Assembly: GCA_963767735.1 (NCBI GenBank)
Contig: CAVYES010000003.1
Location: forward strand, 32,001-96,000
Source: Candidatus Bathyarchaeota archaeon
GTDB taxonomy: Archaea > Thermoproteota > Bathyarchaeia > Bathyarchaeales > Bathycorpusculaceae
Direction: 5' to 3'
DNA: 64,000 bases
Under the pieces are notes generated by a model. That model ran no database searches and was not told the DNA's origin. It saw only the letters and a program-made list of their open reading frames with translations. Positions 1-64,000 of the stretch are shown here, in pieces. The position numbers were made by a program, and so were the translations under genes. Every line of letters begins with the position of its first letter. Position 1 is the first letter of the stretch.

Positions 1-1
1 G

Positions 2-1606
2 GCGTACCCGCCCGGTTATCCAAATGCTCAGAGCCCCATTCCCCTCGTTACCCATCTTCATGGCGGTCAAAACCAGTCTTTCTCGGATGGAGGCCCAGAC
101 GGATGGTTTACCTCTGACGGGCAGCATGGACCCGCATACAGCACCTACGCAAAGACCGCCTCAAACGCCGCAGTCTACTATTATCCTAATACGCAGCAAC
201 CTACCACACTTTGGTACCACGATCATGCCTTGGGTCTTACACGTCTTAATGTAATGTCAGGGCTCGCCGGTTTCTATCTCATTAGGGAAACTGCTGGAAA
301 TGATAAGGTTGCCTCTCTGCTGCCGACTGGGAAATACGAGATGCCGCTTGTGATCCAAGATAGAACGTTCAACACTGATGGCTCACTTAGCTATCCGTCT
401 GTCGGAACGGACTCCAATACCCACCCCTACTGGGTCAACACGTTCTTGGGAACCGCAATAATGGTCAATGGCAAAGTCTGGCCTAACATAAACGTTGACA
501 AGGGGCAGTATCGATTCAGGATCTTAAATGGGTCAAATTCCAGGTTTTACACCATAAACTTCTCAAACGGAATGTCTTTCATCCAGATCGGAAGCGACGG
601 CGGCTACCTTAAAACGCCCGTTAAACTCACCTCCTTACTTATTTCACCTGCTGAACGCGTTGACATAATAGTGGACTTCTCGGGCCTGTCAACGGGAGAA
701 AAAGTGATTCTTCAAAACAGTGCTCTCACTTCAAACACCGCCGAGGAAAAACAAACGTTGGGCCAAATAATGGCGTTCACCGCCACCAGCCAAACGGGGT
801 CTACGCCTTTCAACCTTGCCCAGGCGCCAACACCTTTTAATCCCACACTTGCAGCCGCCGGTTTCCCCACCCTGCCAAAAGCAACAAAACAGAGAATTCT
901 CACCCTGTTCGAGGTCTCACAAAACGGCATAATGGTCGAAGCGTTACTTGACGGGCAAACTTGGAGCGCGCCGATCTCTGAAAAGCCTATGCTGGGAACA
1001 ACCGAAGACTGGGTAATCGTTAACCCAACGATGGATCCGCATCCAATTCATCTTCACCTGATTCAATTCCAGCTGGTTCAAAGAGAAGCCTTCGGCACGG
1101 AAGCGTACAATCAAGATTGGCTAACCCTCAACGGGGAACCTCCGTTTAATCACCCAACAATTAATGTTCCCAACCTTAACAGTTACCTCTCAAACCTGGT
1201 GGTGCCGCCTCAACCGTACGAGCAAGGCTGGAAAGACACAATCATAGTAAACTCTGGCGAAGTCGTGACACTGCGAGTTCGGTTCGCGCAACAAGACGGC
1301 TCCAGCTTCTCATTTGATGCAACAGCTGGACCAGGATACGTGTGGCACTGCCACCTGCTTGAACACGAAGACAACGATATGATGCGTCCCTACAAGATCA
1401 CCCAAAAAGCCTCTTTAGCGTTACCCTTGACCGTTTCTGCAGTCGCGGCAGCATCTGCCGTTGCCTTGGCGGGTTATTCTTATCAACGATGGAGAAAGAA
1501 AGGACCGCAAGCAAGCGAGTCAACCGATAAGCTGAATTTTTTGGGGGAACAGAGCGAAACGCAGCGCGCTTGGCTGAATGCACAAAAAACGGTTTCACCA
1601 GATTAA
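2..1606 (+). CDS. Multicopper oxidase (CotA/bilirubin oxidase-like) with C-terminal membrane anchor; 5' end lies outside the window
   Basis: Frame 2 is open from base 2 and contains all four Cu motifs: THLHG, WYHDH, HPIHLH and WHCHLLEHEDNDMM. A hydrophobic helix (LALPLTVSAVAAASAVALAGY) is followed by RWRKK. Confidence 0.93.
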   Translation, partial: AYPPGYPNAQSPIPLVTHLHGGQNQSFSDGGPDGWFTSDGQHGPAYSTYAKTASNAAVYYYPNTQQPTTLWYHDHALGLTRLNVMSGLAGFYLIRETAGNDKVASLLPTGKYEMPLVIQDRTFNTDGSLSYPSVGTDSNTHPYWVNTFLGTAIMVNGKVWPNINVDKGQYRFRILNGSNSRFYTINFSNGMSFIQIGSDGGYLKTPVKLTSLLISPAERVDIIVDFSGLSTGEKVILQNSALTSNTAEEKQTLGQIMAFTATSQTGSTPFNLAQAPTPFNPTLAAAGFPTLPKATKQRILTLFEVSQNGIMVEALLDGQTWSAPISEKPMLGTTEDWVIVNPTMDPHPIHLHLIQFQLVQREAFGTEAYNQDWLTLNGEPPFNHPTINVPNLNSYLSNLVVPPQPYEQGWKDTIIVNSGEVVTLRVRFAQQDGSSFSFDATAGPGYVWHCHLLEHEDNDMMRPYKITQKASLALPLTVSAVAAASAVALAGYSYQRWRKKGPQASESTDKLNFLGEQSETQRAWLNAQKTVSPD

Positions 1607-1623
1607 TTGAGGAATAACACTGC

Positions 1624-2487
1624 TTAATGGTTTGGCAGGGTTTTTCTTTGGAGAAGCGTATTCACCGAGTCGATGAGGGCCTCGCAAGCAAACCACCTCT
1701 CTTCCAGGGAGCTATCGGTCTCCAGGTTCTCAGTTTTTTTCTGACAATCTTTTACCTGCTCGATGACTGGCTTCCTCTTGTTTTCGTACTCGTCTCGAAG
1801 CCTTTCTTTTGCTTCTGTAAACTCCAGCATGGCTAGTTCAAGCTCATTTTGCTTAATGTTTAGTTTCTGAATTGCCTCTGCTTCTTTCCGCTCCCTCTCT
1901 TTCTTCGAGATGCCTCTGAAAAAGCCCGCTTTAATCCGAACTATACTATCCAGGTCTCCTCTGAGATCATCAATATTTCTATACAGACGCCTTATCTCAC
2001 TTCTTTTTCTTGCAGCGATTTGACTTGCTTTAGTAGCATATTCCTGCTTAACTTGTTCAAGGTGGTTTTTGCTGTTAAATAGGCTTCTGACAGCCTCCTC
2101 AAGAGCAGTCTCTTTACGGCGTCTTCTCTCAAGCTCAGACTCGATATTTGAGATTATTTGCACCCGCTCCTCTATGAATTGGTCATCTGCCCCCACGTTT
2201 GGGTTTAACTCAAACTCAGACAGAGTATCTTTCAGGTTAACAAGCCAACGGTCAAAGTGCTCTCTGAACGGGGAAGAACCAAATCGCTGGTTGCCCAAAA
2301 TATGCAGTCGCTTAAGCGTTTTGTCCGTAACCTCTTTCAAAGATGCAACCTGCTTCTCCTCCACCTTGGAGTTAACGAGCAACCTATACTTCCTACCTCT
2401 ACCTTTCCGCTTGTCATATGGCAGCTTCCTAGACCCTCTGCCGGAGGTTCGATGAGATTTTTTCGGCGGTAGATATCCCATGGACAA
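1624..2487 (-). CDS. Hypothetical coiled-coil protein with basic N-terminal tail
   Basis: 287-aa ORF, E/K/R-rich and helical; no recognised motif. Confidence 0.7.
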   Translation of the reverse strand: MSMGYLPPKKSHRTSGRGSRKLPYDKRKGRGRKYRLLVNSKVEEKQVASLKEVTDKTLKRLHILGNQRFGSSPFREHFDRWLVNLKDTLSEFELNPNVGADDQFIEERVQIISNIESELERRRRKETALEEAVRSLFNSKNHLEQVKQEYATKASQIAARKRSEIRRLYRNIDDLRGDLDSIVRIKAGFFRGISKKERERKEAEAIQKLNIKQNELELAMLEFTEAKERLRDEYENKRKPVIEQVKDCQKKTENLETDSSLEERWFACEALIDSVNTLLQRKTLPNH

Positions 2488-2558
2488 AATCTATTATGCT
2501 TGAAGTATTTAAGAAGAAATCTTGTTTGCGCAAATTAAGGCTTTCTTAGTTTGCTGCA

Positions 2559-3548
2559 TTATTGTGTTCGCTTAATAAGCCAGCTAATGATCGCGTTTTC
2601 TGCTTCTTGATCGAGGTGCCGGTCTTGTGCGTTGTAGCGGAGAAGAAGATCACTTGTGAGTTTTTCTCTGGGTTTTTCTTCATATTTCAACACGTGATCA
2701 GCGTTCTCGGGATAGACAAAAGACACGGAGCTTTCTTTGGCGGTAACTTTTTCCAGAGGTTCGCCGTCAGATAGCCAGTTGACCTGGATGTCTTTTTTGC
2801 CGATTACGACCAGTATTGGCTCTTTAACCTTGGCGATATATTCTGAGAGATCATAGGTCCAAAGCTCCCGAGAAAAAGGCAAGTTAGCTGGATTTGCCAG
2901 CGACAGCAGCAGTTGCTTTATGCCTTCGGGAAGAGACGAATCAGGCACTACCGGTTTATCCATCAGGAACACTGCGATAGCGTCGTCATAGAGTTTCATG
3001 ATGGTTTCTGCGTTGGGCAGAGCCTTAATCTGATTGTAGATTTGACTGCGCGCTACTTGACCGATTGATCGCCCTGGCGCCCCAGTTAACACCATCCCCT
3101 GGAATTTTATTTTTGCCTGCAATTGATAGTTTAACGCGTGGATGGCGCCTTCACTGCTGGTGAGCACGAAAAGATTGTTTTGCTCTGCATATTTTCCTGC
3201 GATTAGGGTTTCTACTGCGCCTGATAATTCGTTTACGTGGCTTTGCATGCTGATTCTGCCGATTATTTTAGGAATGTTTTCTTGAACATGCGGTCCAGAG
3301 GCGCGTTTATCGTAACGTAAGGTTAAAAATCCTTGACTTGCAAGTGCTTCAGCCAACAACTTGCCGCTGCAGTTTTCTCCAGGCAATAGGGGTGAGCACC
3401 AGTTACGGTCGGTTGGACCGCTACCTGCCACAAAAACTACCGCAGAACGGGTAGCTTCATCTTTTGGACGCGTAATGGTTCCGTACACAGAAATTTCATC
3501 AACTTTCCATTCAACTTCTTCATTTACGAAATCGCGTTTTTCCATCAT
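2559..3548 (-). CDS. Alpha/beta-fold hydrolase
   Basis: VAGSGPTDRN, LRYDKR, nucleophile-elbow-like TSSEG, G-x-x-D-x-QV and ADHVLK. Confidence 0.85.
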   Translation of the reverse strand: MMEKRDFVNEEVEWKVDEISVYGTITRPKDEATRSAVVFVAGSGPTDRNWCSPLLPGENCSGKLLAEALASQGFLTLRYDKRASGPHVQENIPKIIGRISMQSHVNELSGAVETLIAGKYAEQNNLFVLTSSEGAIHALNYQLQAKIKFQGMVLTGAPGRSIGQVARSQIYNQIKALPNAETIMKLYDDAIAVFLMDKPVVPDSSLPEGIKQLLLSLANPANLPFSRELWTYDLSEYIAKVKEPILVVIGKKDIQVNWLSDGEPLEKVTAKESSVSFVYPENADHVLKYEEKPREKLTSDLLLRYNAQDRHLDQEAENAIISWLIKRTQ

Positions 3549-3674
3549 TTTATTTCACTTCACGACTGGTTGCTTCAATAATAGGCTTTATACTGGTAGA
3601 TTTAAGTATACGTAAAAATTTATGGTTTTCAATATTTTTAGGGACATTCCATTGGTGGTGTTTAAGTCAATTTA

Positions 3675-3914
3675 TTATCGAAATTCTTTTTCAGCGATGT
3701 CGAGTTGTTTTTCCAGCCTTTCTCTGTATTTGTCAACTTGATTTTCTTTAAGGTCATCATCTTGGCTCGCATTAAAAAACTTCAATAGTTCCTTGTCGCT
3801 TAGCTTTACCAGGTTTTCGACAAGTTTATCGATGAGCTTGCGGATTTCTAAGAGCTCCGAGGCAATGACCTTCAGGTCTCTCTTATCCTGCTCTGTCAAG
3901 ACTGTTTTAACCAA
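3675..3914 (-). CDS. Orphan antitoxin-like protein, paralog of 4836..5066
   Basis: MVKTVLTEQDKRDLKVIASEL aligns with MVETVFTDEDKKNLKVIAEEL; no toxin gene follows. Confidence 0.7.
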   Translation of the reverse strand: MVKTVLTEQDKRDLKVIASELLEIRKLIDKLVENLVKLSDKELLKFFNASQDDDLKENQVDKYRERLEKQLDIAEKEFR

Positions 3915-3990
3915 CTAAGCCACCAAGTGAACAATTACCTTTTACAAGGGTTGGCTTACTAAAATTTTCCTATAAAAAATTGTAGATTAT

Positions 3991-4046
3991 TGGTGCTGAG
4001 GGTTCGCAGGAGCTGGAACCTGCGAACCCCTGCGGAAAAAGGATTT
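3991..4046 (-). repeat. Degenerate duplicate of the 3' exon of tRNA-Leu(CAA) (att-like remnant)
   Basis: tggtgctgaggg...gaacctgcgaacccctgcggaaaaaggattt matches 5145-5194 and ends at the exon/intron junction; T-loop altered. Confidence 0.85.
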
Positions 4047-4057
4047 GGCTGGTTTAT

Positions 4058-4598
4058 AAAAAACTTAGCAGAATACCTGCCGCGTTAGCGGCAGGATGTA
4101 TGCGTCCAACCCGCAGTTCTATTAGCCGTTCAAGCCGATAGGTCTGTCACCATTGGATAAGGAGGTGATAGACCTGGAGAAAGCAAGATCGTGTGCTTAC
4201 CAAGCTAACTACCACCTTATCTGGGCCACCAAATACCGGCGCAAGGTACTTTCTAGGCTCAGTTGAGGTTAGATTGGAGGAAGTACTTAAAACGATTGCT
4301 ACTATACACGGCTTCCAACTGCTGGCTGCCAAAGTTCATCATGGCGACCATATTCACGTGTTTGTTTCAGCTCGGCCAAAGCTATGTATACCTGAGATGG
4401 TGCGTGTCTTGAAGTGTAATTCTGCTAAATTGCTGTTTGAGGAGTTTCCTGAGATTAGGTTGCAGCTTTGGGGTGGGCATTTGTGGTCTGAGGGCTATGC
4501 TGTAAGAACTGCAGGCGTTGTTACTAGTGCGAAAATAGAGGAATATATCAACAAAAATTAGATGTGGATGCTCGCCTCGGAAGAGGCGAGTAGTTCAC
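4058..4598 (+). mobile_element. IS200/IS605-family element, tnpA only
   Basis: Subterminal hairpins cctgccgc-gtta-gcggcagg (4076-4095) and ctcgcctc-ggaa-gaggcgag (4571-4590), the latter followed by TAGTTCAC. Left boundary inferred to follow TTTAT at 4053-4057. Confidence 0.8.
4165..4561 (+). CDS. tnpA: IS200-like Y1 HUH transposase with one frameshift near 4250
   Basis: AYQANYHLIWATKYRRKVL in one frame, then DHIHVFV (HUH), LWSEGY and EEYI in the next; true pseudogene or sequencing indel. Confidence 0.88.
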
Positions 4599-4852
4599 TT
4601 ATCGTAGACTTTTTTGCGGTGACCAATAGTTCGGATAACAATCGTCTGTTCGGACACTTGGTAGATTATTCTGTAATCACCGACTCGAAAGGACTTAAGC
4701 TCGCTTAAACGCCCTACCAACTGTTTACTGGCAAAGGGTTTTTCTTTTAGAATTTTCAATTCTCTTAAAATTCTAATCTGCGTTTGCCTATCAAGACGCT
4801 TAAGCCTCTTTAGGAACTCTCTGGTGAATGTGAGTTCAAAGTTCTTTTTCAT
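4595..4852 (-). CDS. relE: RelE/ParE-family toxin
   Basis: FRVGDYRIIY and IGHRKKVY; overlaps the upstream antitoxin. Confidence 0.9.
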   Translation of the reverse strand: MKKNFELTFTREFLKRLKRLDRQTQIRILRELKILKEKPFASKQLVGRLSELKSFRVGDYRIIYQVSEQTIVIRTIGHRKKVYDK

Positions 4853-5066
4853 CGATGCTCAGTTCATCCAGCATTTCTTTGTAGGTAAGCACTTTGTTTT
4901 CTTTGAGGTCTTTAAGGCTTCTATCAATGCTCTTCATCAGTTTCTCGTCGCTTAGAACCTCTAAAGTTTCCATAAGTTCCTCAACGACTATGCGGAGTTT
5001 TGGTAGCTCCTCAGCTATGACTTTAAGGTTTTTCTTGTCTTCGTCGGTAAAAACAGTTTCAACCAA
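4836..5066 (-). CDS. Cognate antitoxin of RelE
   Basis: Acidic 76-aa protein with ETLEVLSD motif; overlaps the relE start. Confidence 0.8.
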   Translation of the reverse strand: MVETVFTDEDKKNLKVIAEELPKLRIVVEELMETLEVLSDEKLMKSIDRSLKDLKENKVLTYKEMLDELSIDEKEL

Positions 5067-5144
5067 CCTTAGTCACCCATGTTATATCCTTATTTACAAG
5101 CGTTATGCAGTATTAAAATTTCCCTAAAAAATTTTAAAATTTGT

Positions 5145-5269
5145 TGGTGCTGAGGGCAGGATTCGAACCTGCGAACCCCTGCGGGAAAGGATTTCCCATC
5201 ATGAGCCCATTTCAGGCCAAATGTTTGATCTTGAGTCCTTCACCTTTGACCTGGCTTGGTTACCTCAGC
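5145..5269 (-). tRNA. tRNA-Leu(CAA) with 37-nt intron (5193-5229) at canonical 37/38 and encoded CCA
   Basis: GCTGAGG/CCTCAGC acceptor stem, AAGGA-CTCAAG^A-TCCTT anticodon arm, long variable arm and GGTTCGAATCC. BHB motif: central helix CUCA/UGGG with AGA and AAA bulges. Confidence 0.96.
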
Positions 5270-5338
5270 ACACTTTTTTGGGCAACAGACTTTCCTTTTG
5301 CTTTCTTATTAATCATTTCCCCCTTAAAATATCACAAC

Positions 5339-7138
5339 TTAGAGAATTTTCTCCAAATCAACGATGAAACGCTTATACACTTTTAAGCCCCCATTCCAGA
5401 AGCTTGGGTCTGCCACGTTTAAGCCGACAATTTTGCCGGTTTCCAGAGGTGAAACGCTGCTGCCCGCCGACAACGCCTTCTCCAGCTTTGGCACAAACGC
5501 CTTGCCCTCCTCCAAATAGCGCTCGTAGAGTGAGTAGACGAACATTTGGGCGTAGACGTAGGGGTAGTTGTAGAAGCGGTAGTTTGCCATGTAATAGTGC
5601 GGTTTCATGGTCCATTCAGCTTCCATCTCCGTGAACCAGGTGACTGCGTCGCCGAAGATGCGGTCTCGGGCTGTCGTCCAATGCCTGCAAATAGTGGAGT
5701 AATCGAGGTATTCGCCTTCCTGAATGGAGGCGTAGAGTGCCTGCTCGAACCATACGCGTGCGGTAACTTGGAACGTTGTCATCCCCGATTCGTCGAGGAC
5801 CTGGCACAGAATTTCTTTTTGTTCTTTGTCTTTTTTTGCCTCGCTAAGAAGCAAGTCCGTTAAGAGTAGTTCGCCGAAAATAGATGCGGTCTCCGCTACA
5901 GTGGACGGCACGGCTGTATTCATTAGGGTTTGGCTTCGAGACATGTAGTAGTCATGGGTTGCATGCCCCAACTCATGTGCTAGTGTGTAAATGTCGCCGA
6001 GTGTGCCGTTGAAGTTGTCTAGAACAAAAGCGGATTTCCCCCGATACCAGCTTGCACAGAAGGCTCCGTTGCGTTTCCCAAATCGGGGCGTTGCGTCTAT
6101 GCGGCGTTTCTCAAACATTTCTTTGATTTCGGAGGCGTATTCTTCGTCGAAGCGGCTATATGCCCGTATGACTAGGTTTTGGGCTTCCTTAAACGTAAAT
6201 TTGAGTTCAGGCGCATCGGGCAGGGGTGCAACGATGTCTTGGTTTCCCAGAATCGGCAGATTCATGAGTTTAGCTTTAAGTTTGAGGTAACGACGGTACG
6301 TCCCAGCGTTTTCCTCTATTGCATGCAGCAGATTCTCAACTATTGTCTGGTCAGTGTCATTATTCATGAGGCTTGACTCCATGGGCGTCGCGTATTTTCT
6401 GCGTTGGGAAACGGTGACCCAGTCGTTGCAGATACTGCGCAGCGCGGAAGCGAAGATTTCGCCGTCTCTCCCCAATAAACCATAAATCGCTCGGTTCGCC
6501 GACTCACGCGTTGCCCTGTCAGGATGAGACAATAACCCGTTGGCTTCGCCGTAACTAAGAGTCTTTTTCTCGCCGAGGACTGTGATGCCGAAGGTGCGGG
6601 TGTTGAGCCATTTGCTCTGCAGTTCCTCCCAAGCTTGCACGCCGAACTGGTCCTTCTCGATGATAAGTTGCTCCTCCACCTCGCTTAGCTGATGAGCGAC
6701 ACGTCGCTGTACACGCTCCAACATATGCCGGTACCCAGCCAGAACTGGCTCGGCAATTAACTCGGGCTTAGCTTTCACAAGCGCGCCAAGTTCGAGCGAA
6801 AAGAAAGCCAACTGCTTACCCAACTGCGCCTCAAACTTACTCACCTTATCGTAGAGCGCCTGTACTTCAGCCAAAGTCATGTTAGCCGAAAAAGACAAAC
6901 CTGCAAAAAGCGACACATCACCCAATTCAACGTCAAAAGCCTCCAACTCTCGGAGACACTGAAGCAGCCTGGTAGAGTCAAGTTCAGCAATTTTTCCCCG
7001 GTATTTCCTCTCAAAGTTGTCCGCAAAAACTTTTGCTTCATTAATTGCTTTTTCGACAGAGGGGTCTTTGATGCTTGGGAAAAGCTCCGTTAAGTCCCAA
7101 GAAACTTCCTGATTAGTGCTGCTGATCATTAGATTCAC
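5339..7138 (-). CDS. pepF: Oligoendopeptidase F (M3B)
   Basis: WDLTELF, GKRNGAFC, HELGH zinc motif, AETASIFGE and PHYY..FYNYPY. Confidence 0.93.
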   Translation of the reverse strand: MNLMISSTNQEVSWDLTELFPSIKDPSVEKAINEAKVFADNFERKYRGKIAELDSTRLLQCLRELEAFDVELGDVSLFAGLSFSANMTLAEVQALYDKVSKFEAQLGKQLAFFSLELGALVKAKPELIAEPVLAGYRHMLERVQRRVAHQLSEVEEQLIIEKDQFGVQAWEELQSKWLNTRTFGITVLGEKKTLSYGEANGLLSHPDRATRESANRAIYGLLGRDGEIFASALRSICNDWVTVSQRRKYATPMESSLMNNDTDQTIVENLLHAIEENAGTYRRYLKLKAKLMNLPILGNQDIVAPLPDAPELKFTFKEAQNLVIRAYSRFDEEYASEIKEMFEKRRIDATPRFGKRNGAFCASWYRGKSAFVLDNFNGTLGDIYTLAHELGHATHDYYMSRSQTLMNTAVPSTVAETASIFGELLLTDLLLSEAKKDKEQKEILCQVLDESGMTTFQVTARVWFEQALYASIQEGEYLDYSTICRHWTTARDRIFGDAVTWFTEMEAEWTMKPHYYMANYRFYNYPYVYAQMFVYSLYERYLEEGKAFVPKLEKALSAGSSVSPLETGKIVGLNVADPSFWNGGLKVYKRFIVDLEKIL

Positions 7139-7263
7139 TTTATATTAAGATTAAATTCGGCGGGCTATTTTGGGTTTGCCCATCACCTGATTACAACCTA
7201 TTAATCAGTTTCCGTTACCGCAAAAGTAATAGCGTTGCGTAGACGATACAATAGGGAACATGC

Positions 7264-8154
7264 ATGCATACAGAGCACAAAATAATCCTTGGCAACAGCC
7301 AACAAATGTCTGAACTCCAAGATTGCAGCGTCCATTTAATGGTTACTTCGCCGCCTTACCCCATGATACAAATGTGGGATGACCTCTTTGCTAAAGCTGA
7401 TCCAAAAATTGCAGAACTTTGGCGCAAACTGGAAGAGGACGGTCGAGGAGAAACTGTCGGGCAAATCTACGATGCAATGCATAATTATCTCGCCAAAGTT
7501 TGGCTGGAAACTTGGCGGGTTCTGGTTAATGGCGGCATAGCGTGCATAAATATCGGTGACGCAACCCGCACGGTAAACGGCAAATTCCAGCTCTACCCCA
7601 ACCACGCCCGAATAACGGAGATTTGCGAAAAAATCGGCTTCACCACACTACCCTATATTCTATGGAAAAAACCCACAACCAAACCAAAATACAAAGGAAA
7701 AGGCGCCTTTTTAGGCTCAGGTTTCCTGCCGCCAAACGCCTACGTGACACTCGACTGCGAATTCATCCTCCTATTCAGAAAAGGAAGCCTCCGCAAATTC
7801 CCACCCCACGACCAAACGCGATACGACAGCGCTTTTACCAAGCCCCAGCGTGACGAATGGTTCAGCCAAATCTGGACGCTGAAAGGAACACGCCAAACCG
7901 CAAGCCAACTGGAGAGACGAACTGCAGCCTACCCAGATGAAATCGCCGAACGCCTCATCAAAATGTTCAGCATAAAAGGCGACACAGTGCTGGACCCGTT
8001 TTTGGGCTCAGGAACCACAGCAAAAATTGCCCTGCAAAATGAACGCGACAGCATCGGGTATGAAACAGACCAAAATTTGCTTCAGATCATAAATAAAAAA
8101 GTAGCCAATAACTCAGCCAATCTGTCAGCTGATGTGAAGATAATCAAACGTTAA
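7264..8154 (+). CDS. Beta-class N4-C/N6-A DNA methyltransferase, orphan
   Basis: TSPPY catalytic motif N-terminal to the VLDPFLGSGTT SAM-binding motif. Confidence 0.92.
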   Translation: MHTEHKIILGNSQQMSELQDCSVHLMVTSPPYPMIQMWDDLFAKADPKIAELWRKLEEDGRGETVGQIYDAMHNYLAKVWLETWRVLVNGGIACINIGDATRTVNGKFQLYPNHARITEICEKIGFTTLPYILWKKPTTKPKYKGKGAFLGSGFLPPNAYVTLDCEFILLFRKGSLRKFPPHDQTRYDSAFTKPQRDEWFSQIWTLKGTRQTASQLERRTAAYPDEIAERLIKMFSIKGDTVLDPFLGSGTTAKIALQNERDSIGYETDQNLLQIINKKVANNSANLSADVKIIKR

Positions 8155-8367
8155 AAGCCAAGGTTCCGATGTTTCAGAAGTCCGTTCGATTTCTTTGGAA
8201 TTCCCCGCCGCACGACATATACCGCTTAAGTGGTTTTCGACGAGGAATCTGTAGGCTGGGCGTTTCCTATTTTTCTTGTTTGTGCAACCACTTTTTGTTT
8301 TGTGAAGGGTAATTTATAATATAAAGGTAAGATAGATTATCCTTTAGGATCCAATGGTGATGTCTGC

Positions 8368-8595
8368 ATGGAAGATCTTATGGATAGAATTGTTGTAGAC
8401 CCTCAGATTCTTGTGGGAAAACCAGTCATAAAGGGCGCACGTATTCCAGTTTATCTTATAATCGAGTTTTTAGCAAATGGGTTAACCGAAGAAGAAGCCC
8501 TCGATGAGTACCCAGAGCTTAAAAAAGCAGATGTCAAAGCTGCTCTTCTTTATGGCCCAAAATGTCTTGACCGCCAAGTTACGGTTACCATGTAA
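8368..8595 (+). CDS. DUF433-family antitoxin-like protein
   Basis: RIVVDPQILVGKPVIKGARIPV...EYPEL. Confidence 0.88.
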   Translation: MEDLMDRIVVDPQILVGKPVIKGARIPVYLIIEFLANGLTEEEALDEYPELKKADVKAALLYGPKCLDRQVTVTM

Positions 8596-8680
8596 ACTGG
8601 TCAAAACAACCAGAACAAAAATTAGAAAAAGAACTAAACACTTGAAAATCCGCACTCCTTAAAAAAATCTAACCAGCAAA

Positions 8681-8790
8681 CTTTAGTCACTTTCCTTTAC
8701 TTTTCCTTACGTTTCCTTACTTTCTGTTACTTTTCCTTACGCAACCTGCAAACGTTTCAAAGCCTAAACCAAAAAAGCAGCCCAAAACAA
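8681..8790 (-). repeat. Dispersed element copy 1: conserved leader + five to six 10-bp repeats (GTAAGGAAAA)
   Basis: Plus-strand units tttcctttac/ttttccttac/gtttccttac/tttctgttac/ttttccttac followed by gcaacctgcaaac...cctaaaccaaaaaagcagcccaaaaca. Confidence 0.85.
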
Positions 8791-8840
8791 AAAGATCAGT
8801 GGCGACGCAACTGTTGTGGATGAAATACTTTTTTTACCTC

Positions 8841-9000
8841 GCTTGTCCTTCCTTGTCCTTCCTTGTCCTTCCTTGTCCTTCCTTGTCCTTCCTTGTCCTT
8901 CCTTGTCCTTCCTTGTCCTTCCTTATCCTTCTGTGTCCTTTTGTGTACGCAACCTGCAAACAATTCAAACCCTAAACCAAAAAAACAACCCAAAACACAA
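8841..9000 (-). repeat. Dispersed element copy 2: conserved leader + about ten 10-bp tandem repeats (CCTTGTCCTT)
   Basis: Seven exact ccttgtcctt units plus variants at 8841-8940, then acgcaacctgcaaac...ccctaaaccaaaaaaacaacccaaaaca. Confidence 0.9.
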
Positions 9001-9391
9001 AGCGCCATGCCACAAAGTCGCAACTTACGCCACGACAAAAGTCGCAACTTAAAAATCTGCACAGAAAACCCGCTTTCTAATATTTACGTTCTGCCAGAAA
9101 CCATTTTTCGCCTTACGCTTCGGTTTTGCTCTTCTTTCCCGTTTTTCTTTATGCAGCGGCAAGTCAGCAAACATTTTTTAGTGTAGTTACATTATGAAAG
9201 TTTAGCGCTCCTTTAGTTTAACCGCAATATGCAAGGTAAGGTTTATTAGATAGCTCTGTAGCATGTGTTTGTGCTCTTAGAAAAGTCCGTGGAATCCTTT
9301 TTCAAATTGGTGAACCCCATATCGAAGGAGTTGGAAGTTTGAAAACACTAACAAAATCACAAAATAATAAAATTATTGGAGAATCGAGAAT

Positions 9392-12300
9392 TTGACTACC
9401 CTTATCCAAAAAGAAGATATCCGCGAGTTACTAAAAACCTTCTTCAACCAAAAAGGCTTAGTCCGCCAACATCTAGACAGCTACAACGAATTCATCGACC
9501 ATGGTTTACAGGAAGTCGTAGATGAAGTCGCCGAAATCCCTATTGAAGTTCCAGAAAGCCCCTACAAAGTCAAACTTGGACAAATATGGGTAATCGACCC
9601 TCAATCAAGAATAACGAGCCCTTACGTAACCGAAGTCGACGGCACAAAACATGAAATTTACCCAATGGAAGCGCGACTGCGCAACTTAGCGTACTCGGCT
9701 CCTATTGCTTTGGAAATGACTCCTGTCATCGATGGAAGAGAACAGGACACTGAACTTGTTTACATCGGCAACATTCCTGTCATGCTTAAATCAAAACTCT
9801 GCTTCTTATCCCAGCTATCTGAAGAAGAACTCATAGCCGCCGGAGAAGACCCAGATGACCAGGGCGGATACTTTGTCGTTAACGGTTCCGAACGCGTCAT
9901 CGTCGCCATGGAAGACTTGGCACCTAACCGCGTAATCGTCGACATCGACGAGAAAGGAACCTCACCAGTTTATCAAGCAAAAATTTTCTCAACCACCGTC
10001 GGCTTCAGAGCAAGAATTGAACTTAAACTCAAATCAGACGACGCCATCTACGTGACCATGCCCGGAGTACCCACAGAAATCCCCTTCGTCGTCATAATGC
10101 GCGCATTGAGCTTGGAAAAAGACAAAGACATTGCAGAGGCAGTCTCGCTTGACAGCGAAATGCAAACCCAACTTGCTTCATCATTCGAAAAAGCCATCGG
10201 CGTAGACACACCTGCAGACGCAATCCTGTTCATCGGTAACCGCGTAGCTCACGGACAAGTTGAAGAGTACCGTTTACAAAAAGCTGAAACCGCCCTTGAC
10301 AAAAACTTCTTGCCGCACCTTGGCAGAAGCGAAAAGAACCGACAGGAAAAAGCAATTTTCCTAGGCGAAATGGCCTACAGAGTTTTACAGTTAAAAACGG
10401 GCAGAAGGCAACCTGACGATAAAGACCACTTCAAAAACAAACGTCTACGCCTCGGTGGCCCGCTTCTAGCAGACCTCTTCCGCGTATCATTCAGAAACTT
10501 AACCAGAGACATAAAGTACCAGCTTGAACGCATAGGCGTTAAAGGACCAATCATAACCGTTTCAGCCGCAGTCCGCCCCGGAATAATAACTGAACGTTTC
10601 CAGCATGCGTTGGCAACAGGCAACTGGGGAAGAGGCAGAGTCGGCATCACCCAGCTACTTGACCGAACAAACTACATCTCAACGTTGAGTCACCTGCGTA
10701 GACTTCAATCGCCGCTGAGCAGAAGCCAACCAAACTTCGAAGCCAGAGACCTACACCCAACCCACTGGGGAAGATTATGTCCAAACGAAACCCCTGAAGG
10801 CTCTAACTGTGGCTTAGTCAAAAACTTGGCACTATCAGCCTCCATAGCCGTCGGAGTAAACCCCGATAGAGTAAAGCAGTTACTTTTTGAAATGGGATCC
10901 GTTCCAGCAGGGGAAGCCAGCCGAGAACTGCGCATTTCAGGAGCTAAAGTTTTCGTTGACGGAAACATAATTGGCTACTGCAATAACCCGCAGGAAATGG
11001 TCAAGTCTTTCCGAGAAAAAAGAAGAGCTGGAGAAATCTCAACCGAAGTAAACGTAACATACTTCTCAAGACAGCAAACTGAAACCGAAGAAGTTCATGC
11101 CAACTGTGATGAAGGCAGAGTCAGACGCCCACTCATAATTGTTGAGAATGGCGTTTCAAAACTTCAGCCTAAACATTTTGAAAAAATCGGTTTAGGCGAG
11201 TGGACTTGGGAAGACGTAGTTAAGAATGGTTTAATTGAATATTTGGACGCTGAAGAAGAAGAAAACGCTTACATCGCATTAACCTTCGATGCAATTCAAC
11301 CAACAAACACTCATGTGGAAATTGCCACTTATACGATTCTTGGAATCTGCGCCTCAACGATTCCGTATCCTGAACATAATCAGTCGCCTCGTAATTCGTA
11401 TCAAGCAGCTATGGCTAAACAGGCGCTGGGCGTTTACGGTACAAATTTCCATCACCGAGTTGACTCACGTTCACACATACTGCACTATCCCCAAGTACCC
11501 ATGGTTGAAACCGAACTGATGGAAGTTATGGGTTACAAGCAGCGACCCACTGGACAAAACTGCATCGTGGCCGTGCTCAGCTTCGAAGGCTACAACATGG
11601 AAGACGCTATAATATTCAACAAAGCATCTATAGAACGCGGCTTAGCCAGATCCACATTCTACCGAATTTACGAAGCAGAATGCCGCCAATACTTAGGCGG
11701 ATTAAAAGACAAGTTCACAGTTCCAGAACCTGGAACCCGCGGTTACCGAGGCGAACAATATTATCGGTTGTTGGAACCCGACGGAATAATAAGTTTAGAA
11801 TCACAGGTTGTCGGCGGAGACGTATTAATTGGCAGAATCAGCCCCCCGAGATTCCTCGAAGAATACAAAGAATTTGAAGTTAAAGGTCCATCAATGCGAG
11901 ATACCTCAGTCGACATGCGTCCCTCCGAAACAGGAATTGTAGACGGCATATTCATCACGATGTCAGGCGAAGGCAGCCAACTTGTAAAAGTACGAGTTCG
12001 CGATCAACGCGTTCCCGAACTTGGCGACAAATTTGCTTCACGACACGGACAAAAAGGGGTCATAGGATTAATTGTGCCGCAAGAGGACCTGCCCTTTACA
12101 GATGACGGCATGGTACCTGACCTAATAATCAACCCACATGCCATCCCTTCAAGAATGACCATCGGCCAGTTCATCGAATCCATCGCTGGAAAAACTGCTT
12201 CGGCAAGAGGAAAACCCGCAAACGGTACACCGTTCTCAAACGAAGGTCCCACTGAGATAAGAAAGAACCTTGTAAAACTTGGTTATAGCCATACGGGAAG

Positions 12301-12760
12301 CGAAGTCTTCTACAATGGCACCACAGGCGAAAAGTTCGTTGCTGACATCTTCGTCGGCGTAGTCTACTATCAAAAACTTCACCACATGGTTGCTGACAAA
12401 ATACACGCCAGAGCCCGCGGTCAAGTCCAGATGTTAACCAGACAACCCACCGAAGGCAGAGCCCGAGGCGGTGGTCTGCGATTCGGAGAAATGGAGCGAG
12501 ACTGCCTCATCGGTCATGGCGCTGCAATGCTGCTCAGAGACAGATTGCTGGAAGAGTCAGACAAGTATACACTCTACATCTGCGAGAACTGCGGTCAAAT
12601 CGCCTACTTTGACATGAAGCAAAGGCGTTATGTATGCAGGATATGCGACGAAAAAGCAAAGATTTCACCCGTAATCGTCTCGTACGCTTTTAAGCTTCTA
12701 CTGCAGGAGCTTCAAAGCCTATGCATTACCCCAAAATTAAGACTTAAGGAGAAGGCCTAA
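9392..12760 (+). CDS. rpoB: DNA-directed RNA polymerase subunit Rpo2 (B, unsplit)
   Basis: GYFVVNGSER, CPNETPEG, GDKFASRHGQKG, GGLRFGEMERD and C-terminal Zn finger; 1122 aa. Confidence 0.99.
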   Translation: MTTLIQKEDIRELLKTFFNQKGLVRQHLDSYNEFIDHGLQEVVDEVAEIPIEVPESPYKVKLGQIWVIDPQSRITSPYVTEVDGTKHEIYPMEARLRNLAYSAPIALEMTPVIDGREQDTELVYIGNIPVMLKSKLCFLSQLSEEELIAAGEDPDDQGGYFVVNGSERVIVAMEDLAPNRVIVDIDEKGTSPVYQAKIFSTTVGFRARIELKLKSDDAIYVTMPGVPTEIPFVVIMRALSLEKDKDIAEAVSLDSEMQTQLASSFEKAIGVDTPADAILFIGNRVAHGQVEEYRLQKAETALDKNFLPHLGRSEKNRQEKAIFLGEMAYRVLQLKTGRRQPDDKDHFKNKRLRLGGPLLADLFRVSFRNLTRDIKYQLERIGVKGPIITVSAAVRPGIITERFQHALATGNWGRGRVGITQLLDRTNYISTLSHLRRLQSPLSRSQPNFEARDLHPTHWGRLCPNETPEGSNCGLVKNLALSASIAVGVNPDRVKQLLFEMGSVPAGEASRELRISGAKVFVDGNIIGYCNNPQEMVKSFREKRRAGEISTEVNVTYFSRQQTETEEVHANCDEGRVRRPLIIVENGVSKLQPKHFEKIGLGEWTWEDVVKNGLIEYLDAEEEENAYIALTFDAIQPTNTHVEIATYTILGICASTIPYPEHNQSPRNSYQAAMAKQALGVYGTNFHHRVDSRSHILHYPQVPMVETELMEVMGYKQRPTGQNCIVAVLSFEGYNMEDAIIFNKASIERGLARSTFYRIYEAECRQYLGGLKDKFTVPEPGTRGYRGEQYYRLLEPDGIISLESQVVGGDVLIGRISPPRFLEEYKEFEVKGPSMRDTSVDMRPSETGIVDGIFITMSGEGSQLVKVRVRDQRVPELGDKFASRHGQKGVIGLIVPQEDLPFTDDGMVPDLIINPHAIPSRMTIGQFIESIAGKTASARGKPANGTPFSNEGPTEIRKNLVKLGYSHTGSEVFYNGTTGEKFVADIFVGVVYYQKLHHMVADKIHARARGQVQMLTRQPTEGRARGGGLRFGEMERDCLIGHGAAMLLRDRLLEESDKYTLYICENCGQIAYFDMKQRRYVCRICDEKAKISPVIVSYAFKLLLQELQSLCITPKLRLKEKA

Positions 12761-12762
12761 CA

Positions 12763-15700
12763 ATGTCACAGCAGGAAGAATTAATCCATAAAATAGTCGA
12801 TGAAATCTCATTCGGCTTGATTTCACCTAAAGACCTCCGTAAACAATCAGTGGTTGAAATCCAAACACCAGACACCTACGATGAAGACGGAGCACCCATC
12901 ACCGCCGGCTTAATGGATGGCAGACTAGGCACCCTTGAGCCCAGACAAAGATGCAAAACATGCGGCAACACAGCAATTCGCTGCCCGGGACACTTCGGGC
13001 ACATCGAACTAGCCGTACCAATCGTGCATATAGAATTCACAAAAATAATTTTCGACCTTCTGAAAGCCACCTGCCGCAGCTGCGGTCGCATACTCTTATC
13101 CGAAGATGGTGCTAAGAAGGCGCGCGCCCGAATCGAACGGTACAATGAGCTTTTAGGCACAATTCCAGATGAAGTTTACAAGGAAATAATGACTGAAATA
13201 AAAGCTAAACAATGCCCCTACTGTGCCTCAGCCCAGTACAAGATTACATTTGAGAAGCCAACAAAGTTTATTGAGCAGACTGAAGCAGGCTCCGAGCCAT
13301 TGACGCCCAGCATGATTCGTGAAAGGCTTGAACGCGTCTCAGACGAAGACCTTGAAATCTTAGGTTTCAATCCGAAAGTTGCACGCCCAGAATGGATGGT
13401 TCTGCAGGTTTTGCCTGTACCCCCAGTTTACGTTCGCCCATCAATCACTTTAGAATCAGGCATCCGCTCTGAAGACGATTTAACCCATAAACTCGTAGAC
13501 ATTATCCGTATTAATCAGCGTTTGAAGGAGAACATGGAAGCAGGTGCACCTACGCTTATCATTCAAGACCTCTCTGAGCTTTTGCAGTACCATGTTACCA
13601 CGTACTTTAACAATGAAGCCTCAGGCATTCCGCCAGCAAGGCACCGCAGTGGCCGCGCATTAAAGACTCTCTCGCAAAGGCTTAAGGGAAAGGAAGGTCG
13701 ATTCAGAAGCAACCTTTCAGGCAAACGAGTTGACTTTTCAGCCCGTACCGTCATCTCTCCTGACCCGAACCTTGACATTAACGAGGTTGGTGTTCCAGTA
13801 GATGTTGCCATGCGGTTATCTGTTCCAGAAAAAGTCACAGCATGGAACATTGAGGAACTGAAGAAACTTGTAATTAACGGTCCAGAAAACTATCCTGGCG
13901 CATTATACATTATTAGGCCAGATGGCAAGCGCATTAGGCTTGAATTCGTTGTTGACCGAACCAAAATCGCTGAAGCTGTAGAGTTAGGATTCGTAGTTGA
14001 ACGGCACCTCAAGAACGGTGACATTGCAATCTTTAATCGGCAGCCTTCACTTCACCGCATGTCAATTATGGCTCATTACGTGCGGGTTTTGCCATACAAG
14101 ACTTTCCGTCTCCACCTCTGCGTTTGCCCACCCTACAACGCTGACTTTGACGGCGACGAAATGAACCTTCACGTTCCACAAAGCGAAGAAGCAAGAACCG
14201 AAGCACTCCTGCTAATGCAGGTTCAAGACCAAATCCTCTCACCCAGATTCGGCGGACCCATCATCGGTGCAATAAGGGACTTTATCACAAGCGCCTACTA
14301 CTTCACTCGAAAAGGAAACTACCTGACCAGAAGCCAAGTTAACAGGCTGCTAACCACAACAGAATACGAAGGGGAACTGCCAGAACCAGAAATTAAGGAG
14401 CCGCAACCCATGTGGTCAGGCAAACAAATATTCAGCCTGTTCCTGCCAAAAACGTTGAATTACGTTTTGAAAGCCAACATTTGCCAAGGCTGCACAAAAT
14501 GCGAAGAAGAAGAGTGCAAACACGACGCTTATGTAGTGGTCAGAAATGGCCAGTTAGTCTCAGGCGTTATCGATAGGAAGTCGATCGGTGCTGAGCAATC
14601 TGAAAGTCTCCTTCACAGAATAATCAAAGATTATGGCACCCAAGCAGGACGAGAATTCCTCAACAAGATAACTCACCTGCTAAAACTATACATTTCAATG
14701 CGAGGATTCAGCTACACCTACGATCAACTTGTTCTCTCGCCGAAAGCCCGCAATCGCATGGCAAAGACCATGGAGCGCATCCAAAAGAAAATTGATGATC
14801 TCATCGAAAACTACCGTAATGGAACCCTACCGCGCTTGCCTGGACAAACTTTAGAGGAATCCTTCGAAATCTACGTTATGCATGAACTTGCCACAGCCAG
14901 AGACGAATCAGGCAAAATAGCAGACGAAGACTTTACATTGGAAAACGCGGGCATCGTCATGACCAGAACAGGCGCAAGAGGCTCAAGCTTAAACATTGGT
15001 CAAATGGCTGCTTGCGTTGGGCAACAATCAGTGCGAGGCAAACGTATCTTGCGAGGCTACGCTGGACGAGCGCTGCCACACTTTGTTGATGGTGATCCAA
15101 GTCCACGAGCAAGAGGCTTCGTTTATAACTCTTACCAGAGCAGGTTTGGACGCGATTGAATTCTTCTTCCATGCTATGGGTGGCAGGGAAGGTCTAGTTG
15201 ACACTGCCGTTCGCACTCAACAGAGCGGTTACATGCAGCGCAGGCTAATCAACGCTCTAGAGCATATTCGTTTGGAATACGACAGCACGGTACGTGATTC
15301 AGCCGGCGACATCATTCAGTTTAGGTATGGTGAAGACGGTGTTGACCCAGCTAAAAGTGACCATGGCAAAGCGGTAAACGTAAGCCGACTCATTGACCAA
15401 ATAAAAATCGGCGAAGAAAAAGGTGAAGCAGCATCAGCTGAGGAAATCAAGAAGCAGTTGAAACGCGTTGACGATCAGCTTACGCCGATTTTGATGACTC
15501 AGCTTAAACAAAACTTCGCGAAGAACAAGCTTACCAAGAAAAGTGTTGAAAAAGCCACAACCTCGACTGCTGAGCAATACAAGCGTGCTTTAATGGAGCC
15601 TGGTGAAGCAGTAGGAATCGTTGCTGCTCAATCAATAGGTGAACCAGGCACGCAGATGACTCTTAGAACCTTCCACTATGCTGGTGTCAAAGAACAAAAC

Positions 15701-16601
15701 GTTACCTTAGGCTTGCCAAGGCTCATCGAAATTGTTGATGCACGTAGGATTCCGTCTACGCCAATCATGACCATCTACTTAATAGGACGAAGCTGCGAAG
15801 AGCAAAGAGGGCGCTGTTGAAGTCGCAAGGAACATAATTTACACTTCAGTTGAAAACTTGGCTTCAGCAATCTACGAAGACCCTGTGCGTGAAGAAATCG
15901 TTATTGAATTAAGCAAGTCAATGATGGATGACAGAAATATAACAATGGATGAGCTGAAAGAACGGTTGGAATTGCAAAATGCAACAGTTACAATCACTGA
16001 TTATACAGTGCAGATTAAGCCGAAAAAAGCTGAACAGCTAAAGAGGATGTTAACCAAGATTCCAGGTTTTCAAGTTAAAGGTGTACCTGACATTAAACGT
16101 GTGCTGGTTACTGAAGAAAGCGGAGAATGGGTAATACGCACTGACGGCTCAAACTTGTCTAAAGTCTTAGAAGTTCATGGTGTGGACACTTCACGAACAA
16201 GCACCAACAACATTCACGAAATAGCTAAAACTCTCGGTGTGGAAGCTTCAAGAAACGCGTTAGTCAACGAGGCAAAAGGCGTCTTGGAAGACCAAGGCTT
16301 AGATGTTGATGTACGCCACGTTATGCTCGTAGCAGACATGATGACTACAACTGGCGATGTGCAGCAAATCGGCAGGCATGGCATTAGCGGCAAGAAAGCA
16401 AGTGTTTTAGCCCGCGCGGCATTCGAAATTACAGTGCCTAACATTGTTGAAGCGGCTGTGAAAGGTGAAAGTGACCCGTTGGCAGGTGTAACAGAAAACG
16501 TTATAGTCGGGCAGTCGATACCAATCGGCACAGGCTTAGTTGAATTGTACATGTCAACATTTGACAAACAAGCTAAACAAGGAGGAAAAACAGAAGCATG
16601 A
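12763..16601 (+). CDS. rpoA: RNA polymerase subunit Rpo1 (A'+A'' fused), interrupted by two apparent +1 indels (~15140, ~15785)
   Basis: NADFDGD catalytic motif. [21 protein letters not shown] and [17 protein letters not shown] lie in one frame, and [19 protein letters not shown] is at the end. Confidence 0.95.
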
Positions 16602-16909
16602 TAGATATAGATAAAGCGTTAGCGACAGCAGTGAAAACTGGCAAAGTATCCTTTGGAGCCAACGTTGCATTGCAGAACGCTAAAACTGGCAAGGCTAAGA
16701 TGATTGTTTTAGCCTCTAACTGTCCAAAAGACATAAAAGAACAGATAGAATACTATGGAGAAATCTCTAAAGTCCCCGTAATGACGTACAAAGGTGGCTC
16801 AATGGATTTAGCGGAAGTCTGCAAAAAACTCTTTATTATATCAGCCTTAAGCATCCGAGAAACTGGGGATTCAGAAATTCTCAAAATAACTGAAGAAGTT
16901 AAAGAATAA
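16598..16909 (+). CDS. rpl30e: 50S ribosomal protein L30e
   Basis: AVKTGKVSFG...AKMIVLASNCP...GDSEIL; conserved position after rpo1. Confidence 0.97.
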   Translation: MIDIDKALATAVKTGKVSFGANVALQNAKTGKAKMIVLASNCPKDIKEQIEYYGEISKVPVMTYKGGSMDLAEVCKKLFIISALSIRETGDSEILKITEEVKE

Positions 16910-16926
16910 AAAATGGAGGAAAAAAA

Positions 16927-17364
16927 CTGACAACCGGCATAAAAATCACCTGCGACGAAATGCGTTACATAGCATTGTTTGAAAGCATAAGCGGCGCCAG
17001 CGTGAAAGACTGCATAGTCGACGAAGTAGAGCAACGAGCAATATTCATCGTCAACCAAGGCCAAGTGGGCGTTGCCATAGGAAAAGGCGGCAGAAACATC
17101 CACACTCTCGAGCGAATGACGGGCAAAAAACACGAAATCATCGAGTACAGCGAAGACCCAGTTCAATTCATGAAAAACGCCCTCAAACCAGCAGCAGTCA
17201 GAGAAGTACGCGTCACAGAACGAACTGATGGCAAAAAGATGGCAGTCATCACCATCAACCCGAAAGATAAGGGCGTCGCAATAGGTAAAAACGGCAAAAA
17301 CGCCGAACGTTTGCGCTTTTTAGCAAAACGATACTTCGACATTCAGAACGTAAGCATCACCTAA
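16927..17364 (+). CDS. nusA: Archaeal NusA (two KH domains); conserved N-terminus starts upstream of ATG 16960
   Basis: TTGIKITCDEMRYIALFES, AIGKGGRNI and AIGKNGKN. Confidence 0.93.
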   Translation: MTTGIKITCDEMRYIALFESISGASVKDCIVDEVEQRAIFIVNQGQVGVAIGKGGRNIHTLERMTGKKHEIIEYSEDPVQFMKNALKPAAVREVRVTERTDGKKMAVITINPKDKGVAIGKNGKNAERLRFLAKRYFDIQNVSIT

Positions 17365-17473
17365 GCAGTCCGTAACTGGCTGACTAGGCGATGAAACGCT
17401 GCTGAATCTGTCTTCTTAAGACTAATTAGTACATAGCTTAATTTTTTGTTCGGGCTCTATTTTTTGCTCTGTT

Positions 17474-17592
17474 TGTTTTGGGTTGTTTTTTTGAAATAAA
17501 GCTTAAATCCTTTGCAGGCTGCGTATTTAAAGGTCCCAGAAAGTATCAAAAAGTCTCTTTTCGTCCCGAAAAGTCCTGGAAAGTATTTGAAA
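17474..17592 (+). promoter_or_regulatory. Dispersed element copy 3: leader with BRE/TATA-like aaagcttaaat + seven 10-bp-period GTnnnnnAAA repeats
   Basis: tgttttgggttgttttttt...tttgcaggctgcgta matches the reverse complement of copies 1 and 2; the array ends at the RBS of the next gene. Confidence 0.75.
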
Positions 17593-17602
17593 GGTGGTTT
17601 GG

Positions 17603-17880
17603 TTGCCGTTAAATCGAAGCGTTAGTTTCAAAACGATGTTGCAGAGCAGAATCGCCTGCAGATCCCCAAGTTGGTGCGATGGGAGTTTAAGTTGGAGACA
17701 TCTGATGTCTTAGAAGTCACCGTGACTATTGTCGGTGTGTTAGGCGTTCGAGAGAGGTTTTTGGCTAAGATGCAAAGGGGTGGGCGCATAGCTATTCCAA
17801 ATCTTACAATGGCGTTATTGAAGCGCGACAAGCCAAGCCTTGAAGGAAACGCTATAGAAGTTACCCTTGAACCCTTTTGA
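17603..17880 (+). CDS. Tandem AbrB/SpoVT-fold (MraZ-like) DNA-binding protein; one frameshift near 17648
   Basis: MPLNRSVSFKTMLQ joins NRLQIPKLVRWEFKL, followed by a second repeat FLAKMQRGGRIAIP; GGTGG RBS before TTG. Confidence 0.7.
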
Positions 17881-18003
17881 CGCAAGCAGTAGCTTTCGCT
17901 TGATTACTGCTTTCACATGATCAGCTGCCGTGCTAACTCTTGTCTGATGAGAGCGGTTTTGTTGTCCGTGGTCTTGTTATGATTTTAGAACCTATTTTAA
18001 TCT

Positions 18004-18046
18004 CCTTATATTATCTCCTTTTTCTTATAAAAAAAGGAATTTTATT
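18004..18046. promoter_or_regulatory. Palindromic operator-like element, shared with 23619-23661
   Basis: ccttatattatctcctttttcttataaaaaaaggaattttatt upstream of TATA-like cttaaata. Confidence 0.65.
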
Positions 18047-18125
18047 GGTTTTGTTTTAATTTTCTTACAAACTTAAATATAGAGCGAAGGAGCTTGAAAA
18101 TCAGAGAAAAAGGAGAAAAATAAAA

Positions 18126-21100
18126 ATGCAAAATCTAAAAAATAAATCTTTAGCTATTTTGATTGCAGCAATTCTAACAGTTTCAATAGGAGTCTCAATT
18201 ACGTTAATACCCTCTGCCAGTGCGCATACACCTGCATGGAATATTCCAACATACGCCTACATTGAGGCAGCACCTAACCCTGTAGGAGTCGGCCAGACAA
18301 TAGAAGTTTACATGTGGCTTGATTGCGTTTATGGAGCATCAGGCGGAACTACCGCCGCTGTCGGCACGAATGGCTACACAGCCAGCACAGGATTACTATC
18401 AAATGACTACCGATTCCACAACTACGAGCTCACCATCACGACACCTAACGGCACATCAACAACAACGACTTTTGCAATCGAAGAAGACACAACATCGAAC
18501 CAAATTACGTCTTTCACTCCCACCACTGTTGGCACATACACACTTAACTTTACCTATCCAGGACAAGTCTATGGCGCGAACGGAAACGGTTACTCCGGTT
18601 CAATACTGGTCAACGACACTTATCTGCCAAGCAGCGCGCAAACAACACTCACCGTGCAGTCAACACCAATCCCCGCCGCGATAACAAGCGAACCATTACC
18701 GACAGCTTACTGGACGCGCCCAATATTCGGTCAGAACTCTAACTGGTACACGATTTCTTCAAACTGGCTTGGTTTAGGCTCAGGCGGCTATGCTGGCTTA
18801 TCAACAGCCTTTGGCGGCAACGCAATTGGACCAGACGAAGCGCTATTTCACGCTGATGCTATAGGACCCCTAACTAGCCACGTCATGTGGACTCTGCCAA
18901 TTCAAAGTGGAGGAGTCGTCGGCGGGAACGCGTTTTTTGCTGGCGGTTCATATCCAGGCACTGGTCAAGGAGTCGGCTACTATGAAGGCACCGCATACCA
19001 GCAAAGATTCGTCAACCCCATAATAATGGACGGAATCCTCTACTTCACCACACCGATAGGATTCACCGGACCAGGCAGTGGACCAACCGAAGCAGTTAAC
19101 CTACAAACAGGACAAACCCTTTGGTCTTCAGCCAGCGTACCTCCGCTGTCATTTGGCTACATATACAACCTTTGGAACCCCGACGAACACGGAACTTTCC
19201 CACCGATTCTAGTCGCATCCAATTCAATCACCGGACAGTATGAGCTTTTTGATGCTCGAACAGGATATCCATTGTTCAACGTAACTGGTGTTCCAGCAAG
19301 CACTTCATTCTCAGTTCCAGTAAGCACTACAGTCTATTCTTTCGCAAACACAGTAGCAAGTAACACTGTTGCAGGTCCAAGCGGAGAACAGTTAAAGTAT
19401 GTCATCACCAACGACGGCACTGCAGCAAATCCACAATGGTTTATGTCTGAGTGGAACATGTCCAAACTATGGCAATACGACATTAATCCATACACAGGCG
19501 GAGGAAGCACCTCACCAGACATTATAAATGCAACAAACGGACTTCTTATACCAACTTTGCCTATTCCGCTTAATGGAGAAACCGGCACCCTACCAACTGG
19601 TCTATCCAGCGCGCCAGGTTCAGTCCCCTACGGTTCAGTGCTTACAGTCGCAGCAAACGTACCCATTAACGGCGTCAACGGAGTACTAAACTCCACCACT
19701 TATCCATCATTAGCCACTTACGACTGGAACGTTTCTTTACCATGGCTTAATACAATGCCTCCTGCGGCACCCGCTGTTAACCCCGTCACCGGACAATTAG
19801 TAAACCCGCCTGCCGGAGCAAACCCCGTAACGATTCTTGACGTTAACTATGGCGATAAAATGCTTTGCCTGAACGGCAGTTTTCCTGTTGGTTTCGCAGC
19901 AGCCGAATTACCTCTACAACTGCCCTTCTCACTCTTCGCCGTCAACCTCAATGCATCTAAGGGTTCAGTAGGTTCAGTACTTTGGACGCAGACATATAAC
20001 CCACCCGCAGGCAACCTCACAGTCGTACCAGGTCCATGTGACTTCCAGAACGGCGTTTTCGTTTTGAATTACAGAGAAACTCTACAGTACGTAGGATATA
20101 ACCTGAATAACGGCAATTTGCTTTGGGGCCCAACTCCATCTCAAAACTCTTGGGACTACTACGGCGGACCAAATAACGGCTACTTATCCGGTCAGGAAGC
20201 TTACGGCAACATCTACAGTGCTGCATACGCAGGAATAGTCTACTGCTATAACGATTTGACTGGCAAACTACTGTGGACCTACGGCAACGGCGGCGAAGGC
20301 AACAGCACCAGCGCTGGGTTGAACGTGTTTTACGGCGATTACCCAACTTTCGTAAACGCTATTGGTAATGGAGTGGTCTATCTGCTAAGTACAGAGCACA
20401 CTGTCACTGACCCGATTTACAAGGGTGCACTAGCACGTGCCATTAACGCCACCACAGGACAAGAAATCTGGACTCTCCCAGATTACACCAGCGAGTTCAA
20501 TTCGATGAGTTTTGCTATGGCAGACGGCTATGCAACATTCTTTAACGGATATGACGGCCAAATCTACAGTGTAGGCCAAGGTTCCAGCGCCACCACAGTA
20601 CAAGCACCACTGACAGCCATCACAGCAGGCACCAACGTTGCTATACAAGGAACAGTAATGGACACTTCCGCAGGTACACAGCAAACACAACAGAAAGCAG
20701 ACTTCCCAAGCGGAGTTCCATGTGCATCTGACGCAAGCATGACTCAGTGGATGAGCTATGTTTACCAGCAGCAACCAGAACCAACCAACTTCACAGGCGT
20801 AACAGTAACCTTGACCGCCATTGATCCCAACGGCAACTTCGTAACTCTCGGCACAGCCACTACCGATTCCAAAGGCTTATTCAACTTAATGTGGCAGGCT
20901 CCAAGTATCCCAGGCAAATACACTGTCACCGCTTCATTTGCAGGCAACAACGGTTACTGGGGATCAAGCGCCCAAACTACCATGATCGTGCAAAACGCTC
21001 CTTCTGCAACTGCCGCACCTACACCCGCTCCATCCTCAGTCGTTAACACATACTTTGTTCCAGCTGTCATCGCCATAATAGTCATAATCATCATAGGCTT

Positions 21101-21137
21101 TGCTATACTATTCTTAGCACTCAGAAAACGAGCATAA
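18126..21137 (+). CDS. Secreted, C-terminally anchored surface protein A (PQQ-like beta-propeller + Ig-like domains)
   Basis: Signal peptide ending ASA, repeated TG(K/Q)xxW blades, many NxS/T sequons, P/T/A linker, TM helix and RKRA tail. Confidence 0.85.
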   Translation: MQNLKNKSLAILIAAILTVSIGVSITLIPSASAHTPAWNIPTYAYIEAAPNPVGVGQTIEVYMWLDCVYGASGGTTAAVGTNGYTASTGLLSNDYRFHNYELTITTPNGTSTTTTFAIEEDTTSNQITSFTPTTVGTYTLNFTYPGQVYGANGNGYSGSILVNDTYLPSSAQTTLTVQSTPIPAAITSEPLPTAYWTRPIFGQNSNWYTISSNWLGLGSGGYAGLSTAFGGNAIGPDEALFHADAIGPLTSHVMWTLPIQSGGVVGGNAFFAGGSYPGTGQGVGYYEGTAYQQRFVNPIIMDGILYFTTPIGFTGPGSGPTEAVNLQTGQTLWSSASVPPLSFGYIYNLWNPDEHGTFPPILVASNSITGQYELFDARTGYPLFNVTGVPASTSFSVPVSTTVYSFANTVASNTVAGPSGEQLKYVITNDGTAANPQWFMSEWNMSKLWQYDINPYTGGGSTSPDIINATNGLLIPTLPIPLNGETGTLPTGLSSAPGSVPYGSVLTVAANVPINGVNGVLNSTTYPSLATYDWNVSLPWLNTMPPAAPAVNPVTGQLVNPPAGANPVTILDVNYGDKMLCLNGSFPVGFAAAELPLQLPFSLFAVNLNASKGSVGSVLWTQTYNPPAGNLTVVPGPCDFQNGVFVLNYRETLQYVGYNLNNGNLLWGPTPSQNSWDYYGGPNNGYLSGQEAYGNIYSAAYAGIVYCYNDLTGKLLWTYGNGGEGNSTSAGLNVFYGDYPTFVNAIGNGVVYLLSTEHTVTDPIYKGALARAINATTGQEIWTLPDYTSEFNSMSFAMADGYATFFNGYDGQIYSVGQGSSATTVQAPLTAITAGTNVAIQGTVMDTSAGTQQTQQKADFPSGVPCASDASMTQWMSYVYQQQPEPTNFTGVTVTLTAIDPNGNFVTLGTATTDSKGLFNLMWQAPSIPGKYTVTASFAGNNGYWGSSAQTTMIVQNAPSATAAPTPAPSSVVNTYFVPAVIAIIVIIIIGFAILFLALRKRA

Positions 21138-21203
21138 AAGTCGCAATCAAAAAGTCAAAATTCCTTCCTTTTTTATTTTTTAAAGCATTTTCAAAAAACA
21201 AAT

Positions 21204-21250
21204 GAGAAAGATCAATGGCTGAGAAGGCTTTAGCTAAATTCACAAGAAGC
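21204..21250 (+). repeat. Conserved downstream motif of the surface-protein genes (copy 1 of 3)
   Basis: ggctgagaaggctttagctaaattcacaagaagc; similar sequences at 26639-26673 and 30155-30188. Confidence 0.7.
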
Positions 21251-21403
21251 TTCGGTTTCTATTTTTCTCACAAGTTATTTTAAAACCAATTTTTTTGATT
21301 CAGGTATCATAAAGAAAAAAAACAAAGATGCTGTTTGCGCGGATCGCTTACCGCAGCACGCATAACTCCTTATATAAAGAAGAAAGTAGGTTGTCAAGTT
21401 AGA

Positions 21404-22387
21404 TTAGAATGTGGATATGTATTGTTGTGGCGTCGGCCAGCTGTCCGGAATTTTCCTTGCGGTAGCTTCAATCTTTGTTATTCCGCAAATTCTGGCGATT
21501 TGCTCTTGGATAGCGAATGCTTCCGCAGTGTCTCTTATCATAACTGTCAATTGTAAATCATAATCACCGCTAGTCTTTATAATCGTAGTCACGTCGGGTA
21601 TTTTCGCAAGCGACTCAACTATTGGATCCAACAAGCCGCCAGGAGTGGCAAAAGCTATGTTGAAATCTAGCATTGAGGCGTATCCAATTTTATTTAGGTT
21701 TATTTGGATTGAAACCTTTATTGTGCCCTTTTCCCTTAGCCTGTGATATCTTTTTACGATAGTGTCAGTTGATACTCCTATTTCTTTTGCAATTCCAGTA
21801 AACGAGGCGCGACCATCCAACGTAAGTTTTCCTATTATTTGCTTATCTAACTCATCAATTACGATTCTATCACCCAGTGCAGTGACTGTTTTGCTTGAAT
21901 TCAGTTGATTGATTCCGCTAGATTCTTTTACAGCGCCTGTCAGGTTCAAATTTTCAGGAATGTTTCTAACGCCCGTCCAAATGTAAGTTTTTAATCCCAA
22001 AGTAGGCAGTTTTCGCCTAATTACCTGCTTAACATGATCCAATTCATTTAGGTCCCTTAAAGTTGCAACTGCTCTAACATTATAAACACTGTTATACTGC
22101 CGAGAAGCACGCACCTCAGTTATTTCACCTATCAATTCCATAACTTGGTCAATCTGCTGAGCTTCAACACTAATTAGCAGTGTAGTCAGTGCATCAAAAC
22201 CAAAATGAGCGTAATTCATCTGAACAGTTGCGCCATTAATTATCCCTTTTTTCTCCATTGACCTACATCGTTTCCAAATTTTGTTTTTGGGCACTCCGTA
22301 TTGTTTTGCTAATTCACAATAGCCCGTTCGACCTTCTGATAGAAGATTTTTCAGTATTTTTGAATCAAGCTCATTTATTTTAGGCAA
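21404..22387 (-). CDS. Tandem (double) Lrp/AsnC regulator
   Basis: Two HTH-RAM units: ELDSKILKNLLSEGR and DELDKQIIGKLTLDGRASF; TSGDYDL. Confidence 0.9.
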   Translation of the reverse strand: MPKINELDSKILKNLLSEGRTGYCELAKQYGVPKNKIWKRCRSMEKKGIINGATVQMNYAHFGFDALTTLLISVEAQQIDQVMELIGEITEVRASRQYNSVYNVRAVATLRDLNELDHVKQVIRRKLPTLGLKTYIWTGVRNIPENLNLTGAVKESSGINQLNSSKTVTALGDRIVIDELDKQIIGKLTLDGRASFTGIAKEIGVSTDTIVKRYHRLREKGTIKVSIQINLNKIGYASMLDFNIAFATPGGLLDPIVESLAKIPDVTTIIKTSGDYDLQLTVMIRDTAEAFAIQEQIARICGITKIEATARKIPDSWPTPQQYISTF

Positions 22388-22517
22388 GCAGTTCTTATCC
22401 TTTCGTTTGTTAGCTTGTTAGAATTTTTCAGCATTTAAAATTTCTTATTTTTTTTAGTATAATGGTCAAAACTAAAATTTAGTTAATTTTTGGCTCATTT
22501 GAAGACAGCTGATGGGT

Positions 22518-23492
22518 TTAGAAAGTCGAAATATATTGGCGAGGGGAAGGCCATTTCGCGCGTCCTTCTTCAAATCCTAATACTTCCATATCAATCCTGG
22601 TTATCCCTGAAATTTTTCCAATTTCTTTTTGAATGAAAAGCAATTTATCTATATCCTGCACCATTGCATATATTTGCAAGTCGTAGTCTCCCGTGGTTTT
22701 CATAATACTTATAACGTCAGGTATCTTGCTGATTTTCTCAATGAGCAAGAAGGAGTTTTCATGCGAGGTAACTGTGAAAAAAACACATAACGCTCTGTAT
22801 CCAATTTTGATGGGGTTTACTTGAATTGTTACTTTTAAAACACCATTTTTCTTCAGTTTTTCATATCTTCTATTGGCAGCGGCAGATGAGAGTCCTATTT
22901 CTCTGCCGAGTGTTTCCATGGACACCCGCCCATTCTCAGAGAGTTTGTCAGCTATTTTTTTGTCAATTTCGTCCATAATCATTGTTTGAGAATTACTTTT
23001 TTTCTGAGTATTGACCTGATAATTGATTTCCGCCTCTTCCTTTTTCTTGTCAGCACTTGTTATTGCCAAGTTCTGGTTCATTTCTTTTACATCTGTCCAG
23101 ATTGCAGTTCTCATTTCCAGAATCGAAAAATGTCTCTTAATTGCATCCTTTATATCATTCAACTGCTCAAGCGTTTTAAGGATTATAACAACATCCAAGT
23201 TTCCTTTGACTCCTCTGCTGTGAAGGGAGTAAACCTCTGGCATTTTCCGCAAATATTCAATAAGTTGAGCTTCCTGTTTAGAATCAACATTTATTGATAT
23301 GTACGCTACTGCCTTGTAACCAAAAATCTTATAATTAATGTGAATTGTTGCGCCTGTAATTATTCCTTTTTCTTCCATTTCGCCAATATTTCTTTTTACA
23401 TTTTCTTCTGTTTCGCCTATTTTTTTGGCGATTTCGCTATCAGTTTTGCGACCGTCAGCTAATAGCTCTTTGAGAATTTTTGCCTGCAACAC
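22518..23492 (-). CDS. Tandem (double) Lrp/AsnC regulator, paralog of 21404..22387
   Basis: KILKELLADGRKTDSEIA and DEIDKKIADKLSENGR; shared C-terminal WPxPxQYISTF. Confidence 0.9.
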   Translation of the reverse strand: MLQAKILKELLADGRKTDSEIAKKIGETEENVKRNIGEMEEKGIITGATIHINYKIFGYKAVAYISINVDSKQEAQLIEYLRKMPEVYSLHSRGVKGNLDVVIILKTLEQLNDIKDAIKRHFSILEMRTAIWTDVKEMNQNLAITSADKKKEEAEINYQVNTQKKSNSQTMIMDEIDKKIADKLSENGRVSMETLGREIGLSSAAANRRYEKLKKNGVLKVTIQVNPIKIGYRALCVFFTVTSHENSFLLIEKISKIPDVISIMKTTGDYDLQIYAMVQDIDKLLFIQKEIGKISGITRIDMEVLGFEEGRAKWPSPRQYISTF

Positions 23493-23618
23493 GGTAACTT
23501 GCTCTATTAAGCCTAATGCCCCTCTTATAGCGGTTCATTCTATTTTTTCATATTTAAATTTGCATCCTACATTTACATTTTGCGGTTTCATTTTTGGCGA
23601 ATCTTGTTGCCATTTTAA

Positions 23619-23661
23619 CCTTATATTATCTCCTTTTTTTTATAAAAAAGGTAATTTTATT
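23619..23661. promoter_or_regulatory. Palindromic operator-like element in the divergent Lrp / surface-protein promoter
   Basis: ccttatattatctccttttttttataaaaaaggtaattttatt, near-identical to 18004-18046. Confidence 0.65.
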
Positions 23662-23740
23662 TGCTTTCTTAGTAAATTTTATAAAGTTTTAAATATACAA
23701 CAAAGAATTGGTAAATAAGACAAAAAGGAGAAAAAGAAAA

Positions 23741-26569
23741 ATGTCAAAAGAAACAACGGGAATTTCTAAGCACAAAATACAAGCTATAGCGATTGCTATA
23801 TTCTTAACACTTTCAATGTGTGCTTCAATGATGCTAATGCCAAGCGTGCACGCAGCGACTACTATCCCAAGTTTTAACTACATTAGTGTGTCACCTAACC
23901 CAACAGGTGTCGGTCAGCAAGTCGAAATCATCATGTGGGTTGAGGGAGTTTTCGGAGGAAATGCAGAATTAACCAATACTTATCGATTCGCGAATGACTA
24001 TCAACTCATCATTACTGCGCCAGATGGTACAAATACAAGCACTACTTTCGGCACTGTCACAAGCCCAACGTCGGACTATGACTATTCCTACACTCCTACA
24101 GCGACCGGTACGTACACTCTCACCTTCAATTTCCTAGCAACAACCATAACATCCACCAACGATCCCACCTCAGGCCAACTTGGCGATGAGTATTTACCAA
24201 CGACTACATCAACAACCCTCGTTGTTCAGTCAACGCCAATAGCCGCAATTCCGCAAACTCCGCTTCCAACTGCGTTCTGGACTCGACCTATATACGGTGA
24301 AAATTCCGCGTGGTACACCCTGGGGTCAAACTGGCTAGGATTCGGTTCACCGGGCTACATATCTATCAGCTCCGGACCTAATGCGGGAGCCAACGGAGAA
24401 GAGTTCGGCCAGCAATACCTGACCAACGTAGGACCTCTGACTTCACATATCATGTGGACTATGCCCCTTCTCTCCGGAGGAGTCGTAGGACAAGATGCCA
24501 CTACAATAGCGGGAAACACTTATTCCGATGGATCTGCATACGATCAAAAATTCTGCAACCCGATAATTGTTGACGGGCTGCTAATCTTCACAGAATCAAT
24601 CAGTCAAACAGGCACTACAGGAGCTTTAGCAGGTTCCACACCCGCATATGGACCAACTGTCTGTTATAACCTGGAATCAGGACAGCTAGTCTGGTCAGGC
24701 GCTGGCTCTGAAACCCCCCACAACCCCGTCCCTGCACTATCATTCGCCTACATATACGATCCCGAAGACCCCAACCAACACGGAGTTTGGCCACCAATGC
24801 TAGTTGCATCAGCATTCAGTTACGTAACTTTTTCGACGGTGTGGGAGGTTTTTGATGCTTATACAGGAGATGCACTCTTTAACGTAACCAACATTCCCTC
24901 GGCGGGAGCATCAATGCTGGGTCCGTCAGGCGAATATCTGCAAGTGAGCCTCACCAACTATGGGAATACGACGAATCCAAATTGGTATCTGCAAGAATGG
25001 AATTCATCCAGACTTTGGGAAAACCTATACTCTGGTCCATCAACAACGCCAACATATCCTCCGCCGATAACTAACGCAACCACAACAGTCTTAGTAAACG
25101 GAATTAACCAAGTCGAAGCAGACGACTTTAACATTTCGGTACCATGGCTCGACACTGCAACGCTCAACGGCGCACCCATAGGATCCGTAACTCAATCCGC
25201 AGCTATCTATAATGATATTTTGCTTATTTACGCTGGCACTTATCCCGCAAATAGTGCTGCTACTGAAAGCTTTTTCTTTGGTACGCCAAGCAGCACTCCC
25301 TATGAATACTTTGGAGTCGGACTCAACGCAACTGGTCTCGCCTATGTCAACCCTAGTATAGGAGGAGACACATCTGCAGCTGGATCTGTTAATCTGGGTT
25401 CGGAGTTATGGTCAAATGTGGTTCAACCGCCACCAAACAACATCACTGTCCTATGGGCTGGAATCGACCCTAAAAACAATGTCTTCATCGAAACCTGGAG
25501 GGAAACTCAGCAGTTCGTCGGGTACAGTTTGAGTACAGGCAAGGAAGTTTGGGGTCCAACCGCACCACAAGCAGCACTTGATTACTATGGCTGTCAGGCA
25601 TCAGGCAGTATATCCTGTACAGTATACAACGGCGACCTCATAAGCAGCGCCTACGCAGGAATAATCTACTGTTATTCTACGGCAACTGGAGATATATTGT
25701 GGACCTTCGGCAACGGTGGAGAAGGCAACAGCACAAACTCTGGTGTTGAAACTCCATTCGGTGTTTATCCAACCTTCGTAGTGGCTGTTGGTAACGGAGT
25801 AGTATACGTGGTTACCAGCGAGCACACTGAGGAAACACCGATTTTCAAGGGCGCATTAGCACGTGCTCTCAATGCAACAACCGGGCAAGAAATCTGGACT
25901 CTTTCGGATTACACAGGCGAATTCTTTACTGGCAGCTACGCCATCGCAGACGGCTATTCAGTATTCTTTAACGGCTACGACAACTCAGTCTACAATGTGG
26001 GCACAGGACCTAGCGCAACCACAGTAACGGCGCCACAGACTGCCATCACAGAAGGCTCCAACGTAATTATTCAGGGTACAGTTATGGATACTTCCGTAGG
26101 CACGCAGCAATTAGAACAGAAAGCTGACTTTCCAAACGGTGTTCCATGCGCATCTGACGCAAGCATGACTCAGTGGATGGGCTATGTTTACCAGCAGCAA
26201 CCCGAACCGACCAACTTCACCGGCGTTGTTGTAACGTTGACAGCTATCGACCCGAACCACAACTTCATCACCCTCGGCGAAGCCACAACTGACGCAAACG
26301 GTATGTATCACTTTACCTGGACTCTTCCAAGTATCCCAGGTACCTATTCCGTCACCGCAACATTCTGTGGCTCCAACGGCTACTATGGCTCAACCGCAGA
26401 AACCAACATGTACGTAGCATCATCTCCGGCCAGTCCAGCACCGACAGCTTCACCTGTTACAGGCTTGGCATCGACAGCATCCTTAGAGTTAGGGATTGCA
26501 GCAGTAATAATCGTAATAATCATAATCGGCGCTATACTGGCACTATTGCTGATGAGAAAACGTCCATAA
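23741..26569 (+). CDS. Surface protein B (PQQ-like beta-propeller paralog)
   Basis: ATG after GGAG RBS, signal peptide ending VHA, same conserved blocks as A, TM helix and RKRP. Confidence 0.85.
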   Translation: MSKETTGISKHKIQAIAIAIFLTLSMCASMMLMPSVHAATTIPSFNYISVSPNPTGVGQQVEIIMWVEGVFGGNAELTNTYRFANDYQLIITAPDGTNTSTTFGTVTSPTSDYDYSYTPTATGTYTLTFNFLATTITSTNDPTSGQLGDEYLPTTTSTTLVVQSTPIAAIPQTPLPTAFWTRPIYGENSAWYTLGSNWLGFGSPGYISISSGPNAGANGEEFGQQYLTNVGPLTSHIMWTMPLLSGGVVGQDATTIAGNTYSDGSAYDQKFCNPIIVDGLLIFTESISQTGTTGALAGSTPAYGPTVCYNLESGQLVWSGAGSETPHNPVPALSFAYIYDPEDPNQHGVWPPMLVASAFSYVTFSTVWEVFDAYTGDALFNVTNIPSAGASMLGPSGEYLQVSLTNYGNTTNPNWYLQEWNSSRLWENLYSGPSTTPTYPPPITNATTTVLVNGINQVEADDFNISVPWLDTATLNGAPIGSVTQSAAIYNDILLIYAGTYPANSAATESFFFGTPSSTPYEYFGVGLNATGLAYVNPSIGGDTSAAGSVNLGSELWSNVVQPPPNNITVLWAGIDPKNNVFIETWRETQQFVGYSLSTGKEVWGPTAPQAALDYYGCQASGSISCTVYNGDLISSAYAGIIYCYSTATGDILWTFGNGGEGNSTNSGVETPFGVYPTFVVAVGNGVVYVVTSEHTEETPIFKGALARALNATTGQEIWTLSDYTGEFFTGSYAIADGYSVFFNGYDNSVYNVGTGPSATTVTAPQTAITEGSNVIIQGTVMDTSVGTQQLEQKADFPNGVPCASDASMTQWMGYVYQQQPEPTNFTGVVVTLTAIDPNHNFITLGEATTDANGMYHFTWTLPSIPGTYSVTATFCGSNGYYGSTAETNMYVASSPASPAPTASPVTGLASTASLELGIAAVIIVIIIIGAILALLLMRKRP

Positions 26570-27295
26570 AGCGAAAACAAATCACCACAACTAAAATTTC
26601 CCCTTTTTTAGTTTTTAAAAAGCAATGGAGAAAGAAGGGGCTGAGAAGGCTCTGGTTAGATTAACGAAAAAGCAATAGCCTTTAGCAAGCTTTGCATTTT
26701 TCTTTTCCTTTAAAATTCCAGAGCCTCAGCAAACCAAGTTTTCTCACCCACCAAAAAATCAATTAAGTCAATAGATTTACTTTTGTTAACTCAATTATTT
26801 GGCGTGGTAGCTTTCCACTTTGATTTCAATTGGTCTAAATCATAAGCAACAGCCCAAGTGAATAGCGCGCTGGTTTGTTCCTAAAATGCATTAGCGGTTA
26901 TGTTTGAGGCGGGAGCTCGTATTTTTTGAGTTCCGTCCAAGGTTAGGAGGTGAACCCGAGCAGGACAAGATGAACACGAAACACGAAACCTTGGAAACAC
27001 TCTTCAGAAACATAGAGAAACACATCTTTAGCAATTTCTCCTCCAAATCCACTCTTTTACTTTTTTATTACCAATTTTCCCCGAAAATTTTGCTCTTTAG
27101 AAGCCAATTTTATATAAACTAAACATTATTTTATAAGAATAGACTAATTTGATTACGATATAAGCAATAATGTGAAGGTAAATTGCGCATTTACTAAAGT
27201 TTTATAAGGCAGTTTTCGCTAGCGTTGATACTATTGGACAAATGCATTTAGGCTTTCTGTTCAATAAAAATAAAATAAAATTGAGGAAAATAAAA

Positions 27296-30079
27296 ATGCG
27301 AAATTTAAAAAGTAAATCTTTAGCTATTTTGATTGCAGCAATTTTAACACTTTCAATGGGAACTTCAATGATGCTAATACCAAGCGTGCACGCGCAGACG
27401 TCGTCAGGTACTATTCCAGTGTTCGCCTACATCAGTGCGGCACCTAACCCAACAGGAGTCGGTCAACAAGTCGAAATCATCATGTGGCTTCAAGTGGTTT
27501 TCGGAGGCTATGCGGCTGGTACGGCAACATTAGACAATAATTATCGATTCATGAATGACTTTGAACTCACCGTTACTTCGCCAGGTGGTGCAAATACAAG
27601 CACTACTTTTGGCACTGTTACAAGCCCAACATCGGACTATGACTATTTCTACACTCCTACCGTGACTGGCACGTACACCTTCACCTTCAATTTCCTAGCA
27701 ACAAACATAACTTCCACCAATGATCCCGCCGCCGGACCCCTTATCGGCGATGAGTATCTACCAGCGACTGCATCAACAACCCTCACTGTTCAGTCAACAG
27801 CAATAGCCCCACTTCAGTCAGCTCCGCTTCCGACCACGTTCTGGACACGACCTATATACGGGGAAAATACCGCATGGTACACTATTGCGTCAAACTGGCT
27901 GGGTACCGGTTCGCCTGGCTATGTACCGAACGGCGGCGGACCCAATTTGGGAGGCAACGGGGAAGAGTTCGGCTCAACGACCAACGTAGGGCCTCTCACT
28001 TCTCATGTCATGTGGACTATGCCTATTGCGCCCGGCGGAATCGTTGGACAAACTGCCACCACAATACCGGCAAACACTTACGCCGATGGATCTGCATACG
28101 ATCAAAAATTCGACAATCCCATAATTGTTGACGGAATGCTCATCTTCACAGAACCAATCAGTCAAACTGAACCCTCAAGCGGACCGACCGTCTGCGTTAA
28201 CCTACAAACAGGAAAGCAAATCTGGTCAGGCGCTGGTGCTGCTACCCCTCATAACCCTGTACCTGCAATATCATTCGCCTACGTATACGACCCCGAAGAC
28301 CCCAACCAACACGGAGTTTGGCCACCAATGCTGGTTTCGAGTGGATGGGACTTTTTTGATGCTTTCACAGGAGACGCACTATTTAACGTAACAAACATTC
28401 CAGGGCAAGGATTTTTTGGACCTGCTGCCAATGCAGCATCAATGCTGGGTCCGTCAGGCGAAATTCTGATAACGACCATCACTAACTATGGGAATGCGAC
28501 GAATCCAAATTGGTATCTGCAAGAATGGAATTCATCCAGACTTTGGGAAAACCTATACAGTGGTCCATCTACAACGCCAACCTTGCCTCCGCCGATAACC
28601 AACGGAGCCACCACAATGTTAGTAAACGGAATTCACCAAGTCGCAGCAGACGACTTTAACGTTTCGATACCTTGGCTCAACACTGCAACGCTCAACGGCG
28701 CGCCTATAGGATCCATAACCACTCCCGCAGCTGTCCAAAATGGTGTGTTGCTTTGTTACGCTGGTTTTCTGCCCTCAGAGGGTGAAAACTTATTCTTTGG
28801 TGCAGCAAGCCAAACTCCCTATGAATTCTTTGGCATCGGCCTCAACGCAACTGGCCTCTTCGAACCTGTCAACGGCGGAGCAACAACTACAGCTGGATCT
28901 GTTAATCTAGGTACGGAGCTATGGTCAAACACGCTTCAACCGCCAACAAACGACCTCACTGTCCTATGGGCTGGAATCGACCCAGTTACCAATGTCTTCG
29001 TTCTAAACTACAGGGAAACTGTCCAGTTTGTCGGGTTCAGTTTGCTTACAGGCAAGCAAATTTGGGGTCCAACCACACCACAAGCGCCACTTGATTACTA
29101 TGGCTCAGACGGGTCAGGCAGTATAAGCGATACAATTGCTTACGGCAACATCTACAGCAGCGCCTACGCAGGAATAGTCTACTGCTACAGCGACACGACC
29201 GGAAATCTAGTGTGGACCTACGGCAACGGCGGAGAAGGCAACAGCACAAACTCTGGTGTTGAAACTCCATTCGGTTATAACCCAACCTTCGTAAGTGCTA
29301 TCGGTTCAGGAGTAGTATACACGATTACGACCGAGCACACTGAGGAAGAACCGATTTTCAAGGGTGCAGTCGCAACTGCTTTAAATGCAACAACTGGACA
29401 ACAAATCTGGACTCTTTCGGATTACACAGGCGAATTCCTAGCTGGTAGCTACGCCATCGCAGACGGCTATTCAGTATTCAATAACGGCTACGACAACTCA
29501 ATCTACACTGTAGGCCAAGGACCTAGCGCAGCCACCGTACAGGCACCACAGACCGCTATTACAGCAGGTACCAACGTTGCTATACAAGGAACAGTGATGG
29601 ATACTTCTGCAGGCACGCAACAAACTCAACAGTTAGCTGACTTTCCACATGGCGTTCCATGCGCATCTGACGCAAGCATGACTCAATGGATGGAATACGT
29701 TTACGATCAGCAACCAGAACCAACCAACTTCACAGGCGTAACAGTAACTTTAACCGCCATTGACCCCAACGGCAACTTCGTTACCCTCGGCACCGCCACA
29801 AGTGATTCAAGCGGCTTATACCACCTCACTTGGACTCCTCCGAGCATTCCAGGAACCTACTTAGTCACTGCAACTTTCGCTGGCAACAACGGCTACTACG
29901 GATCAAGCGCACAAACTACCATGGTCGTGCAAAACGCGCCTTCAGCTACCAGTTCACCTACACCCGCTCCAGCATCAAACACTAATACATACGTCTTAGG
30001 CCTAGGTATCGCTATCATAATCGTAATCATAGTAGTCGGCGCCGTATTGGCATTGCTAATGCTAAGAAAAAAACCATAA
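27296..30079 (+). CDS. Surface protein C (PQQ-like beta-propeller paralog, mosaic of A and B)
   Basis: MRNLKSKSLAILIAAILT resembles A, the body resembles B, the C-terminal domain resembles A; TM helix and RKKP. Confidence 0.85.
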   Translation: MRNLKSKSLAILIAAILTLSMGTSMMLIPSVHAQTSSGTIPVFAYISAAPNPTGVGQQVEIIMWLQVVFGGYAAGTATLDNNYRFMNDFELTVTSPGGANTSTTFGTVTSPTSDYDYFYTPTVTGTYTFTFNFLATNITSTNDPAAGPLIGDEYLPATASTTLTVQSTAIAPLQSAPLPTTFWTRPIYGENTAWYTIASNWLGTGSPGYVPNGGGPNLGGNGEEFGSTTNVGPLTSHVMWTMPIAPGGIVGQTATTIPANTYADGSAYDQKFDNPIIVDGMLIFTEPISQTEPSSGPTVCVNLQTGKQIWSGAGAATPHNPVPAISFAYVYDPEDPNQHGVWPPMLVSSGWDFFDAFTGDALFNVTNIPGQGFFGPAANAASMLGPSGEILITTITNYGNATNPNWYLQEWNSSRLWENLYSGPSTTPTLPPPITNGATTMLVNGIHQVAADDFNVSIPWLNTATLNGAPIGSITTPAAVQNGVLLCYAGFLPSEGENLFFGAASQTPYEFFGIGLNATGLFEPVNGGATTTAGSVNLGTELWSNTLQPPTNDLTVLWAGIDPVTNVFVLNYRETVQFVGFSLLTGKQIWGPTTPQAPLDYYGSDGSGSISDTIAYGNIYSSAYAGIVYCYSDTTGNLVWTYGNGGEGNSTNSGVETPFGYNPTFVSAIGSGVVYTITTEHTEEEPIFKGAVATALNATTGQQIWTLSDYTGEFLAGSYAIADGYSVFNNGYDNSIYTVGQGPSAATVQAPQTAITAGTNVAIQGTVMDTSAGTQQTQQLADFPHGVPCASDASMTQWMEYVYDQQPEPTNFTGVTVTLTAIDPNGNFVTLGTATSDSSGLYHLTWTPPSIPGTYLVTATFAGNNGYYGSSAQTTMVVQNAPSATSSPTPAPASNTNTYVLGLGIAIIIVIIVVGAVLALLMLRKKP

Positions 30080-30332
30080 GCTAAAGAAGCCAAACAAAAA
30101 AATACTTTCCCTTTTCTTTTTTTAGTCATATCAAAGCATCGGAGAAGAAAACAGGTCTGAGAAGACTCTGGTTAAATTCACGAAAAGCAATCACTTTTGG
30201 ATTTTAAGTGGTCTAAACCATAAGTAACAGCCTAAGTGAATGATTATCAAAAACTTTAACACTAACCAACAAAAAAAGTCGGTGCATAGGGATTAAATTC
30301 TAATACATTCTGTTTGGCTTTTTGCTTGTAAT

Positions 30333-30974
30333 TTATTCGTTTTCTTCTTCTTGTGTTTCTTCTTGTGGTTGGGCGGTTTCTGCTTTTTGTGCGTCGCTTG
30401 AGAGTAGCATGTTGATTAGTGCTTTTTGGTCTACTTCTGCCCTTGTTCTCCAATCCAGATATATCTGTCCATTGTCATCTTGCCCTAAGTAGCCGTAGCG
30501 AATGTAGCGTTCGATGTTTAAGCCGACTTTCCAGTTGGGCATTTTCTCGGCAAGCAGTTTTTCAACGTCTTTTCGTGCTGCCTGCCTTTTCTTGCTAATT
30601 ATGTACGAGATTGTTATAGCTAAGCCAGCTAAATCGTCAATGTGCCAACCCATCAACTTATCCTTTGTCGCCAAGTCGCCACGTAGCGCAACATAGAATC
30701 TTGCTTTATCCAGCTCATCTAAAGTTGGCTTTTCCGGAGTTTTCTCCTCTTCAAAAACCGTTTTAACCTGCAGATCCAGCGGTTTTAGGTAATCGTCAAG
30801 CAGATCAAGCACTTTGGGGTAATCTGAACCTAAACCTTTACGCAGCTCCCAGCCTTTAACGCCTGGTTTCTGATGGCGCTTGTAGAAGAGCATCTGCGTT
30901 GCTTTCTTGATTTTGCCGCCGTAAACGCCTTTTCTTTTGCTCAATTCAATTCGCCTCTTTTCCATTTCTGCCAA
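30333..30974 (-). CDS. Putative KITE subunit (tandem winged helix; ScpB/Nse1/Nse3-like)
   Basis: 213 aa, last gene of the SMC-kleisin operon; LDDYLKPLDLQV in WH-A and IERYIRYGYL...YLDWRTRAEV in WH-B. Confidence 0.65.
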   Translation of the reverse strand: MAEMEKRRIELSKRKGVYGGKIKKATQMLFYKRHQKPGVKGWELRKGLGSDYPKVLDLLDDYLKPLDLQVKTVFEEEKTPEKPTLDELDKARFYVALRGDLATKDKLMGWHIDDLAGLAITISYIISKKRQAARKDVEKLLAEKMPNWKVGLNIERYIRYGYLGQDDNGQIYLDWRTRAEVDQKALINMLLSSDAQKAETAQPQEETQEEENE

Positions 30975-31768
30975 TCTTCACATGAGACGGCGATGGGCAC
31001 CGATGTTGACTGCTGCGTTAAAAGTTCTGTTCTGGGTTTGTCGAAGGGTTTTATGAAAACAAGTTCTTCTAACCTGTCAATCTCCAACGTTGCATAGCCG
31101 TAGGTAACCAAAAAACTTGTTAAGAAAGCTCTTTGAACTGTTTCTTCGTATGTGTCCGCCCCGATAAAATCCCAATAATGGAGTTTTCCATCCTGCCCTT
31201 TCTTAGCCGCGCAGTCTTTGAGTTCTTGCCAGTAACAGTTCAATTCATCAGAAAATTCTCTGTCACCTAAAACTCGCTGCTTAATCAGTTCTTCCCTGCT
31301 TGCAAAACCCATCGAAACTTCAGCTGCACTAATGTCTTTCCATCTTTCACTGATTGGAGCTAACGCTTCCCAGTAGAGTAATCCTTGGGCTAAAGTGTTG
31401 AGGCTGATTTGTTCAAACTCGATTAGCGGATTCCACGCTTTAAGAAAAACGTTAACCATCTCTTGCTTTCCAATTTGCAAGATTTTTTCTTCCAGCAAAA
31501 ACGGGTCAGTATAAAGCGAAGTTGACCGCTGCTTGACCCATTCACTCTGCATCTTTATCACTGAGGCTAAATGGTGGAGAGCTTCAGCGTCCAGCTTTAG
31601 CTCGTCGGGATGTTCCCAATGCGGGAAATACTCTCTAACTATTTTGATTATTTCGTCAACATTTAGCGTGAAGGGGTCTGCTGTGTGGTTTTCGATGGCG
31701 ATGCACATTTCAATTACGCGCTCCAGCCTTTCTTTGCCAAGCGCCTTGTGCTGTTTTGTTGCCTGCAT
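30941..31768 (-). CDS. Putative kleisin (ScpA-like)
   Basis: N-terminal DPFTLNVDEII...ALHHLASVIKMQS and C-terminal wHTH ETVQRAFLTSFLVTYGYATL; start coupled to the SMC stop (TAATG). Confidence 0.7.
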   Translation of the reverse strand: MQATKQHKALGKERLERVIEMCIAIENHTADPFTLNVDEIIKIVREYFPHWEHPDELKLDAEALHHLASVIKMQSEWVKQRSTSLYTDPFLLEEKILQIGKQEMVNVFLKAWNPLIEFEQISLNTLAQGLLYWEALAPISERWKDISAAEVSMGFASREELIKQRVLGDREFSDELNCYWQELKDCAAKKGQDGKLHYWDFIGADTYEETVQRAFLTSFLVTYGYATLEIDRLEELVFIKPFDKPRTELLTQQSTSVPIAVSCEDWQKWKRGELN

Positions 31769-33693
31769 TACGCTGTTACCTCACGCACCACTGATTTTCC
31801 TTCAAGATTCTGAACCGTAATCACGTTAGCATCTTGCTGGGCAAAGGTGATTTGGCTTGGAGTAATTACAACGTATTGGGCGTTTGCATCTTTAATCATG
31901 GAGAGGAGGATTTTCGCGATCATTTCGCGGTTTTTAGGGTCCATGTGAATGTCGTATTCGTCGACTGCTCGGAACGGGGAGCGTACATGCTGCTGCAAGG
32001 CTAAGAGAAAACTCATGGTTGCCGTGGTCCGCTCGCCGCCGCTTTGAGTGTAAGCATCTAGCGCTACTGGTTTTCCACCTTTGAAGCCAACGAGGATTTC
32101 TAAGCCTGCTGTTTCAATGTCCTGTTCATTGGAGAGCTGCACTTCTCCCTTTGCCATGGTTTGGCTCATGATTTTCTGGTATTCCACGTTTACGCGGCTA
32201 AGAAGGTTCTGCATGACGGTTCGCCAAGATAGCATTCGGGTTTTGACTTCTTCAAGGGTTTTCTCGCGGTTTTCGGCTACAAGCTGCGCTTTTTCCTTCA
32301 GCTCCAAATAAAGTTTCGAGTAGGATTCGTACTGGCGCTCTATGTCCTCTGACACGTCAGCCAGAGCTGCGATATGCCCCTCTGTTAAACTGATTTCATC
32401 TTGTATTTCAGAGGCGCTTTTTAAGACTGCTATTCGTTCACCCGACTGCTCAGCCTTAAGAACTGTTGCCTTAAGGTTTTCGTCTGCTTCTTTTAGTGAT
32501 TTTTCAATTTCTTTTAGATTAACGATTGCGTTTGCACGCTTAAACTCAAGCAGGGCAAGGGTAACCTTTTTCTCAAGCGCTTCGTCTGAAACCGTGTCCG
32601 CTGACTTTTCCAGATTATGCGTTTTTGCTTGGTTTTCTTTGACTTGCTCGTTGGCCTCAATGATTCTCAACTGTGCATTTTTGAGCATTTCTTTGAGGTT
32701 TTCACTTCTGAGCAGTTTAAGTTGGCTTTTACTGCTCTGGATCGCTAGCTGTAGCGATTGTGTTTCTTCGAGCAACTGTTGAATCAGAGATTCTGAGGCT
32801 TGGTTTTGGGCGATTTGGTGTTCAAGGCTTAACCGTTCGTCAAAAGCTGCCTTTACACTTTTTCTTAGTGTTTCCTGCTGGTTCTGCTGGCTGTTTAGCT
32901 GGTTAGTTATTGCCTGCTTTTGGTCTTCGATTTTGCCCAGTGCGTCTTTGTTTTTGTTTAGGTTAGATTGTAAGTTTTTAACTATGCTTTCCCGTCTTTC
33001 AACTTCTGCCCACCCTAATTCCCTGTCTAAAAATCTGCGTTTAATCTGAAGCTGCTTTTTCTCCTGGTATTTTTCGTATTGTTCACGCCAGTAATTGAGG
33101 GTTTGCTGCGCTTGTTCTAAGAGTTTGCTTACTGATTCTTCTTGCGTGAGGATTCGCATGAGTTTTGTTTTTGCTTGCAGGACGTTTTCGCGGAATGGCT
33201 CTAATCCGACTGCTTCTTCGACCATGCGTAGTTTTTCATTGTTGCTCAGCACGGTGAATTGTTCAACCATGTTCTGGTGCATGATGATGAGCATGTTGTC
33301 GGGGTCCACGCCGAATCTGCCCAATAAACGTTCAACATCTTGTTTTCCGACAGCTCGGTTTTCAAGTTCAAACCCGTATTTGCCGTCTCGGCGTAGAGTC
33401 CGGGTTAGAAACAGTTGGTCTTTTTGGTATTTTGGTACGGGGCGTTTGTTTCCCTGTTTGCCATTATCTAAAATAAGCGTCACCCGCGCCTGGTCTCGTC
33501 CCCACCTGATTAAATCGCTGAGTTTTCTTGAGCGCTCCGTATAGGATTGCCCCAAGCCAACCGATATTGCCAGCAGAAGCGAGGATTTTCCTGCCCCGTT
33601 GGGTCCACCAATAACGTTTACGCCTTGTTTAAACGGTACCCTTGCGTACTCGTAACTCATGAAATTTTCAAGTATAACTTCTTGGATTAACAT
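31768..33693 (-). CDS. Short SMC-family ATPase with Smc5/6-like head; no recognisable hinge or zinc hook
   Basis: LENFMSY, Walker A GPNGAGKS, Q-loop MHQ, signature QSGGE, Walker B/D-loop AVDEYDIHMD; central coiled coil; 641 aa. Confidence 0.92.
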   Translation of the reverse strand: MLIQEVILENFMSYEYARVPFKQGVNVIGGPNGAGKSSLLLAISVGLGQSYTERSRKLSDLIRWGRDQARVTLILDNGKQGNKRPVPKYQKDQLFLTRTLRRDGKYGFELENRAVGKQDVERLLGRFGVDPDNMLIIMHQNMVEQFTVLSNNEKLRMVEEAVGLEPFRENVLQAKTKLMRILTQEESVSKLLEQAQQTLNYWREQYEKYQEKKQLQIKRRFLDRELGWAEVERRESIVKNLQSNLNKNKDALGKIEDQKQAITNQLNSQQNQQETLRKSVKAAFDERLSLEHQIAQNQASESLIQQLLEETQSLQLAIQSSKSQLKLLRSENLKEMLKNAQLRIIEANEQVKENQAKTHNLEKSADTVSDEALEKKVTLALLEFKRANAIVNLKEIEKSLKEADENLKATVLKAEQSGERIAVLKSASEIQDEISLTEGHIAALADVSEDIERQYESYSKLYLELKEKAQLVAENREKTLEEVKTRMLSWRTVMQNLLSRVNVEYQKIMSQTMAKGEVQLSNEQDIETAGLEILVGFKGGKPVALDAYTQSGGERTTATMSFLLALQQHVRSPFRAVDEYDIHMDPKNREMIAKILLSMIKDANAQYVVITPSQITFAQQDANVITVQNLEGKSVVREVTA

Positions 33694-34167
33694 TAAAGTT
33701 TCTTAGCCTCTAAATTGAGCGTTCGTATCTAAGGAAAAGCGTCTTATTAAAACAATTTGACATCTCTATGATGATTGTTCTCGCGAACATCAATGATTGA
33801 ATCATTCAAGTGATAGTTGTTTTAATAATGCAAATAAAGCCAGCGTTATTTGCAAGGGCTTGTCTGCTTTCTCTACTTTTTCGGTGGTGTAAAAAGAATC
33901 TATTGTTGCTTCGGCTGTGTCGCTGTTGCTTTTTTGCAGGTTAACCTGCCGTGTGTGTCCCAAGAGGACGTACAAAGGAATATGCCGAAGATAATCCTTA
34001 TTTGAGTGATGGCGGTGGAAGACCGCTCAGAGCCACTTAACCCACAAATTTGTCCTGGGGTTTGCATTTCCCCTTTTCCTTCTAATTTCGGGTCAAGCGG
34101 TTCTGTAATCTTCATCTCAAAACTTTCACTCTACGAGACACGGACAAATTTTTAGACGTGTAAACGC

Positions 34168-34719
34168 CTAAGCGGTCAGCACGGCAATATAACACTTCAA
34201 ATCTTCATTATCAACGAAAGAAACTGTCTTCAAACGGGAGCTTTCAAGAACATCCATGAATGTGCTGAGAGGAAAAGCCTTCTTCAACCCAGTGATCACA
34301 ACTTTGCCGCCAAGTTTGGCAACCCACTTTAACTCGTTTAAAGTTTCAAGGGGCTCTGGCGTGTTCTGAAGCACCGTGAACGCGAAACTGACATCAAAAA
34401 CTGCTTCTCTAAAGGGCAAGTGGTCAGCGTCAGCCTGCAAAACCTGCACATTCTGGAATGCACGCGTTTGACCTTTGGCTTTAAGCAAGAGTTTGCGTGA
34501 AACGTCAACGCCCACCAGCTCCTTTGCCTTTGCTGCCGCATAGCGGAAAAACAAGCCTGAGCCGCATCCAACATCCAAGACAGTGCAGCCTGCCACATCT
34601 ACGTTTTCCAATGATGCCCCATATTTTGCCTCCTGTTCTTGGGCATATCGCTCTTCGTACATTTCAGCTGTTAAATCATAACGTTGCATTACCTTGCGCT
34701 TGTCTTTCCAGCCTGTCAC
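34168..34719 (-). CDS. Class I SAM-dependent methyltransferase
   Basis: VLDVGCGSG, GVDVS and ADADHLPF. Confidence 0.9.
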   Translation of the reverse strand: MTGWKDKRKVMQRYDLTAEMYEERYAQEQEAKYGASLENVDVAGCTVLDVGCGSGLFFRYAAAKAKELVGVDVSRKLLLKAKGQTRAFQNVQVLQADADHLPFREAVFDVSFAFTVLQNTPEPLETLNELKWVAKLGGKVVITGLKKAFPLSTFMDVLESSRLKTVSFVDNEDLKCYIAVLTA

Positions 34720-34783
34720 TTCTGAGTTCCTTCAAGAAATCTTATGTACCTAAAGCCTGACTAAAATAGTTGGCTGAAAACAA

Positions 34784-35575
34784 TTGCAACATCCAAACAA
34801 AATCTCTGTCCTTACAGAACCAACGCTTGCGGAAGCTGCCACGTTGATTGAGAAAGCTTTTGTCCAAAGAAGAACCCTCATCGTTGCCGGCGCATGCCAA
34901 GTAACCTATGCTGGCAGGGCAAATTCCACTCTTGAACTTGGCGAACGAATCTTAATCATAAAAGCTGACGGCTCGCTTCTTGTTCACCGACCAGTCGGCT
35001 ATGAACCAGTCAACTGGCAACCCGCAGGCAGCATCTTCCATGTCCAAGTCAAAAACGACGAACTGGAGGTTCATGGCGTTAGGCAGAAGCCGCGTGAAAC
35101 CGTCCGCGTAATCTTCGACAGCGTCTACATGGTTTCGGCGCTTAACCTTTCAGATTCAGGTGATTTTCTTTTGCACGCAAGCGAAAACGACATGCACCGT
35201 GCGATTCTTCTGAAGCCTGAACTGCTCGAAGCGGGATTCAAGCCAATTAGCTGGGAGAAAAAAGTTGAGCCGGGCTTCGTGGACATCTACGGTGAAGACA
35301 AAAACGGCAAACTCGTCATAGTTGAAGTTAAACGCAAAACCGCATCAAAAGAGGCCGCGTTGCAGTTGGCAAAATACGTTGAACCAATCAAAGCTAAAGT
35401 TAACCGTGAAGTCCGCGGCGTGCTGGTTGCTCCCAGCCTCGGCAAGGACGTGCAGAGAATGCTTGTCACGCTTGGATTGGAATATAAGGCGTTGGACCCC
35501 AAAACCTGCGCTGAGGTCCTTAAGAAGACAGAAAACAAAAAGCTGGAAACGTTCTTCAACAAAAAGGAACAGTAA
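34784..35575 (+). CDS. nucS: Endonuclease NucS/EndoMS
   Basis: IIKADGSLLVH, EPVNWQP, VDIYG...VEVKR and QLAKY. Confidence 0.95.
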   Translation: MQHPNKISVLTEPTLAEAATLIEKAFVQRRTLIVAGACQVTYAGRANSTLELGERILIIKADGSLLVHRPVGYEPVNWQPAGSIFHVQVKNDELEVHGVRQKPRETVRVIFDSVYMVSALNLSDSGDFLLHASENDMHRAILLKPELLEAGFKPISWEKKVEPGFVDIYGEDKNGKLVIVEVKRKTASKEAALQLAKYVEPIKAKVNREVRGVLVAPSLGKDVQRMLVTLGLEYKALDPKTCAEVLKKTENKKLETFFNKKEQ

Positions 35576-35816
35576 TTTGACCCAACGACGAGTGAATTTG
35601 CTATCGAAAATTAGCGGCTAAATGAGAGCGGAGGGTGAGTAGTTTTTGGCTATTAAAATATTTTATAAAGTGATGCGCGCTTGATTGGCGCACTATTGAA
35701 TGAAAAACAAGTCAAAAATGCAGGTATCCTCTCCCGTAGGGAAAGTTTCAAAAACAATCTTTGTAATGCTTGCTACTGAAGCATCTTTTTTAAAAAGTGA
35801 GTAAGAAAAAATGAAA

Positions 35817-36380
35817 TTATTCTTTGGGCTTGTTGTTTTCTGGGACGAATACGGCTGCCGCGACGGTTGTTGTCCATAAGCCGTTTTTGTCTCCTGCTGC
35901 CGACTGGGTTATGTTGGCTGTTTTGATGATTAGCCCAGTGGTTTTAAAGAGTTGTTTGCGTTCGTCCCACGCGGTTTCGGGGTCAAATTGGATGCCCATG
36001 GTTGTCGCAAGCATTGTTGCTGCTAGGTCTTCTGCGTAGTCGCCTGCTGACTCGTCTGTTTGACCGTAAGAGTGGTGTTCGGAGAGATAGCCATATTGGT
36101 CTTTGCCTGAGGGGATAGCTATGCCGATGGATGATGCGACAAGTCTATGCGGCTCATTGGTGGAGTTGCGGGCGATGACGACAAAGGTGATTTCGCCAGG
36201 CTGCACCATCTTTAAGCCTTTTTCTCGCGTGAGCATTTCACATCCGGGCGGTACAATGCTTGAAACGCTAACCAAATTGCACATCTGTATGCCTGCGTCT
36301 CTTAGGGCTAATTCAAAAGATTGGAGTTGCTCTTTATGTTTGCCAACTCCTTTAGTAAGAAAGAAGGATTTGGGTATCAT
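35817..36380 (-). CDS. pdaD: Pyruvoyl-dependent arginine decarboxylase (alternative start 36413)
   Basis: [21 protein letters not shown] (SS self-cleavage site) and GYLSEHH. Confidence 0.92.
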
Positions 36381-36681
36381 GTTAGTGTCGGAAAATAGGA
36401 TTGCAGAATGCATTAATTAGGCTTTTGTTTCAAAACCAAGGTGACGATATCTCCTCTGTTCGCATTTTTATTTTTTCTATTTCGTTTCCACCCTTCCAAG
36501 CGGAGCCTCCTTGTTTTTATACGTCTCGCAAAGAAAAATAGGTTGAATTGGCTCGAGCTATCTTCGTTATGGAATTCTGAATGATAATGCGGCCCGCCCT
36601 GTGCCTGAAATTTTAGTTGCAGCTTCAAATAGTTCAAAACATCAAAATATAAATAAAAATTGGGATTGTTGACCCTTGCAT

Positions 36682-37134
36682 CTAAACGTGGGTGACTGAC
36701 ATTTCTTTTACGCGAGTCTCGATGAATTCAGCTACTTTTAGTTCGGTGAATTCTTTTTCGTCCTCCTGTAACTTTATTTGTTCTTTTACTGTGTTTAGGA
36801 GTTTTTCGATATCGACAGGTTTAATCATGTAGGCGTCAGCGTTTTTGTTTAAAGCGGTAATGGCGTTCTGCATTGACGGGTAGCCTGTCACCATTATTTT
36901 TCGGGTTCTTGGCACAGCGTCTTTCATCAGCTTCAAAAGTTCCACTCCTTCCATATCAGGCAGTCGAATGTCTAAGAGCGCTACATTGTATGCTGTCTCT
37001 TCTGTTTTTTTGATTGCTTCCCTTCCGGTTGCTGCTATGTCCACTTTGTAACCTTCGTCCTCAAGGATTGCTTTCATAGTTCTCGTTATGCTTTCGTCGT
37101 CGTCGACAACAAGGATTCTGGCATGTTTATCCAT
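36682..37134 (-). CDS. Response regulator receiver protein
   Basis: ILVVDDD, LLDIRLPDMEG, TGY and KP. Confidence 0.95.
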   Translation of the reverse strand: MDKHARILVVDDDESITRTMKAILEDEGYKVDIAATGREAIKKTEETAYNVALLDIRLPDMEGVELLKLMKDAVPRTRKIMVTGYPSMQNAITALNKNADAYMIKPVDIEKLLNTVKEQIKLQEDEKEFTELKVAEFIETRVKEMSVTHV

Positions 37135-40100
37135 GTTTGTTCACCTCCAACCTCAGATTTAGATTTAATCGGCAAAATTATTGTGAACGTTGTTCCCTTG
37201 TTCACTTCAGTTTTCACCGCTATCTTGCCCCCATGCGAGTCTACAATACGTTTACATATAGCTAAGCCAAAGCCCATGCCCTGCGCCTTAGTCGTGACCA
37301 GTGGAGCGAAAATCTTTGGCAACACCTCATCAGGTATGCCTATGCCCGTGTCGGCGAAGGCAATTTCCACGTTTTCTCCTATCTGGCAGCTTCTGATTTC
37401 AAGTGTTCCCTTTTCAGGCATGGCGTCTATCGCATTCTTGATGAGGTTTATGAAAACGCGCATCATCTTGTCAGCGTCAACCCTAACCCAAGTCTCCTCG
37501 AGAACGTGGTTTACGATTTGTATTCTGTCTGGAACCTGAATCATCTGGATTGCCTCGTTCAAAAGTGCAGACGTCTCGGTTTCTGTCAGTTCCAGTTGCA
37601 TCTGTCTTGAGTAGTCTAGGAGGTCGTTGATGATCTTGTTTGAGTGAGCGATGGCTTTATCGATGATTTCAAGCATTTCTTTAGCTTGACCTTCGGGGCA
37701 TGTGGCCCCCTTCTTCTTTAAGTAGTAAGCAGCGTTTTTGATGCCTGTCAACGGATTACGCAAGTCGTGACCGACCATTCCTGCTAACTCGCCGATAGCC
37801 GCCAACCGTTCAGACTTGACAAGCTGAGCCTGAGCATGCTCCAACTGCTCAGTTCTTTCTTTAACCAATCTTTCAAGATGCGTAGAATATTGTTCAAGTT
37901 TTTCTTTCAGTTTCTTGCTTTCTGTAATATCGGTTTCTATGCCGAGAATTGCCGGTTCTCCGTTGTAATCGATTACTTTTGTAGAGTTGATTACGTCTTT
38001 AGTTTTTCCCTTCTTTGAGATCAGCCTGTACTCATATGGAGGGACCTCTTCACCTTTCAGGTGTTTTATGAATATTGACTTCACCGACTCTTTAGATTCT
38101 GGTGCAATTAAGTTCATAAAGTTGAACTTTGGCGAGTAGAATTCTTCCTTCGTGTATCCTGTTGCTTTCTCGGCTTCTGTGTTGGCGTAGACGACTTTTC
38201 CTTTCTGATTAATGAAAATAATGTTTGGCGATTGCTCGGCAAGATTGCGGAACTTCTCTTCCGAGCTTCTAAGAAAGTTTTCAGTTCTCTTGCGTTCGGT
38301 GATGTCAGTTGCGTAAATATTTACGTAGCCTGCCGCGGTGACTGGCGCAAACAAGAGCGAAAATATCTTAGCTTCACAACTCTTTGCTCCAAACGTTTCT
38401 TCAACCTCAACCCTCCTATCCAATGCCAAGGCATTGATTGCATCTCGGATTATGTGTTCAGGGGCACGTTCGCCGACCATGCTTTTCCATGCAGTCAGCA
38501 AAGAGTCTCCGGCTTGGTTGCAATAAAGAATTGTGCCTTTTTCGTCTATGCGAAATATCGGATTAGGATTCTCGGAAGGAAACTTGGCTAGGTTTTCAAT
38601 TTCGCGCTCTTGCTGCTTGCGTTCGGTTATTGGTATCACGAGCTCTAATGCGGCTGTTATGTTTCCATCTTTGTCCTTGATTGGCGTGGCGATAAGCTGT
38701 GTCCAGACGGTTACGCCTTTTTCTCGGTCGAAAACCATGAACTCGCGAGAGTCAGATTCTTTGCCCTCGAAAACCTTTTTTACTCCGCATTCAGGGCAAA
38801 CTGTGTCTAAGTAGTTGTAGGTGGCGTAGCACCTTCTGCCTTCTAGGTCTGGTATGCCTCTCAACTGTTTCATGACTTTGTTGGTCCACAGAATGCGGTA
38901 GTCTTTGCTGGTTATGGTGAGTCCAACGCCTATGCTTTCAGTTATAGTTTCCAGTTTTTCGGTTTCTTGTCTCAGTTCGCTCTCCATTTTTTTGCGTAGA
39001 GTGATGTCTGAGACTAGGGCAAGAGTGCCTAAGCAGCTTCCTTCGTCATCTTTGATCTGAGCGAGGGCAATACTTGTGTTAACGAGGGAGCCGTCTTTGC
39101 ACATGAATTCATGTTCAAAGTTTCCCTTCATCCCTTGCTTGAACTGTAACAGATACTTGGCGGTTTTTTCAAGGTCAGTCTTGATTAGAAAATCGAATAT
39201 GCTTTTGCCAATCATTTCGCTTTCTGTGTATCCTAACATTTGCGCCATGTGAGGGTTGACAAATACCGTGTTGAAATCGTTGTCTACAGCCCATATACCC
39301 TCCTGCGCAAGCTCAACTAGTTGACGATATCCTGCCTCGCTTTCCATCAGAGCTTTTTGCACTTTTCTGCTTTCAGTAATATCATGGAAAACGCAGTAGA
39401 GGAACTTTTTGCCCGCTAATTCAACTGTTCTGGTGTTTACTAGAACATCTCTGATTTCGCCGTTTTTGGTGCTATGCTTGGTCTCGAATTCGCCTCCTCC
39501 CTCCTTCACCATTGTGGCTACGTGCTTGCTTATTTCGTCAAATGTCTCTTTTGCTTCAAAATCTGGAATGCATAGTTTTGAAAACTCTTCTCGGGAATAG
39601 CCTAGTTGGGTGTGGGCTACTTCATTGAACTCGACAGGCTTTTTGGCTTGAGGGTCGATAACCAAGACACCTAAAGGTGCCTGATTAAACAAAGCGCGGT
39701 AACGTTTCTCAGCTTCTTGCAGCTTCTGCTCGGCTTGTTTTCTCTTGGTGATATCTCGTGCTGCTGCAAAAACTCCCTGCACCCCGCCCATCTCGTTCCT
39801 GTAAACGGTAGCATTGTATAAAACGTCTATAATTTTTCCAGATTTGTGCCTAATCGCTAGCGGATAATCTTTTACCAAGCCTTCCGTGAAAACTTTTTGG
39901 TATCCTGACCTTGCCTCTTCAGGATCGGCAAAATAATCGGAGAAGTCGCTTCCAATTAACTTATCACGAGGTAGTCCAGTAGCAACTTCCGTAGATTTGT
40001 TAACGTCAGTGATTTTTCCATCTACACTAATAGTAACTATAGGGTCAACGCTTGCTTCAATCAAGCTTCTTGCGTAGAGCGAGGCAGCGAGAAGTTTTTT

Positions 40101-40877
40101 CTCAGATTCGCGAAGTGCTTCCTCAGCTTTCTTGCGTTCTGTAACGTCTCTTATTATCGTTTGATAACCAACAACTTTACCGTTTAGCCATATGGGGTTG
40201 CTGTTGTACTCCACACTTCTTTTCCCGATTGGTGTCACCATATCGATTTCGTTATGAGTTGGTTTTCCGGCGGCGATTTTCTTTAGCCCCATGAGCATTT
40301 TTTCAGTGTATTCCTCTGGAACCAGCTTGAATACGCTGTTCCCCACAATTTCTTTTTCTTTAAAACCGAATTTAACGATGGCTTTATTTACTGAAAGTAT
40401 TTTTCCAGCCAAATCAAACGTAACAATAACGTCAGGTGCGTTTTCGAAAAGATTCTTGTACTTTTCTTCTGAAAGTCTAATTCTCTCTTCACTTTTCTTT
40501 TTTTGCTCTGAGATGTCGTGTAAGACAACCAAATCAACGTTTTTGTTTGCATACCAGATTTTTTTCCCTTTTACCTCAAAAAACTTGATTTCGCCGTTTT
40601 TGGCAGTTGCTTCAATCTCGTAGCATGCTGCATCAAGACCATTCATTCTTTTCTCAAAGTTTTCTAAAAGAATGCCTTTGTTTTCTTGGTCAAGGAACCC
40701 TAAATTCATCGCGTTTTTTCCAACAAGTTCTTGTTCATCATAGCCTAGGACTTGACTCATGGCTTGGTTGACTGCCAAGCATATACCTTCTTCATCCACA
40801 ACCCACACGGGATCGGCGATTAGATTCGACAGAACACCGAAATTTTCAAGTTTTCTGTTCTTGTTTTTCTCCAGCAT
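37086..40877 (-). CDS. Multi-PAS sensor histidine kinase
   Basis: Repeated PAS/PAC units ending D(I/V)TERK; H-box GHDLRNPL; NAIDAM, DTGIG and GMGFGL. Confidence 0.95.
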   Translation of the reverse strand: MLEKNKNRKLENFGVLSNLIADPVWVVDEEGICLAVNQAMSQVLGYDEQELVGKNAMNLGFLDQENKGILLENFEKRMNGLDAACYEIEATAKNGEIKFFEVKGKKIWYANKNVDLVVLHDISEQKKKSEERIRLSEEKYKNLFENAPDVIVTFDLAGKILSVNKAIVKFGFKEKEIVGNSVFKLVPEEYTEKMLMGLKKIAAGKPTHNEIDMVTPIGKRSVEYNSNPIWLNGKVVGYQTIIRDVTERKKAEEALRESEKKLLAASLYARSLIEASVDPIVTISVDGKITDVNKSTEVATGLPRDKLIGSDFSDYFADPEEARSGYQKVFTEGLVKDYPLAIRHKSGKIIDVLYNATVYRNEMGGVQGVFAAARDITKRKQAEQKLQEAEKRYRALFNQAPLGVLVIDPQAKKPVEFNEVAHTQLGYSREEFSKLCIPDFEAKETFDEISKHVATMVKEGGGEFETKHSTKNGEIRDVLVNTRTVELAGKKFLYCVFHDITESRKVQKALMESEAGYRQLVELAQEGIWAVDNDFNTVFVNPHMAQMLGYTESEMIGKSIFDFLIKTDLEKTAKYLLQFKQGMKGNFEHEFMCKDGSLVNTSIALAQIKDDEGSCLGTLALVSDITLRKKMESELRQETEKLETITESIGVGLTITSKDYRILWTNKVMKQLRGIPDLEGRRCYATYNYLDTVCPECGVKKVFEGKESDSREFMVFDREKGVTVWTQLIATPIKDKDGNITAALELVIPITERKQQEREIENLAKFPSENPNPIFRIDEKGTILYCNQAGDSLLTAWKSMVGERAPEHIIRDAINALALDRRVEVEETFGAKSCEAKIFSLLFAPVTAAGYVNIYATDITERKRTENFLRSSEEKFRNLAEQSPNIIFINQKGKVVYANTEAEKATGYTKEEFYSPKFNFMNLIAPESKESVKSIFIKHLKGEEVPPYEYRLISKKGKTKDVINSTKVIDYNGEPAILGIETDITESKKLKEKLEQYSTHLERLVKERTEQLEHAQAQLVKSERLAAIGELAGMVGHDLRNPLTGIKNAAYYLKKKGATCPEGQAKEMLEIIDKAIAHSNKIINDLLDYSRQMQLELTETETSALLNEAIQMIQVPDRIQIVNHVLEETWVRVDADKMMRVFINLIKNAIDAMPEKGTLEIRSCQIGENVEIAFADTGIGIPDEVLPKIFAPLVTTKAQGMGFGLAICKRIVDSHGGKIAVKTEVNKGTTFTIILPIKSKSEVGGEQTWINMPESLLSTTTKA

Positions 40878-41256
40878 CTACCAAAACCTCTATTTTTCCG
40901 ATTTTTTCTGTTTCTGTATCTTTATAGCAAAGCTTCATCCGCTCAACAGATTTTGTGAAAGTCACGCCTTGGGCAAGCCAACTTGGGCCGTCCAATTTGC
41001 ATGCGTTCCCGACTTTTGCTTGCAGATTTTTCACGAACAGATTTTCAAGGTGCCGCGCTCCCAAACCGAAAATCCGCTGTAGCGCGTTCGAGAAACCATC
41101 CAGTTTACTTGGTATTTCCTGTTTTCTAATGTTGAAGATGCCTTCGAGGTGAATATAAATTGAAGCCTTACCCGCTTCGCCGAGACCTGATAATCCTTCG
41201 TCAATAGCTTCCAGTAGAAGTTCATCAAAATTCTTAGGCTGACTCAGTTTTGCCAA
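40846..41256 (-). CDS. NitrOD5/DUF3227-like small signalling-associated protein
   Basis: EAIDEGLSGLGE..IYIHLE..FSNALQRIFGLGA pattern; coupled to the kinase. Confidence 0.65.
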   Translation of the reverse strand: MAKLSQPKNFDELLLEAIDEGLSGLGEAGKASIYIHLEGIFNIRKQEIPSKLDGFSNALQRIFGLGARHLENLFVKNLQAKVGNACKLDGPSWLAQGVTFTKSVERMKLCYKDTETEKIGKIEVLVDAGEKQEQKT

Positions 41257-41574
41257 CTGACTTTATTCCTCTCTTTACTTCAACTCGGCGTTTATTTTTG
41301 AAAACGTGGTTTAACTAAGCCAAAAACATAATAAAGCGTTATGAACTGGCAATATGAATCAGAAATAAGGTTCGGCCAAATAACTCGTGAAGCGGATATT
41401 TTGATTAGGAGAGTAGATTTGGCATTTGCCTCGGAACCGTTTACTTCTCAATTGCTTAGTTCTGCACCAGAATAGAAACCATAAAGTTTGAGAAATTTCC
41501 CTTGATATTTATTGGAGTTTTTTACTGCTCTGAAACTTGAATATCCTTAAATGGTTGACTTGTGAAATTTAGTT

Positions 41575-44500
41575 ATGGCAAGCGACGTTTTGGCAAGCGG
41601 ATGGGCAAAGGTTCTAGGCGGCGACCGCAAACAGTTTGACATGTTTTTTGATAAGATGCTGGACGGCTTTGCTTATCACAAAATTGTTGTTGACAAGGCG
41701 GGTAAGCCCGTTGACTACGTTTTTCTTGAGGTTAACCGTGCCTTTGAAAGAATGACAGGGCTCAAGAGAGAACGCATTATTGGCAAGAGAGTTACGGAGG
41801 CTATCTCCGGTAATGAGGAGGATGTTGCCGATTGGATAGGTGTTTATGGACGGGTTGCTTTAACGGGTGAGCCGGTTCACTTTGAAACTTATTCAGAGCC
41901 TGTGGATAAATGGTTGAGGATAGAGGCTTATTGTCCAGAGAAGGGTCATTTCGTCGCTTTATACGAGGATATTACCGAACGCAAGAAAGCTGAAGCGCAA
42001 ATTCTAGAGCAGTTGCACATGCTTGATTTGGCTCATGTTATAGTCAAAAACATGAATGATGAAATTATTTTCTGGAATTCAGGCACCGAGAGATTGTACG
42101 GTTTCTCAAAGGAAGAGGCATTAGGAAAAATACCGCGCGACTTGCTTAAGACGAAGTTTCCCATACCAATTGAGCAAATCATAGAGGCGCTCTTGCATAC
42201 AGGAAAATGGGAAGGCGAACTAGTTCATCAAAAAGCCGACGGAAGCAAAATTTTCGTTGCGAGCCACTGGGTACTGCACAGAGACAATAACGGCAAGCCG
42301 GTAGCCATTATTGAAGTCAACAACGACATCACTGAACGCATAGCGGCAGAAAACGCTCTTAAGGCAAGTGAGCAGCGCTGGGCAACAACCTTGGCAAGCA
42401 TCGGCGACGCGGTTATCGCCACCGATGTATCGGGAAAAGTCACATTCATGAACAGCGAGGCGGAGGAACTAACTGGTTGGACACTGAGTGAAGCTTCGCA
42501 AAAACCAGTGAAATACGTGTTCAACATAGTCAATGAGCAGACCCGTTTGGAGGTTGAAAACCCAATAGAGAAGGTTCTCAAAGAGGGCATGGTTGTTGGC
42601 TTGGCTAACCATACTGTCCTTATTCAGAAAGACGGCTCAGAAGTTCCAGTAGACGACAGCGGAGCACCCATAAAAGATAAAGACGGCAAAACCACAGGCG
42701 TCGTCCTTGTGTTCCGCGACATCGCCGAACGCAAGCAGCAAGAGCGCGAAATTGAAAACCTAGCCAAGTTTCCCTCTGAGAATCCTAATCCGATATTTCG
42801 CATAGACGAAAAAGGCACAATTCTTTATTGCAACCAAGCCGGAGACTCTTTTTTGGCTGCGTGGAATAGCAAGGTTGGCGAATGTGCGCCTGAACACATA
42901 AGCCAGGTTGTCAACGATGCCTTGACTTTCGATAAGAGGGTTGAGGTTGAAGAATTATTTGGAGCTAAGACCTTTTTGTTCTCCTTTGCCCCTGTCACCC
43001 TGGAATGCTACGTGAATATTTATGCAATTGACATCACCGAACGCAAAAAAGCCGATGAGGCATTAAGGAAAAGCGAGGAAGAATACCGTTCTCTTTTCGT
43101 TAACATGATTGATGGTTTCGCTTACTGCAAAATGATATTTGATGAAAATAACAAGCCTGTTGACTTTGTTTATCTTCAAATTAATGATTCCTTCGAAAGA
43201 ATAACTGGGCTGAAAAGGGAAAACGTGGTAGGCAGAAAAGTTACGGAAGCTATACCTGGAACTAAAGAAGCTAATCCGGAACTGTTTGAAATCTACGGAA
43301 GAGTCGCCCTTACCTGTAAGAAAGAAAAGTTTGAAATATTTTTCAAGCCCCTAAGCATGTGGCTTTCGGTTTCTGTGTATTGCCCAATGAAAGGGTATTT
43401 CGCAGCTATATTTGAGGACATCACTGAGCGCAAGCAAAGTGAAGAAGCGTTACGTAAACTTAACCGTCACCTGAAAGCCGTGAGCAACAGCAACCAAGCT
43501 CTGATGCGTGCAGCTGACGAGTCAAAATTCACGCAGGAAGTCTGCAATATAATCATCAACAATTGCGGCTACGCGCTGGTTTGGGTTGGCTTCGCGGAAC
43601 ACGACCAAGATAAAACTGTGCGCCCAGTGGCTTTTGCTGGTTTCGACAAAGGCTACATTGATGCCCTGAACGTCTCTTGGAACGTGAACTCGAAAAGCGG
43701 TCGTGGACCCACGGGCACGGTAATCCGTACGGGAAAACCTTACATTTGTAAGAACATGCAAATCGACCCTAACTTTGAGCCTTGGCGACCGGAAGCTCTC
43801 AAAAGAGGCTACACCGCTTCCCTTGTTCTTCCCTTAACTTCAGTTGAAGGCGGCACGTTCGGCGCATTAAACATATACAGTAAAGAATCAAACCCATTCA
43901 CAGATGAAGAAGTGAAGCTTCTAACGGAACTTGCAAATGACTTCTCATATGGCATCGAAATGTTGAGGCTACGCAAGAGAAGAGAGCAGGATGATGCAAC
44001 ATTGCGAAAGCAAGCTTCACTTATCGACCTTAGTCCAGACGCCATAATTGTAAGGACGTTTGACGGAACGATTACTTTCTGGAGTAAAGGCGCAGAGAAA
44101 CTGTACGGTTGGACAAAAGAGGAAGCAATCGGAAAAGATATCAACCGCCTATTAATGACCGAATACCCGCATCCAATCGATGAGATTCTTAAAAAGCTAA
44201 GGCTGGAAGGAAAATGGTCAGGCGAAATCGTCCACACATGCGAAAGCGGAACTAAGTTGGTTGTACAAAGTTATTGGTTGCCGAAATTTGGCTCAGACGG
44301 TAAAATAGTGGAAATGTTAGAGTCGAATGTGGATGTTACCGAACGGACACAGCTGCAGATTAAGCTTGAAGAGTCAGCTGTCTTGGTTGAAGAATACGCC
44401 AATCAAATGGAGCAGCTTGCTAATCAAAGAGCAGAACAGTTGAAAAGTGCAGAGCGTTTAGCTGCCATAGGAGCCACTGCTGGTATGGTTGGGCATGATA

Positions 44501-45129
44501 TTCGTAATCCACTGCAGGCTATAACTGGCGATGTCTACTTGGCTAAAACCGACTTAGCTTCGATTCCTGAAAGCGATGAGAAAAACAGTGCATTAGAATG
44601 TCTTCAAGAGATTGAAAAGAACGTTGATTACATCAACAAGATTGTGTCTGACCTTCAGGACTACACTAGAACTCTTAAGCCGGTAGTTCGGGAAACTGAC
44701 CTTCAAGAGCTGATGGATGAACTTCTTGCGAAAAACGGGATTCCAGAAAACATCCAAGTCCAAGTCAAGGTGCAGAAAGAAGCTGGCGTAATAATGGCTG
44801 ATCCAGACATTTTGAAGCGTATTTTTGGCAACTTGGTAATTAACGCGGTTCAGGCTATGCCAAAAGGCGGAAAACTAACCATAGACGCCTACAAGGAAGC
44901 AAAAGACTCAATCATAACAGTTGAGGACACGGGTGTGGGTATTCCTGAGGAAGCAAAAGACAAGCTGTTCACGCCCCTGTTTACCACGAAGTCTAAGGGG
45001 CAAGGATTCGGATTAGCTGTGGTTAAACGTATGACTGAAGCGTTAGGCGGCACCGTAAGCTTTGAAAGCGAACAGGGCAAAGGCACTACATTCATAATAC
45101 GTTTAACCCCGCAAAATGTTAAACGCTAA
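41575..45129 (+). CDS. PAS/GAF sensor histidine kinase
   Basis: Multiple PAS domains, a GAF domain (GRGPTG...GALNIYS), GHDIRNPL, NAVQAM and GQGFGL. Confidence 0.95.
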   Translation: MASDVLASGWAKVLGGDRKQFDMFFDKMLDGFAYHKIVVDKAGKPVDYVFLEVNRAFERMTGLKRERIIGKRVTEAISGNEEDVADWIGVYGRVALTGEPVHFETYSEPVDKWLRIEAYCPEKGHFVALYEDITERKKAEAQILEQLHMLDLAHVIVKNMNDEIIFWNSGTERLYGFSKEEALGKIPRDLLKTKFPIPIEQIIEALLHTGKWEGELVHQKADGSKIFVASHWVLHRDNNGKPVAIIEVNNDITERIAAENALKASEQRWATTLASIGDAVIATDVSGKVTFMNSEAEELTGWTLSEASQKPVKYVFNIVNEQTRLEVENPIEKVLKEGMVVGLANHTVLIQKDGSEVPVDDSGAPIKDKDGKTTGVVLVFRDIAERKQQEREIENLAKFPSENPNPIFRIDEKGTILYCNQAGDSFLAAWNSKVGECAPEHISQVVNDALTFDKRVEVEELFGAKTFLFSFAPVTLECYVNIYAIDITERKKADEALRKSEEEYRSLFVNMIDGFAYCKMIFDENNKPVDFVYLQINDSFERITGLKRENVVGRKVTEAIPGTKEANPELFEIYGRVALTCKKEKFEIFFKPLSMWLSVSVYCPMKGYFAAIFEDITERKQSEEALRKLNRHLKAVSNSNQALMRAADESKFTQEVCNIIINNCGYALVWVGFAEHDQDKTVRPVAFAGFDKGYIDALNVSWNVNSKSGRGPTGTVIRTGKPYICKNMQIDPNFEPWRPEALKRGYTASLVLPLTSVEGGTFGALNIYSKESNPFTDEEVKLLTELANDFSYGIEMLRLRKRREQDDATLRKQASLIDLSPDAIIVRTFDGTITFWSKGAEKLYGWTKEEAIGKDINRLLMTEYPHPIDEILKKLRLEGKWSGEIVHTCESGTKLVVQSYWLPKFGSDGKIVEMLESNVDVTERTQLQIKLEESAVLVEEYANQMEQLANQRAEQLKSAERLAAIGATAGMVGHDIRNPLQAITGDVYLAKTDLASIPESDEKNSALECLQEIEKNVDYINKIVSDLQDYTRTLKPVVRETDLQELMDELLAKNGIPENIQVQVKVQKEAGVIMADPDILKRIFGNLVINAVQAMPKGGKLTIDAYKEAKDSIITVEDTGVGIPEEAKDKLFTPLFTTKSKGQGFGLAVVKRMTEALGGTVSFESEQGKGTTFIIRLTPQNVKR
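42725..43046 (+). repeat. PAS-module DNA shared in inverted orientation with 38290-38626
   Basis: First ~125 nt differ at only two positions by eye (ERKQQEREIENLAKFPSENPNPIFRIDEKGTILYCNQAGDS). Confidence 0.9.
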
Positions 45130-45366
45130 TCCAGTTTAGACGACATGCTTTTCCCTATCTGTTAGTGATTAAACTATCAACATCCGCAAAATTCTGATTC
45201 AATAATATTTCTGCTTGAATATAGAAATCTTAATACCCCATCAAACCGCAGAAGCGGGGGCGGAGGGGATCGGGGTAGGGTATCAATTTTGTTGATGAAT
45301 TTCACTAGCTAAATTGAAGTCATATAGGGGCGAGAAAATTATTCCCATTCTTCAAATAGAGGGGCA

Positions 45367-46025
45367 AAAGGGTGGTTAAGCGGATTTAGCCGAGTGCTAA
45401 CATCATAAGGCTTAAAAACCTAAGGGGGAAACCTTACCGCTTTATAAGCAGCCAGACCCGCCCAACGACTGGGCTCTTAGCTGATTCTTCTTCTTTCTTG
45501 TTATCTCGCTGAGCTTATTGAGAATATAAAATAATGTTGTGACAACTTGAAGCAACAATCGCTAAATCACTTAAAGGATTTTAGGGCATGGCTGATATTC
45601 AAAGGATACTTTTATGTTTCTAAGCCTTAGTTCGTGGATTCATACCTAATCATTTCCCGCATACTTTCTCTTTCTTCTTTTTTTGTCGTTAATTTTCTTC
45701 TGGGTTTGTTATGGAGACGAGGGATTGGTTGAACCAAGCGAAAGAGGCGAAATCTTCCGCACTCTCTTGCATCTTTTTCTTTTACCAGATGAATCAACAG
45801 GTCCGAAAGGAATCGCGCCTACGGAGGAACTTTTATACCGTCGTCCCTTTTTTTTCCAACAAAGTTATCCAATAAAATCCTAAGGGGATAACGAGAAAGA
45901 AGATGCAACATTTATCGTTCTGCGTTTAGACCGGTATAGCTGTTAGTAAAAAAGGTGATGCATTCTGTGCTATTTTTCCTTAATCTAAAAGTTAGCATAT
46001 AGCTAAATCCGCTTAACTACACTTT
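45367..46025. repeat. Imperfect 35-bp inverted repeat pair (45367-45401 and 45991-46025)
   Basis: Exact 16-bp core gttaagcggatttagc / gctaaatccgcttaac. Confidence 0.75.
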
Positions 46026-46347
46026 ACTCTGTCAGACTCTGAGGGTTTGTTTCAATTAACTTTTCCAATCTGTTTGAAAATCAGTAAACTTAATTATGAA
46101 TCTCCGTGGTAGAATAGGTGAAAATACTACTTAAAACCGATTTCTTCATTGACGTCTTATCACGCGTTCCTATCAGAGGGCTTTTATTTAGTTTTGATCA
46201 CTTTTCCGTTATTTCACTGCATGAATTAGTTTATGTTTTCTGATAATAACTAATTTATCTAAATCAGCTAAGAGGTTGTTTTTTACCTTAAACGCCCATG
46301 TAACAGCAAACTTGATATGGTGAAAAAACAGTCTTTGGGGGGATGAA

Positions 46348-47388
46348 ATGAGCGCAACAGTTGAAGTTGACCAAACTGACCTTAATATTCTGAAACTGCT
46401 AATGAGAGATGCTCGCATGAGACTCAAAGACATCGCTAAAGACTGCGGCATATCCTCCAATTCAGTGCTAAACCGATTTAAACGTCTAAAAACGTTCGGT
46501 GTGATAACTGGAGCAACAATTTGGCCTCGCCCCGATTCGCTTGACCTTCCAATAACAGCGACCATCGGAATAGATTTGGATTCAAATGAGGATGAAGTTA
46601 TCAAGTTAATTAGTGAACGAATGAAGTTGATTGAGCCTTCAGCAGCTTTGGGGAAATACGATTTACTCGCCCTTGTGATGGCGGGAAGCGTTACCGAATT
46701 AGATATGATAGCGTACGAGGTGAGGAAATGCGCTGGTGTAATAAAAGTAGCCGTTAACGTCTGGTCTGATAAACCACATATGAATTTTGAAAACGTAAAC
46801 TTGCAACCTAAAGAAACAGAAACCGGTATAGTTTGGGAAAGTAAATCAAACTTGAATTTTAAAAACGTAAACCCGCAACCTGAAAAATCTGCTGGAATGG
46901 ATAAACTTGATTATCTTATAATGGGCGAACTGCTGAGAGATTCTCAATTGTCTTTTGTGACAATCGCAAAAAAGATGGATACCTCGCCGTACACTATTAG
47001 AAAGCGATACGAAAAAATGAAGAAAGAAGGACTAATCAACAGAAGCTCTGTGTTAATTGATCTTGAAAAGCTAGGATATCAGGGCAAAGTCTTCTTGATG
47101 ATAACTATCGCTCCGCAACGAGACAAATCGAAGACAATATCAGCCATCAAAAAAATAAACAACATCTTTCTGGTCACTGAAATAATGGGATCTTTCGACA
47201 TACTCGCCCTCGCCCCAGTAACAGACATCAACAGCATCAGAACCTTAGTTAAAGAAACCAAAAAGTTGCCTGACGTACAAAAAGTGGAAATAACATGCAT
47301 CAACAATAATGACTTTCCTTTTAACTCAAGTTGGCGCAAATTATTCAGCCGAAAAAGTCATGAGTTGGCAACCGTGTCAACAAAATAG
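46348..47388 (+). CDS. Tandem (double) Lrp/AsnC regulator
   Basis: DQTDLNILKLLMRDARMRLKDIA and DKLDYLIMGELLRDSQLSFVTIA. Confidence 0.9.
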   Translation: MSATVEVDQTDLNILKLLMRDARMRLKDIAKDCGISSNSVLNRFKRLKTFGVITGATIWPRPDSLDLPITATIGIDLDSNEDEVIKLISERMKLIEPSAALGKYDLLALVMAGSVTELDMIAYEVRKCAGVIKVAVNVWSDKPHMNFENVNLQPKETETGIVWESKSNLNFKNVNPQPEKSAGMDKLDYLIMGELLRDSQLSFVTIAKKMDTSPYTIRKRYEKMKKEGLINRSSVLIDLEKLGYQGKVFLMITIAPQRDKSKTISAIKKINNIFLVTEIMGSFDILALAPVTDINSIRTLVKETKKLPDVQKVEITCINNNDFPFNSSWRKLFSRKSHELATVSTK

Positions 47389-47694
47389 AAATAGCCATAG
47401 GTAAAAAAGCCTGTTACTGCCAATCATTAATCTTACTGGAGGCTACTCAGCCCATATTCTGTTCTCATTGACTTTTACAGAATAAAAAAGGGGCAGAGTG
47501 AAACAGCTATCATCACTTTTAATAGAAAAATAGATGACCAGTCAAGGCTTGCAAATACATTTCTACCGGAAGCCTGAGATTTGGAGCGGTTTAAATGAAA
47601 AAAGTAATAGGTTTCCGTTTAAACCTATATGTTTGTGTTTCAAAACATAATAGTATTGTGAAAAGAAAAAAAATCAATTCGCTGAGGAACCAAA

Positions 47695-48876
47695 TTGCCA
47701 TCGCATCAAAGTGTGTTCAAAGATGAGGCTAAGCTTGACATAAACTATGTTCCGCTGAAGCTGCCTCATAGGGAAAAAGAACACCGTTTGCTGATGGAAT
47801 TCTTCAACTTCATCCTACGCTGCCCCGAAAGGATGTCTCAGCGAGTAATTATAACAGGCGAGGTGGGCACTGGAAAAACGGCCCTTGCCCAGCACTTTGG
47901 CGCCAGCATGACCTCGGAAACCAACAAACGAGCAATAAAATTCCGCTATGCACACGTTAACTGCAGAGAATACCGAGGCAACCTCCTCCCCGTTATCCAT
48001 CACGCCATCACAGTTTTCCGCCCTACTTATCCATCACGCGGCTACTCAGCAGAAAATATTCTCACTACGCTAATGCAGGTTTTAGATGAAGAAAACGTCA
48101 CGATGATACTGGCACTTGACGAGTTTGACACTCTTATTGAAAACGAAGGCTCAGACGCCATCTATAAGCTGACCCGTTTGCAGGAGATGCGGCAGGGCAA
48201 GCCTCAGAGGCTGTCGTTTATTTTCATTATGCGTGATTTAAAATCTTTAGAGAAGTTAGATGCCAGCGCAAGAAGCACCCTTCAACGTAGCATCATCGGG
48301 TTGGAGCGTTACGGCAAAGCACAGCTCATAGACATCTTAAATGACCGTGTTTCAATGGCTTTTGAGTTGGGCGCTGTTGAGGAAGACGTTGTTGACCTCA
48401 TTTCTGAGTTGGCTTTCAACGAAACAGGGAACGCCCGTTTCGGAATCGAATTGTTGTGGCGAGCAGGGAAATACGCAGACGCCCAAGATGCAGGCAGAGT
48501 TGAGCCTGAATGCGTCCGAATGGCAGTTTCCAGTATTGTTCCCAGCATACGCCGAAGTGAGCTGTCTGGGCTAGGTTTACACCAAAAATTGTTCTTACTC
48601 GCGGCAGCACGCTATTTTAGGGGCAATGAGCAGGCTTACGCTTCGCTGCCTGAGCTTGAAAAAACCTACGCAGTCGTTTGCGAAGAGTTCAATGTGAAGC
48701 CAAATAATCATACGCAACTGTGGAATTACACCCAGTTTCTCTCATCAATGGGCGCTTTAACAGTTGAAGTATCCACAACCCGCGGAAGGTCAACACAGGT
48801 TTCATTATCCATTCCAGCAAGTGAGTTAGAGAAAGAATTAAGCGCAAGCTTAGAAGTAGAAAAAGGGAAAACGTGA
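47695..48876 (+). CDS. cdc6: Orc1/Cdc6 replication initiator
   Basis: YVPLKLPHREKE, GEVGTGKT, VNC, LDEFD, GNAR and C-terminal wHTH. Confidence 0.95.
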   Translation: MPSHQSVFKDEAKLDINYVPLKLPHREKEHRLLMEFFNFILRCPERMSQRVIITGEVGTGKTALAQHFGASMTSETNKRAIKFRYAHVNCREYRGNLLPVIHHAITVFRPTYPSRGYSAENILTTLMQVLDEENVTMILALDEFDTLIENEGSDAIYKLTRLQEMRQGKPQRLSFIFIMRDLKSLEKLDASARSTLQRSIIGLERYGKAQLIDILNDRVSMAFELGAVEEDVVDLISELAFNETGNARFGIELLWRAGKYADAQDAGRVEPECVRMAVSSIVPSIRRSELSGLGLHQKLFLLAAARYFRGNEQAYASLPELEKTYAVVCEEFNVKPNNHTQLWNYTQFLSSMGALTVEVSTTRGRSTQVSLSIPASELEKELSASLEVEKGKT

Positions 48877-49157
48877 ACGATATGGAGCTAGAAGAAGTTT
48901 TTTCGTCAAAGCTTAGAATCAAAATTTTAAAGCTCATCTACCAATTAGGCTCCCTCAACGTTTCAGACGTCGCTCGCCGACTCAACAGCAACTTCACCGC
49001 GACATCTGAGAACCTAAAAATTTTAGAAGCTGAAGGAATTTTGCACGAACATGTTTACGGCAGGGTTCGAATGTACAGGTTCAATGAGGGTTCAGCAAAA
49101 GCTAAAGCTGTGCAAAACCTAATAGACGTCTGGGAACAAAATAAACAAGGCGAATAA
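48873..49157 (+). CDS. ArsR-like winged-helix protein
   Basis: FSSKLRIKILKLI..LNVSDVARRL..LEAEGIL; GTGA overlap with cdc6. Confidence 0.85.
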   Translation: MNDMELEEVFSSKLRIKILKLIYQLGSLNVSDVARRLNSNFTATSENLKILEAEGILHEHVYGRVRMYRFNEGSAKAKAVQNLIDVWEQNKQGE

Positions 49158-49160
49158 ACT

Positions 49161-49604
49161 GTGACGATGGTTGATGTTTCAGGCAAAGATGAAATTTTCC
49201 GTGAAGCAACTGCATCGGGAACTATAAAGTTGAAGGCGGAAACAATCAATTTAATTAAGAATGGAAAAATCGCGAAGGGAGAACCGCTATACACGGCAAA
49301 AATCGCTGGGGTGCTTGCGGCTAAGAAAACAAGTGGCCTGATTCCTCTGTGTCACCCGTTGCCGTTAACGAACGTGCAAGTTGATGTTAAAGTGCTAAAT
49401 GAGGGCACGGTTGAGGTTTTAGCCACCGTTAAAACAAAAGCGCAGACGGGAGTGGAAATGGAAGCGCTCACCGCGGTTTCGATAGCGTTGCTGACTGTTT
49501 GGGACATGACCAAGCAGTATGAAAAAGACGTTGCAGGCCAATATCCATCCACGGCAATAGAGAATATTCATGTTGTGCAGAAGTTTAAGAAGGCGGTAGG
49601 TTAA
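49161..49604 (+). CDS. moaC: Cyclic pyranopterin monophosphate synthase
   Basis: MVDVSGK, LIPLCHP, TGVEMEAL and WDMTK. Confidence 0.97.
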   Translation: MTMVDVSGKDEIFREATASGTIKLKAETINLIKNGKIAKGEPLYTAKIAGVLAAKKTSGLIPLCHPLPLTNVQVDVKVLNEGTVEVLATVKTKAQTGVEMEALTAVSIALLTVWDMTKQYEKDVAGQYPSTAIENIHVVQKFKKAVG

Positions 49605-49605
49605 C

Positions 49606-50139
49606 ATGAGTGAAAGCTCCAAGACGCATAAGGCTAAAGCAGTTAAAACGTTGAATTTCGGCGTTTACATCTGCAGCACTTCACGATACCAGCACATTAA
49701 GCAGGGCGAAGCCGTCGTTAGTGATGTCGGCGGAGATTCAATGGTTGAGTTGCTTACAAAAGCTGGACAAAACGTCCTGTTCAAAAAAATAATTGCAGAC
49801 GATAAGGTAATGATTTCTGATGCAGTTCAGCAAGCCCTAAACGTGCCTGATTTGCACGTCGTCATCTTTTCTGGAGGCACAGGAATAACGGCGACTGATG
49901 TCACGATTGAAACGGTTTCGCCGTTCTTTGAGAAAACCCTGCCTGGCTTTGGCGAGTTTTTCAGGCGCATAAGCTTTGATCATGTTGGCTCTGCTGCGGT
50001 GTTGTCCCGTGCTGTAGCCGGTGTCGCTAAGGGCAAAGCATTGTTTTGCATCCCAGGTTCCCCTGACGCCGTGCATGTTGCTGTAGAAATGCTTATTTTG
50101 CCCGAATCTCCACACATCGTTAAGCACGCACGGGAATAA
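49606..50139 (+). CDS. moaB: Molybdopterin adenylyltransferase MoaB/MogA
   Basis: GGTGITATDVTIE, LPGFGE, SRAVAG and PGSP. Confidence 0.92.
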   Translation: MSESSKTHKAKAVKTLNFGVYICSTSRYQHIKQGEAVVSDVGGDSMVELLTKAGQNVLFKKIIADDKVMISDAVQQALNVPDLHVVIFSGGTGITATDVTIETVSPFFEKTLPGFGEFFRRISFDHVGSAAVLSRAVAGVAKGKALFCIPGSPDAVHVAVEMLILPESPHIVKHARE

Positions 50140-50147
50140 CGAAACAA

Positions 50148-51083
50148 ATGAGTTTAACAGACAACTGCGGAAGACCCTTACTTAACCTGCGCATATCGAT
50201 TACCCAGCGATGCAACAACCGCTGCTTATACTGCCACAGAGAAGGCGAAGTGAAACGCGCCAACAGCTCCGCCGAGAAAATGTCAAAGGAGGAAATCGTG
50301 CGTATTGCAAAAATCGCCGTGGACATTGGCATTGCAAGGATAAAATTGACAGGCGGGGAACCGCTCATGCGCAAAGATCTGCCGGAGATTGTTTCAGGCA
50401 TAAAGGCGGTGCCTGGCTTGAAGGATTTATCGTTAACAACCAACGGTCTTTTGCTTGACGGCATGGCAAAGGAGTTGCATGAACGCGGATTAAAACGTGT
50501 AAACATCAGCTTGCCCTCGCTCAACGAGGAAACTTACCGCAAGCTAACGGGCGGGAACTTGCAAAAAGCGTTGGCGGGGGTTAAAGCAGCCCTTGAAGCG
50601 GGTTTCTGCCCGGTTAAACTAAACATGGTCTTATTGAAAAATATGAATGTGGGCGACGTACCTGAAATGATAGAGTATGCAAGACAAACCGGTACGATAC
50701 TGCAACTTATAGAGCTTGATCCAATAAACGTCACCAACAGTTACTATTCTACATACTACAAAAGCCTCGATGACCAAGAACAGATGCTGCGTGACAAAGC
50801 CGAAACCGTTGAGAAAAGACCCTTCATGCACAACCGCCTCATCTACCACCTGCCAAATGTAACCGTCGAAGTCGTGCATCCGATAGAGAACACTGACTTC
50901 TGCATGCACTGCACCCGAATGCGAGTCACCAGCGACGGCAAACTTAAACCGTGCCTAATGAGAAACGACAACTTAACAGACATCCTAACACCCATGCGCA
51001 AAGGAGCAAACGACCAACAACTAAAACAACTATTCATCCAAGCTAATTCACTAAGAGAACCATACAATAAGAGCGCTCAATGA
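50148..51083 (+). CDS. moaA: GTP 3',8-cyclase (radical SAM)
   Basis: CNNRCLYC, LTGGEP and FCMHCTRMRVTSDGKLKPCL. Confidence 0.97.
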   Translation: MSLTDNCGRPLLNLRISITQRCNNRCLYCHREGEVKRANSSAEKMSKEEIVRIAKIAVDIGIARIKLTGGEPLMRKDLPEIVSGIKAVPGLKDLSLTTNGLLLDGMAKELHERGLKRVNISLPSLNEETYRKLTGGNLQKALAGVKAALEAGFCPVKLNMVLLKNMNVGDVPEMIEYARQTGTILQLIELDPINVTNSYYSTYYKSLDDQEQMLRDKAETVEKRPFMHNRLIYHLPNVTVEVVHPIENTDFCMHCTRMRVTSDGKLKPCLMRNDNLTDILTPMRKGANDQQLKQLFIQANSLREPYNKSAQ

Positions 51084-51100
51084 AGCAAGGGGAAACTTAA

Positions 51101-51598
51101 TCAGAGTTCGATTATTTTTGCTTCATGCTTTTCCGTATCAAGCAAGGCTAAGGTGGATTTTCCCGTCAGGTATCCGCAAAGTTCTCCTGGGTTTATAACC
51201 AGCGTTTTTCCCATCTTTTCGACGCTTCGATTGTGGCTGTGTCCGTGAATTACGGCGTCAAAGTAACCGCTGTTTACTAAAACGTTAAGCAACTCGGTTT
51301 CTTCTCCATGCAGCAAGGCAATTCTGTAGCCTTCCACAGTTACCGAGGCGAATCGACCGTGGACTGTGCAGTTGCTGGTTTCGCCAAACCGTTTCTTTAA
51401 AAGTTCGTGGTCTCCATCGTTGTTGCCAAATACGCCGATGAGTTTGCAGTTTAACTGTTTGAATTTGGGGATGACAAAACCTGCAATGTAATCGCCAGCG
51501 TGAAGTACCAAGCCTACTTTTTGGTTATTTAGGTACTTCACTGCGTTTTCAACTTGGGGCAAATTATCGTGCGTATCTGAAATTGCGCCAATCAACAT
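51101..51598 (-). CDS. YfcE/MJ0936-family metallophosphoesterase
   Basis: SDTHDN, HAGD, GNND, GHSH and NPG. Confidence 0.92.
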   Translation of the reverse strand: MLIGAISDTHDNLPQVENAVKYLNNQKVGLVLHAGDYIAGFVIPKFKQLNCKLIGVFGNNDGDHELLKKRFGETSNCTVHGRFASVTVEGYRIALLHGEETELLNVLVNSGYFDAVIHGHSHNRSVEKMGKTLVINPGELCGYLTGKSTLALLDTEKHEAKIIEL

Positions 51599-51694
51599 GC
51601 TGTTTTCTCCCTTGGTATTTTTCTCCCCGTACAATAAAGGTTTTCCGTAAAACTTAACCTCGGCACAAATTCATTATAAAAACTTAAATGCTGA

Positions 51695-52045
51695 TTGATA
51701 GTTAAGCTTGTAGGGAAGTGGAGCAAGATATTTAGCGCTAAACCGAAAAGAAGAGACACATTGGACATAATGGCGCAAATTCTCGAAATCACTAAAGAAG
51801 ACACCCTTAAAACTCAGATAATGTATAAAGCAAATTTAAGCTTCAACCAACTCAACGAATTCCTTCAATTCATGGCAATAAACAATTTAATCACCCATAA
51901 AACCCTTGAAGGCAAAGGAGTCTACGCCACTACACTAAAAGGCTTCAATTTTATTCAAATATATAGTGAGTTACGTCAACTGGTAAAAACGGAAAACAGC
52001 AGCACACAAGTCAAAATTTCACCAAAACCTCCGTCAAAATCTTAA
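51695..52045 (+). CDS. Archaeal winged-helix regulator (start uncertain)
   Basis: RRDTLDIMAQILE..KTQIMYKANLS..Y.TT.KG. Confidence 0.82.
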   Translation: MIVKLVGKWSKIFSAKPKRRDTLDIMAQILEITKEDTLKTQIMYKANLSFNQLNEFLQFMAINNLITHKTLEGKGVYATTLKGFNFIQIYSELRQLVKTENSSTQVKISPKPPSKS

Positions 52046-52052
52046 ACTTATT

Positions 52053-52769
52053 TTAGAAACGTTCAAGCATCATCAGCAATTCGCTAAGGCTCTTAATAGT
52101 TTGGTCAGGACGAATCTCCTTAGCTTTCTCGATGCGTCTTTGAATATAAATGGCTTTCATGCCAACCGCTTTTGCACCTTCAATATCTGCATCTAAGGTG
52201 TCGCCGACAAAAACCGTTTCAGACGCAGAAACACCCAGCGCCCTTAAGGTGTTTTCAAAGATTTCTGGGCTTGGTTTGCGCTTATTCACTGCGCCAGAAA
52301 CAACAACGGCATCAAACAATTTATCTAAATCATGAGTTTTGAGCAGCTCGTGCACACATTCGGGAATTGCAAAATTAGAAATTATGCCCAGCTTATATTT
52401 CCCATGCAAAATGCGCACAAGCTTCTCAGTATTTTCATCTAAATAAACAAAAGTCATGAATTCATCACAAAACTCAGCCGACGCAGAAGCCACAAAGGGG
52501 CTGGAAACGTCATAGTTGTAGCCTAAACTTTTCAATGTTTCAGAAACTCGAATGTTAAAGTGCGGTTCCTCTAAATTTTCATCAGCTTTAACATAGAGCT
52601 CATCACGAGCTTTAATGTACGCTTTTTGGAATATGTCAAAGGACACGTTTACCCCGTTTCTATTGAGGTACTTGTACATTCTCAACAATGAAGGGCTGTA
52701 AAACTCATGATTTTTCCTAATCATCATCAAAGTATCGAACATATCAAATAGAACAGCTTTAATCGGCAT
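52053..52769 (-). CDS. HAD-superfamily hydrolase
   Basis: FDMFDT, ISN, KP and VGDTLDADIEGA. Confidence 0.93.
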   Translation of the reverse strand: MPIKAVLFDMFDTLMMIRKNHEFYSPSLLRMYKYLNRNGVNVSFDIFQKAYIKARDELYVKADENLEEPHFNIRVSETLKSLGYNYDVSSPFVASASAEFCDEFMTFVYLDENTEKLVRILHGKYKLGIISNFAIPECVHELLKTHDLDKLFDAVVVSGAVNKRKPSPEIFENTLRALGVSASETVFVGDTLDADIEGAKAVGMKAIYIQRRIEKAKEIRPDQTIKSLSELLMMLERF

Positions 52770-53067
52770 CGACTTTTCCTAACAGTAAACTTTGCCGAGC
52801 CTTAAAATTCTTATCGCAACGCAAAACGCCTTTTCCCGTTTGCCGCCCTTAACTTTTTCCTGAGAAAACATGATATTGCAAAGCAAATCTCTGCTCGATA
52901 TCGATGCTTAAAAAGATGAGATATGACAATTTTTTAATAGCATTATAACACTGGAAGTATAATGCAGATTTGATAAGTGGATGATGAAAGCATAAATAAA
53001 AAAGGAATCTTGTCTGTTTTCATTGGATTCCTGAAATAAATTTAAACTGAAATCTAAACGATACTCG

Positions 53068-53091
53068 TCAAACCCTAAACCAAAAACAACC
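53068..53091 (-). repeat. Partial fourth copy of the dispersed-element leader
   Basis: tcaaaccctaaaccaaaaacaacc matches 8965-8990. Confidence 0.55.
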
Positions 53092-53243
53092 TTAAACAAT
53101 CCCTGAAGAAAAGAAAAGGGAGCGGGAGGGTACTATTTACAATTGAAACATTTATGTAAAAAGTGCAGTTAATGTGAAAAGTATAACTAATTAGTTGGAA
53201 AGTATAAATGAAAGTAACACCAATTGGTATTTAGTGGTTAAGA

Positions 53244-53495
53244 ATGCCTAAAAGAAATGTTGGACAGAAAGGGCAAGTTGTAATTCCTAAACAAATGAGG
53301 GATGCTTTGGGATTGAAACCGGGCGTTGAAATAACCCTAGAATTACGAGATAAAGAAATAGTGATTAAAAAGCCCGAAGTCAAGGGTAGTTATACTGAAT
53401 ATTTCATAAGCACTTCCTCGCCAAAATTAAAGAAAGAAGTGAATCTTAAGGAATTGTTTGAAGAAGAAGTTGAAGAACGACTTGGCTTACGTTGA
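53244..53495 (+). CDS. vapB: AbrB/MazE-type antitoxin
   Basis: VGQKGQVVIPKQMRDALGLKPG; precedes a PIN gene. Confidence 0.9.
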   Translation: MPKRNVGQKGQVVIPKQMRDALGLKPGVEITLELRDKEIVIKKPEVKGSYTEYFISTSSPKLKKEVNLKELFEEEVEERLGLR

Positions 53496-53892
53496 CGCAA
53501 ACGTTTTCGTTTACCCTATATTTTATTCGGAAGATTTAGGAGCAAAGGTAAAGAAAGCTAGGGAAATATTGCAGAAAATAGAAGAAGGAGAAATATTAGC
53601 ATACACTTCTACGTTAACATGGGATGAAGTTGTTTGGGCAGTGAGGAAATTTATGGGCAGAGAAGAAAGTATAACTCAAGGACAAAAACTGCTTGGTTTT
53701 ATTAATTTACATTTCATAACTGTTGACGAAAATATCCTATGCCGAGCCCAAGCACTCATGAGCAACTATAATCTTAAACCAAGGGATTCAATTCATGTAT
53801 CATCAGCGATTGATAGAAAACTAAAGACAATTATCAGCGATGACGTGGACTTTGATAAGGTTAAGGAAGTTAAAAGAATACCGCTTGTATAA
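53482..53892 (+). CDS. vapC: PIN-domain toxin
   Basis: YVDANVF, TWDE, PRDSIH and SDDVDF. Confidence 0.92.
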   Translation: MAYVDANVFVYPIFYSEDLGAKVKKAREILQKIEEGEILAYTSTLTWDEVVWAVRKFMGREESITQGQKLLGFINLHFITVDENILCRAQALMSNYNLKPRDSIHVSSAIDRKLKTIISDDVDFDKVKEVKRIPLV

Positions 53893-53927
53893 ACTGATTG
53901 CTTGGCTCCCTAAACAATCCCGAACAG

Positions 53928-56822
53928 TTATTTGTCCCAGAATTCTCTTGTGCGCAAATACTGAATCTTCGCCTTCAGCAAATCCATGTAAAACTGGTCT
54001 TCCTGCGGATGCATTTTCCCTAAAATCCGCGAAGCCGTTTCAGGACCAACACCTTTCACCTGCAGCGCTCTAACCGCCTGTTTGCCATAGCTGAGTATCA
54101 AGTCGGCTTTGCGTCTGGAGTTGCTTAGTTCTTTGAGTTCTTCAGGGGTAAGCTCTTTGCCTTCACGTCGCTTCTGCAAATCCGCTTTTAGCTTATCCGC
54201 GTCTTGGCTGTGGATAGAGCACAGTCAGCAATCTTGAATTGCAGTTCCCGCATTGCGGCTCATCGGCTAAATCTTTGATGCGAACCAGCTTTGTCCAAGT
54301 TCCACAGTTCATGCAGAGCAGATTTACCGTTCTGGCTTCAATCGCGTGCTTCATTCTGTCAATGTTGCTTAAAATTACGTGTTCAGGAGCCATCAACTCC
54401 GCCGTGTCGGCGTACTGCATCAAAATGTGATATGCCAGCGGCGATGGTTTTTCGTGGGCGAGTGCAGTTACAGTTATTTTTCCTTCTTTTATGTCATGCA
54501 TTATTTGCTTGGTTTTTTGCAGGTCCACTTTATCCATCATGGCTTCTCGCAAAGTCTCATCATAAATCGGCGTTCCTTCGAAAGCGGCTTTGAGCTTTTC
54601 TCCACGCTCAGACATCGCCAATGTTTTTCCTCGGGGCATAGCGCCGAATCTTTCAGCGATAGCCTTCATCCTGCTTACGAACGGAAATTTAGAATTCACA
54701 TAATTCAAAAAAGCCTCATCAATGCGGTCGTCGGCTAAATCAAACAGCTCTTTTGGCAGGCCTTTAATCTCTTGTTTAGAGGGTTTATGAATAGTTTCAA
54801 TTAAAATGCGGTAGCCGTCGGTCCACCAGCCAGTAATAGCTTCACGTTCCGAGAGAATAGCATCAAATATCCCGCCTAACGTGCGATTAACAATCTCGCC
54901 AAAACACGCGTGCACAACAATGTATCTGTCCAGCATCTCAATAACAATGCGGTTCTGAGTAGGCAAAGGTACTCCGGTCTTTAGATGTTCATCAATTTCC
55001 AACGCGGCATCAAGAAGCGTTGCCTTATCAGTCTTCAACTCTGACGCTAACTGCTCCGCTGCAACTTCGGGTTTTTTGCCCTCTTTGAGCAGTTTACCGA
55101 TTTTATCTCGCATTTCGCCCGTTTGCTGTGCAAGGTCAAATGGCACTGGAAGGATTTCTCCGTCCCAGCCTGGAACAGCCGCCGACGGGTCTTCCGCTGG
55201 CACAACATGCACTGTGCCTGTTTCATCGTTAATTTGCACCATTCGCCAAACTTTTCCACGCATAATAAAATGCAATCCAACCCGCGCGTGCAGGGTCATA
55301 AATTCGTCGCCTAAAGTGCCGATTTTTCGGTCGTTTAAAACGTTGATCACGGGGTAACGTTTCTCGTCAGGTATCATCGAGAGGTTGCTGTAATAGTATT
55401 CGCGTGTTCTTCCAGTTTTCTTCAAAACTTTTCCTTCTTGATCCAATCTAAGCTTGTGTAGGCTCTCTAAAAAATATACAACTTCTTGAAGCTTCTCCAA
55501 AGTAAGCGTGCTATACGGGTAAGCTTTCGTGACGATTTGGAAGAGTTCAGTTTGACTCACACTTTCTTTATCCATGAGGATGCCTGCAACTTGATGAGCC
55601 AAAACATCCAAGGCGTTTTTATGCAAAAGCACTGGTTCAAGCCTGCCTAAGTTGGTGTTTTCCACTGCCGCCATTGACTCCAATGTGTCATCTGGATACG
55701 CCGTGACGATTACTCCCTCGGAGAGACGCTCAAGACTATGCCCGCTTCTTCCCACGCGCTGAATTAAACTGCTGACTTGCCGCGGCGACATATATTGAAT
55801 AACCAAATCCACATTTCCAATATCTATACCCAGCTCCAGCGTGCTCGTGCAAATGATTGCTTTTATTGTTCGGGAGCTTTGAAAGCATCTTCCGTCATGA
55901 CTCGTTCTTCACGTGATAGGGAACCATGATGCACTGCTATGTCCGTGCGGTTGAGCTGGTCGAATCTGTGTCCAAGCAGTTCGGCGATAGTTCGACTATT
56001 GACAAACACTAAAGTTGATTTATGGCTGTCGATTAGTTCGATTAACCTTCGGATTCTCGCTGAGGCTTCAGGCGTGGTTTCAAGTTTTGCCGCTAACTCA
56101 AAGTCTTTTTCAGTCGGAGTCAAATACTCCACGCGGTAACGGTAGCTTTTAGCCAAAACCGCCTGCACAATACTAATTTTTCTGTTTGTTCCAGCAATGA
56201 ACCGTGCAACTTCTTCGGGGTTGCCAACGGTGGCTGATAAGCCGATTCTCTGAAACTCTTTACCCGTCACCTCTAAGACTCGTTCAAGCGCTATTGCAAG
56301 TTGCGCCCCACGTTTACTTTCAGCCAAATCATGCACTTCATCAATTATGACGCATTGCACGTTGCTGAGGTGTCGGCGCATTTGGGAGCCGGGAAGGATG
56401 GCCTGCAAAGTTTCAGGCGTAGTCACAAGCATTTGGGGCGGTCTGAGCGCTTGTTTTCTGCGAATTTTCATTTCTGTATCGCCATGGCGAACTTCAACAG
56501 TTATGTCTAATTGTTCACTCCAGAAAGTTAACCGCTTAAACATGTCACGGTTCAACGCGCGCAGAGGCGTAATGTAAATTACTTGTATGCCCTTTTGCTC
56601 TTGATTTTTCTGTTCAACTAGCCTCGAAAAGACAGGGAGAAGAACTGCTTCAGTTTTTCCAGTGCCCGTCGGCGCGATCAAAAGCACATTCTTGCCTTCC
56701 AACACTGGGGGAAATGCCAAAGTCTGCGGCAAAGTAGGCTCAGAAAAGCCAAGCTCTTTTAATCCCTTGCGGACAGGTTTAGCGAGTAATTCGAAAACAG
56801 AACTGGAATTTTCAATTTGCAT
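53928..56822 (-). CDS. lhr: Lhr-family SF2 helicase, split by two apparent indels (~55870, ~54200)
   Basis: APTGTGKT, TPLRAL, DEVH, SAT, HHGSLS, ICTSTLELGID, QRVGRSGH and C-terminal CxxC..CxxC. Confidence 0.92.
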
Positions 56823-57067
56823 TTTCTTAAATAATTACTCGGCAAAAGGATGCTTTAACTGTTTAGCTTAAATTAACCTTATTTGCCCTAAAATCACGTT
56901 TGAATTAGCCTTCTGTTATTCATCCTTATTTTTTTTATCGAATTAACAAAAAGGTAAATTTTGATTCTCAACAAGATTAATATGAATTGCAGGCAAAGAA
57001 AGATGTAATGAAGAATTGAACTTATGGTTTGTATAAACTGTAGTTATCGATAGGCAAGGGGAATAGA

Positions 57068-57367
57068 ATGAACTTAAAACTTTATGCAATTAAAAGGGGC
57101 AATCAAAAACTTGCCAGCTCCATACAGCTGGTCGTAGTTGACTTGGATAAAAGTAAACGTTACCCGTTAAACTTTGTCTGTGTTCTGCCTCAATACCTCC
57201 GCTTGCTTGAAAGGCGATCCAGCAACTTTGCTAAAATTTTCGGCAGAAAAAGCCTGCCTGTAGCAAAAGATCTTTTGGTTGAAGCAAAGCACAGGGAAGA
57301 CGATCCTGAAATCCAAAAAGTCATAAGTAAAAGGATAAAAGCCATCGACTCGGAACGAACATTCTAG
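57068..57367 (+). CDS. Hypothetical protein
   Basis: 99-aa ATG ORF filling an intergenic gap. Confidence 0.6.
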   Translation: MNLKLYAIKRGNQKLASSIQLVVVDLDKSKRYPLNFVCVLPQYLRLLERRSSNFAKIFGRKSLPVAKDLLVEAKHREDDPEIQKVISKRIKAIDSERTF

Positions 57368-57485
57368 AAACCAGCAGCCTAAACAGCGCTGTTACGGAAG
57401 GTTTAGCGTTATTTGCTAGCTCTTATGAGAACTTTTTAAATTTAAATTCAGGTCAAGCAACTGTTAGTGATTATTGGATTAAAAT

Positions 57486-58352
57486 ATGGCTTTAGACTTG
57501 GGGATTCTCTTCGCTGTCACTGCGATGTTAAGTTGGGGCATAGCGGACTTTCTCGCAAAGAAAGCCATAGATAAAATTGGTTACAAAACATCTTTAGTTC
57601 TAAACCAAGCCGTAGCCTTAGTGCCAGCGGTCATTTTTGCCATCCTGTTCTTCAGAATGCCTTCTTTATCAATCTACTTAATCGGCATAATAGTGTTGGC
57701 GGGTATTTCAGGAGTCTTTGGGTACATTTTTTTGTATAGAGGATTCCAGAAAGGCAACGTCTCTGTTGTGTCTCCGATAACGGCAAGCTGGTCAGTGGTA
57801 ACAATTTTGTTAGCATTTTTTCTGTTCGGGGAAACACTAACACCTATTCAAATCATGGGAATCATTGCCGTGCTCATCGGGGTGTTCTTTGCCTCCACAA
57901 ATTTTGCCGAACTCAAAACCAGCATCAAACAGGGACGATCAGCTGGGGTTTTGGATGCTCTGATAGCGATGGTTTCTTGGGGAATCAGTTATGCCTTGCT
58001 TAGACCTATTGTTGCAGCAGTCGGACCCATCTTGGCTCTGCTGTTTCTTAAAGTGCTGGCGGCGGCAACTTTATTTTCGTGGGTAGGAACCACTAAAACA
58101 AAAATTTCTATTCCGCCTAAAATGATTTTTCTATTCATAGCCATGGCGGGGGTGCTGGATTTTTTGGCTTATACAACCTTTAATCTAAGCCTAAACACGC
58201 AACTGGTCTCTATAGTAAGCCCAATTGCAGCATCGGCTCCAGCTGTCACTGTTGTGCTTGCTTACATTTTCTTAAAGGAAAGACTAGTGAATAACCAGAA
58301 ACTTGGGATAATAGTGATTTTAGCAGGATTAATTCTTATTTCCTTAACTTAA
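57486..58352 (+). CDS. EamA/DMT-family transporter
   Basis: About ten TM helices in two repeats; VSPI..S and FLKERL. Confidence 0.92.
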   Translation: MALDLGILFAVTAMLSWGIADFLAKKAIDKIGYKTSLVLNQAVALVPAVIFAILFFRMPSLSIYLIGIIVLAGISGVFGYIFLYRGFQKGNVSVVSPITASWSVVTILLAFFLFGETLTPIQIMGIIAVLIGVFFASTNFAELKTSIKQGRSAGVLDALIAMVSWGISYALLRPIVAAVGPILALLFLKVLAAATLFSWVGTTKTKISIPPKMIFLFIAMAGVLDFLAYTTFNLSLNTQLVSIVSPIAASAPAVTVVLAYIFLKERLVNNQKLGIIVILAGLILISLT

Positions 58353-58393
58353 CGTCAAAACGTTCTTCGCTGACTTGAGTGTTTCTGACAAAT

Positions 58394-59625
58394 TTATTTT
58401 CCATGATTTGCTGAAGAGATGAGAAGGGAAATAAGGTAGTCATGTTCCACTGTACCGAAGGCTCCATTTTTTGCCGAGACCTCGTCAAATTTTTTTACGC
58501 CGTCAGGTTTCAGAAACGGCGATTTAATTGCGAAAGGCACAGGCTCCCTTGAATGCGTTCCGAGCTTGATCGGTGTGGGGTGATCAGGCGATATTGCAAT
58601 CGCATAGGGCTCCGTTAAGCCGTCAAGGATTCTGCCAAGCAGCCTCTTGTCTAAGTCCTCAATCGTTTTTACTTTTAAGGCATAATCTTTGCAGTGTCCC
58701 GCTTCATCTGGTGCTTCAACATGAACAAAAACTAAATCATTATTCTCAAGAGCTTTCAGTGCGGCATCGGCTTTGCCTTCATAGTTAGTGTTATCCAAGC
58801 CTGTTGCTCCAGGAACGTTGATGATTTCCATTCCTGCATAAGTGCCGATTCCCTTCACTAAATCAACCGCAGAAATGACTGCTGCTTTCAAACCGTATTT
58901 TTCCTTCAACGTTGGCATGGATGGTTTTTTGCCGCCGCCCCAAGGCCAAATCAGATTACCCGGGTTCTTGCCTGCCTTTTCCCGCGCGATGTTTACGGGA
59001 TGAGTCCGCAAAATGCCTCCCGAACGAATAATTAACTCTCTGAGCAATCGTGCTGTTTTTTCTGCTTCTGCCGACTTGGCTTCTGGCAGCACCTCCGAAA
59101 AATTCACTCCTATAGCGTCATGCGGAGGGGTGCATTGAATAAGCTCTGGCTTTGGAAAGTTTCGCAGAATCAGAAAGTGCCTGTAATCAAGACCTGGAGT
59201 AGAATTCGATTTTGCCTAATTTTCCAAAAGCTTTGTTTATTGATGCTATTAGTTTGCTTGATTCTTCAGTTGTTATGTGACCCGCGGAATAATCAACGAT
59301 AACTCCATCTTTCTCTGTTATCAAATTACACCTGTAAGCCGCGTCATTTTCCCCTAGCTTTATTCCTCTTGCAGGAGCTTCAAGTGGGCCTCTGCCTGTG
59401 CAGTACTTTCTCGGATCGTATCCTAAAAGTGAGCATATGGCTGTTTCTGAGCCTGGGTTTAACTCGTCTGGAACGGTTTTGATTAGACCGCTTTGTCCCT
59501 TGGCTAGCTATTGAATCCATATTTGGTTTGTATGCTGCTTGAAGCGGCGTCTTGTTTCCCAATTCAGGAACAGGGTAATCAGCCATTCCATCTCCAACAA
59601 CAAGTATATACTTCATTTCAGTCAA
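58394..59625 (-). CDS. apgM: Cofactor-independent phosphoglycerate mutase, several frameshifts in the 5' half
   Basis: GDGMADYP..LGNKTPL, AVDLVKGIG, HVEAPDEAGH and PDHPTP. Confidence 0.88.
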
Positions 59626-59830
59626 CCCAAAGTCGTTATTAGTCAGGCCATCGGCTAAACCGAGGTTTGCCTTTTCATTGATTCACAAACATATCGCAAT
59701 GGCATATTTATTTACTCTATCATCAAGCTTCAAACGCATAATGTTTATTTGCTCTTAAAGTATGAATATACTCTCAACTGATCAACGGAGTTAGCGGTTA
59801 AAAGCATTTTTAACTAAAGAGCCGATTATT

Positions 59831-60428
59831 GTGGAAGAAAGCGGGTACGTCCTTCATATAAACTTTGAAGAAATTAAAGCGGAATTAGACAGGTTCCACG
59901 ACGTAGATGGGGAACTAAAAGGCAACATTACGTCTTTTGTTATTCGGCTAAAAGAGGCGGCCTCTCGCATTGAGCCGACTTTAAAGAAAGAAACTAATAA
60001 TGAACGGGAACTTTGGGATGAATACAAAAAGCTGCAAAGAGAAAAACTTGCTGTTCTTAGATTTGTCTCATGAGTGGGACTATCTTGACCAAAGTGCAAA
60101 AGATATTAATCCGAAACTGGATTTTCTGGTTAAAGACGCAATTGAAGAGTTAAACGATCATGTTAGCGTCCTAGCGGAATATCACCGTGCCCACATCGAC
60201 ATCTTGGAAATCTACAACACACGCAAAATCGAGTTTTTAGCTCTCATCATTACGGCCGTCGTCTCATACTTAGCAGTGTGGGAATTTTTTGTTCGGGATT
60301 TACTGGTAAGCATAGTTTTTCCTTATGGATTGAGTCCCAGCTTGAACTATTTGTCAGTGATACTTACATTGCTGCCCGTTTTCGTAACCGTTATATGGGC
60401 TTGGGTTAAACGAGAAACCTACTTTTAG
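59831..60428 (+). CDS. Hypothetical helical protein with two C-terminal TM segments; probable frameshift near 60058
   Basis: Two overlapping ORFs join into one plausible protein. Confidence 0.55.
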
Positions 60429-60544
60429 ACAAAATTCTCTTTTGACACAAACGACACAATCGAGCAACCGATTGTGACTGTTAGCGTACAGTAACAAACG
60501 TATTTAAGAATTAATGGGTCTAACTTTAAAAGGAGATTTTTTAA

Positions 60545-60841
60545 ATGGATGGAATGGAACTTCTTATCATAGGCATAGTTGCAATCGTGATTATAATGTG
60601 GGGTCCAGGGAAGATTCCGGAGTTTGCTAAAGCATTAGGCAGAGCTAAAGGGGAATTTGAGAAGGCTTCAAAGGACTATACTGTTTCAACTGCTAATGTT
60701 ACTGCACCAGCCACTGCAAAAACTAAGGATGAAATTTTAGTTGACACAGCCAAAAGTTTTGGAATATCAACCGATGGCAAGAGCAGACAGCAGATTTCTG
60801 ATGAGATATCTTCAAAAGTACAACAATTAGGCTCCGACTAA
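60545..60841 (+). CDS. tatA: Tat translocase subunit TatA
   Basis: TM helix followed by WGPGKIPEFAKALGRAKGEF. Confidence 0.93.
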   Translation: MDGMELLIIGIVAIVIIMWGPGKIPEFAKALGRAKGEFEKASKDYTVSTANVTAPATAKTKDEILVDTAKSFGISTDGKSRQQISDEISSKVQQLGSD

Positions 60842-60952
60842 GGGCTTATTTAGCCTGATCAATTCTTGGCTAAAAAATAGGTGAGACGCTTAAAATATTA
60901 TAGCGTCCTTCGCAATGTTGTCACTGGCTTTTTGAGTTGTTTTGTCGCAAAG

Positions 60953-60985
60953 TTTATATTCCCACGGTGGGATTTTTTGGTGGGA
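60953..60985 (+). promoter_or_regulatory. vapBC promoter: TATA box plus operator palindrome
   Basis: tttata followed by tcccac-g-gtggga and an extra gtggga half-site before the ATG. Confidence 0.6.
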
Positions 60986-60990
60986 AAAGA

Positions 60991-61236
60991 ATGAGCACTG
61001 AAGAAATAACTGTTGACAGTAAAGGGCGTGTCCTAATACCCAAAGTGGTTCGAGATAAAATGGGGTTACACGCTGGAGGAAAAGCTCGCCTGAAAATCGA
61101 GAAAGAAAACATAGTTATTATGCCTCCGATTTCAGCTGAAGAGTTCATTAAAGAAATGGAGGGCTGCATAAAGGAAGGCACCCCCAACATGGATCCGCTA
61201 AAGCTGAAGAAAATATGGGAACCTGCAGAAAAATAA
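60991..61236 (+). CDS. vapB: AbrB/MazE-type antitoxin
   Basis: VDSKGRVLIPKVVRDKMGL. Confidence 0.9.
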   Translation: MSTEEITVDSKGRVLIPKVVRDKMGLHAGGKARLKIEKENIVIMPPISAEEFIKEMEGCIKEGTPNMDPLKLKKIWEPAEK

Positions 61237-61248
61237 AAGGGGAGCAAA

Positions 61249-61683
61249 ATGCTGTTCGTGGACTCTAACATATGGTGCTATTATTTTGATCAGCGCCTTT
61301 CTGAACATGCATGTGTCCGCGACGCTATGCGAAAAATCATAAAATCTGAGGAAATTGCTTGCAATACCATTATAGTCATGGAAGTTGCACATTACCTTGT
61401 TAGGCATTTCGAAGAAAAGATCGCCCTCAAGAAACTAGAGTCCTTCGTTAATTTAGGCAACATGCAAATCGCGGACTTCAATCGGCAAGCATTGGCAGAG
61501 ACCGTCGATAACCTCCTAGCGTATGCATACGGTGAAGGTTTAGGGGGAAGAGATGCAACAGTAATTACTACCATGAAGTTGCAAAACATAAAGAAACTTG
61601 TTTCTCATGATGATATCTTCAAGCGTCTAGCAAACAAACTGAAATTGGAAGTCATAGACCCCGCCCAGCCAGCTGAATCATAA
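61249..61683 (+). CDS. vapC: PIN-domain toxin
   Basis: FVDSNIW, VMEV, GRDA and SHDDIF. Confidence 0.9.
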   Translation: MLFVDSNIWCYYFDQRLSEHACVRDAMRKIIKSEEIACNTIIVMEVAHYLVRHFEEKIALKKLESFVNLGNMQIADFNRQALAETVDNLLAYAYGEGLGGRDATVITTMKLQNIKKLVSHDDIFKRLANKLKLEVIDPAQPAES

Positions 61684-61776
61684 TATTCCCAGTTTTATAG
61701 TGCTCTGACTTTGGTTGATTTTAGAAATACGCATACTTAGTATTTTATTCCTAAAATATTTTAAAAAAGGAGCTGT

Positions 61777-62379
61777 CTAAGATTTGTGGCTGTTTTCTGT
61801 TGTGGCTTTTAGGATTTCGTCTGTGGTTCTTAGCAGTCCGATTCTTGGAAAAATGTACTTGAGTGTTGCTTCATGTTCGTCTTTGCTGTTTGCAGCCATG
61901 GCGTCTGTGGCGAAGACTTGGTTGTATCCGCGTTGATATGCGTCTCTGGCAGTTGTCTCCACCCCTATGTTGGTTGAAACTCCGCATAGAACAATGTTTT
62001 CTATTTTTCTGCGTCTTAGCTGCAAATCAAGTTCGGTTCCGTAAAACGCGCCCCACTGCCTCTTCGCTAAAACTATGTCCTTGCCTGTGGGCTTTATTTC
62101 TTCAACAAAATCTGACCAATCTGCCGGTCTCGGGCCAGAACCCCACTGACTTTGCTGGTCGGTTACGGGATGCAACATGTCTCTTCCGTCAACGGATGTC
62201 ACATGAACTAAGAAAACGGGTATTCCGGAGTCTCTGAATTTGGCGACAAGCTTTGAAACGTTTGCGATAACTTGGCTCGCAGTGTTAGGTTCAAGTTTTC
62301 TGTCAAGTGCAAAGATGCCCTTTTGTACATCTATAACAACCAATGCAGTCTTGTTCGAATCTATTTTCAAATCAACCAT
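61777..62379 (-). CDS. Isochorismatase-family hydrolase (YecD-like)
   Basis: VVIDVQ, KRQWGAFYGTELDLQLRRR and GVSTNIGVETTAR (Gly at the usual Cys position). Confidence 0.88.
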   Translation of the reverse strand: MVDLKIDSNKTALVVIDVQKGIFALDRKLEPNTASQVIANVSKLVAKFRDSGIPVFLVHVTSVDGRDMLHPVTDQQSQWGSGPRPADWSDFVEEIKPTGKDIVLAKRQWGAFYGTELDLQLRRRKIENIVLCGVSTNIGVETTARDAYQRGYNQVFATDAMAANSKDEHEATLKYIFPRIGLLRTTDEILKATTENSHKS

Positions 62380-62520
62380 ATCAAAATCACTACACTGAAG
62401 GTGGGAAAAGATTCTTATATGCATTTTTCAATCTGGCCTTCCAGCAGCATGGCAAGATAAGATAATGGTTTTCAAGAACAAAAACTGTGAAAAGAGCCTA
62501 CTGAACTCATTAAAGGAACA

Positions 62521-64000
62521 GAGGCTGTGTGAAAAAGGTCTTTTCGTTGATGGCAGGTGACCGTTAGCCTTAAATCTAGAATAGCTTTAGAGCTACTGAT
62601 GAGCCATGAGCGAACATGTAACTGGCCTCAACAGAGACCAAACAGCACTCTTTCCCAACACGCTCGAAGGATACGTGGATAAGGAAAACCCGGTCAGGTT
62701 CATAGACGCCTTCGTAGACAGCCTCAACTTGGAGAAACTCGGCTTCAAACACTCGGTACCAACTGAAGTTGGAAGACCATCATACGACCCTGCAGACCTT
62801 CTCAAACTCTATGTCTACGGATACCTAAATCAGATCCGTTCAAGCAGAAAGCTGGAACGCGAATGCCAAAGAAACATAGAGGTCATGTGGCTCGTGAAAA
62901 AACTGGCTCCAGACTTCAAGACCATTGCTGACTTCCGCAAGGACAACATTGACTGCGTGAAAGGCGTCTTCAAAGAATTCGTCAAGCTATGCATCAGCTT
63001 AGATCTATACGGTGCCAAGTGCATAGCAGTGGACGGCACCAAATTCAAAGCCGTAAACTCGCTCGACAAAAACTTCAACCGCAAAAACTTGGCCTACAGA
63101 ATGAAAATGATAGACCAGCACGTAACAAAATATCTGGCTGAGATTGAAGAGGAAGACCGCAAAGAGGCACAAGCTGACTCTAAACATGTTGAAGTGCTTC
63201 AGGAAAAAGTTCAGAAACTCATGAACCGAAAAGAAGAGTACTCAGAGCTTCTTTCCAAACTCAAAGAGTCCAAGCAGAATGAGGTATCCCAGGTCGATCC
63301 TGATTGTAGGCTGATGAAGAATAGAGGCAGGATTGAGCCTTGTTATAACGGTCAGGTTGCGGTTGATGATAAGAATCATTTAATTGTTGATTACAACGTG
63401 ACGAATGCTCCGGCTGACAATTGCCAGCTCAGTCCTATGGCTATAGGCGCTAAGAAGATGCTCGGAGCAAAAAACCTAGATGCTGTTGCTGACAAGGGAT
63501 ACTTCAGTTTCGTTCAAATCAAAGACTGCGTGGAAAATGGCATTATTCCTTATGTGCCTGAGCAGAACCGGTATGGCGTTGGTTTTGTCAAGAGAAAAGG
63601 GGTTCCGACTCAAGAATTCCACGTTGATAAGTTCGTTTATGATGTGGGGACGGATACGTTTGTTTGTCCCGGGGGGAATGAGCTTGTTTTCAGCTATTTA
63701 GATCATGCTCATCAAAAGAACATTCGGGTTTACAGGACTGATGCGTGTTTCTCTTGTGAGTTTTTTATGGTGAAGTGTACGTTGAATAGGCATGGGCGGA
63801 CGTTGTGGCGTTGGGAGCATGCTGAGGTTCTGGATGAGATGAGGGCGAGGTTGTTGCGTGAGCCTGAGAAGTTGGCTTTGAGGAAGAGGCTTGTGGAGCA
63901 TCCGTTTGGAACTATGAAACGTGCGTTTAATCAGGGTTATTTGCTGCTCAAAGGTCTTAGGAAGGTTGTTGGCGAGGTAGGGTTTACTGTGTTGGCTTAT
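62521..64000 (+). mobile_element. IS1182-family insertion sequence, right end outside the window
   Basis: Left end gaggctgtgtgaaaa followed by the transposase gene. Confidence 0.85.
62606..64000 (+). CDS. IS1182-family DDE transposase (3' truncated by the window)
   Basis: Own translation: GRPSYDP..LLKLYVYGY..RSSRKLE, PDFKTIADFR, AVDGTK, ADKGY and VEHPFGTMK. Confidence 0.93.
   Translation, partial: MSEHVTGLNRDQTALFPNTLEGYVDKENPVRFIDAFVDSLNLEKLGFKHSVPTEVGRPSYDPADLLKLYVYGYLNQIRSSRKLERECQRNIEVMWLVKKLAPDFKTIADFRKDNIDCVKGVFKEFVKLCISLDLYGAKCIAVDGTKFKAVNSLDKNFNRKNLAYRMKMIDQHVTKYLAEIEEEDRKEAQADSKHVEVLQEKVQKLMNRKEEYSELLSKLKESKQNEVSQVDPDCRLMKNRGRIEPCYNGQVAVDDKNHLIVDYNVTNAPADNCQLSPMAIGAKKMLGAKNLDAVADKGYFSFVQIKDCVENGIIPYVPEQNRYGVGFVKRKGVPTQEFHVDKFVYDVGTDTFVCPGGNELVFSYLDHAHQKNIRVYRTDACFSCEFFMVKCTLNRHGRTLWRWEHAEVLDEMRARLLREPEKLALRKRLVEHPFGTMKRAFNQGYLLLKGLRKVVGEVGFTVLAY

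What the first reader, a model, noticed from the sequence alone, without database searches (positions are those of the whole stretch)
30333..33693. Compact archaeal Smc5/6-like operon: SMC ATPase + kleisin + KITE
Seen: three overlapping, co-oriented genes (641, 275 and 213 aa). The SMC head reads NFMSY, FGVDPDNMLIIMHQ, ELGWAEV and QSGGERTTATMSFLLALQ..SPFRAVDEYDIHMDPKNR. Recalled family knowledge, to be verified: QSGGE..LQ and MDP.N typify eukaryotic Smc5, and SPFR..DE.D..MD..NR and WA.V typify Smc6. Canonical prokaryotic Smc has LSGGEK..P..LDE.DA.LD and is about 1150 aa. Gene 2 has ScpA-like terminal domains and gene 3 is a tandem winged helix. Inference: a complete homodimeric pre-Smc5/6 complex acting in chromosome organisation, repair or restriction of extrachromosomal DNA. 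The ATPase may belong to the described coalescin (ClsN)/archaea-specific SMC-related group, but I know of no characterised kleisin and KITE partners for it.
Basis: partly seen in the sequence, partly recalled or inferred. Interest (0 to 1): 0.85.

Follow-up and report, generated by a model that had tools for sequence, protein, structure and literature searches.

The report
Hinge-less archaeal Smc5/6-like operon
Three overlapping genes in a Bathyarchaeia chromosome encode the archaeal relative of the eukaryotic Smc5/6 genome-maintenance complex, an operon type already in print, though its ATPase has half-length arms and no hinge, which the papers I could read do not mention.

Summary
Three co-oriented, overlapping genes of 641, 275 and 213 aa lie at 30333-33693 on the minus strand.

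- The ATPase is an SMC whose head groups with eukaryotic Smc5/Smc6, not with canonical Smc, Rad50 or ClsN/ASRP.
- Gene 2 is an Nse4-type kleisin.
- Gene 3 folds as an Nse1/Nse3-type KITE.
- The same genome carries a separate canonical smc-scpA-scpB operon.

This kind of operon is already published. Yoshinaga & Inagaki 2021 described the SMC, with Bathyarchaeota examples. van Hooff et al. (bioRxiv) described SMC5/6-related SMC, Nse4-like kleisin and Nse1/3-like kite operons in TACK and Asgard archaea. This scan has also reported the same operon on at least 11 other genomes.

What those papers' main texts do not discuss is the build of the ATPase. Its arms are about 150 residues long and end in an unconserved loop, with no hinge and no zinc hook. 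This short form is the norm: 154 of 301 genomes sampled from the phylum carry it. Hinge-bearing relatives branch at the base. One Bathyarchaeia family has an extra paralog with a CxxC hook.

The parts
31768..33693 (-). 641-aa hinge-less SMC ATPase of the archaeal SMC5/6-related family
   Evidence: ORF. Pfam SMC_N 4e-29, with no SMC_hinge match at E<=1. PDB phmmer: Smc5 6.3e-30, Smc6 1.6e-27, Pyrococcus Smc 1.1e-23. AF2 model pLDDT 86.1. Trees.
33583..33606 (-). Walker A, GPNGAGKS (residues 30-37)
   Evidence: Invariant G30 P31 N32 G33 G35 K36 S37 in 47 family members. Group comparison.
32707..32739 (-). Arm apex: loop at residues 319-329 between helix 165-318 and helix 330-417; no hinge, no CxxC
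   Evidence: AF2 secondary structure, with pLDDT<50 at residues 321-328. This is the least conserved part: majority-residue fraction 0.21 against 0.73 and 0.65 for the heads. The 290-350 segment varies from 0 to 99 residues in 47 members.
32032..32046 (-). ABC signature motif QSGGE (residues 550-554)
   Evidence: The most frequent 8-residue forms in the 53 short/mid rows all carry SGGE (TQSGGERS 17, TQSGGERT 10, SQSGGERS 3, TQSGGERI 3; THSGGERS 3 has H for Q; 3 rows are gaps). QSGGE occurs in 4 of 4 labelled eukaryotic SMC5, LSGGE in 3 of 3 labelled SMC6, and A/T-SGGE in 8 canonical Bathyarchaeia Smc.
31936..31980 (-). Walker B / D-loop block SPFRAVDEYDIHMDP (residues 572-586)
   Evidence: Invariant S572 R575 D578 E579 H583 D585. 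Compared with SMC5 (PFRxVDEINQGMDP), SMC6 and canonical Smc (DExDAHLD).
30941..31768 (-). 275-aa Nse4-type kleisin
   Evidence: ORF. Family profile against PDB: the top four hits are EID3/NSE4B 1.1e-5 and Nse4 3.5e-5, 3.5e-5 and 1.1e-4, with no ScpA. Nse4_C matches 33 of 45 family members. The Atlas gives a eukaryotic Nse4 cluster at 0.92.
30959..31156 (-). C-terminal winged-helix domain of the kleisin (residues 205-270), the expected SMC-cap binder
   Evidence: Pfam Nse4_C 4.4e-5, 24.1 bits, just under the 26-bit cut-off. hhalign to the ScpA-like kleisins of the canonical operons: probability 86.5%, E 4.5e-6, 75 columns.
30333..30974 (-). 213-aa KITE (tandem winged helix) of the Nse1/Nse3 type
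   Evidence: ORF. AF2 pLDDT 78.2. Foldseek PDB ranks 1-4: 7dg2_C 2.9e-5, 7dg2_A 4.2e-5, 5hvq_D 9.8e-5, 5hvq_C 2.9e-4 (Nse1-Nse3-Nse4 and MAGE-G1/NSE1). These are followed by JetB, MAGE-A4, MukE and ScpB.

Best explanation
The operon encodes the archaeal 'SMC5/6-related' SMC complex. It has one SMC ATPase, an Nse4-type kleisin and an Nse1/Nse3-type KITE, and it exists beside the genome's canonical Smc-ScpAB.

Shown here: the family identity of all three proteins, the conserved operon, the intact ATPase motifs, and a hairpin-shaped SMC with arms of about 150 residues and no hinge or zinc hook.

Inferred by homology with Smc5/6 and Smc-ScpAB:
- Two SMC heads engage around two ATP.
- A KITE dimer sits on the kleisin middle and helps clamp DNA on the engaged heads.
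- Because the arm tips carry no conserved dimerisation element, the two SMCs are probably held together by heads, kleisin and KITE rather than at the apex.

The likely role is chromosome maintenance or repair on the host chromosome, given its lineage-wide, vertical-looking distribution and housekeeping neighbourhood.
For: ATPase:
- PDB sequence search ranks Smc5 (6.3e-30) and Smc6 (1.6e-27) above Pyrococcus Smc (1.1e-23), Smc3 (1.3e-17) and Rad50 (1.3e-8).
None of the 150 has the 1148-1208 aa length of canonical Smc.
- Tree 2 (60 rows, 386 head columns, 7 Rad50, 19 canonical Smc) joins the family and eukaryotic SMC5/6 at SH-aLRT 99. Forcing the family with canonical Smc costs 30.5 lnL, p-AU 0.027.
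- Shared motifs: 'TP' at the H-loop place in every family row listed and in all 18 eukaryotic SMC5/6, against S/T-L in canonical Smc and TH in Rad50. QSGGE is shared with SMC5, and the neck Trp with SMC6.

Kleisin. As a control, the kleisin profile of the canonical operon hits ScpA (2.9e-16), Scc1/Rad21 and CAP-H2, and no Nse4.

KITE.

Operon conservation.

Second operon in the same genome.

Distribution: 154 of 301 genomes of the phylum, nearly all-or-none by family. Examples are f18 24/25, f25 18/18 and f20 11/11 against f12 0/43 and f21 0/20.

Hinge-less build:
- AF2 hairpin.
- No SMC_hinge match.
- Walker A to SGGE distance is 429-563 residues in 95 family sequences, with 0 CxxC, against 872-935 in eukaryotic SMC5/6 and 1045-1057 in canonical Smc.
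- The apex is unconserved.

Context: the neighbourhood is housekeeping, with RNA polymerase genes and Cdc6.

Weak hint of expression: short contigs in RNA libraries match parts of the SMC and kleisin genes at 95-100% identity. One of them (X1 record 4, 31684-31825) spans the SMC-kleisin junction.
Against: - My first tree, rooted on a single Rad50, could not decide. The tree forcing the family with canonical Smc was 7.6 lnL better than the free search, p-AU 0.62. The second test rejects that grouping only moderately (p 0.027), and neither tree contains Smc1-4, MukB/JetC, RecN or ASRP.
- Structure does not discriminate between SMC subfamilies. The best Foldseek match of the SMC model is the Pyrococcus Smc head (5xei, 1.5e-23), ahead of Smc6.
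- The window's own kleisin scores 24.1 bits on Nse4_C, below the 26-bit cut-off, and alone it gives no significant PDB hit.
- The kleisin N-terminal domain was not shown to be kleisin-like. hhalign aligned only the C-terminal 75 columns.
- KITE sequence evidence is weak: MAGE in 3 of 42 members, SMC_Nse1 in 3 of 42, and no significant hit of its profile to PDB sequences.
- No binding, ATPase activity, stoichiometry or cellular role was tested.
- RNA-library contigs can contain DNA.
Confidence: 0.85

Rival explanations
1. The same three proteins act mainly as an immune system against plasmids or viruses, like Wadjet (JetABC-D) or Lamassu, or like the antiviral side of human Smc5/6, rather than as a chromosome-maintenance complex.
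For: KITE-containing SMC complexes restrict extrachromosomal DNA (review PMC10586767, abstract seen in the listing). The gene 3 model also matches Wadjet JetB (8as8_C 6.4e-4, 8dk1_F 1.1e-3). PADLOC gives LmuB 2.9e-20 and JetC 6.8e-10 for the ATPase. Lamassu LmuB likewise has half-length (~20 nm) arms (PMC12663957, passages).
Against: - The kleisin and KITE match no PADLOC model at E<=1.
- No nuclease effector of the JetD or LmuA type was seen in the operon in any of the 49 other-genome loci. These loci were searched only with the three family profiles, not for nucleases.
- The distribution is lineage-wide and nearly all-or-none by family, unlike patchy defence islands.
- The neighbours are housekeeping genes.
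- The PADLOC hits are generic SMC-head similarity.
Confidence: 0.12
2. The ATPase is a member of the archaea-specific SMC-related proteins (ASRP, the ClsN/coalescin and Sph family), as the first reader suggested as an alternative.
For: The size is similar (the ASRP model has 593 positions), and NF045487 gives a weak match of 5.2e-21.
Against: - NF045487 scores 74.9 bits against a cut-off of 300, and the SMC model scores higher at 167.7 bits.
- ASRPs carry a zinc hook in 'the vast majority' of members and form a clade apart from SMC5/6-related aSMC (PMC9389158, passages). The window protein and 95 of 95 short family sequences have no CxxC in the arm.
- The partners are an Nse4-like kleisin and a KITE.
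Confidence: 0.02
3. The short ATPase is a truncated or mis-assembled canonical SMC (an artefact or pseudogene).
For: It is about half the length of canonical Smc, and the genome is a metagenome-type assembly of 10 contigs.
Against: - The 120 best homolog clusters, at 81-99% identity, all have 629-675 aa.
- Open frames of 551-774 aa (apart from frames cut at contig ends) were found across 154 genomes.
- The frame is uninterrupted, the heads are conserved, and the AF2 hairpin is confident.
- The full-length canonical Smc is present elsewhere in the genome.
Confidence: 0.01

Closest known systems
Archaeal 'SMC5/6-related' SMC complex. The SMC5/6-related aSMC was described by Yoshinaga & Inagaki 2021 (PMC8665677). 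Operons with an Nse4-related kleisin and an Nse1/3-like kite were described by van Hooff, Raas, Tromer & Eme (bioRxiv 10.1101/2024.01.07.573240).
   Same: - The SMC head has Smc5/6 affinity.
- It has an Nse4-type kleisin and an Nse1/3-type kite.
- All three genes sit in one operon.
- It co-exists with a canonical Smc operon.
- The host is a TACK archaeon; Bathyarchaeota is named among the nine founding homologs.
   Different: Nothing places it outside this family. In the sections and passages I read, the papers do not mention that the TACK members are half-length and lack a hinge. Their supplements were not readable here and may bear on this.
Eukaryotic Smc5/6 holocomplex (Smc5, Smc6, Nse1-6; for example PDB 7qcd, 7tve, 8i4x)
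   Same: - Head sequence signatures: TP at the H-loop place, QSGGE as in Smc5, neck Trp as in Smc6.
- Nse4-like C-terminal winged helix.
- KITE fold closest to Nse1/Nse3.
   Different: - There is one SMC gene instead of an Smc5/Smc6 pair, and one KITE gene instead of Nse1 + Nse3.
- There is no hinge, and the arms are about half as long.
- No RING family appears among the Pfam matches of 42 KITEs.
- No Nse2 or Nse5/6 equivalents were looked for.
Canonical prokaryotic Smc-ScpAB (TIGR02169, ScpA PF02616, ScpB PF04079)
   Same: It has the same three-part architecture and gene order. The kleisin C-terminal domains are homologous, and ScpB appears among the structural matches of the KITE (rank 16).
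   Different: - TIGR02169 scores 167.7 bits against a cut-off of 729.4.
- There is no hinge.
- The kleisin profile hits Nse4 and not ScpA.
- The real Smc-ScpAB of this genome lies on contig C6.
Lamassu LmuB and Rad50/SbcC (short-armed or hook-bearing SMC-like ATPases)
   Same: The arms are short, about 20 nm, and there is no SMC hinge.
   Different: - There is no CxxC hook.
- The head groups with SMC rather than Rad50.
- The partners are a kleisin and a KITE, not Mre11/SbcD or LmuA/LmuC.

Membership tests
Archaeal SMC5/6-related SMC-kleisin-kite complex | The SMC head is phylogenetically closer to eukaryotic SMC5/6 than to canonical Smc | tested here: met
   Tree 2: SH-aLRT 99, with the alternative rejected at p-AU 0.027. 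Tree 1, with one Rad50, was undecided at p-AU 0.62. The HMMER rankings agree. Smc1-4 were not in my trees.
Archaeal SMC5/6-related SMC-kleisin-kite complex | An Nse4-related kleisin is encoded with it | tested here: met
   The top four profile hits in PDB are Nse4/EID3. Nse4_C matches 33 of 45 members. The gene is adjacent in 42 of 49 other-genome loci.
Archaeal SMC5/6-related SMC-kleisin-kite complex | An Nse1/3-like kite is encoded with it | tested here: met
   Foldseek ranks 1-4 are Nse1/Nse3/MAGE-G1 chains. Sequence support is weak, at 3 of 42 members each for MAGE and SMC_Nse1.
Archaeal SMC5/6-related SMC-kleisin-kite complex | A distinct operon beside a condensin/cohesin-related operon | tested here: met
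   On contig C6: smc (1183 aa, 699 bits), an ScpA-like ORF (20.7 bits, under the 24.6 cut-off) and scpB (124.8 bits). Canonical Smc was found in 31 of 41 genomes of the class.
Eukaryotic Smc5/6 holocomplex | An Smc5/Smc6 heterodimer joined by hinge domains | tested here: not met
   There is one family SMC gene in the operon, and it is the only family match in the genome besides the canonical Smc. There is no SMC_hinge match, and the AF2 model is a hairpin.
Eukaryotic Smc5/6 holocomplex | Nse1 RING finger, Nse2 SUMO ligase, Nse5/6 | tested here: inconclusive
   No RING family appears among the Pfam matches of 42 KITEs at E<=0.1. Nse2 and Nse5/6 were not searched for in the genome.
Canonical Smc-ScpAB | TIGR02169/TIGR02168 above cut-off, with an SMC hinge | tested here: not met
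   167.7 and 135.6 bits against cut-offs of 729.4 and 567.35. No hinge.
ASRP (ClsN/coalescin, Sph) | NF045487 above cut-off, with a zinc hook at the arm apex | tested here: not met
   74.9 bits against a cut-off of 300. There is no CxxC in the arm.
Rad50/SbcC | Rad50 model above cut-off, a CxxC hook and an Mre11 partner | tested here: not met
   68.9 bits against a cut-off of 700. The genome's own Rad50-like gene (927 aa, with CPTC) is elsewhere, on C5. Rad50 forms a separate clade at SH-aLRT 100.
Wadjet / Lamassu defence systems | PADLOC models for all subunits and a nuclease effector (JetD or LmuA) | tested here: not met
   Only generic ATPase hits were found, and the kleisin and KITE have no PADLOC match at E<=1. 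There is no further conserved gene in the operon.
SMC-kleisin complexes in general | The kleisin N-terminus binds the SMC neck, its C-terminus binds the cap, and a KITE dimer binds the kleisin | not testable with these tools
   Complex prediction was full and then withdrawn, so no binding test was run.

The most novel reading that the evidence does not exclude
The hinge, usually treated as a defining and essential SMC part, is naturally dispensable. Across Thermoproteota the standard Smc5/6-type complex would use SMC hairpins about 22 nm long with neither hinge nor zinc hook. These would be held together only by heads, kleisin and KITE.

Hinge-bearing relatives (an Asgard protein with a Pfam SMC_hinge, plus two long archaeal forms) branch at the base. 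This fits a loss of the hinge inside the TACK lineage. One Bathyarchaeia family later re-grew long arms with a CxxC hook in a stand-alone paralog.

Such a complex would be a natural minimal system for asking what the hinge and long arms contribute to DNA clamping, entrapment and loop extrusion.
Probability: 0.45. Interest if true: 0.65.

Novelty: new member of a known kind. Interest (0 to 1): 0.35.

Why it matters
The locus itself is an ordinary member of a published family, so it adds little to the question of where Smc5/6 came from.

The useful point is structural. This family shows that an SMC-kleisin-KITE machine closely related to Smc5/6 exists widely in a half-size, hinge-less, hook-less form. 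The Lamassu paper read here divides SMC proteins into 'hinge' and 'CxxC' families (PMC12663957). Another paper called hinge-less SMCs from ocean metagenomes 'a new kind of biology' (PMC12153180). Neither covers this family.

If the short form works as a bona fide SMC complex, it constrains models in which hinge dimerisation or hinge-DNA contacts are required. It would also offer a small, tractable complex for structural and single-molecule work. The relatives of about 590 aa seen in contigs labelled Thaumarchaeota and Nitrosopumilus point to groups with cultured members.

Tried and rejected
- **Complex prediction.** The queue was full at every try and the tool was then withdrawn. Nothing was folded, so no binding statement is made.
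- **The search for related loci with the kleisin alignment A2.** It failed for lack of a conserved stretch. Only 4 of 79 loci were informative: Thermofilales L073, Thaumarchaeota L074, Nitrosopumilus L094 and archaeon MnTg01 L101.
- **Tree rooted on a single Rad50.** Its placement was unstable (end branch 3.78) and the AU test was uninformative. I replaced it with a tree that has 7 Rad50 and bacterial Smc.
- **KITE family profile against PDB sequences.** There was no significant hit; the best was 0.079, to an unrelated protein.
- **Kleisin alone against PDB.** Not significant.
- **Linkage to the neighbouring NucS endonuclease and methyltransferase.** Rejected. They are adjacent in only 1 of 49 other loci, from the same genus. 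The flanks held were only about 1.5 kb.
- **RNA libraries.** Only short contigs cover parts of 30951-33435. No cover was seen over the KITE gene or over 33562-34900 in the four runs laid. This proves nothing either way, and the contigs cannot show transcript ends or levels.
- **Hinge-like middles of P0180 and P0204.** By eye they have a globular, hinge-like middle segment, but Pfam SMC_hinge matched only P0212 of the 12 proteins tested. I call the other two 'long forms with a non-coiled middle', not proven hinges.
- **Literature searches for the hinge-less trait.** These were (0 papers). None gave a paper describing it for this family.

Full report
**Observation**

One search confirms three co-oriented ORFs on the minus strand:
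- 31768..33693, 641 aa, ATG start
- 30941..31768, 275 aa, ATG start
- 30333..30974, 213 aa, TTG start

The first two genes share one base (TAATG). The third starts 34 nt before the kleisin stop at TTG, or 25 nt before it at an in-frame ATG. Names attached to close homologs identify the host as a Bathyarchaeia archaeon. The assembly has 3.04 Mb in 10 contigs and is 95% complete.

**The ATPase**

Family models:
- Pfam gives SMC_N (4e-29) and no SMC_hinge at E<=1.
- No NCBIfam model reaches its cut-off: SMC_prok_A 167.7 of 729.4 bits, ASRP 74.9 of 300, Rad50 68.9 of 700, arcadin-4 43.6 of 860.

Sequence rankings:
- Against all PDB sequences the best matches are yeast Smc5 (6.3e-30), Smc6 (1.6e-27) and a second Smc5 (8.4e-26). 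Next come Pyrococcus Smc (1.1e-23), Smc3 (1.3e-17) and Rad50 (1.3e-8).
- A HMMER scan of 1.84 billion cluster representatives found 135 proteins at E<=1e-30.
- The best 150 are mostly 550-700 aa, followed by proteins of 1013-1144 aa at 23-28% identity.
- None of the 150 has the 1148-1208 aa length of the canonical Smc of this class.

**Phylogeny, including the result against my reading**

Tree 1:
- It used head-domain columns only (395 columns, 86 rows), was built by quick IQ-TREE with LG+C20 and was rooted on the genome's own Rad50-like protein.
- It separated canonical Smc (SH-aLRT 100) from a clade of the archaeal family plus eukaryotic SMC5 and SMC6 (SH-aLRT 97).
- An AU test did not reject the rival grouping of family with canonical Smc. 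That constrained tree was even 7.6 lnL better, p-AU 0.62.
- The single Rad50 row had a very long branch, so its position, and hence the root, was unreliable.

Tree 2:
- I rebuilt the set with 7 Rad50, 9 archaeal and 10 bacterial canonical Smc, 22 family members and 12 eukaryotic SMC5/6 (60 rows, 386 columns).
- Rad50 is a clade at 100, canonical Smc at 92, and family plus SMC5/6 at 99.
- Forcing the family with canonical Smc now costs 30.5 lnL, p-AU 0.027.

This agrees with the published trees:
- Yoshinaga & Inagaki 2021, sections 10 and 14 and passages.
- Yoshinaga et al. 2022, passages.
- van Hooff et al., sections 8 and 14.

My trees lack Smc1-4, MukB/JetC, RecN and ASRP.

**Motifs**

- QSGGE occurs in the family and in 4 of 4 labelled SMC5. 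LSGGE occurs in 3 of 3 labelled SMC6. A/T-SGGE occurs in the 8 canonical Smc.
- 'TP' sits at the H-loop position in every family row listed and in all 18 eukaryotic rows. Canonical Smc have S/T-L there, and Rad50 has TH.
- The PFRxxDE block and the neck Trp are shared with SMC5/6.
- Walker A, the signature motif and Walker B are invariant across 47 family members, so the ATPase looks functional.

**The kleisin (gene 2)**

- Alone, the protein scores 24.1 bits on Nse4_C, just under the 26-bit cut-off. It has no significant PDB hit.
- A profile of 45 family members (A2) hits only Nse4 proteins significantly: human EID3/NSE4B 1.1e-5 and yeast Nse4 3.5e-5, 3.5e-5 and 1.1e-4. The next hit is at 0.22.
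- Nse4_C matches 33 of 45 members, best 5.6e-9.
- The Atlas feature search gives a eukaryotic Nse4 cluster at 0.92 as a lead.
- Control: the kleisin profile from the canonical operons (A4) hits ScpA (2.9e-16), Scc1/Rad21 and CAP-H2, and no Nse4.
- The two kleisin profiles align over the C-terminal winged helix only, with probability 86.5% and E 4.5e-6.
- The N-terminal domain was therefore not verified.

**The KITE (gene 3)**

- It has no family match alone.
- Among 42 members, MAGE and SMC_Nse1 each match 3.
- The AF2 model (pLDDT 78.2) has a long N-terminal helix and two winged-helix domains.
- Foldseek ranks 1-4 are chains of the Nse1-Nse3-Nse4 and MAGE-G1/NSE1 structures (2.9e-5 to 2.9e-4). 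They are followed by Wadjet JetB, MAGE-A4, MukE and ScpB.

**Operon conservation and distribution**

- 154 of 301 genomes sampled from the phylum have a match at E<=1e-20, nearly all-or-none by family. Apart from frames cut at contig ends, the listed open frames are 551-774 aa.
- The trio is adjacent in all 28 other-genome loci of the first set that were not cut; 29 were fetched, and L022 is cut.
- It is adjacent in 14 of 20 loci from further families.
- In the four genomes checked where it was not adjacent, both partners lie within 10 kb or on another contig.

**The second operon and context**

- The genome has its own canonical smc (1183 aa), an ScpA-like ORF and scpB on contig C6.
- 31 of 41 genomes of the class have a canonical Smc.
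- The window is housekeeping DNA, with RNA polymerase B/A'/A'' and Cdc6.
- The NucS and methyltransferase neighbours are conserved in only 1 of 49 loci.

**The hinge-less build**

- The AF2 model of the SMC has pLDDT 86.1. After the N-terminal head comes one helix at residues 165-318, then an 11-residue low-confidence loop, then returning helices 330-417, 427-443 and 451-511 with two breaks, and finally the C-terminal head.
- The distance from Walker A to SGGE is 429-563 residues in 95 family sequences, none with a CxxC in the arm. It is 872-935 in eukaryotic SMC5/6 and 1045-1057 in canonical Smc.
- The apex is the least conserved part (0.21 against 0.73 and 0.65 for the heads) and varies in length.
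- Three rarer long relatives have a non-coiled middle. Of these, the Asgard protein P0212 has a Pfam SMC_hinge match (4.6e-11). All three branch at or near the base of the family in tree 2, which fits hinge loss within TACK archaea.
- In the papers searched and read I found no mention of this for the family. Supplements were not readable.

**Expression**

Four coded RNA libraries from two studies hold short contigs 95-100% identical to parts of the SMC and kleisin genes. One spans their junction. This is a weak hint only.

**What this scan found before**

The same operon was reported on at least 11 other genomes, with the same verdict. I reached my reading before seeing those notes, so they agree but are not independent evidence.

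**Verdict**

It is a new member of a published kind. The hinge-less, hook-less architecture is real, widespread and apparently not discussed in print.

Noticed in passing
Other genomes: L152 1444-4647(+), L153 1498-4617(-), L154, L155; proteins P0135, P0137, P0150: One Bathyarchaeia family (f63, 4 of its 10 genomes, out of 301 class genomes searched) has an extra paralog of this SMC. It is 1039-1067 aa where complete, with long arms and a single C[DN]KC motif at mid-arm (C-E-R-C in P0150), like a Rad50 zinc hook. It stands alone. Two of the four genomes also keep a complete short-form SMC-kleisin-KITE operon on another contig, and a third has the parts on separate contigs. The heads nest inside the short-form clade.
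   Followed up: partly
window 12763-16601 (+): RNA polymerase subunit A is read as three ORFs: 12763-15159 (Rpb1 domains 1-4), 14996-15820 in another frame with a 164-nt overlap (first part of domain 5), and 15858-16601 (rest of domain 5). This may be a frameshift, an assembly error or an unusual A'/A'' split point.
   Followed up: no
window 54193-56822 (-): An Lhr-type helicase appears split into two ORFs 50 nt apart. One has DEAD and a truncated Helicase_C (319 aa). The other has WH_Lhr and DEAD_assoc (539 aa).
   Followed up: no
window 18126-21137, 23708-26569, 27242-30079 (+): Three paralogous secreted proteins of 945-1003 aa, with a PQQ-like beta-propeller and a C-terminal membrane anchor. 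The end of the third (29800-30100) is covered by RNA-library contigs at word depths of 30-325, far above the SMC operon.
   Followed up: no
window 47695-48876 (+): A Cdc6/Orc1 initiator gene lies next to a small MarR-like ORF and molybdenum-cofactor genes. A replication origin may be nearby.
   Followed up: no
window 21404-23492 (-) and 46348-47388 (+): Three Lrp/AsnC-type regulators of about 325-346 aa, each with two HTH domains. Two of them are in tandem.
   Followed up: no
window 4193-4561 (+), 7264-8154 (+), 53458-53892 (+), 61249-61683 (+): An IS200-like Y1 transposase, an N6/N4 DNA methylase without an obvious partner nuclease, and two PIN-domain proteins.
   Followed up: no
G000 contig C5:485584-488298 (-): The genome's Rad50-like protein (927 aa) has a CPTC hook at residue 469. 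It scores only 281 bits on the Rad50 model NF003034, whose cut-off is 700. Only 8 of 41 sampled genomes of the phylum matched that model at E<=1e-40.
   Followed up: partly
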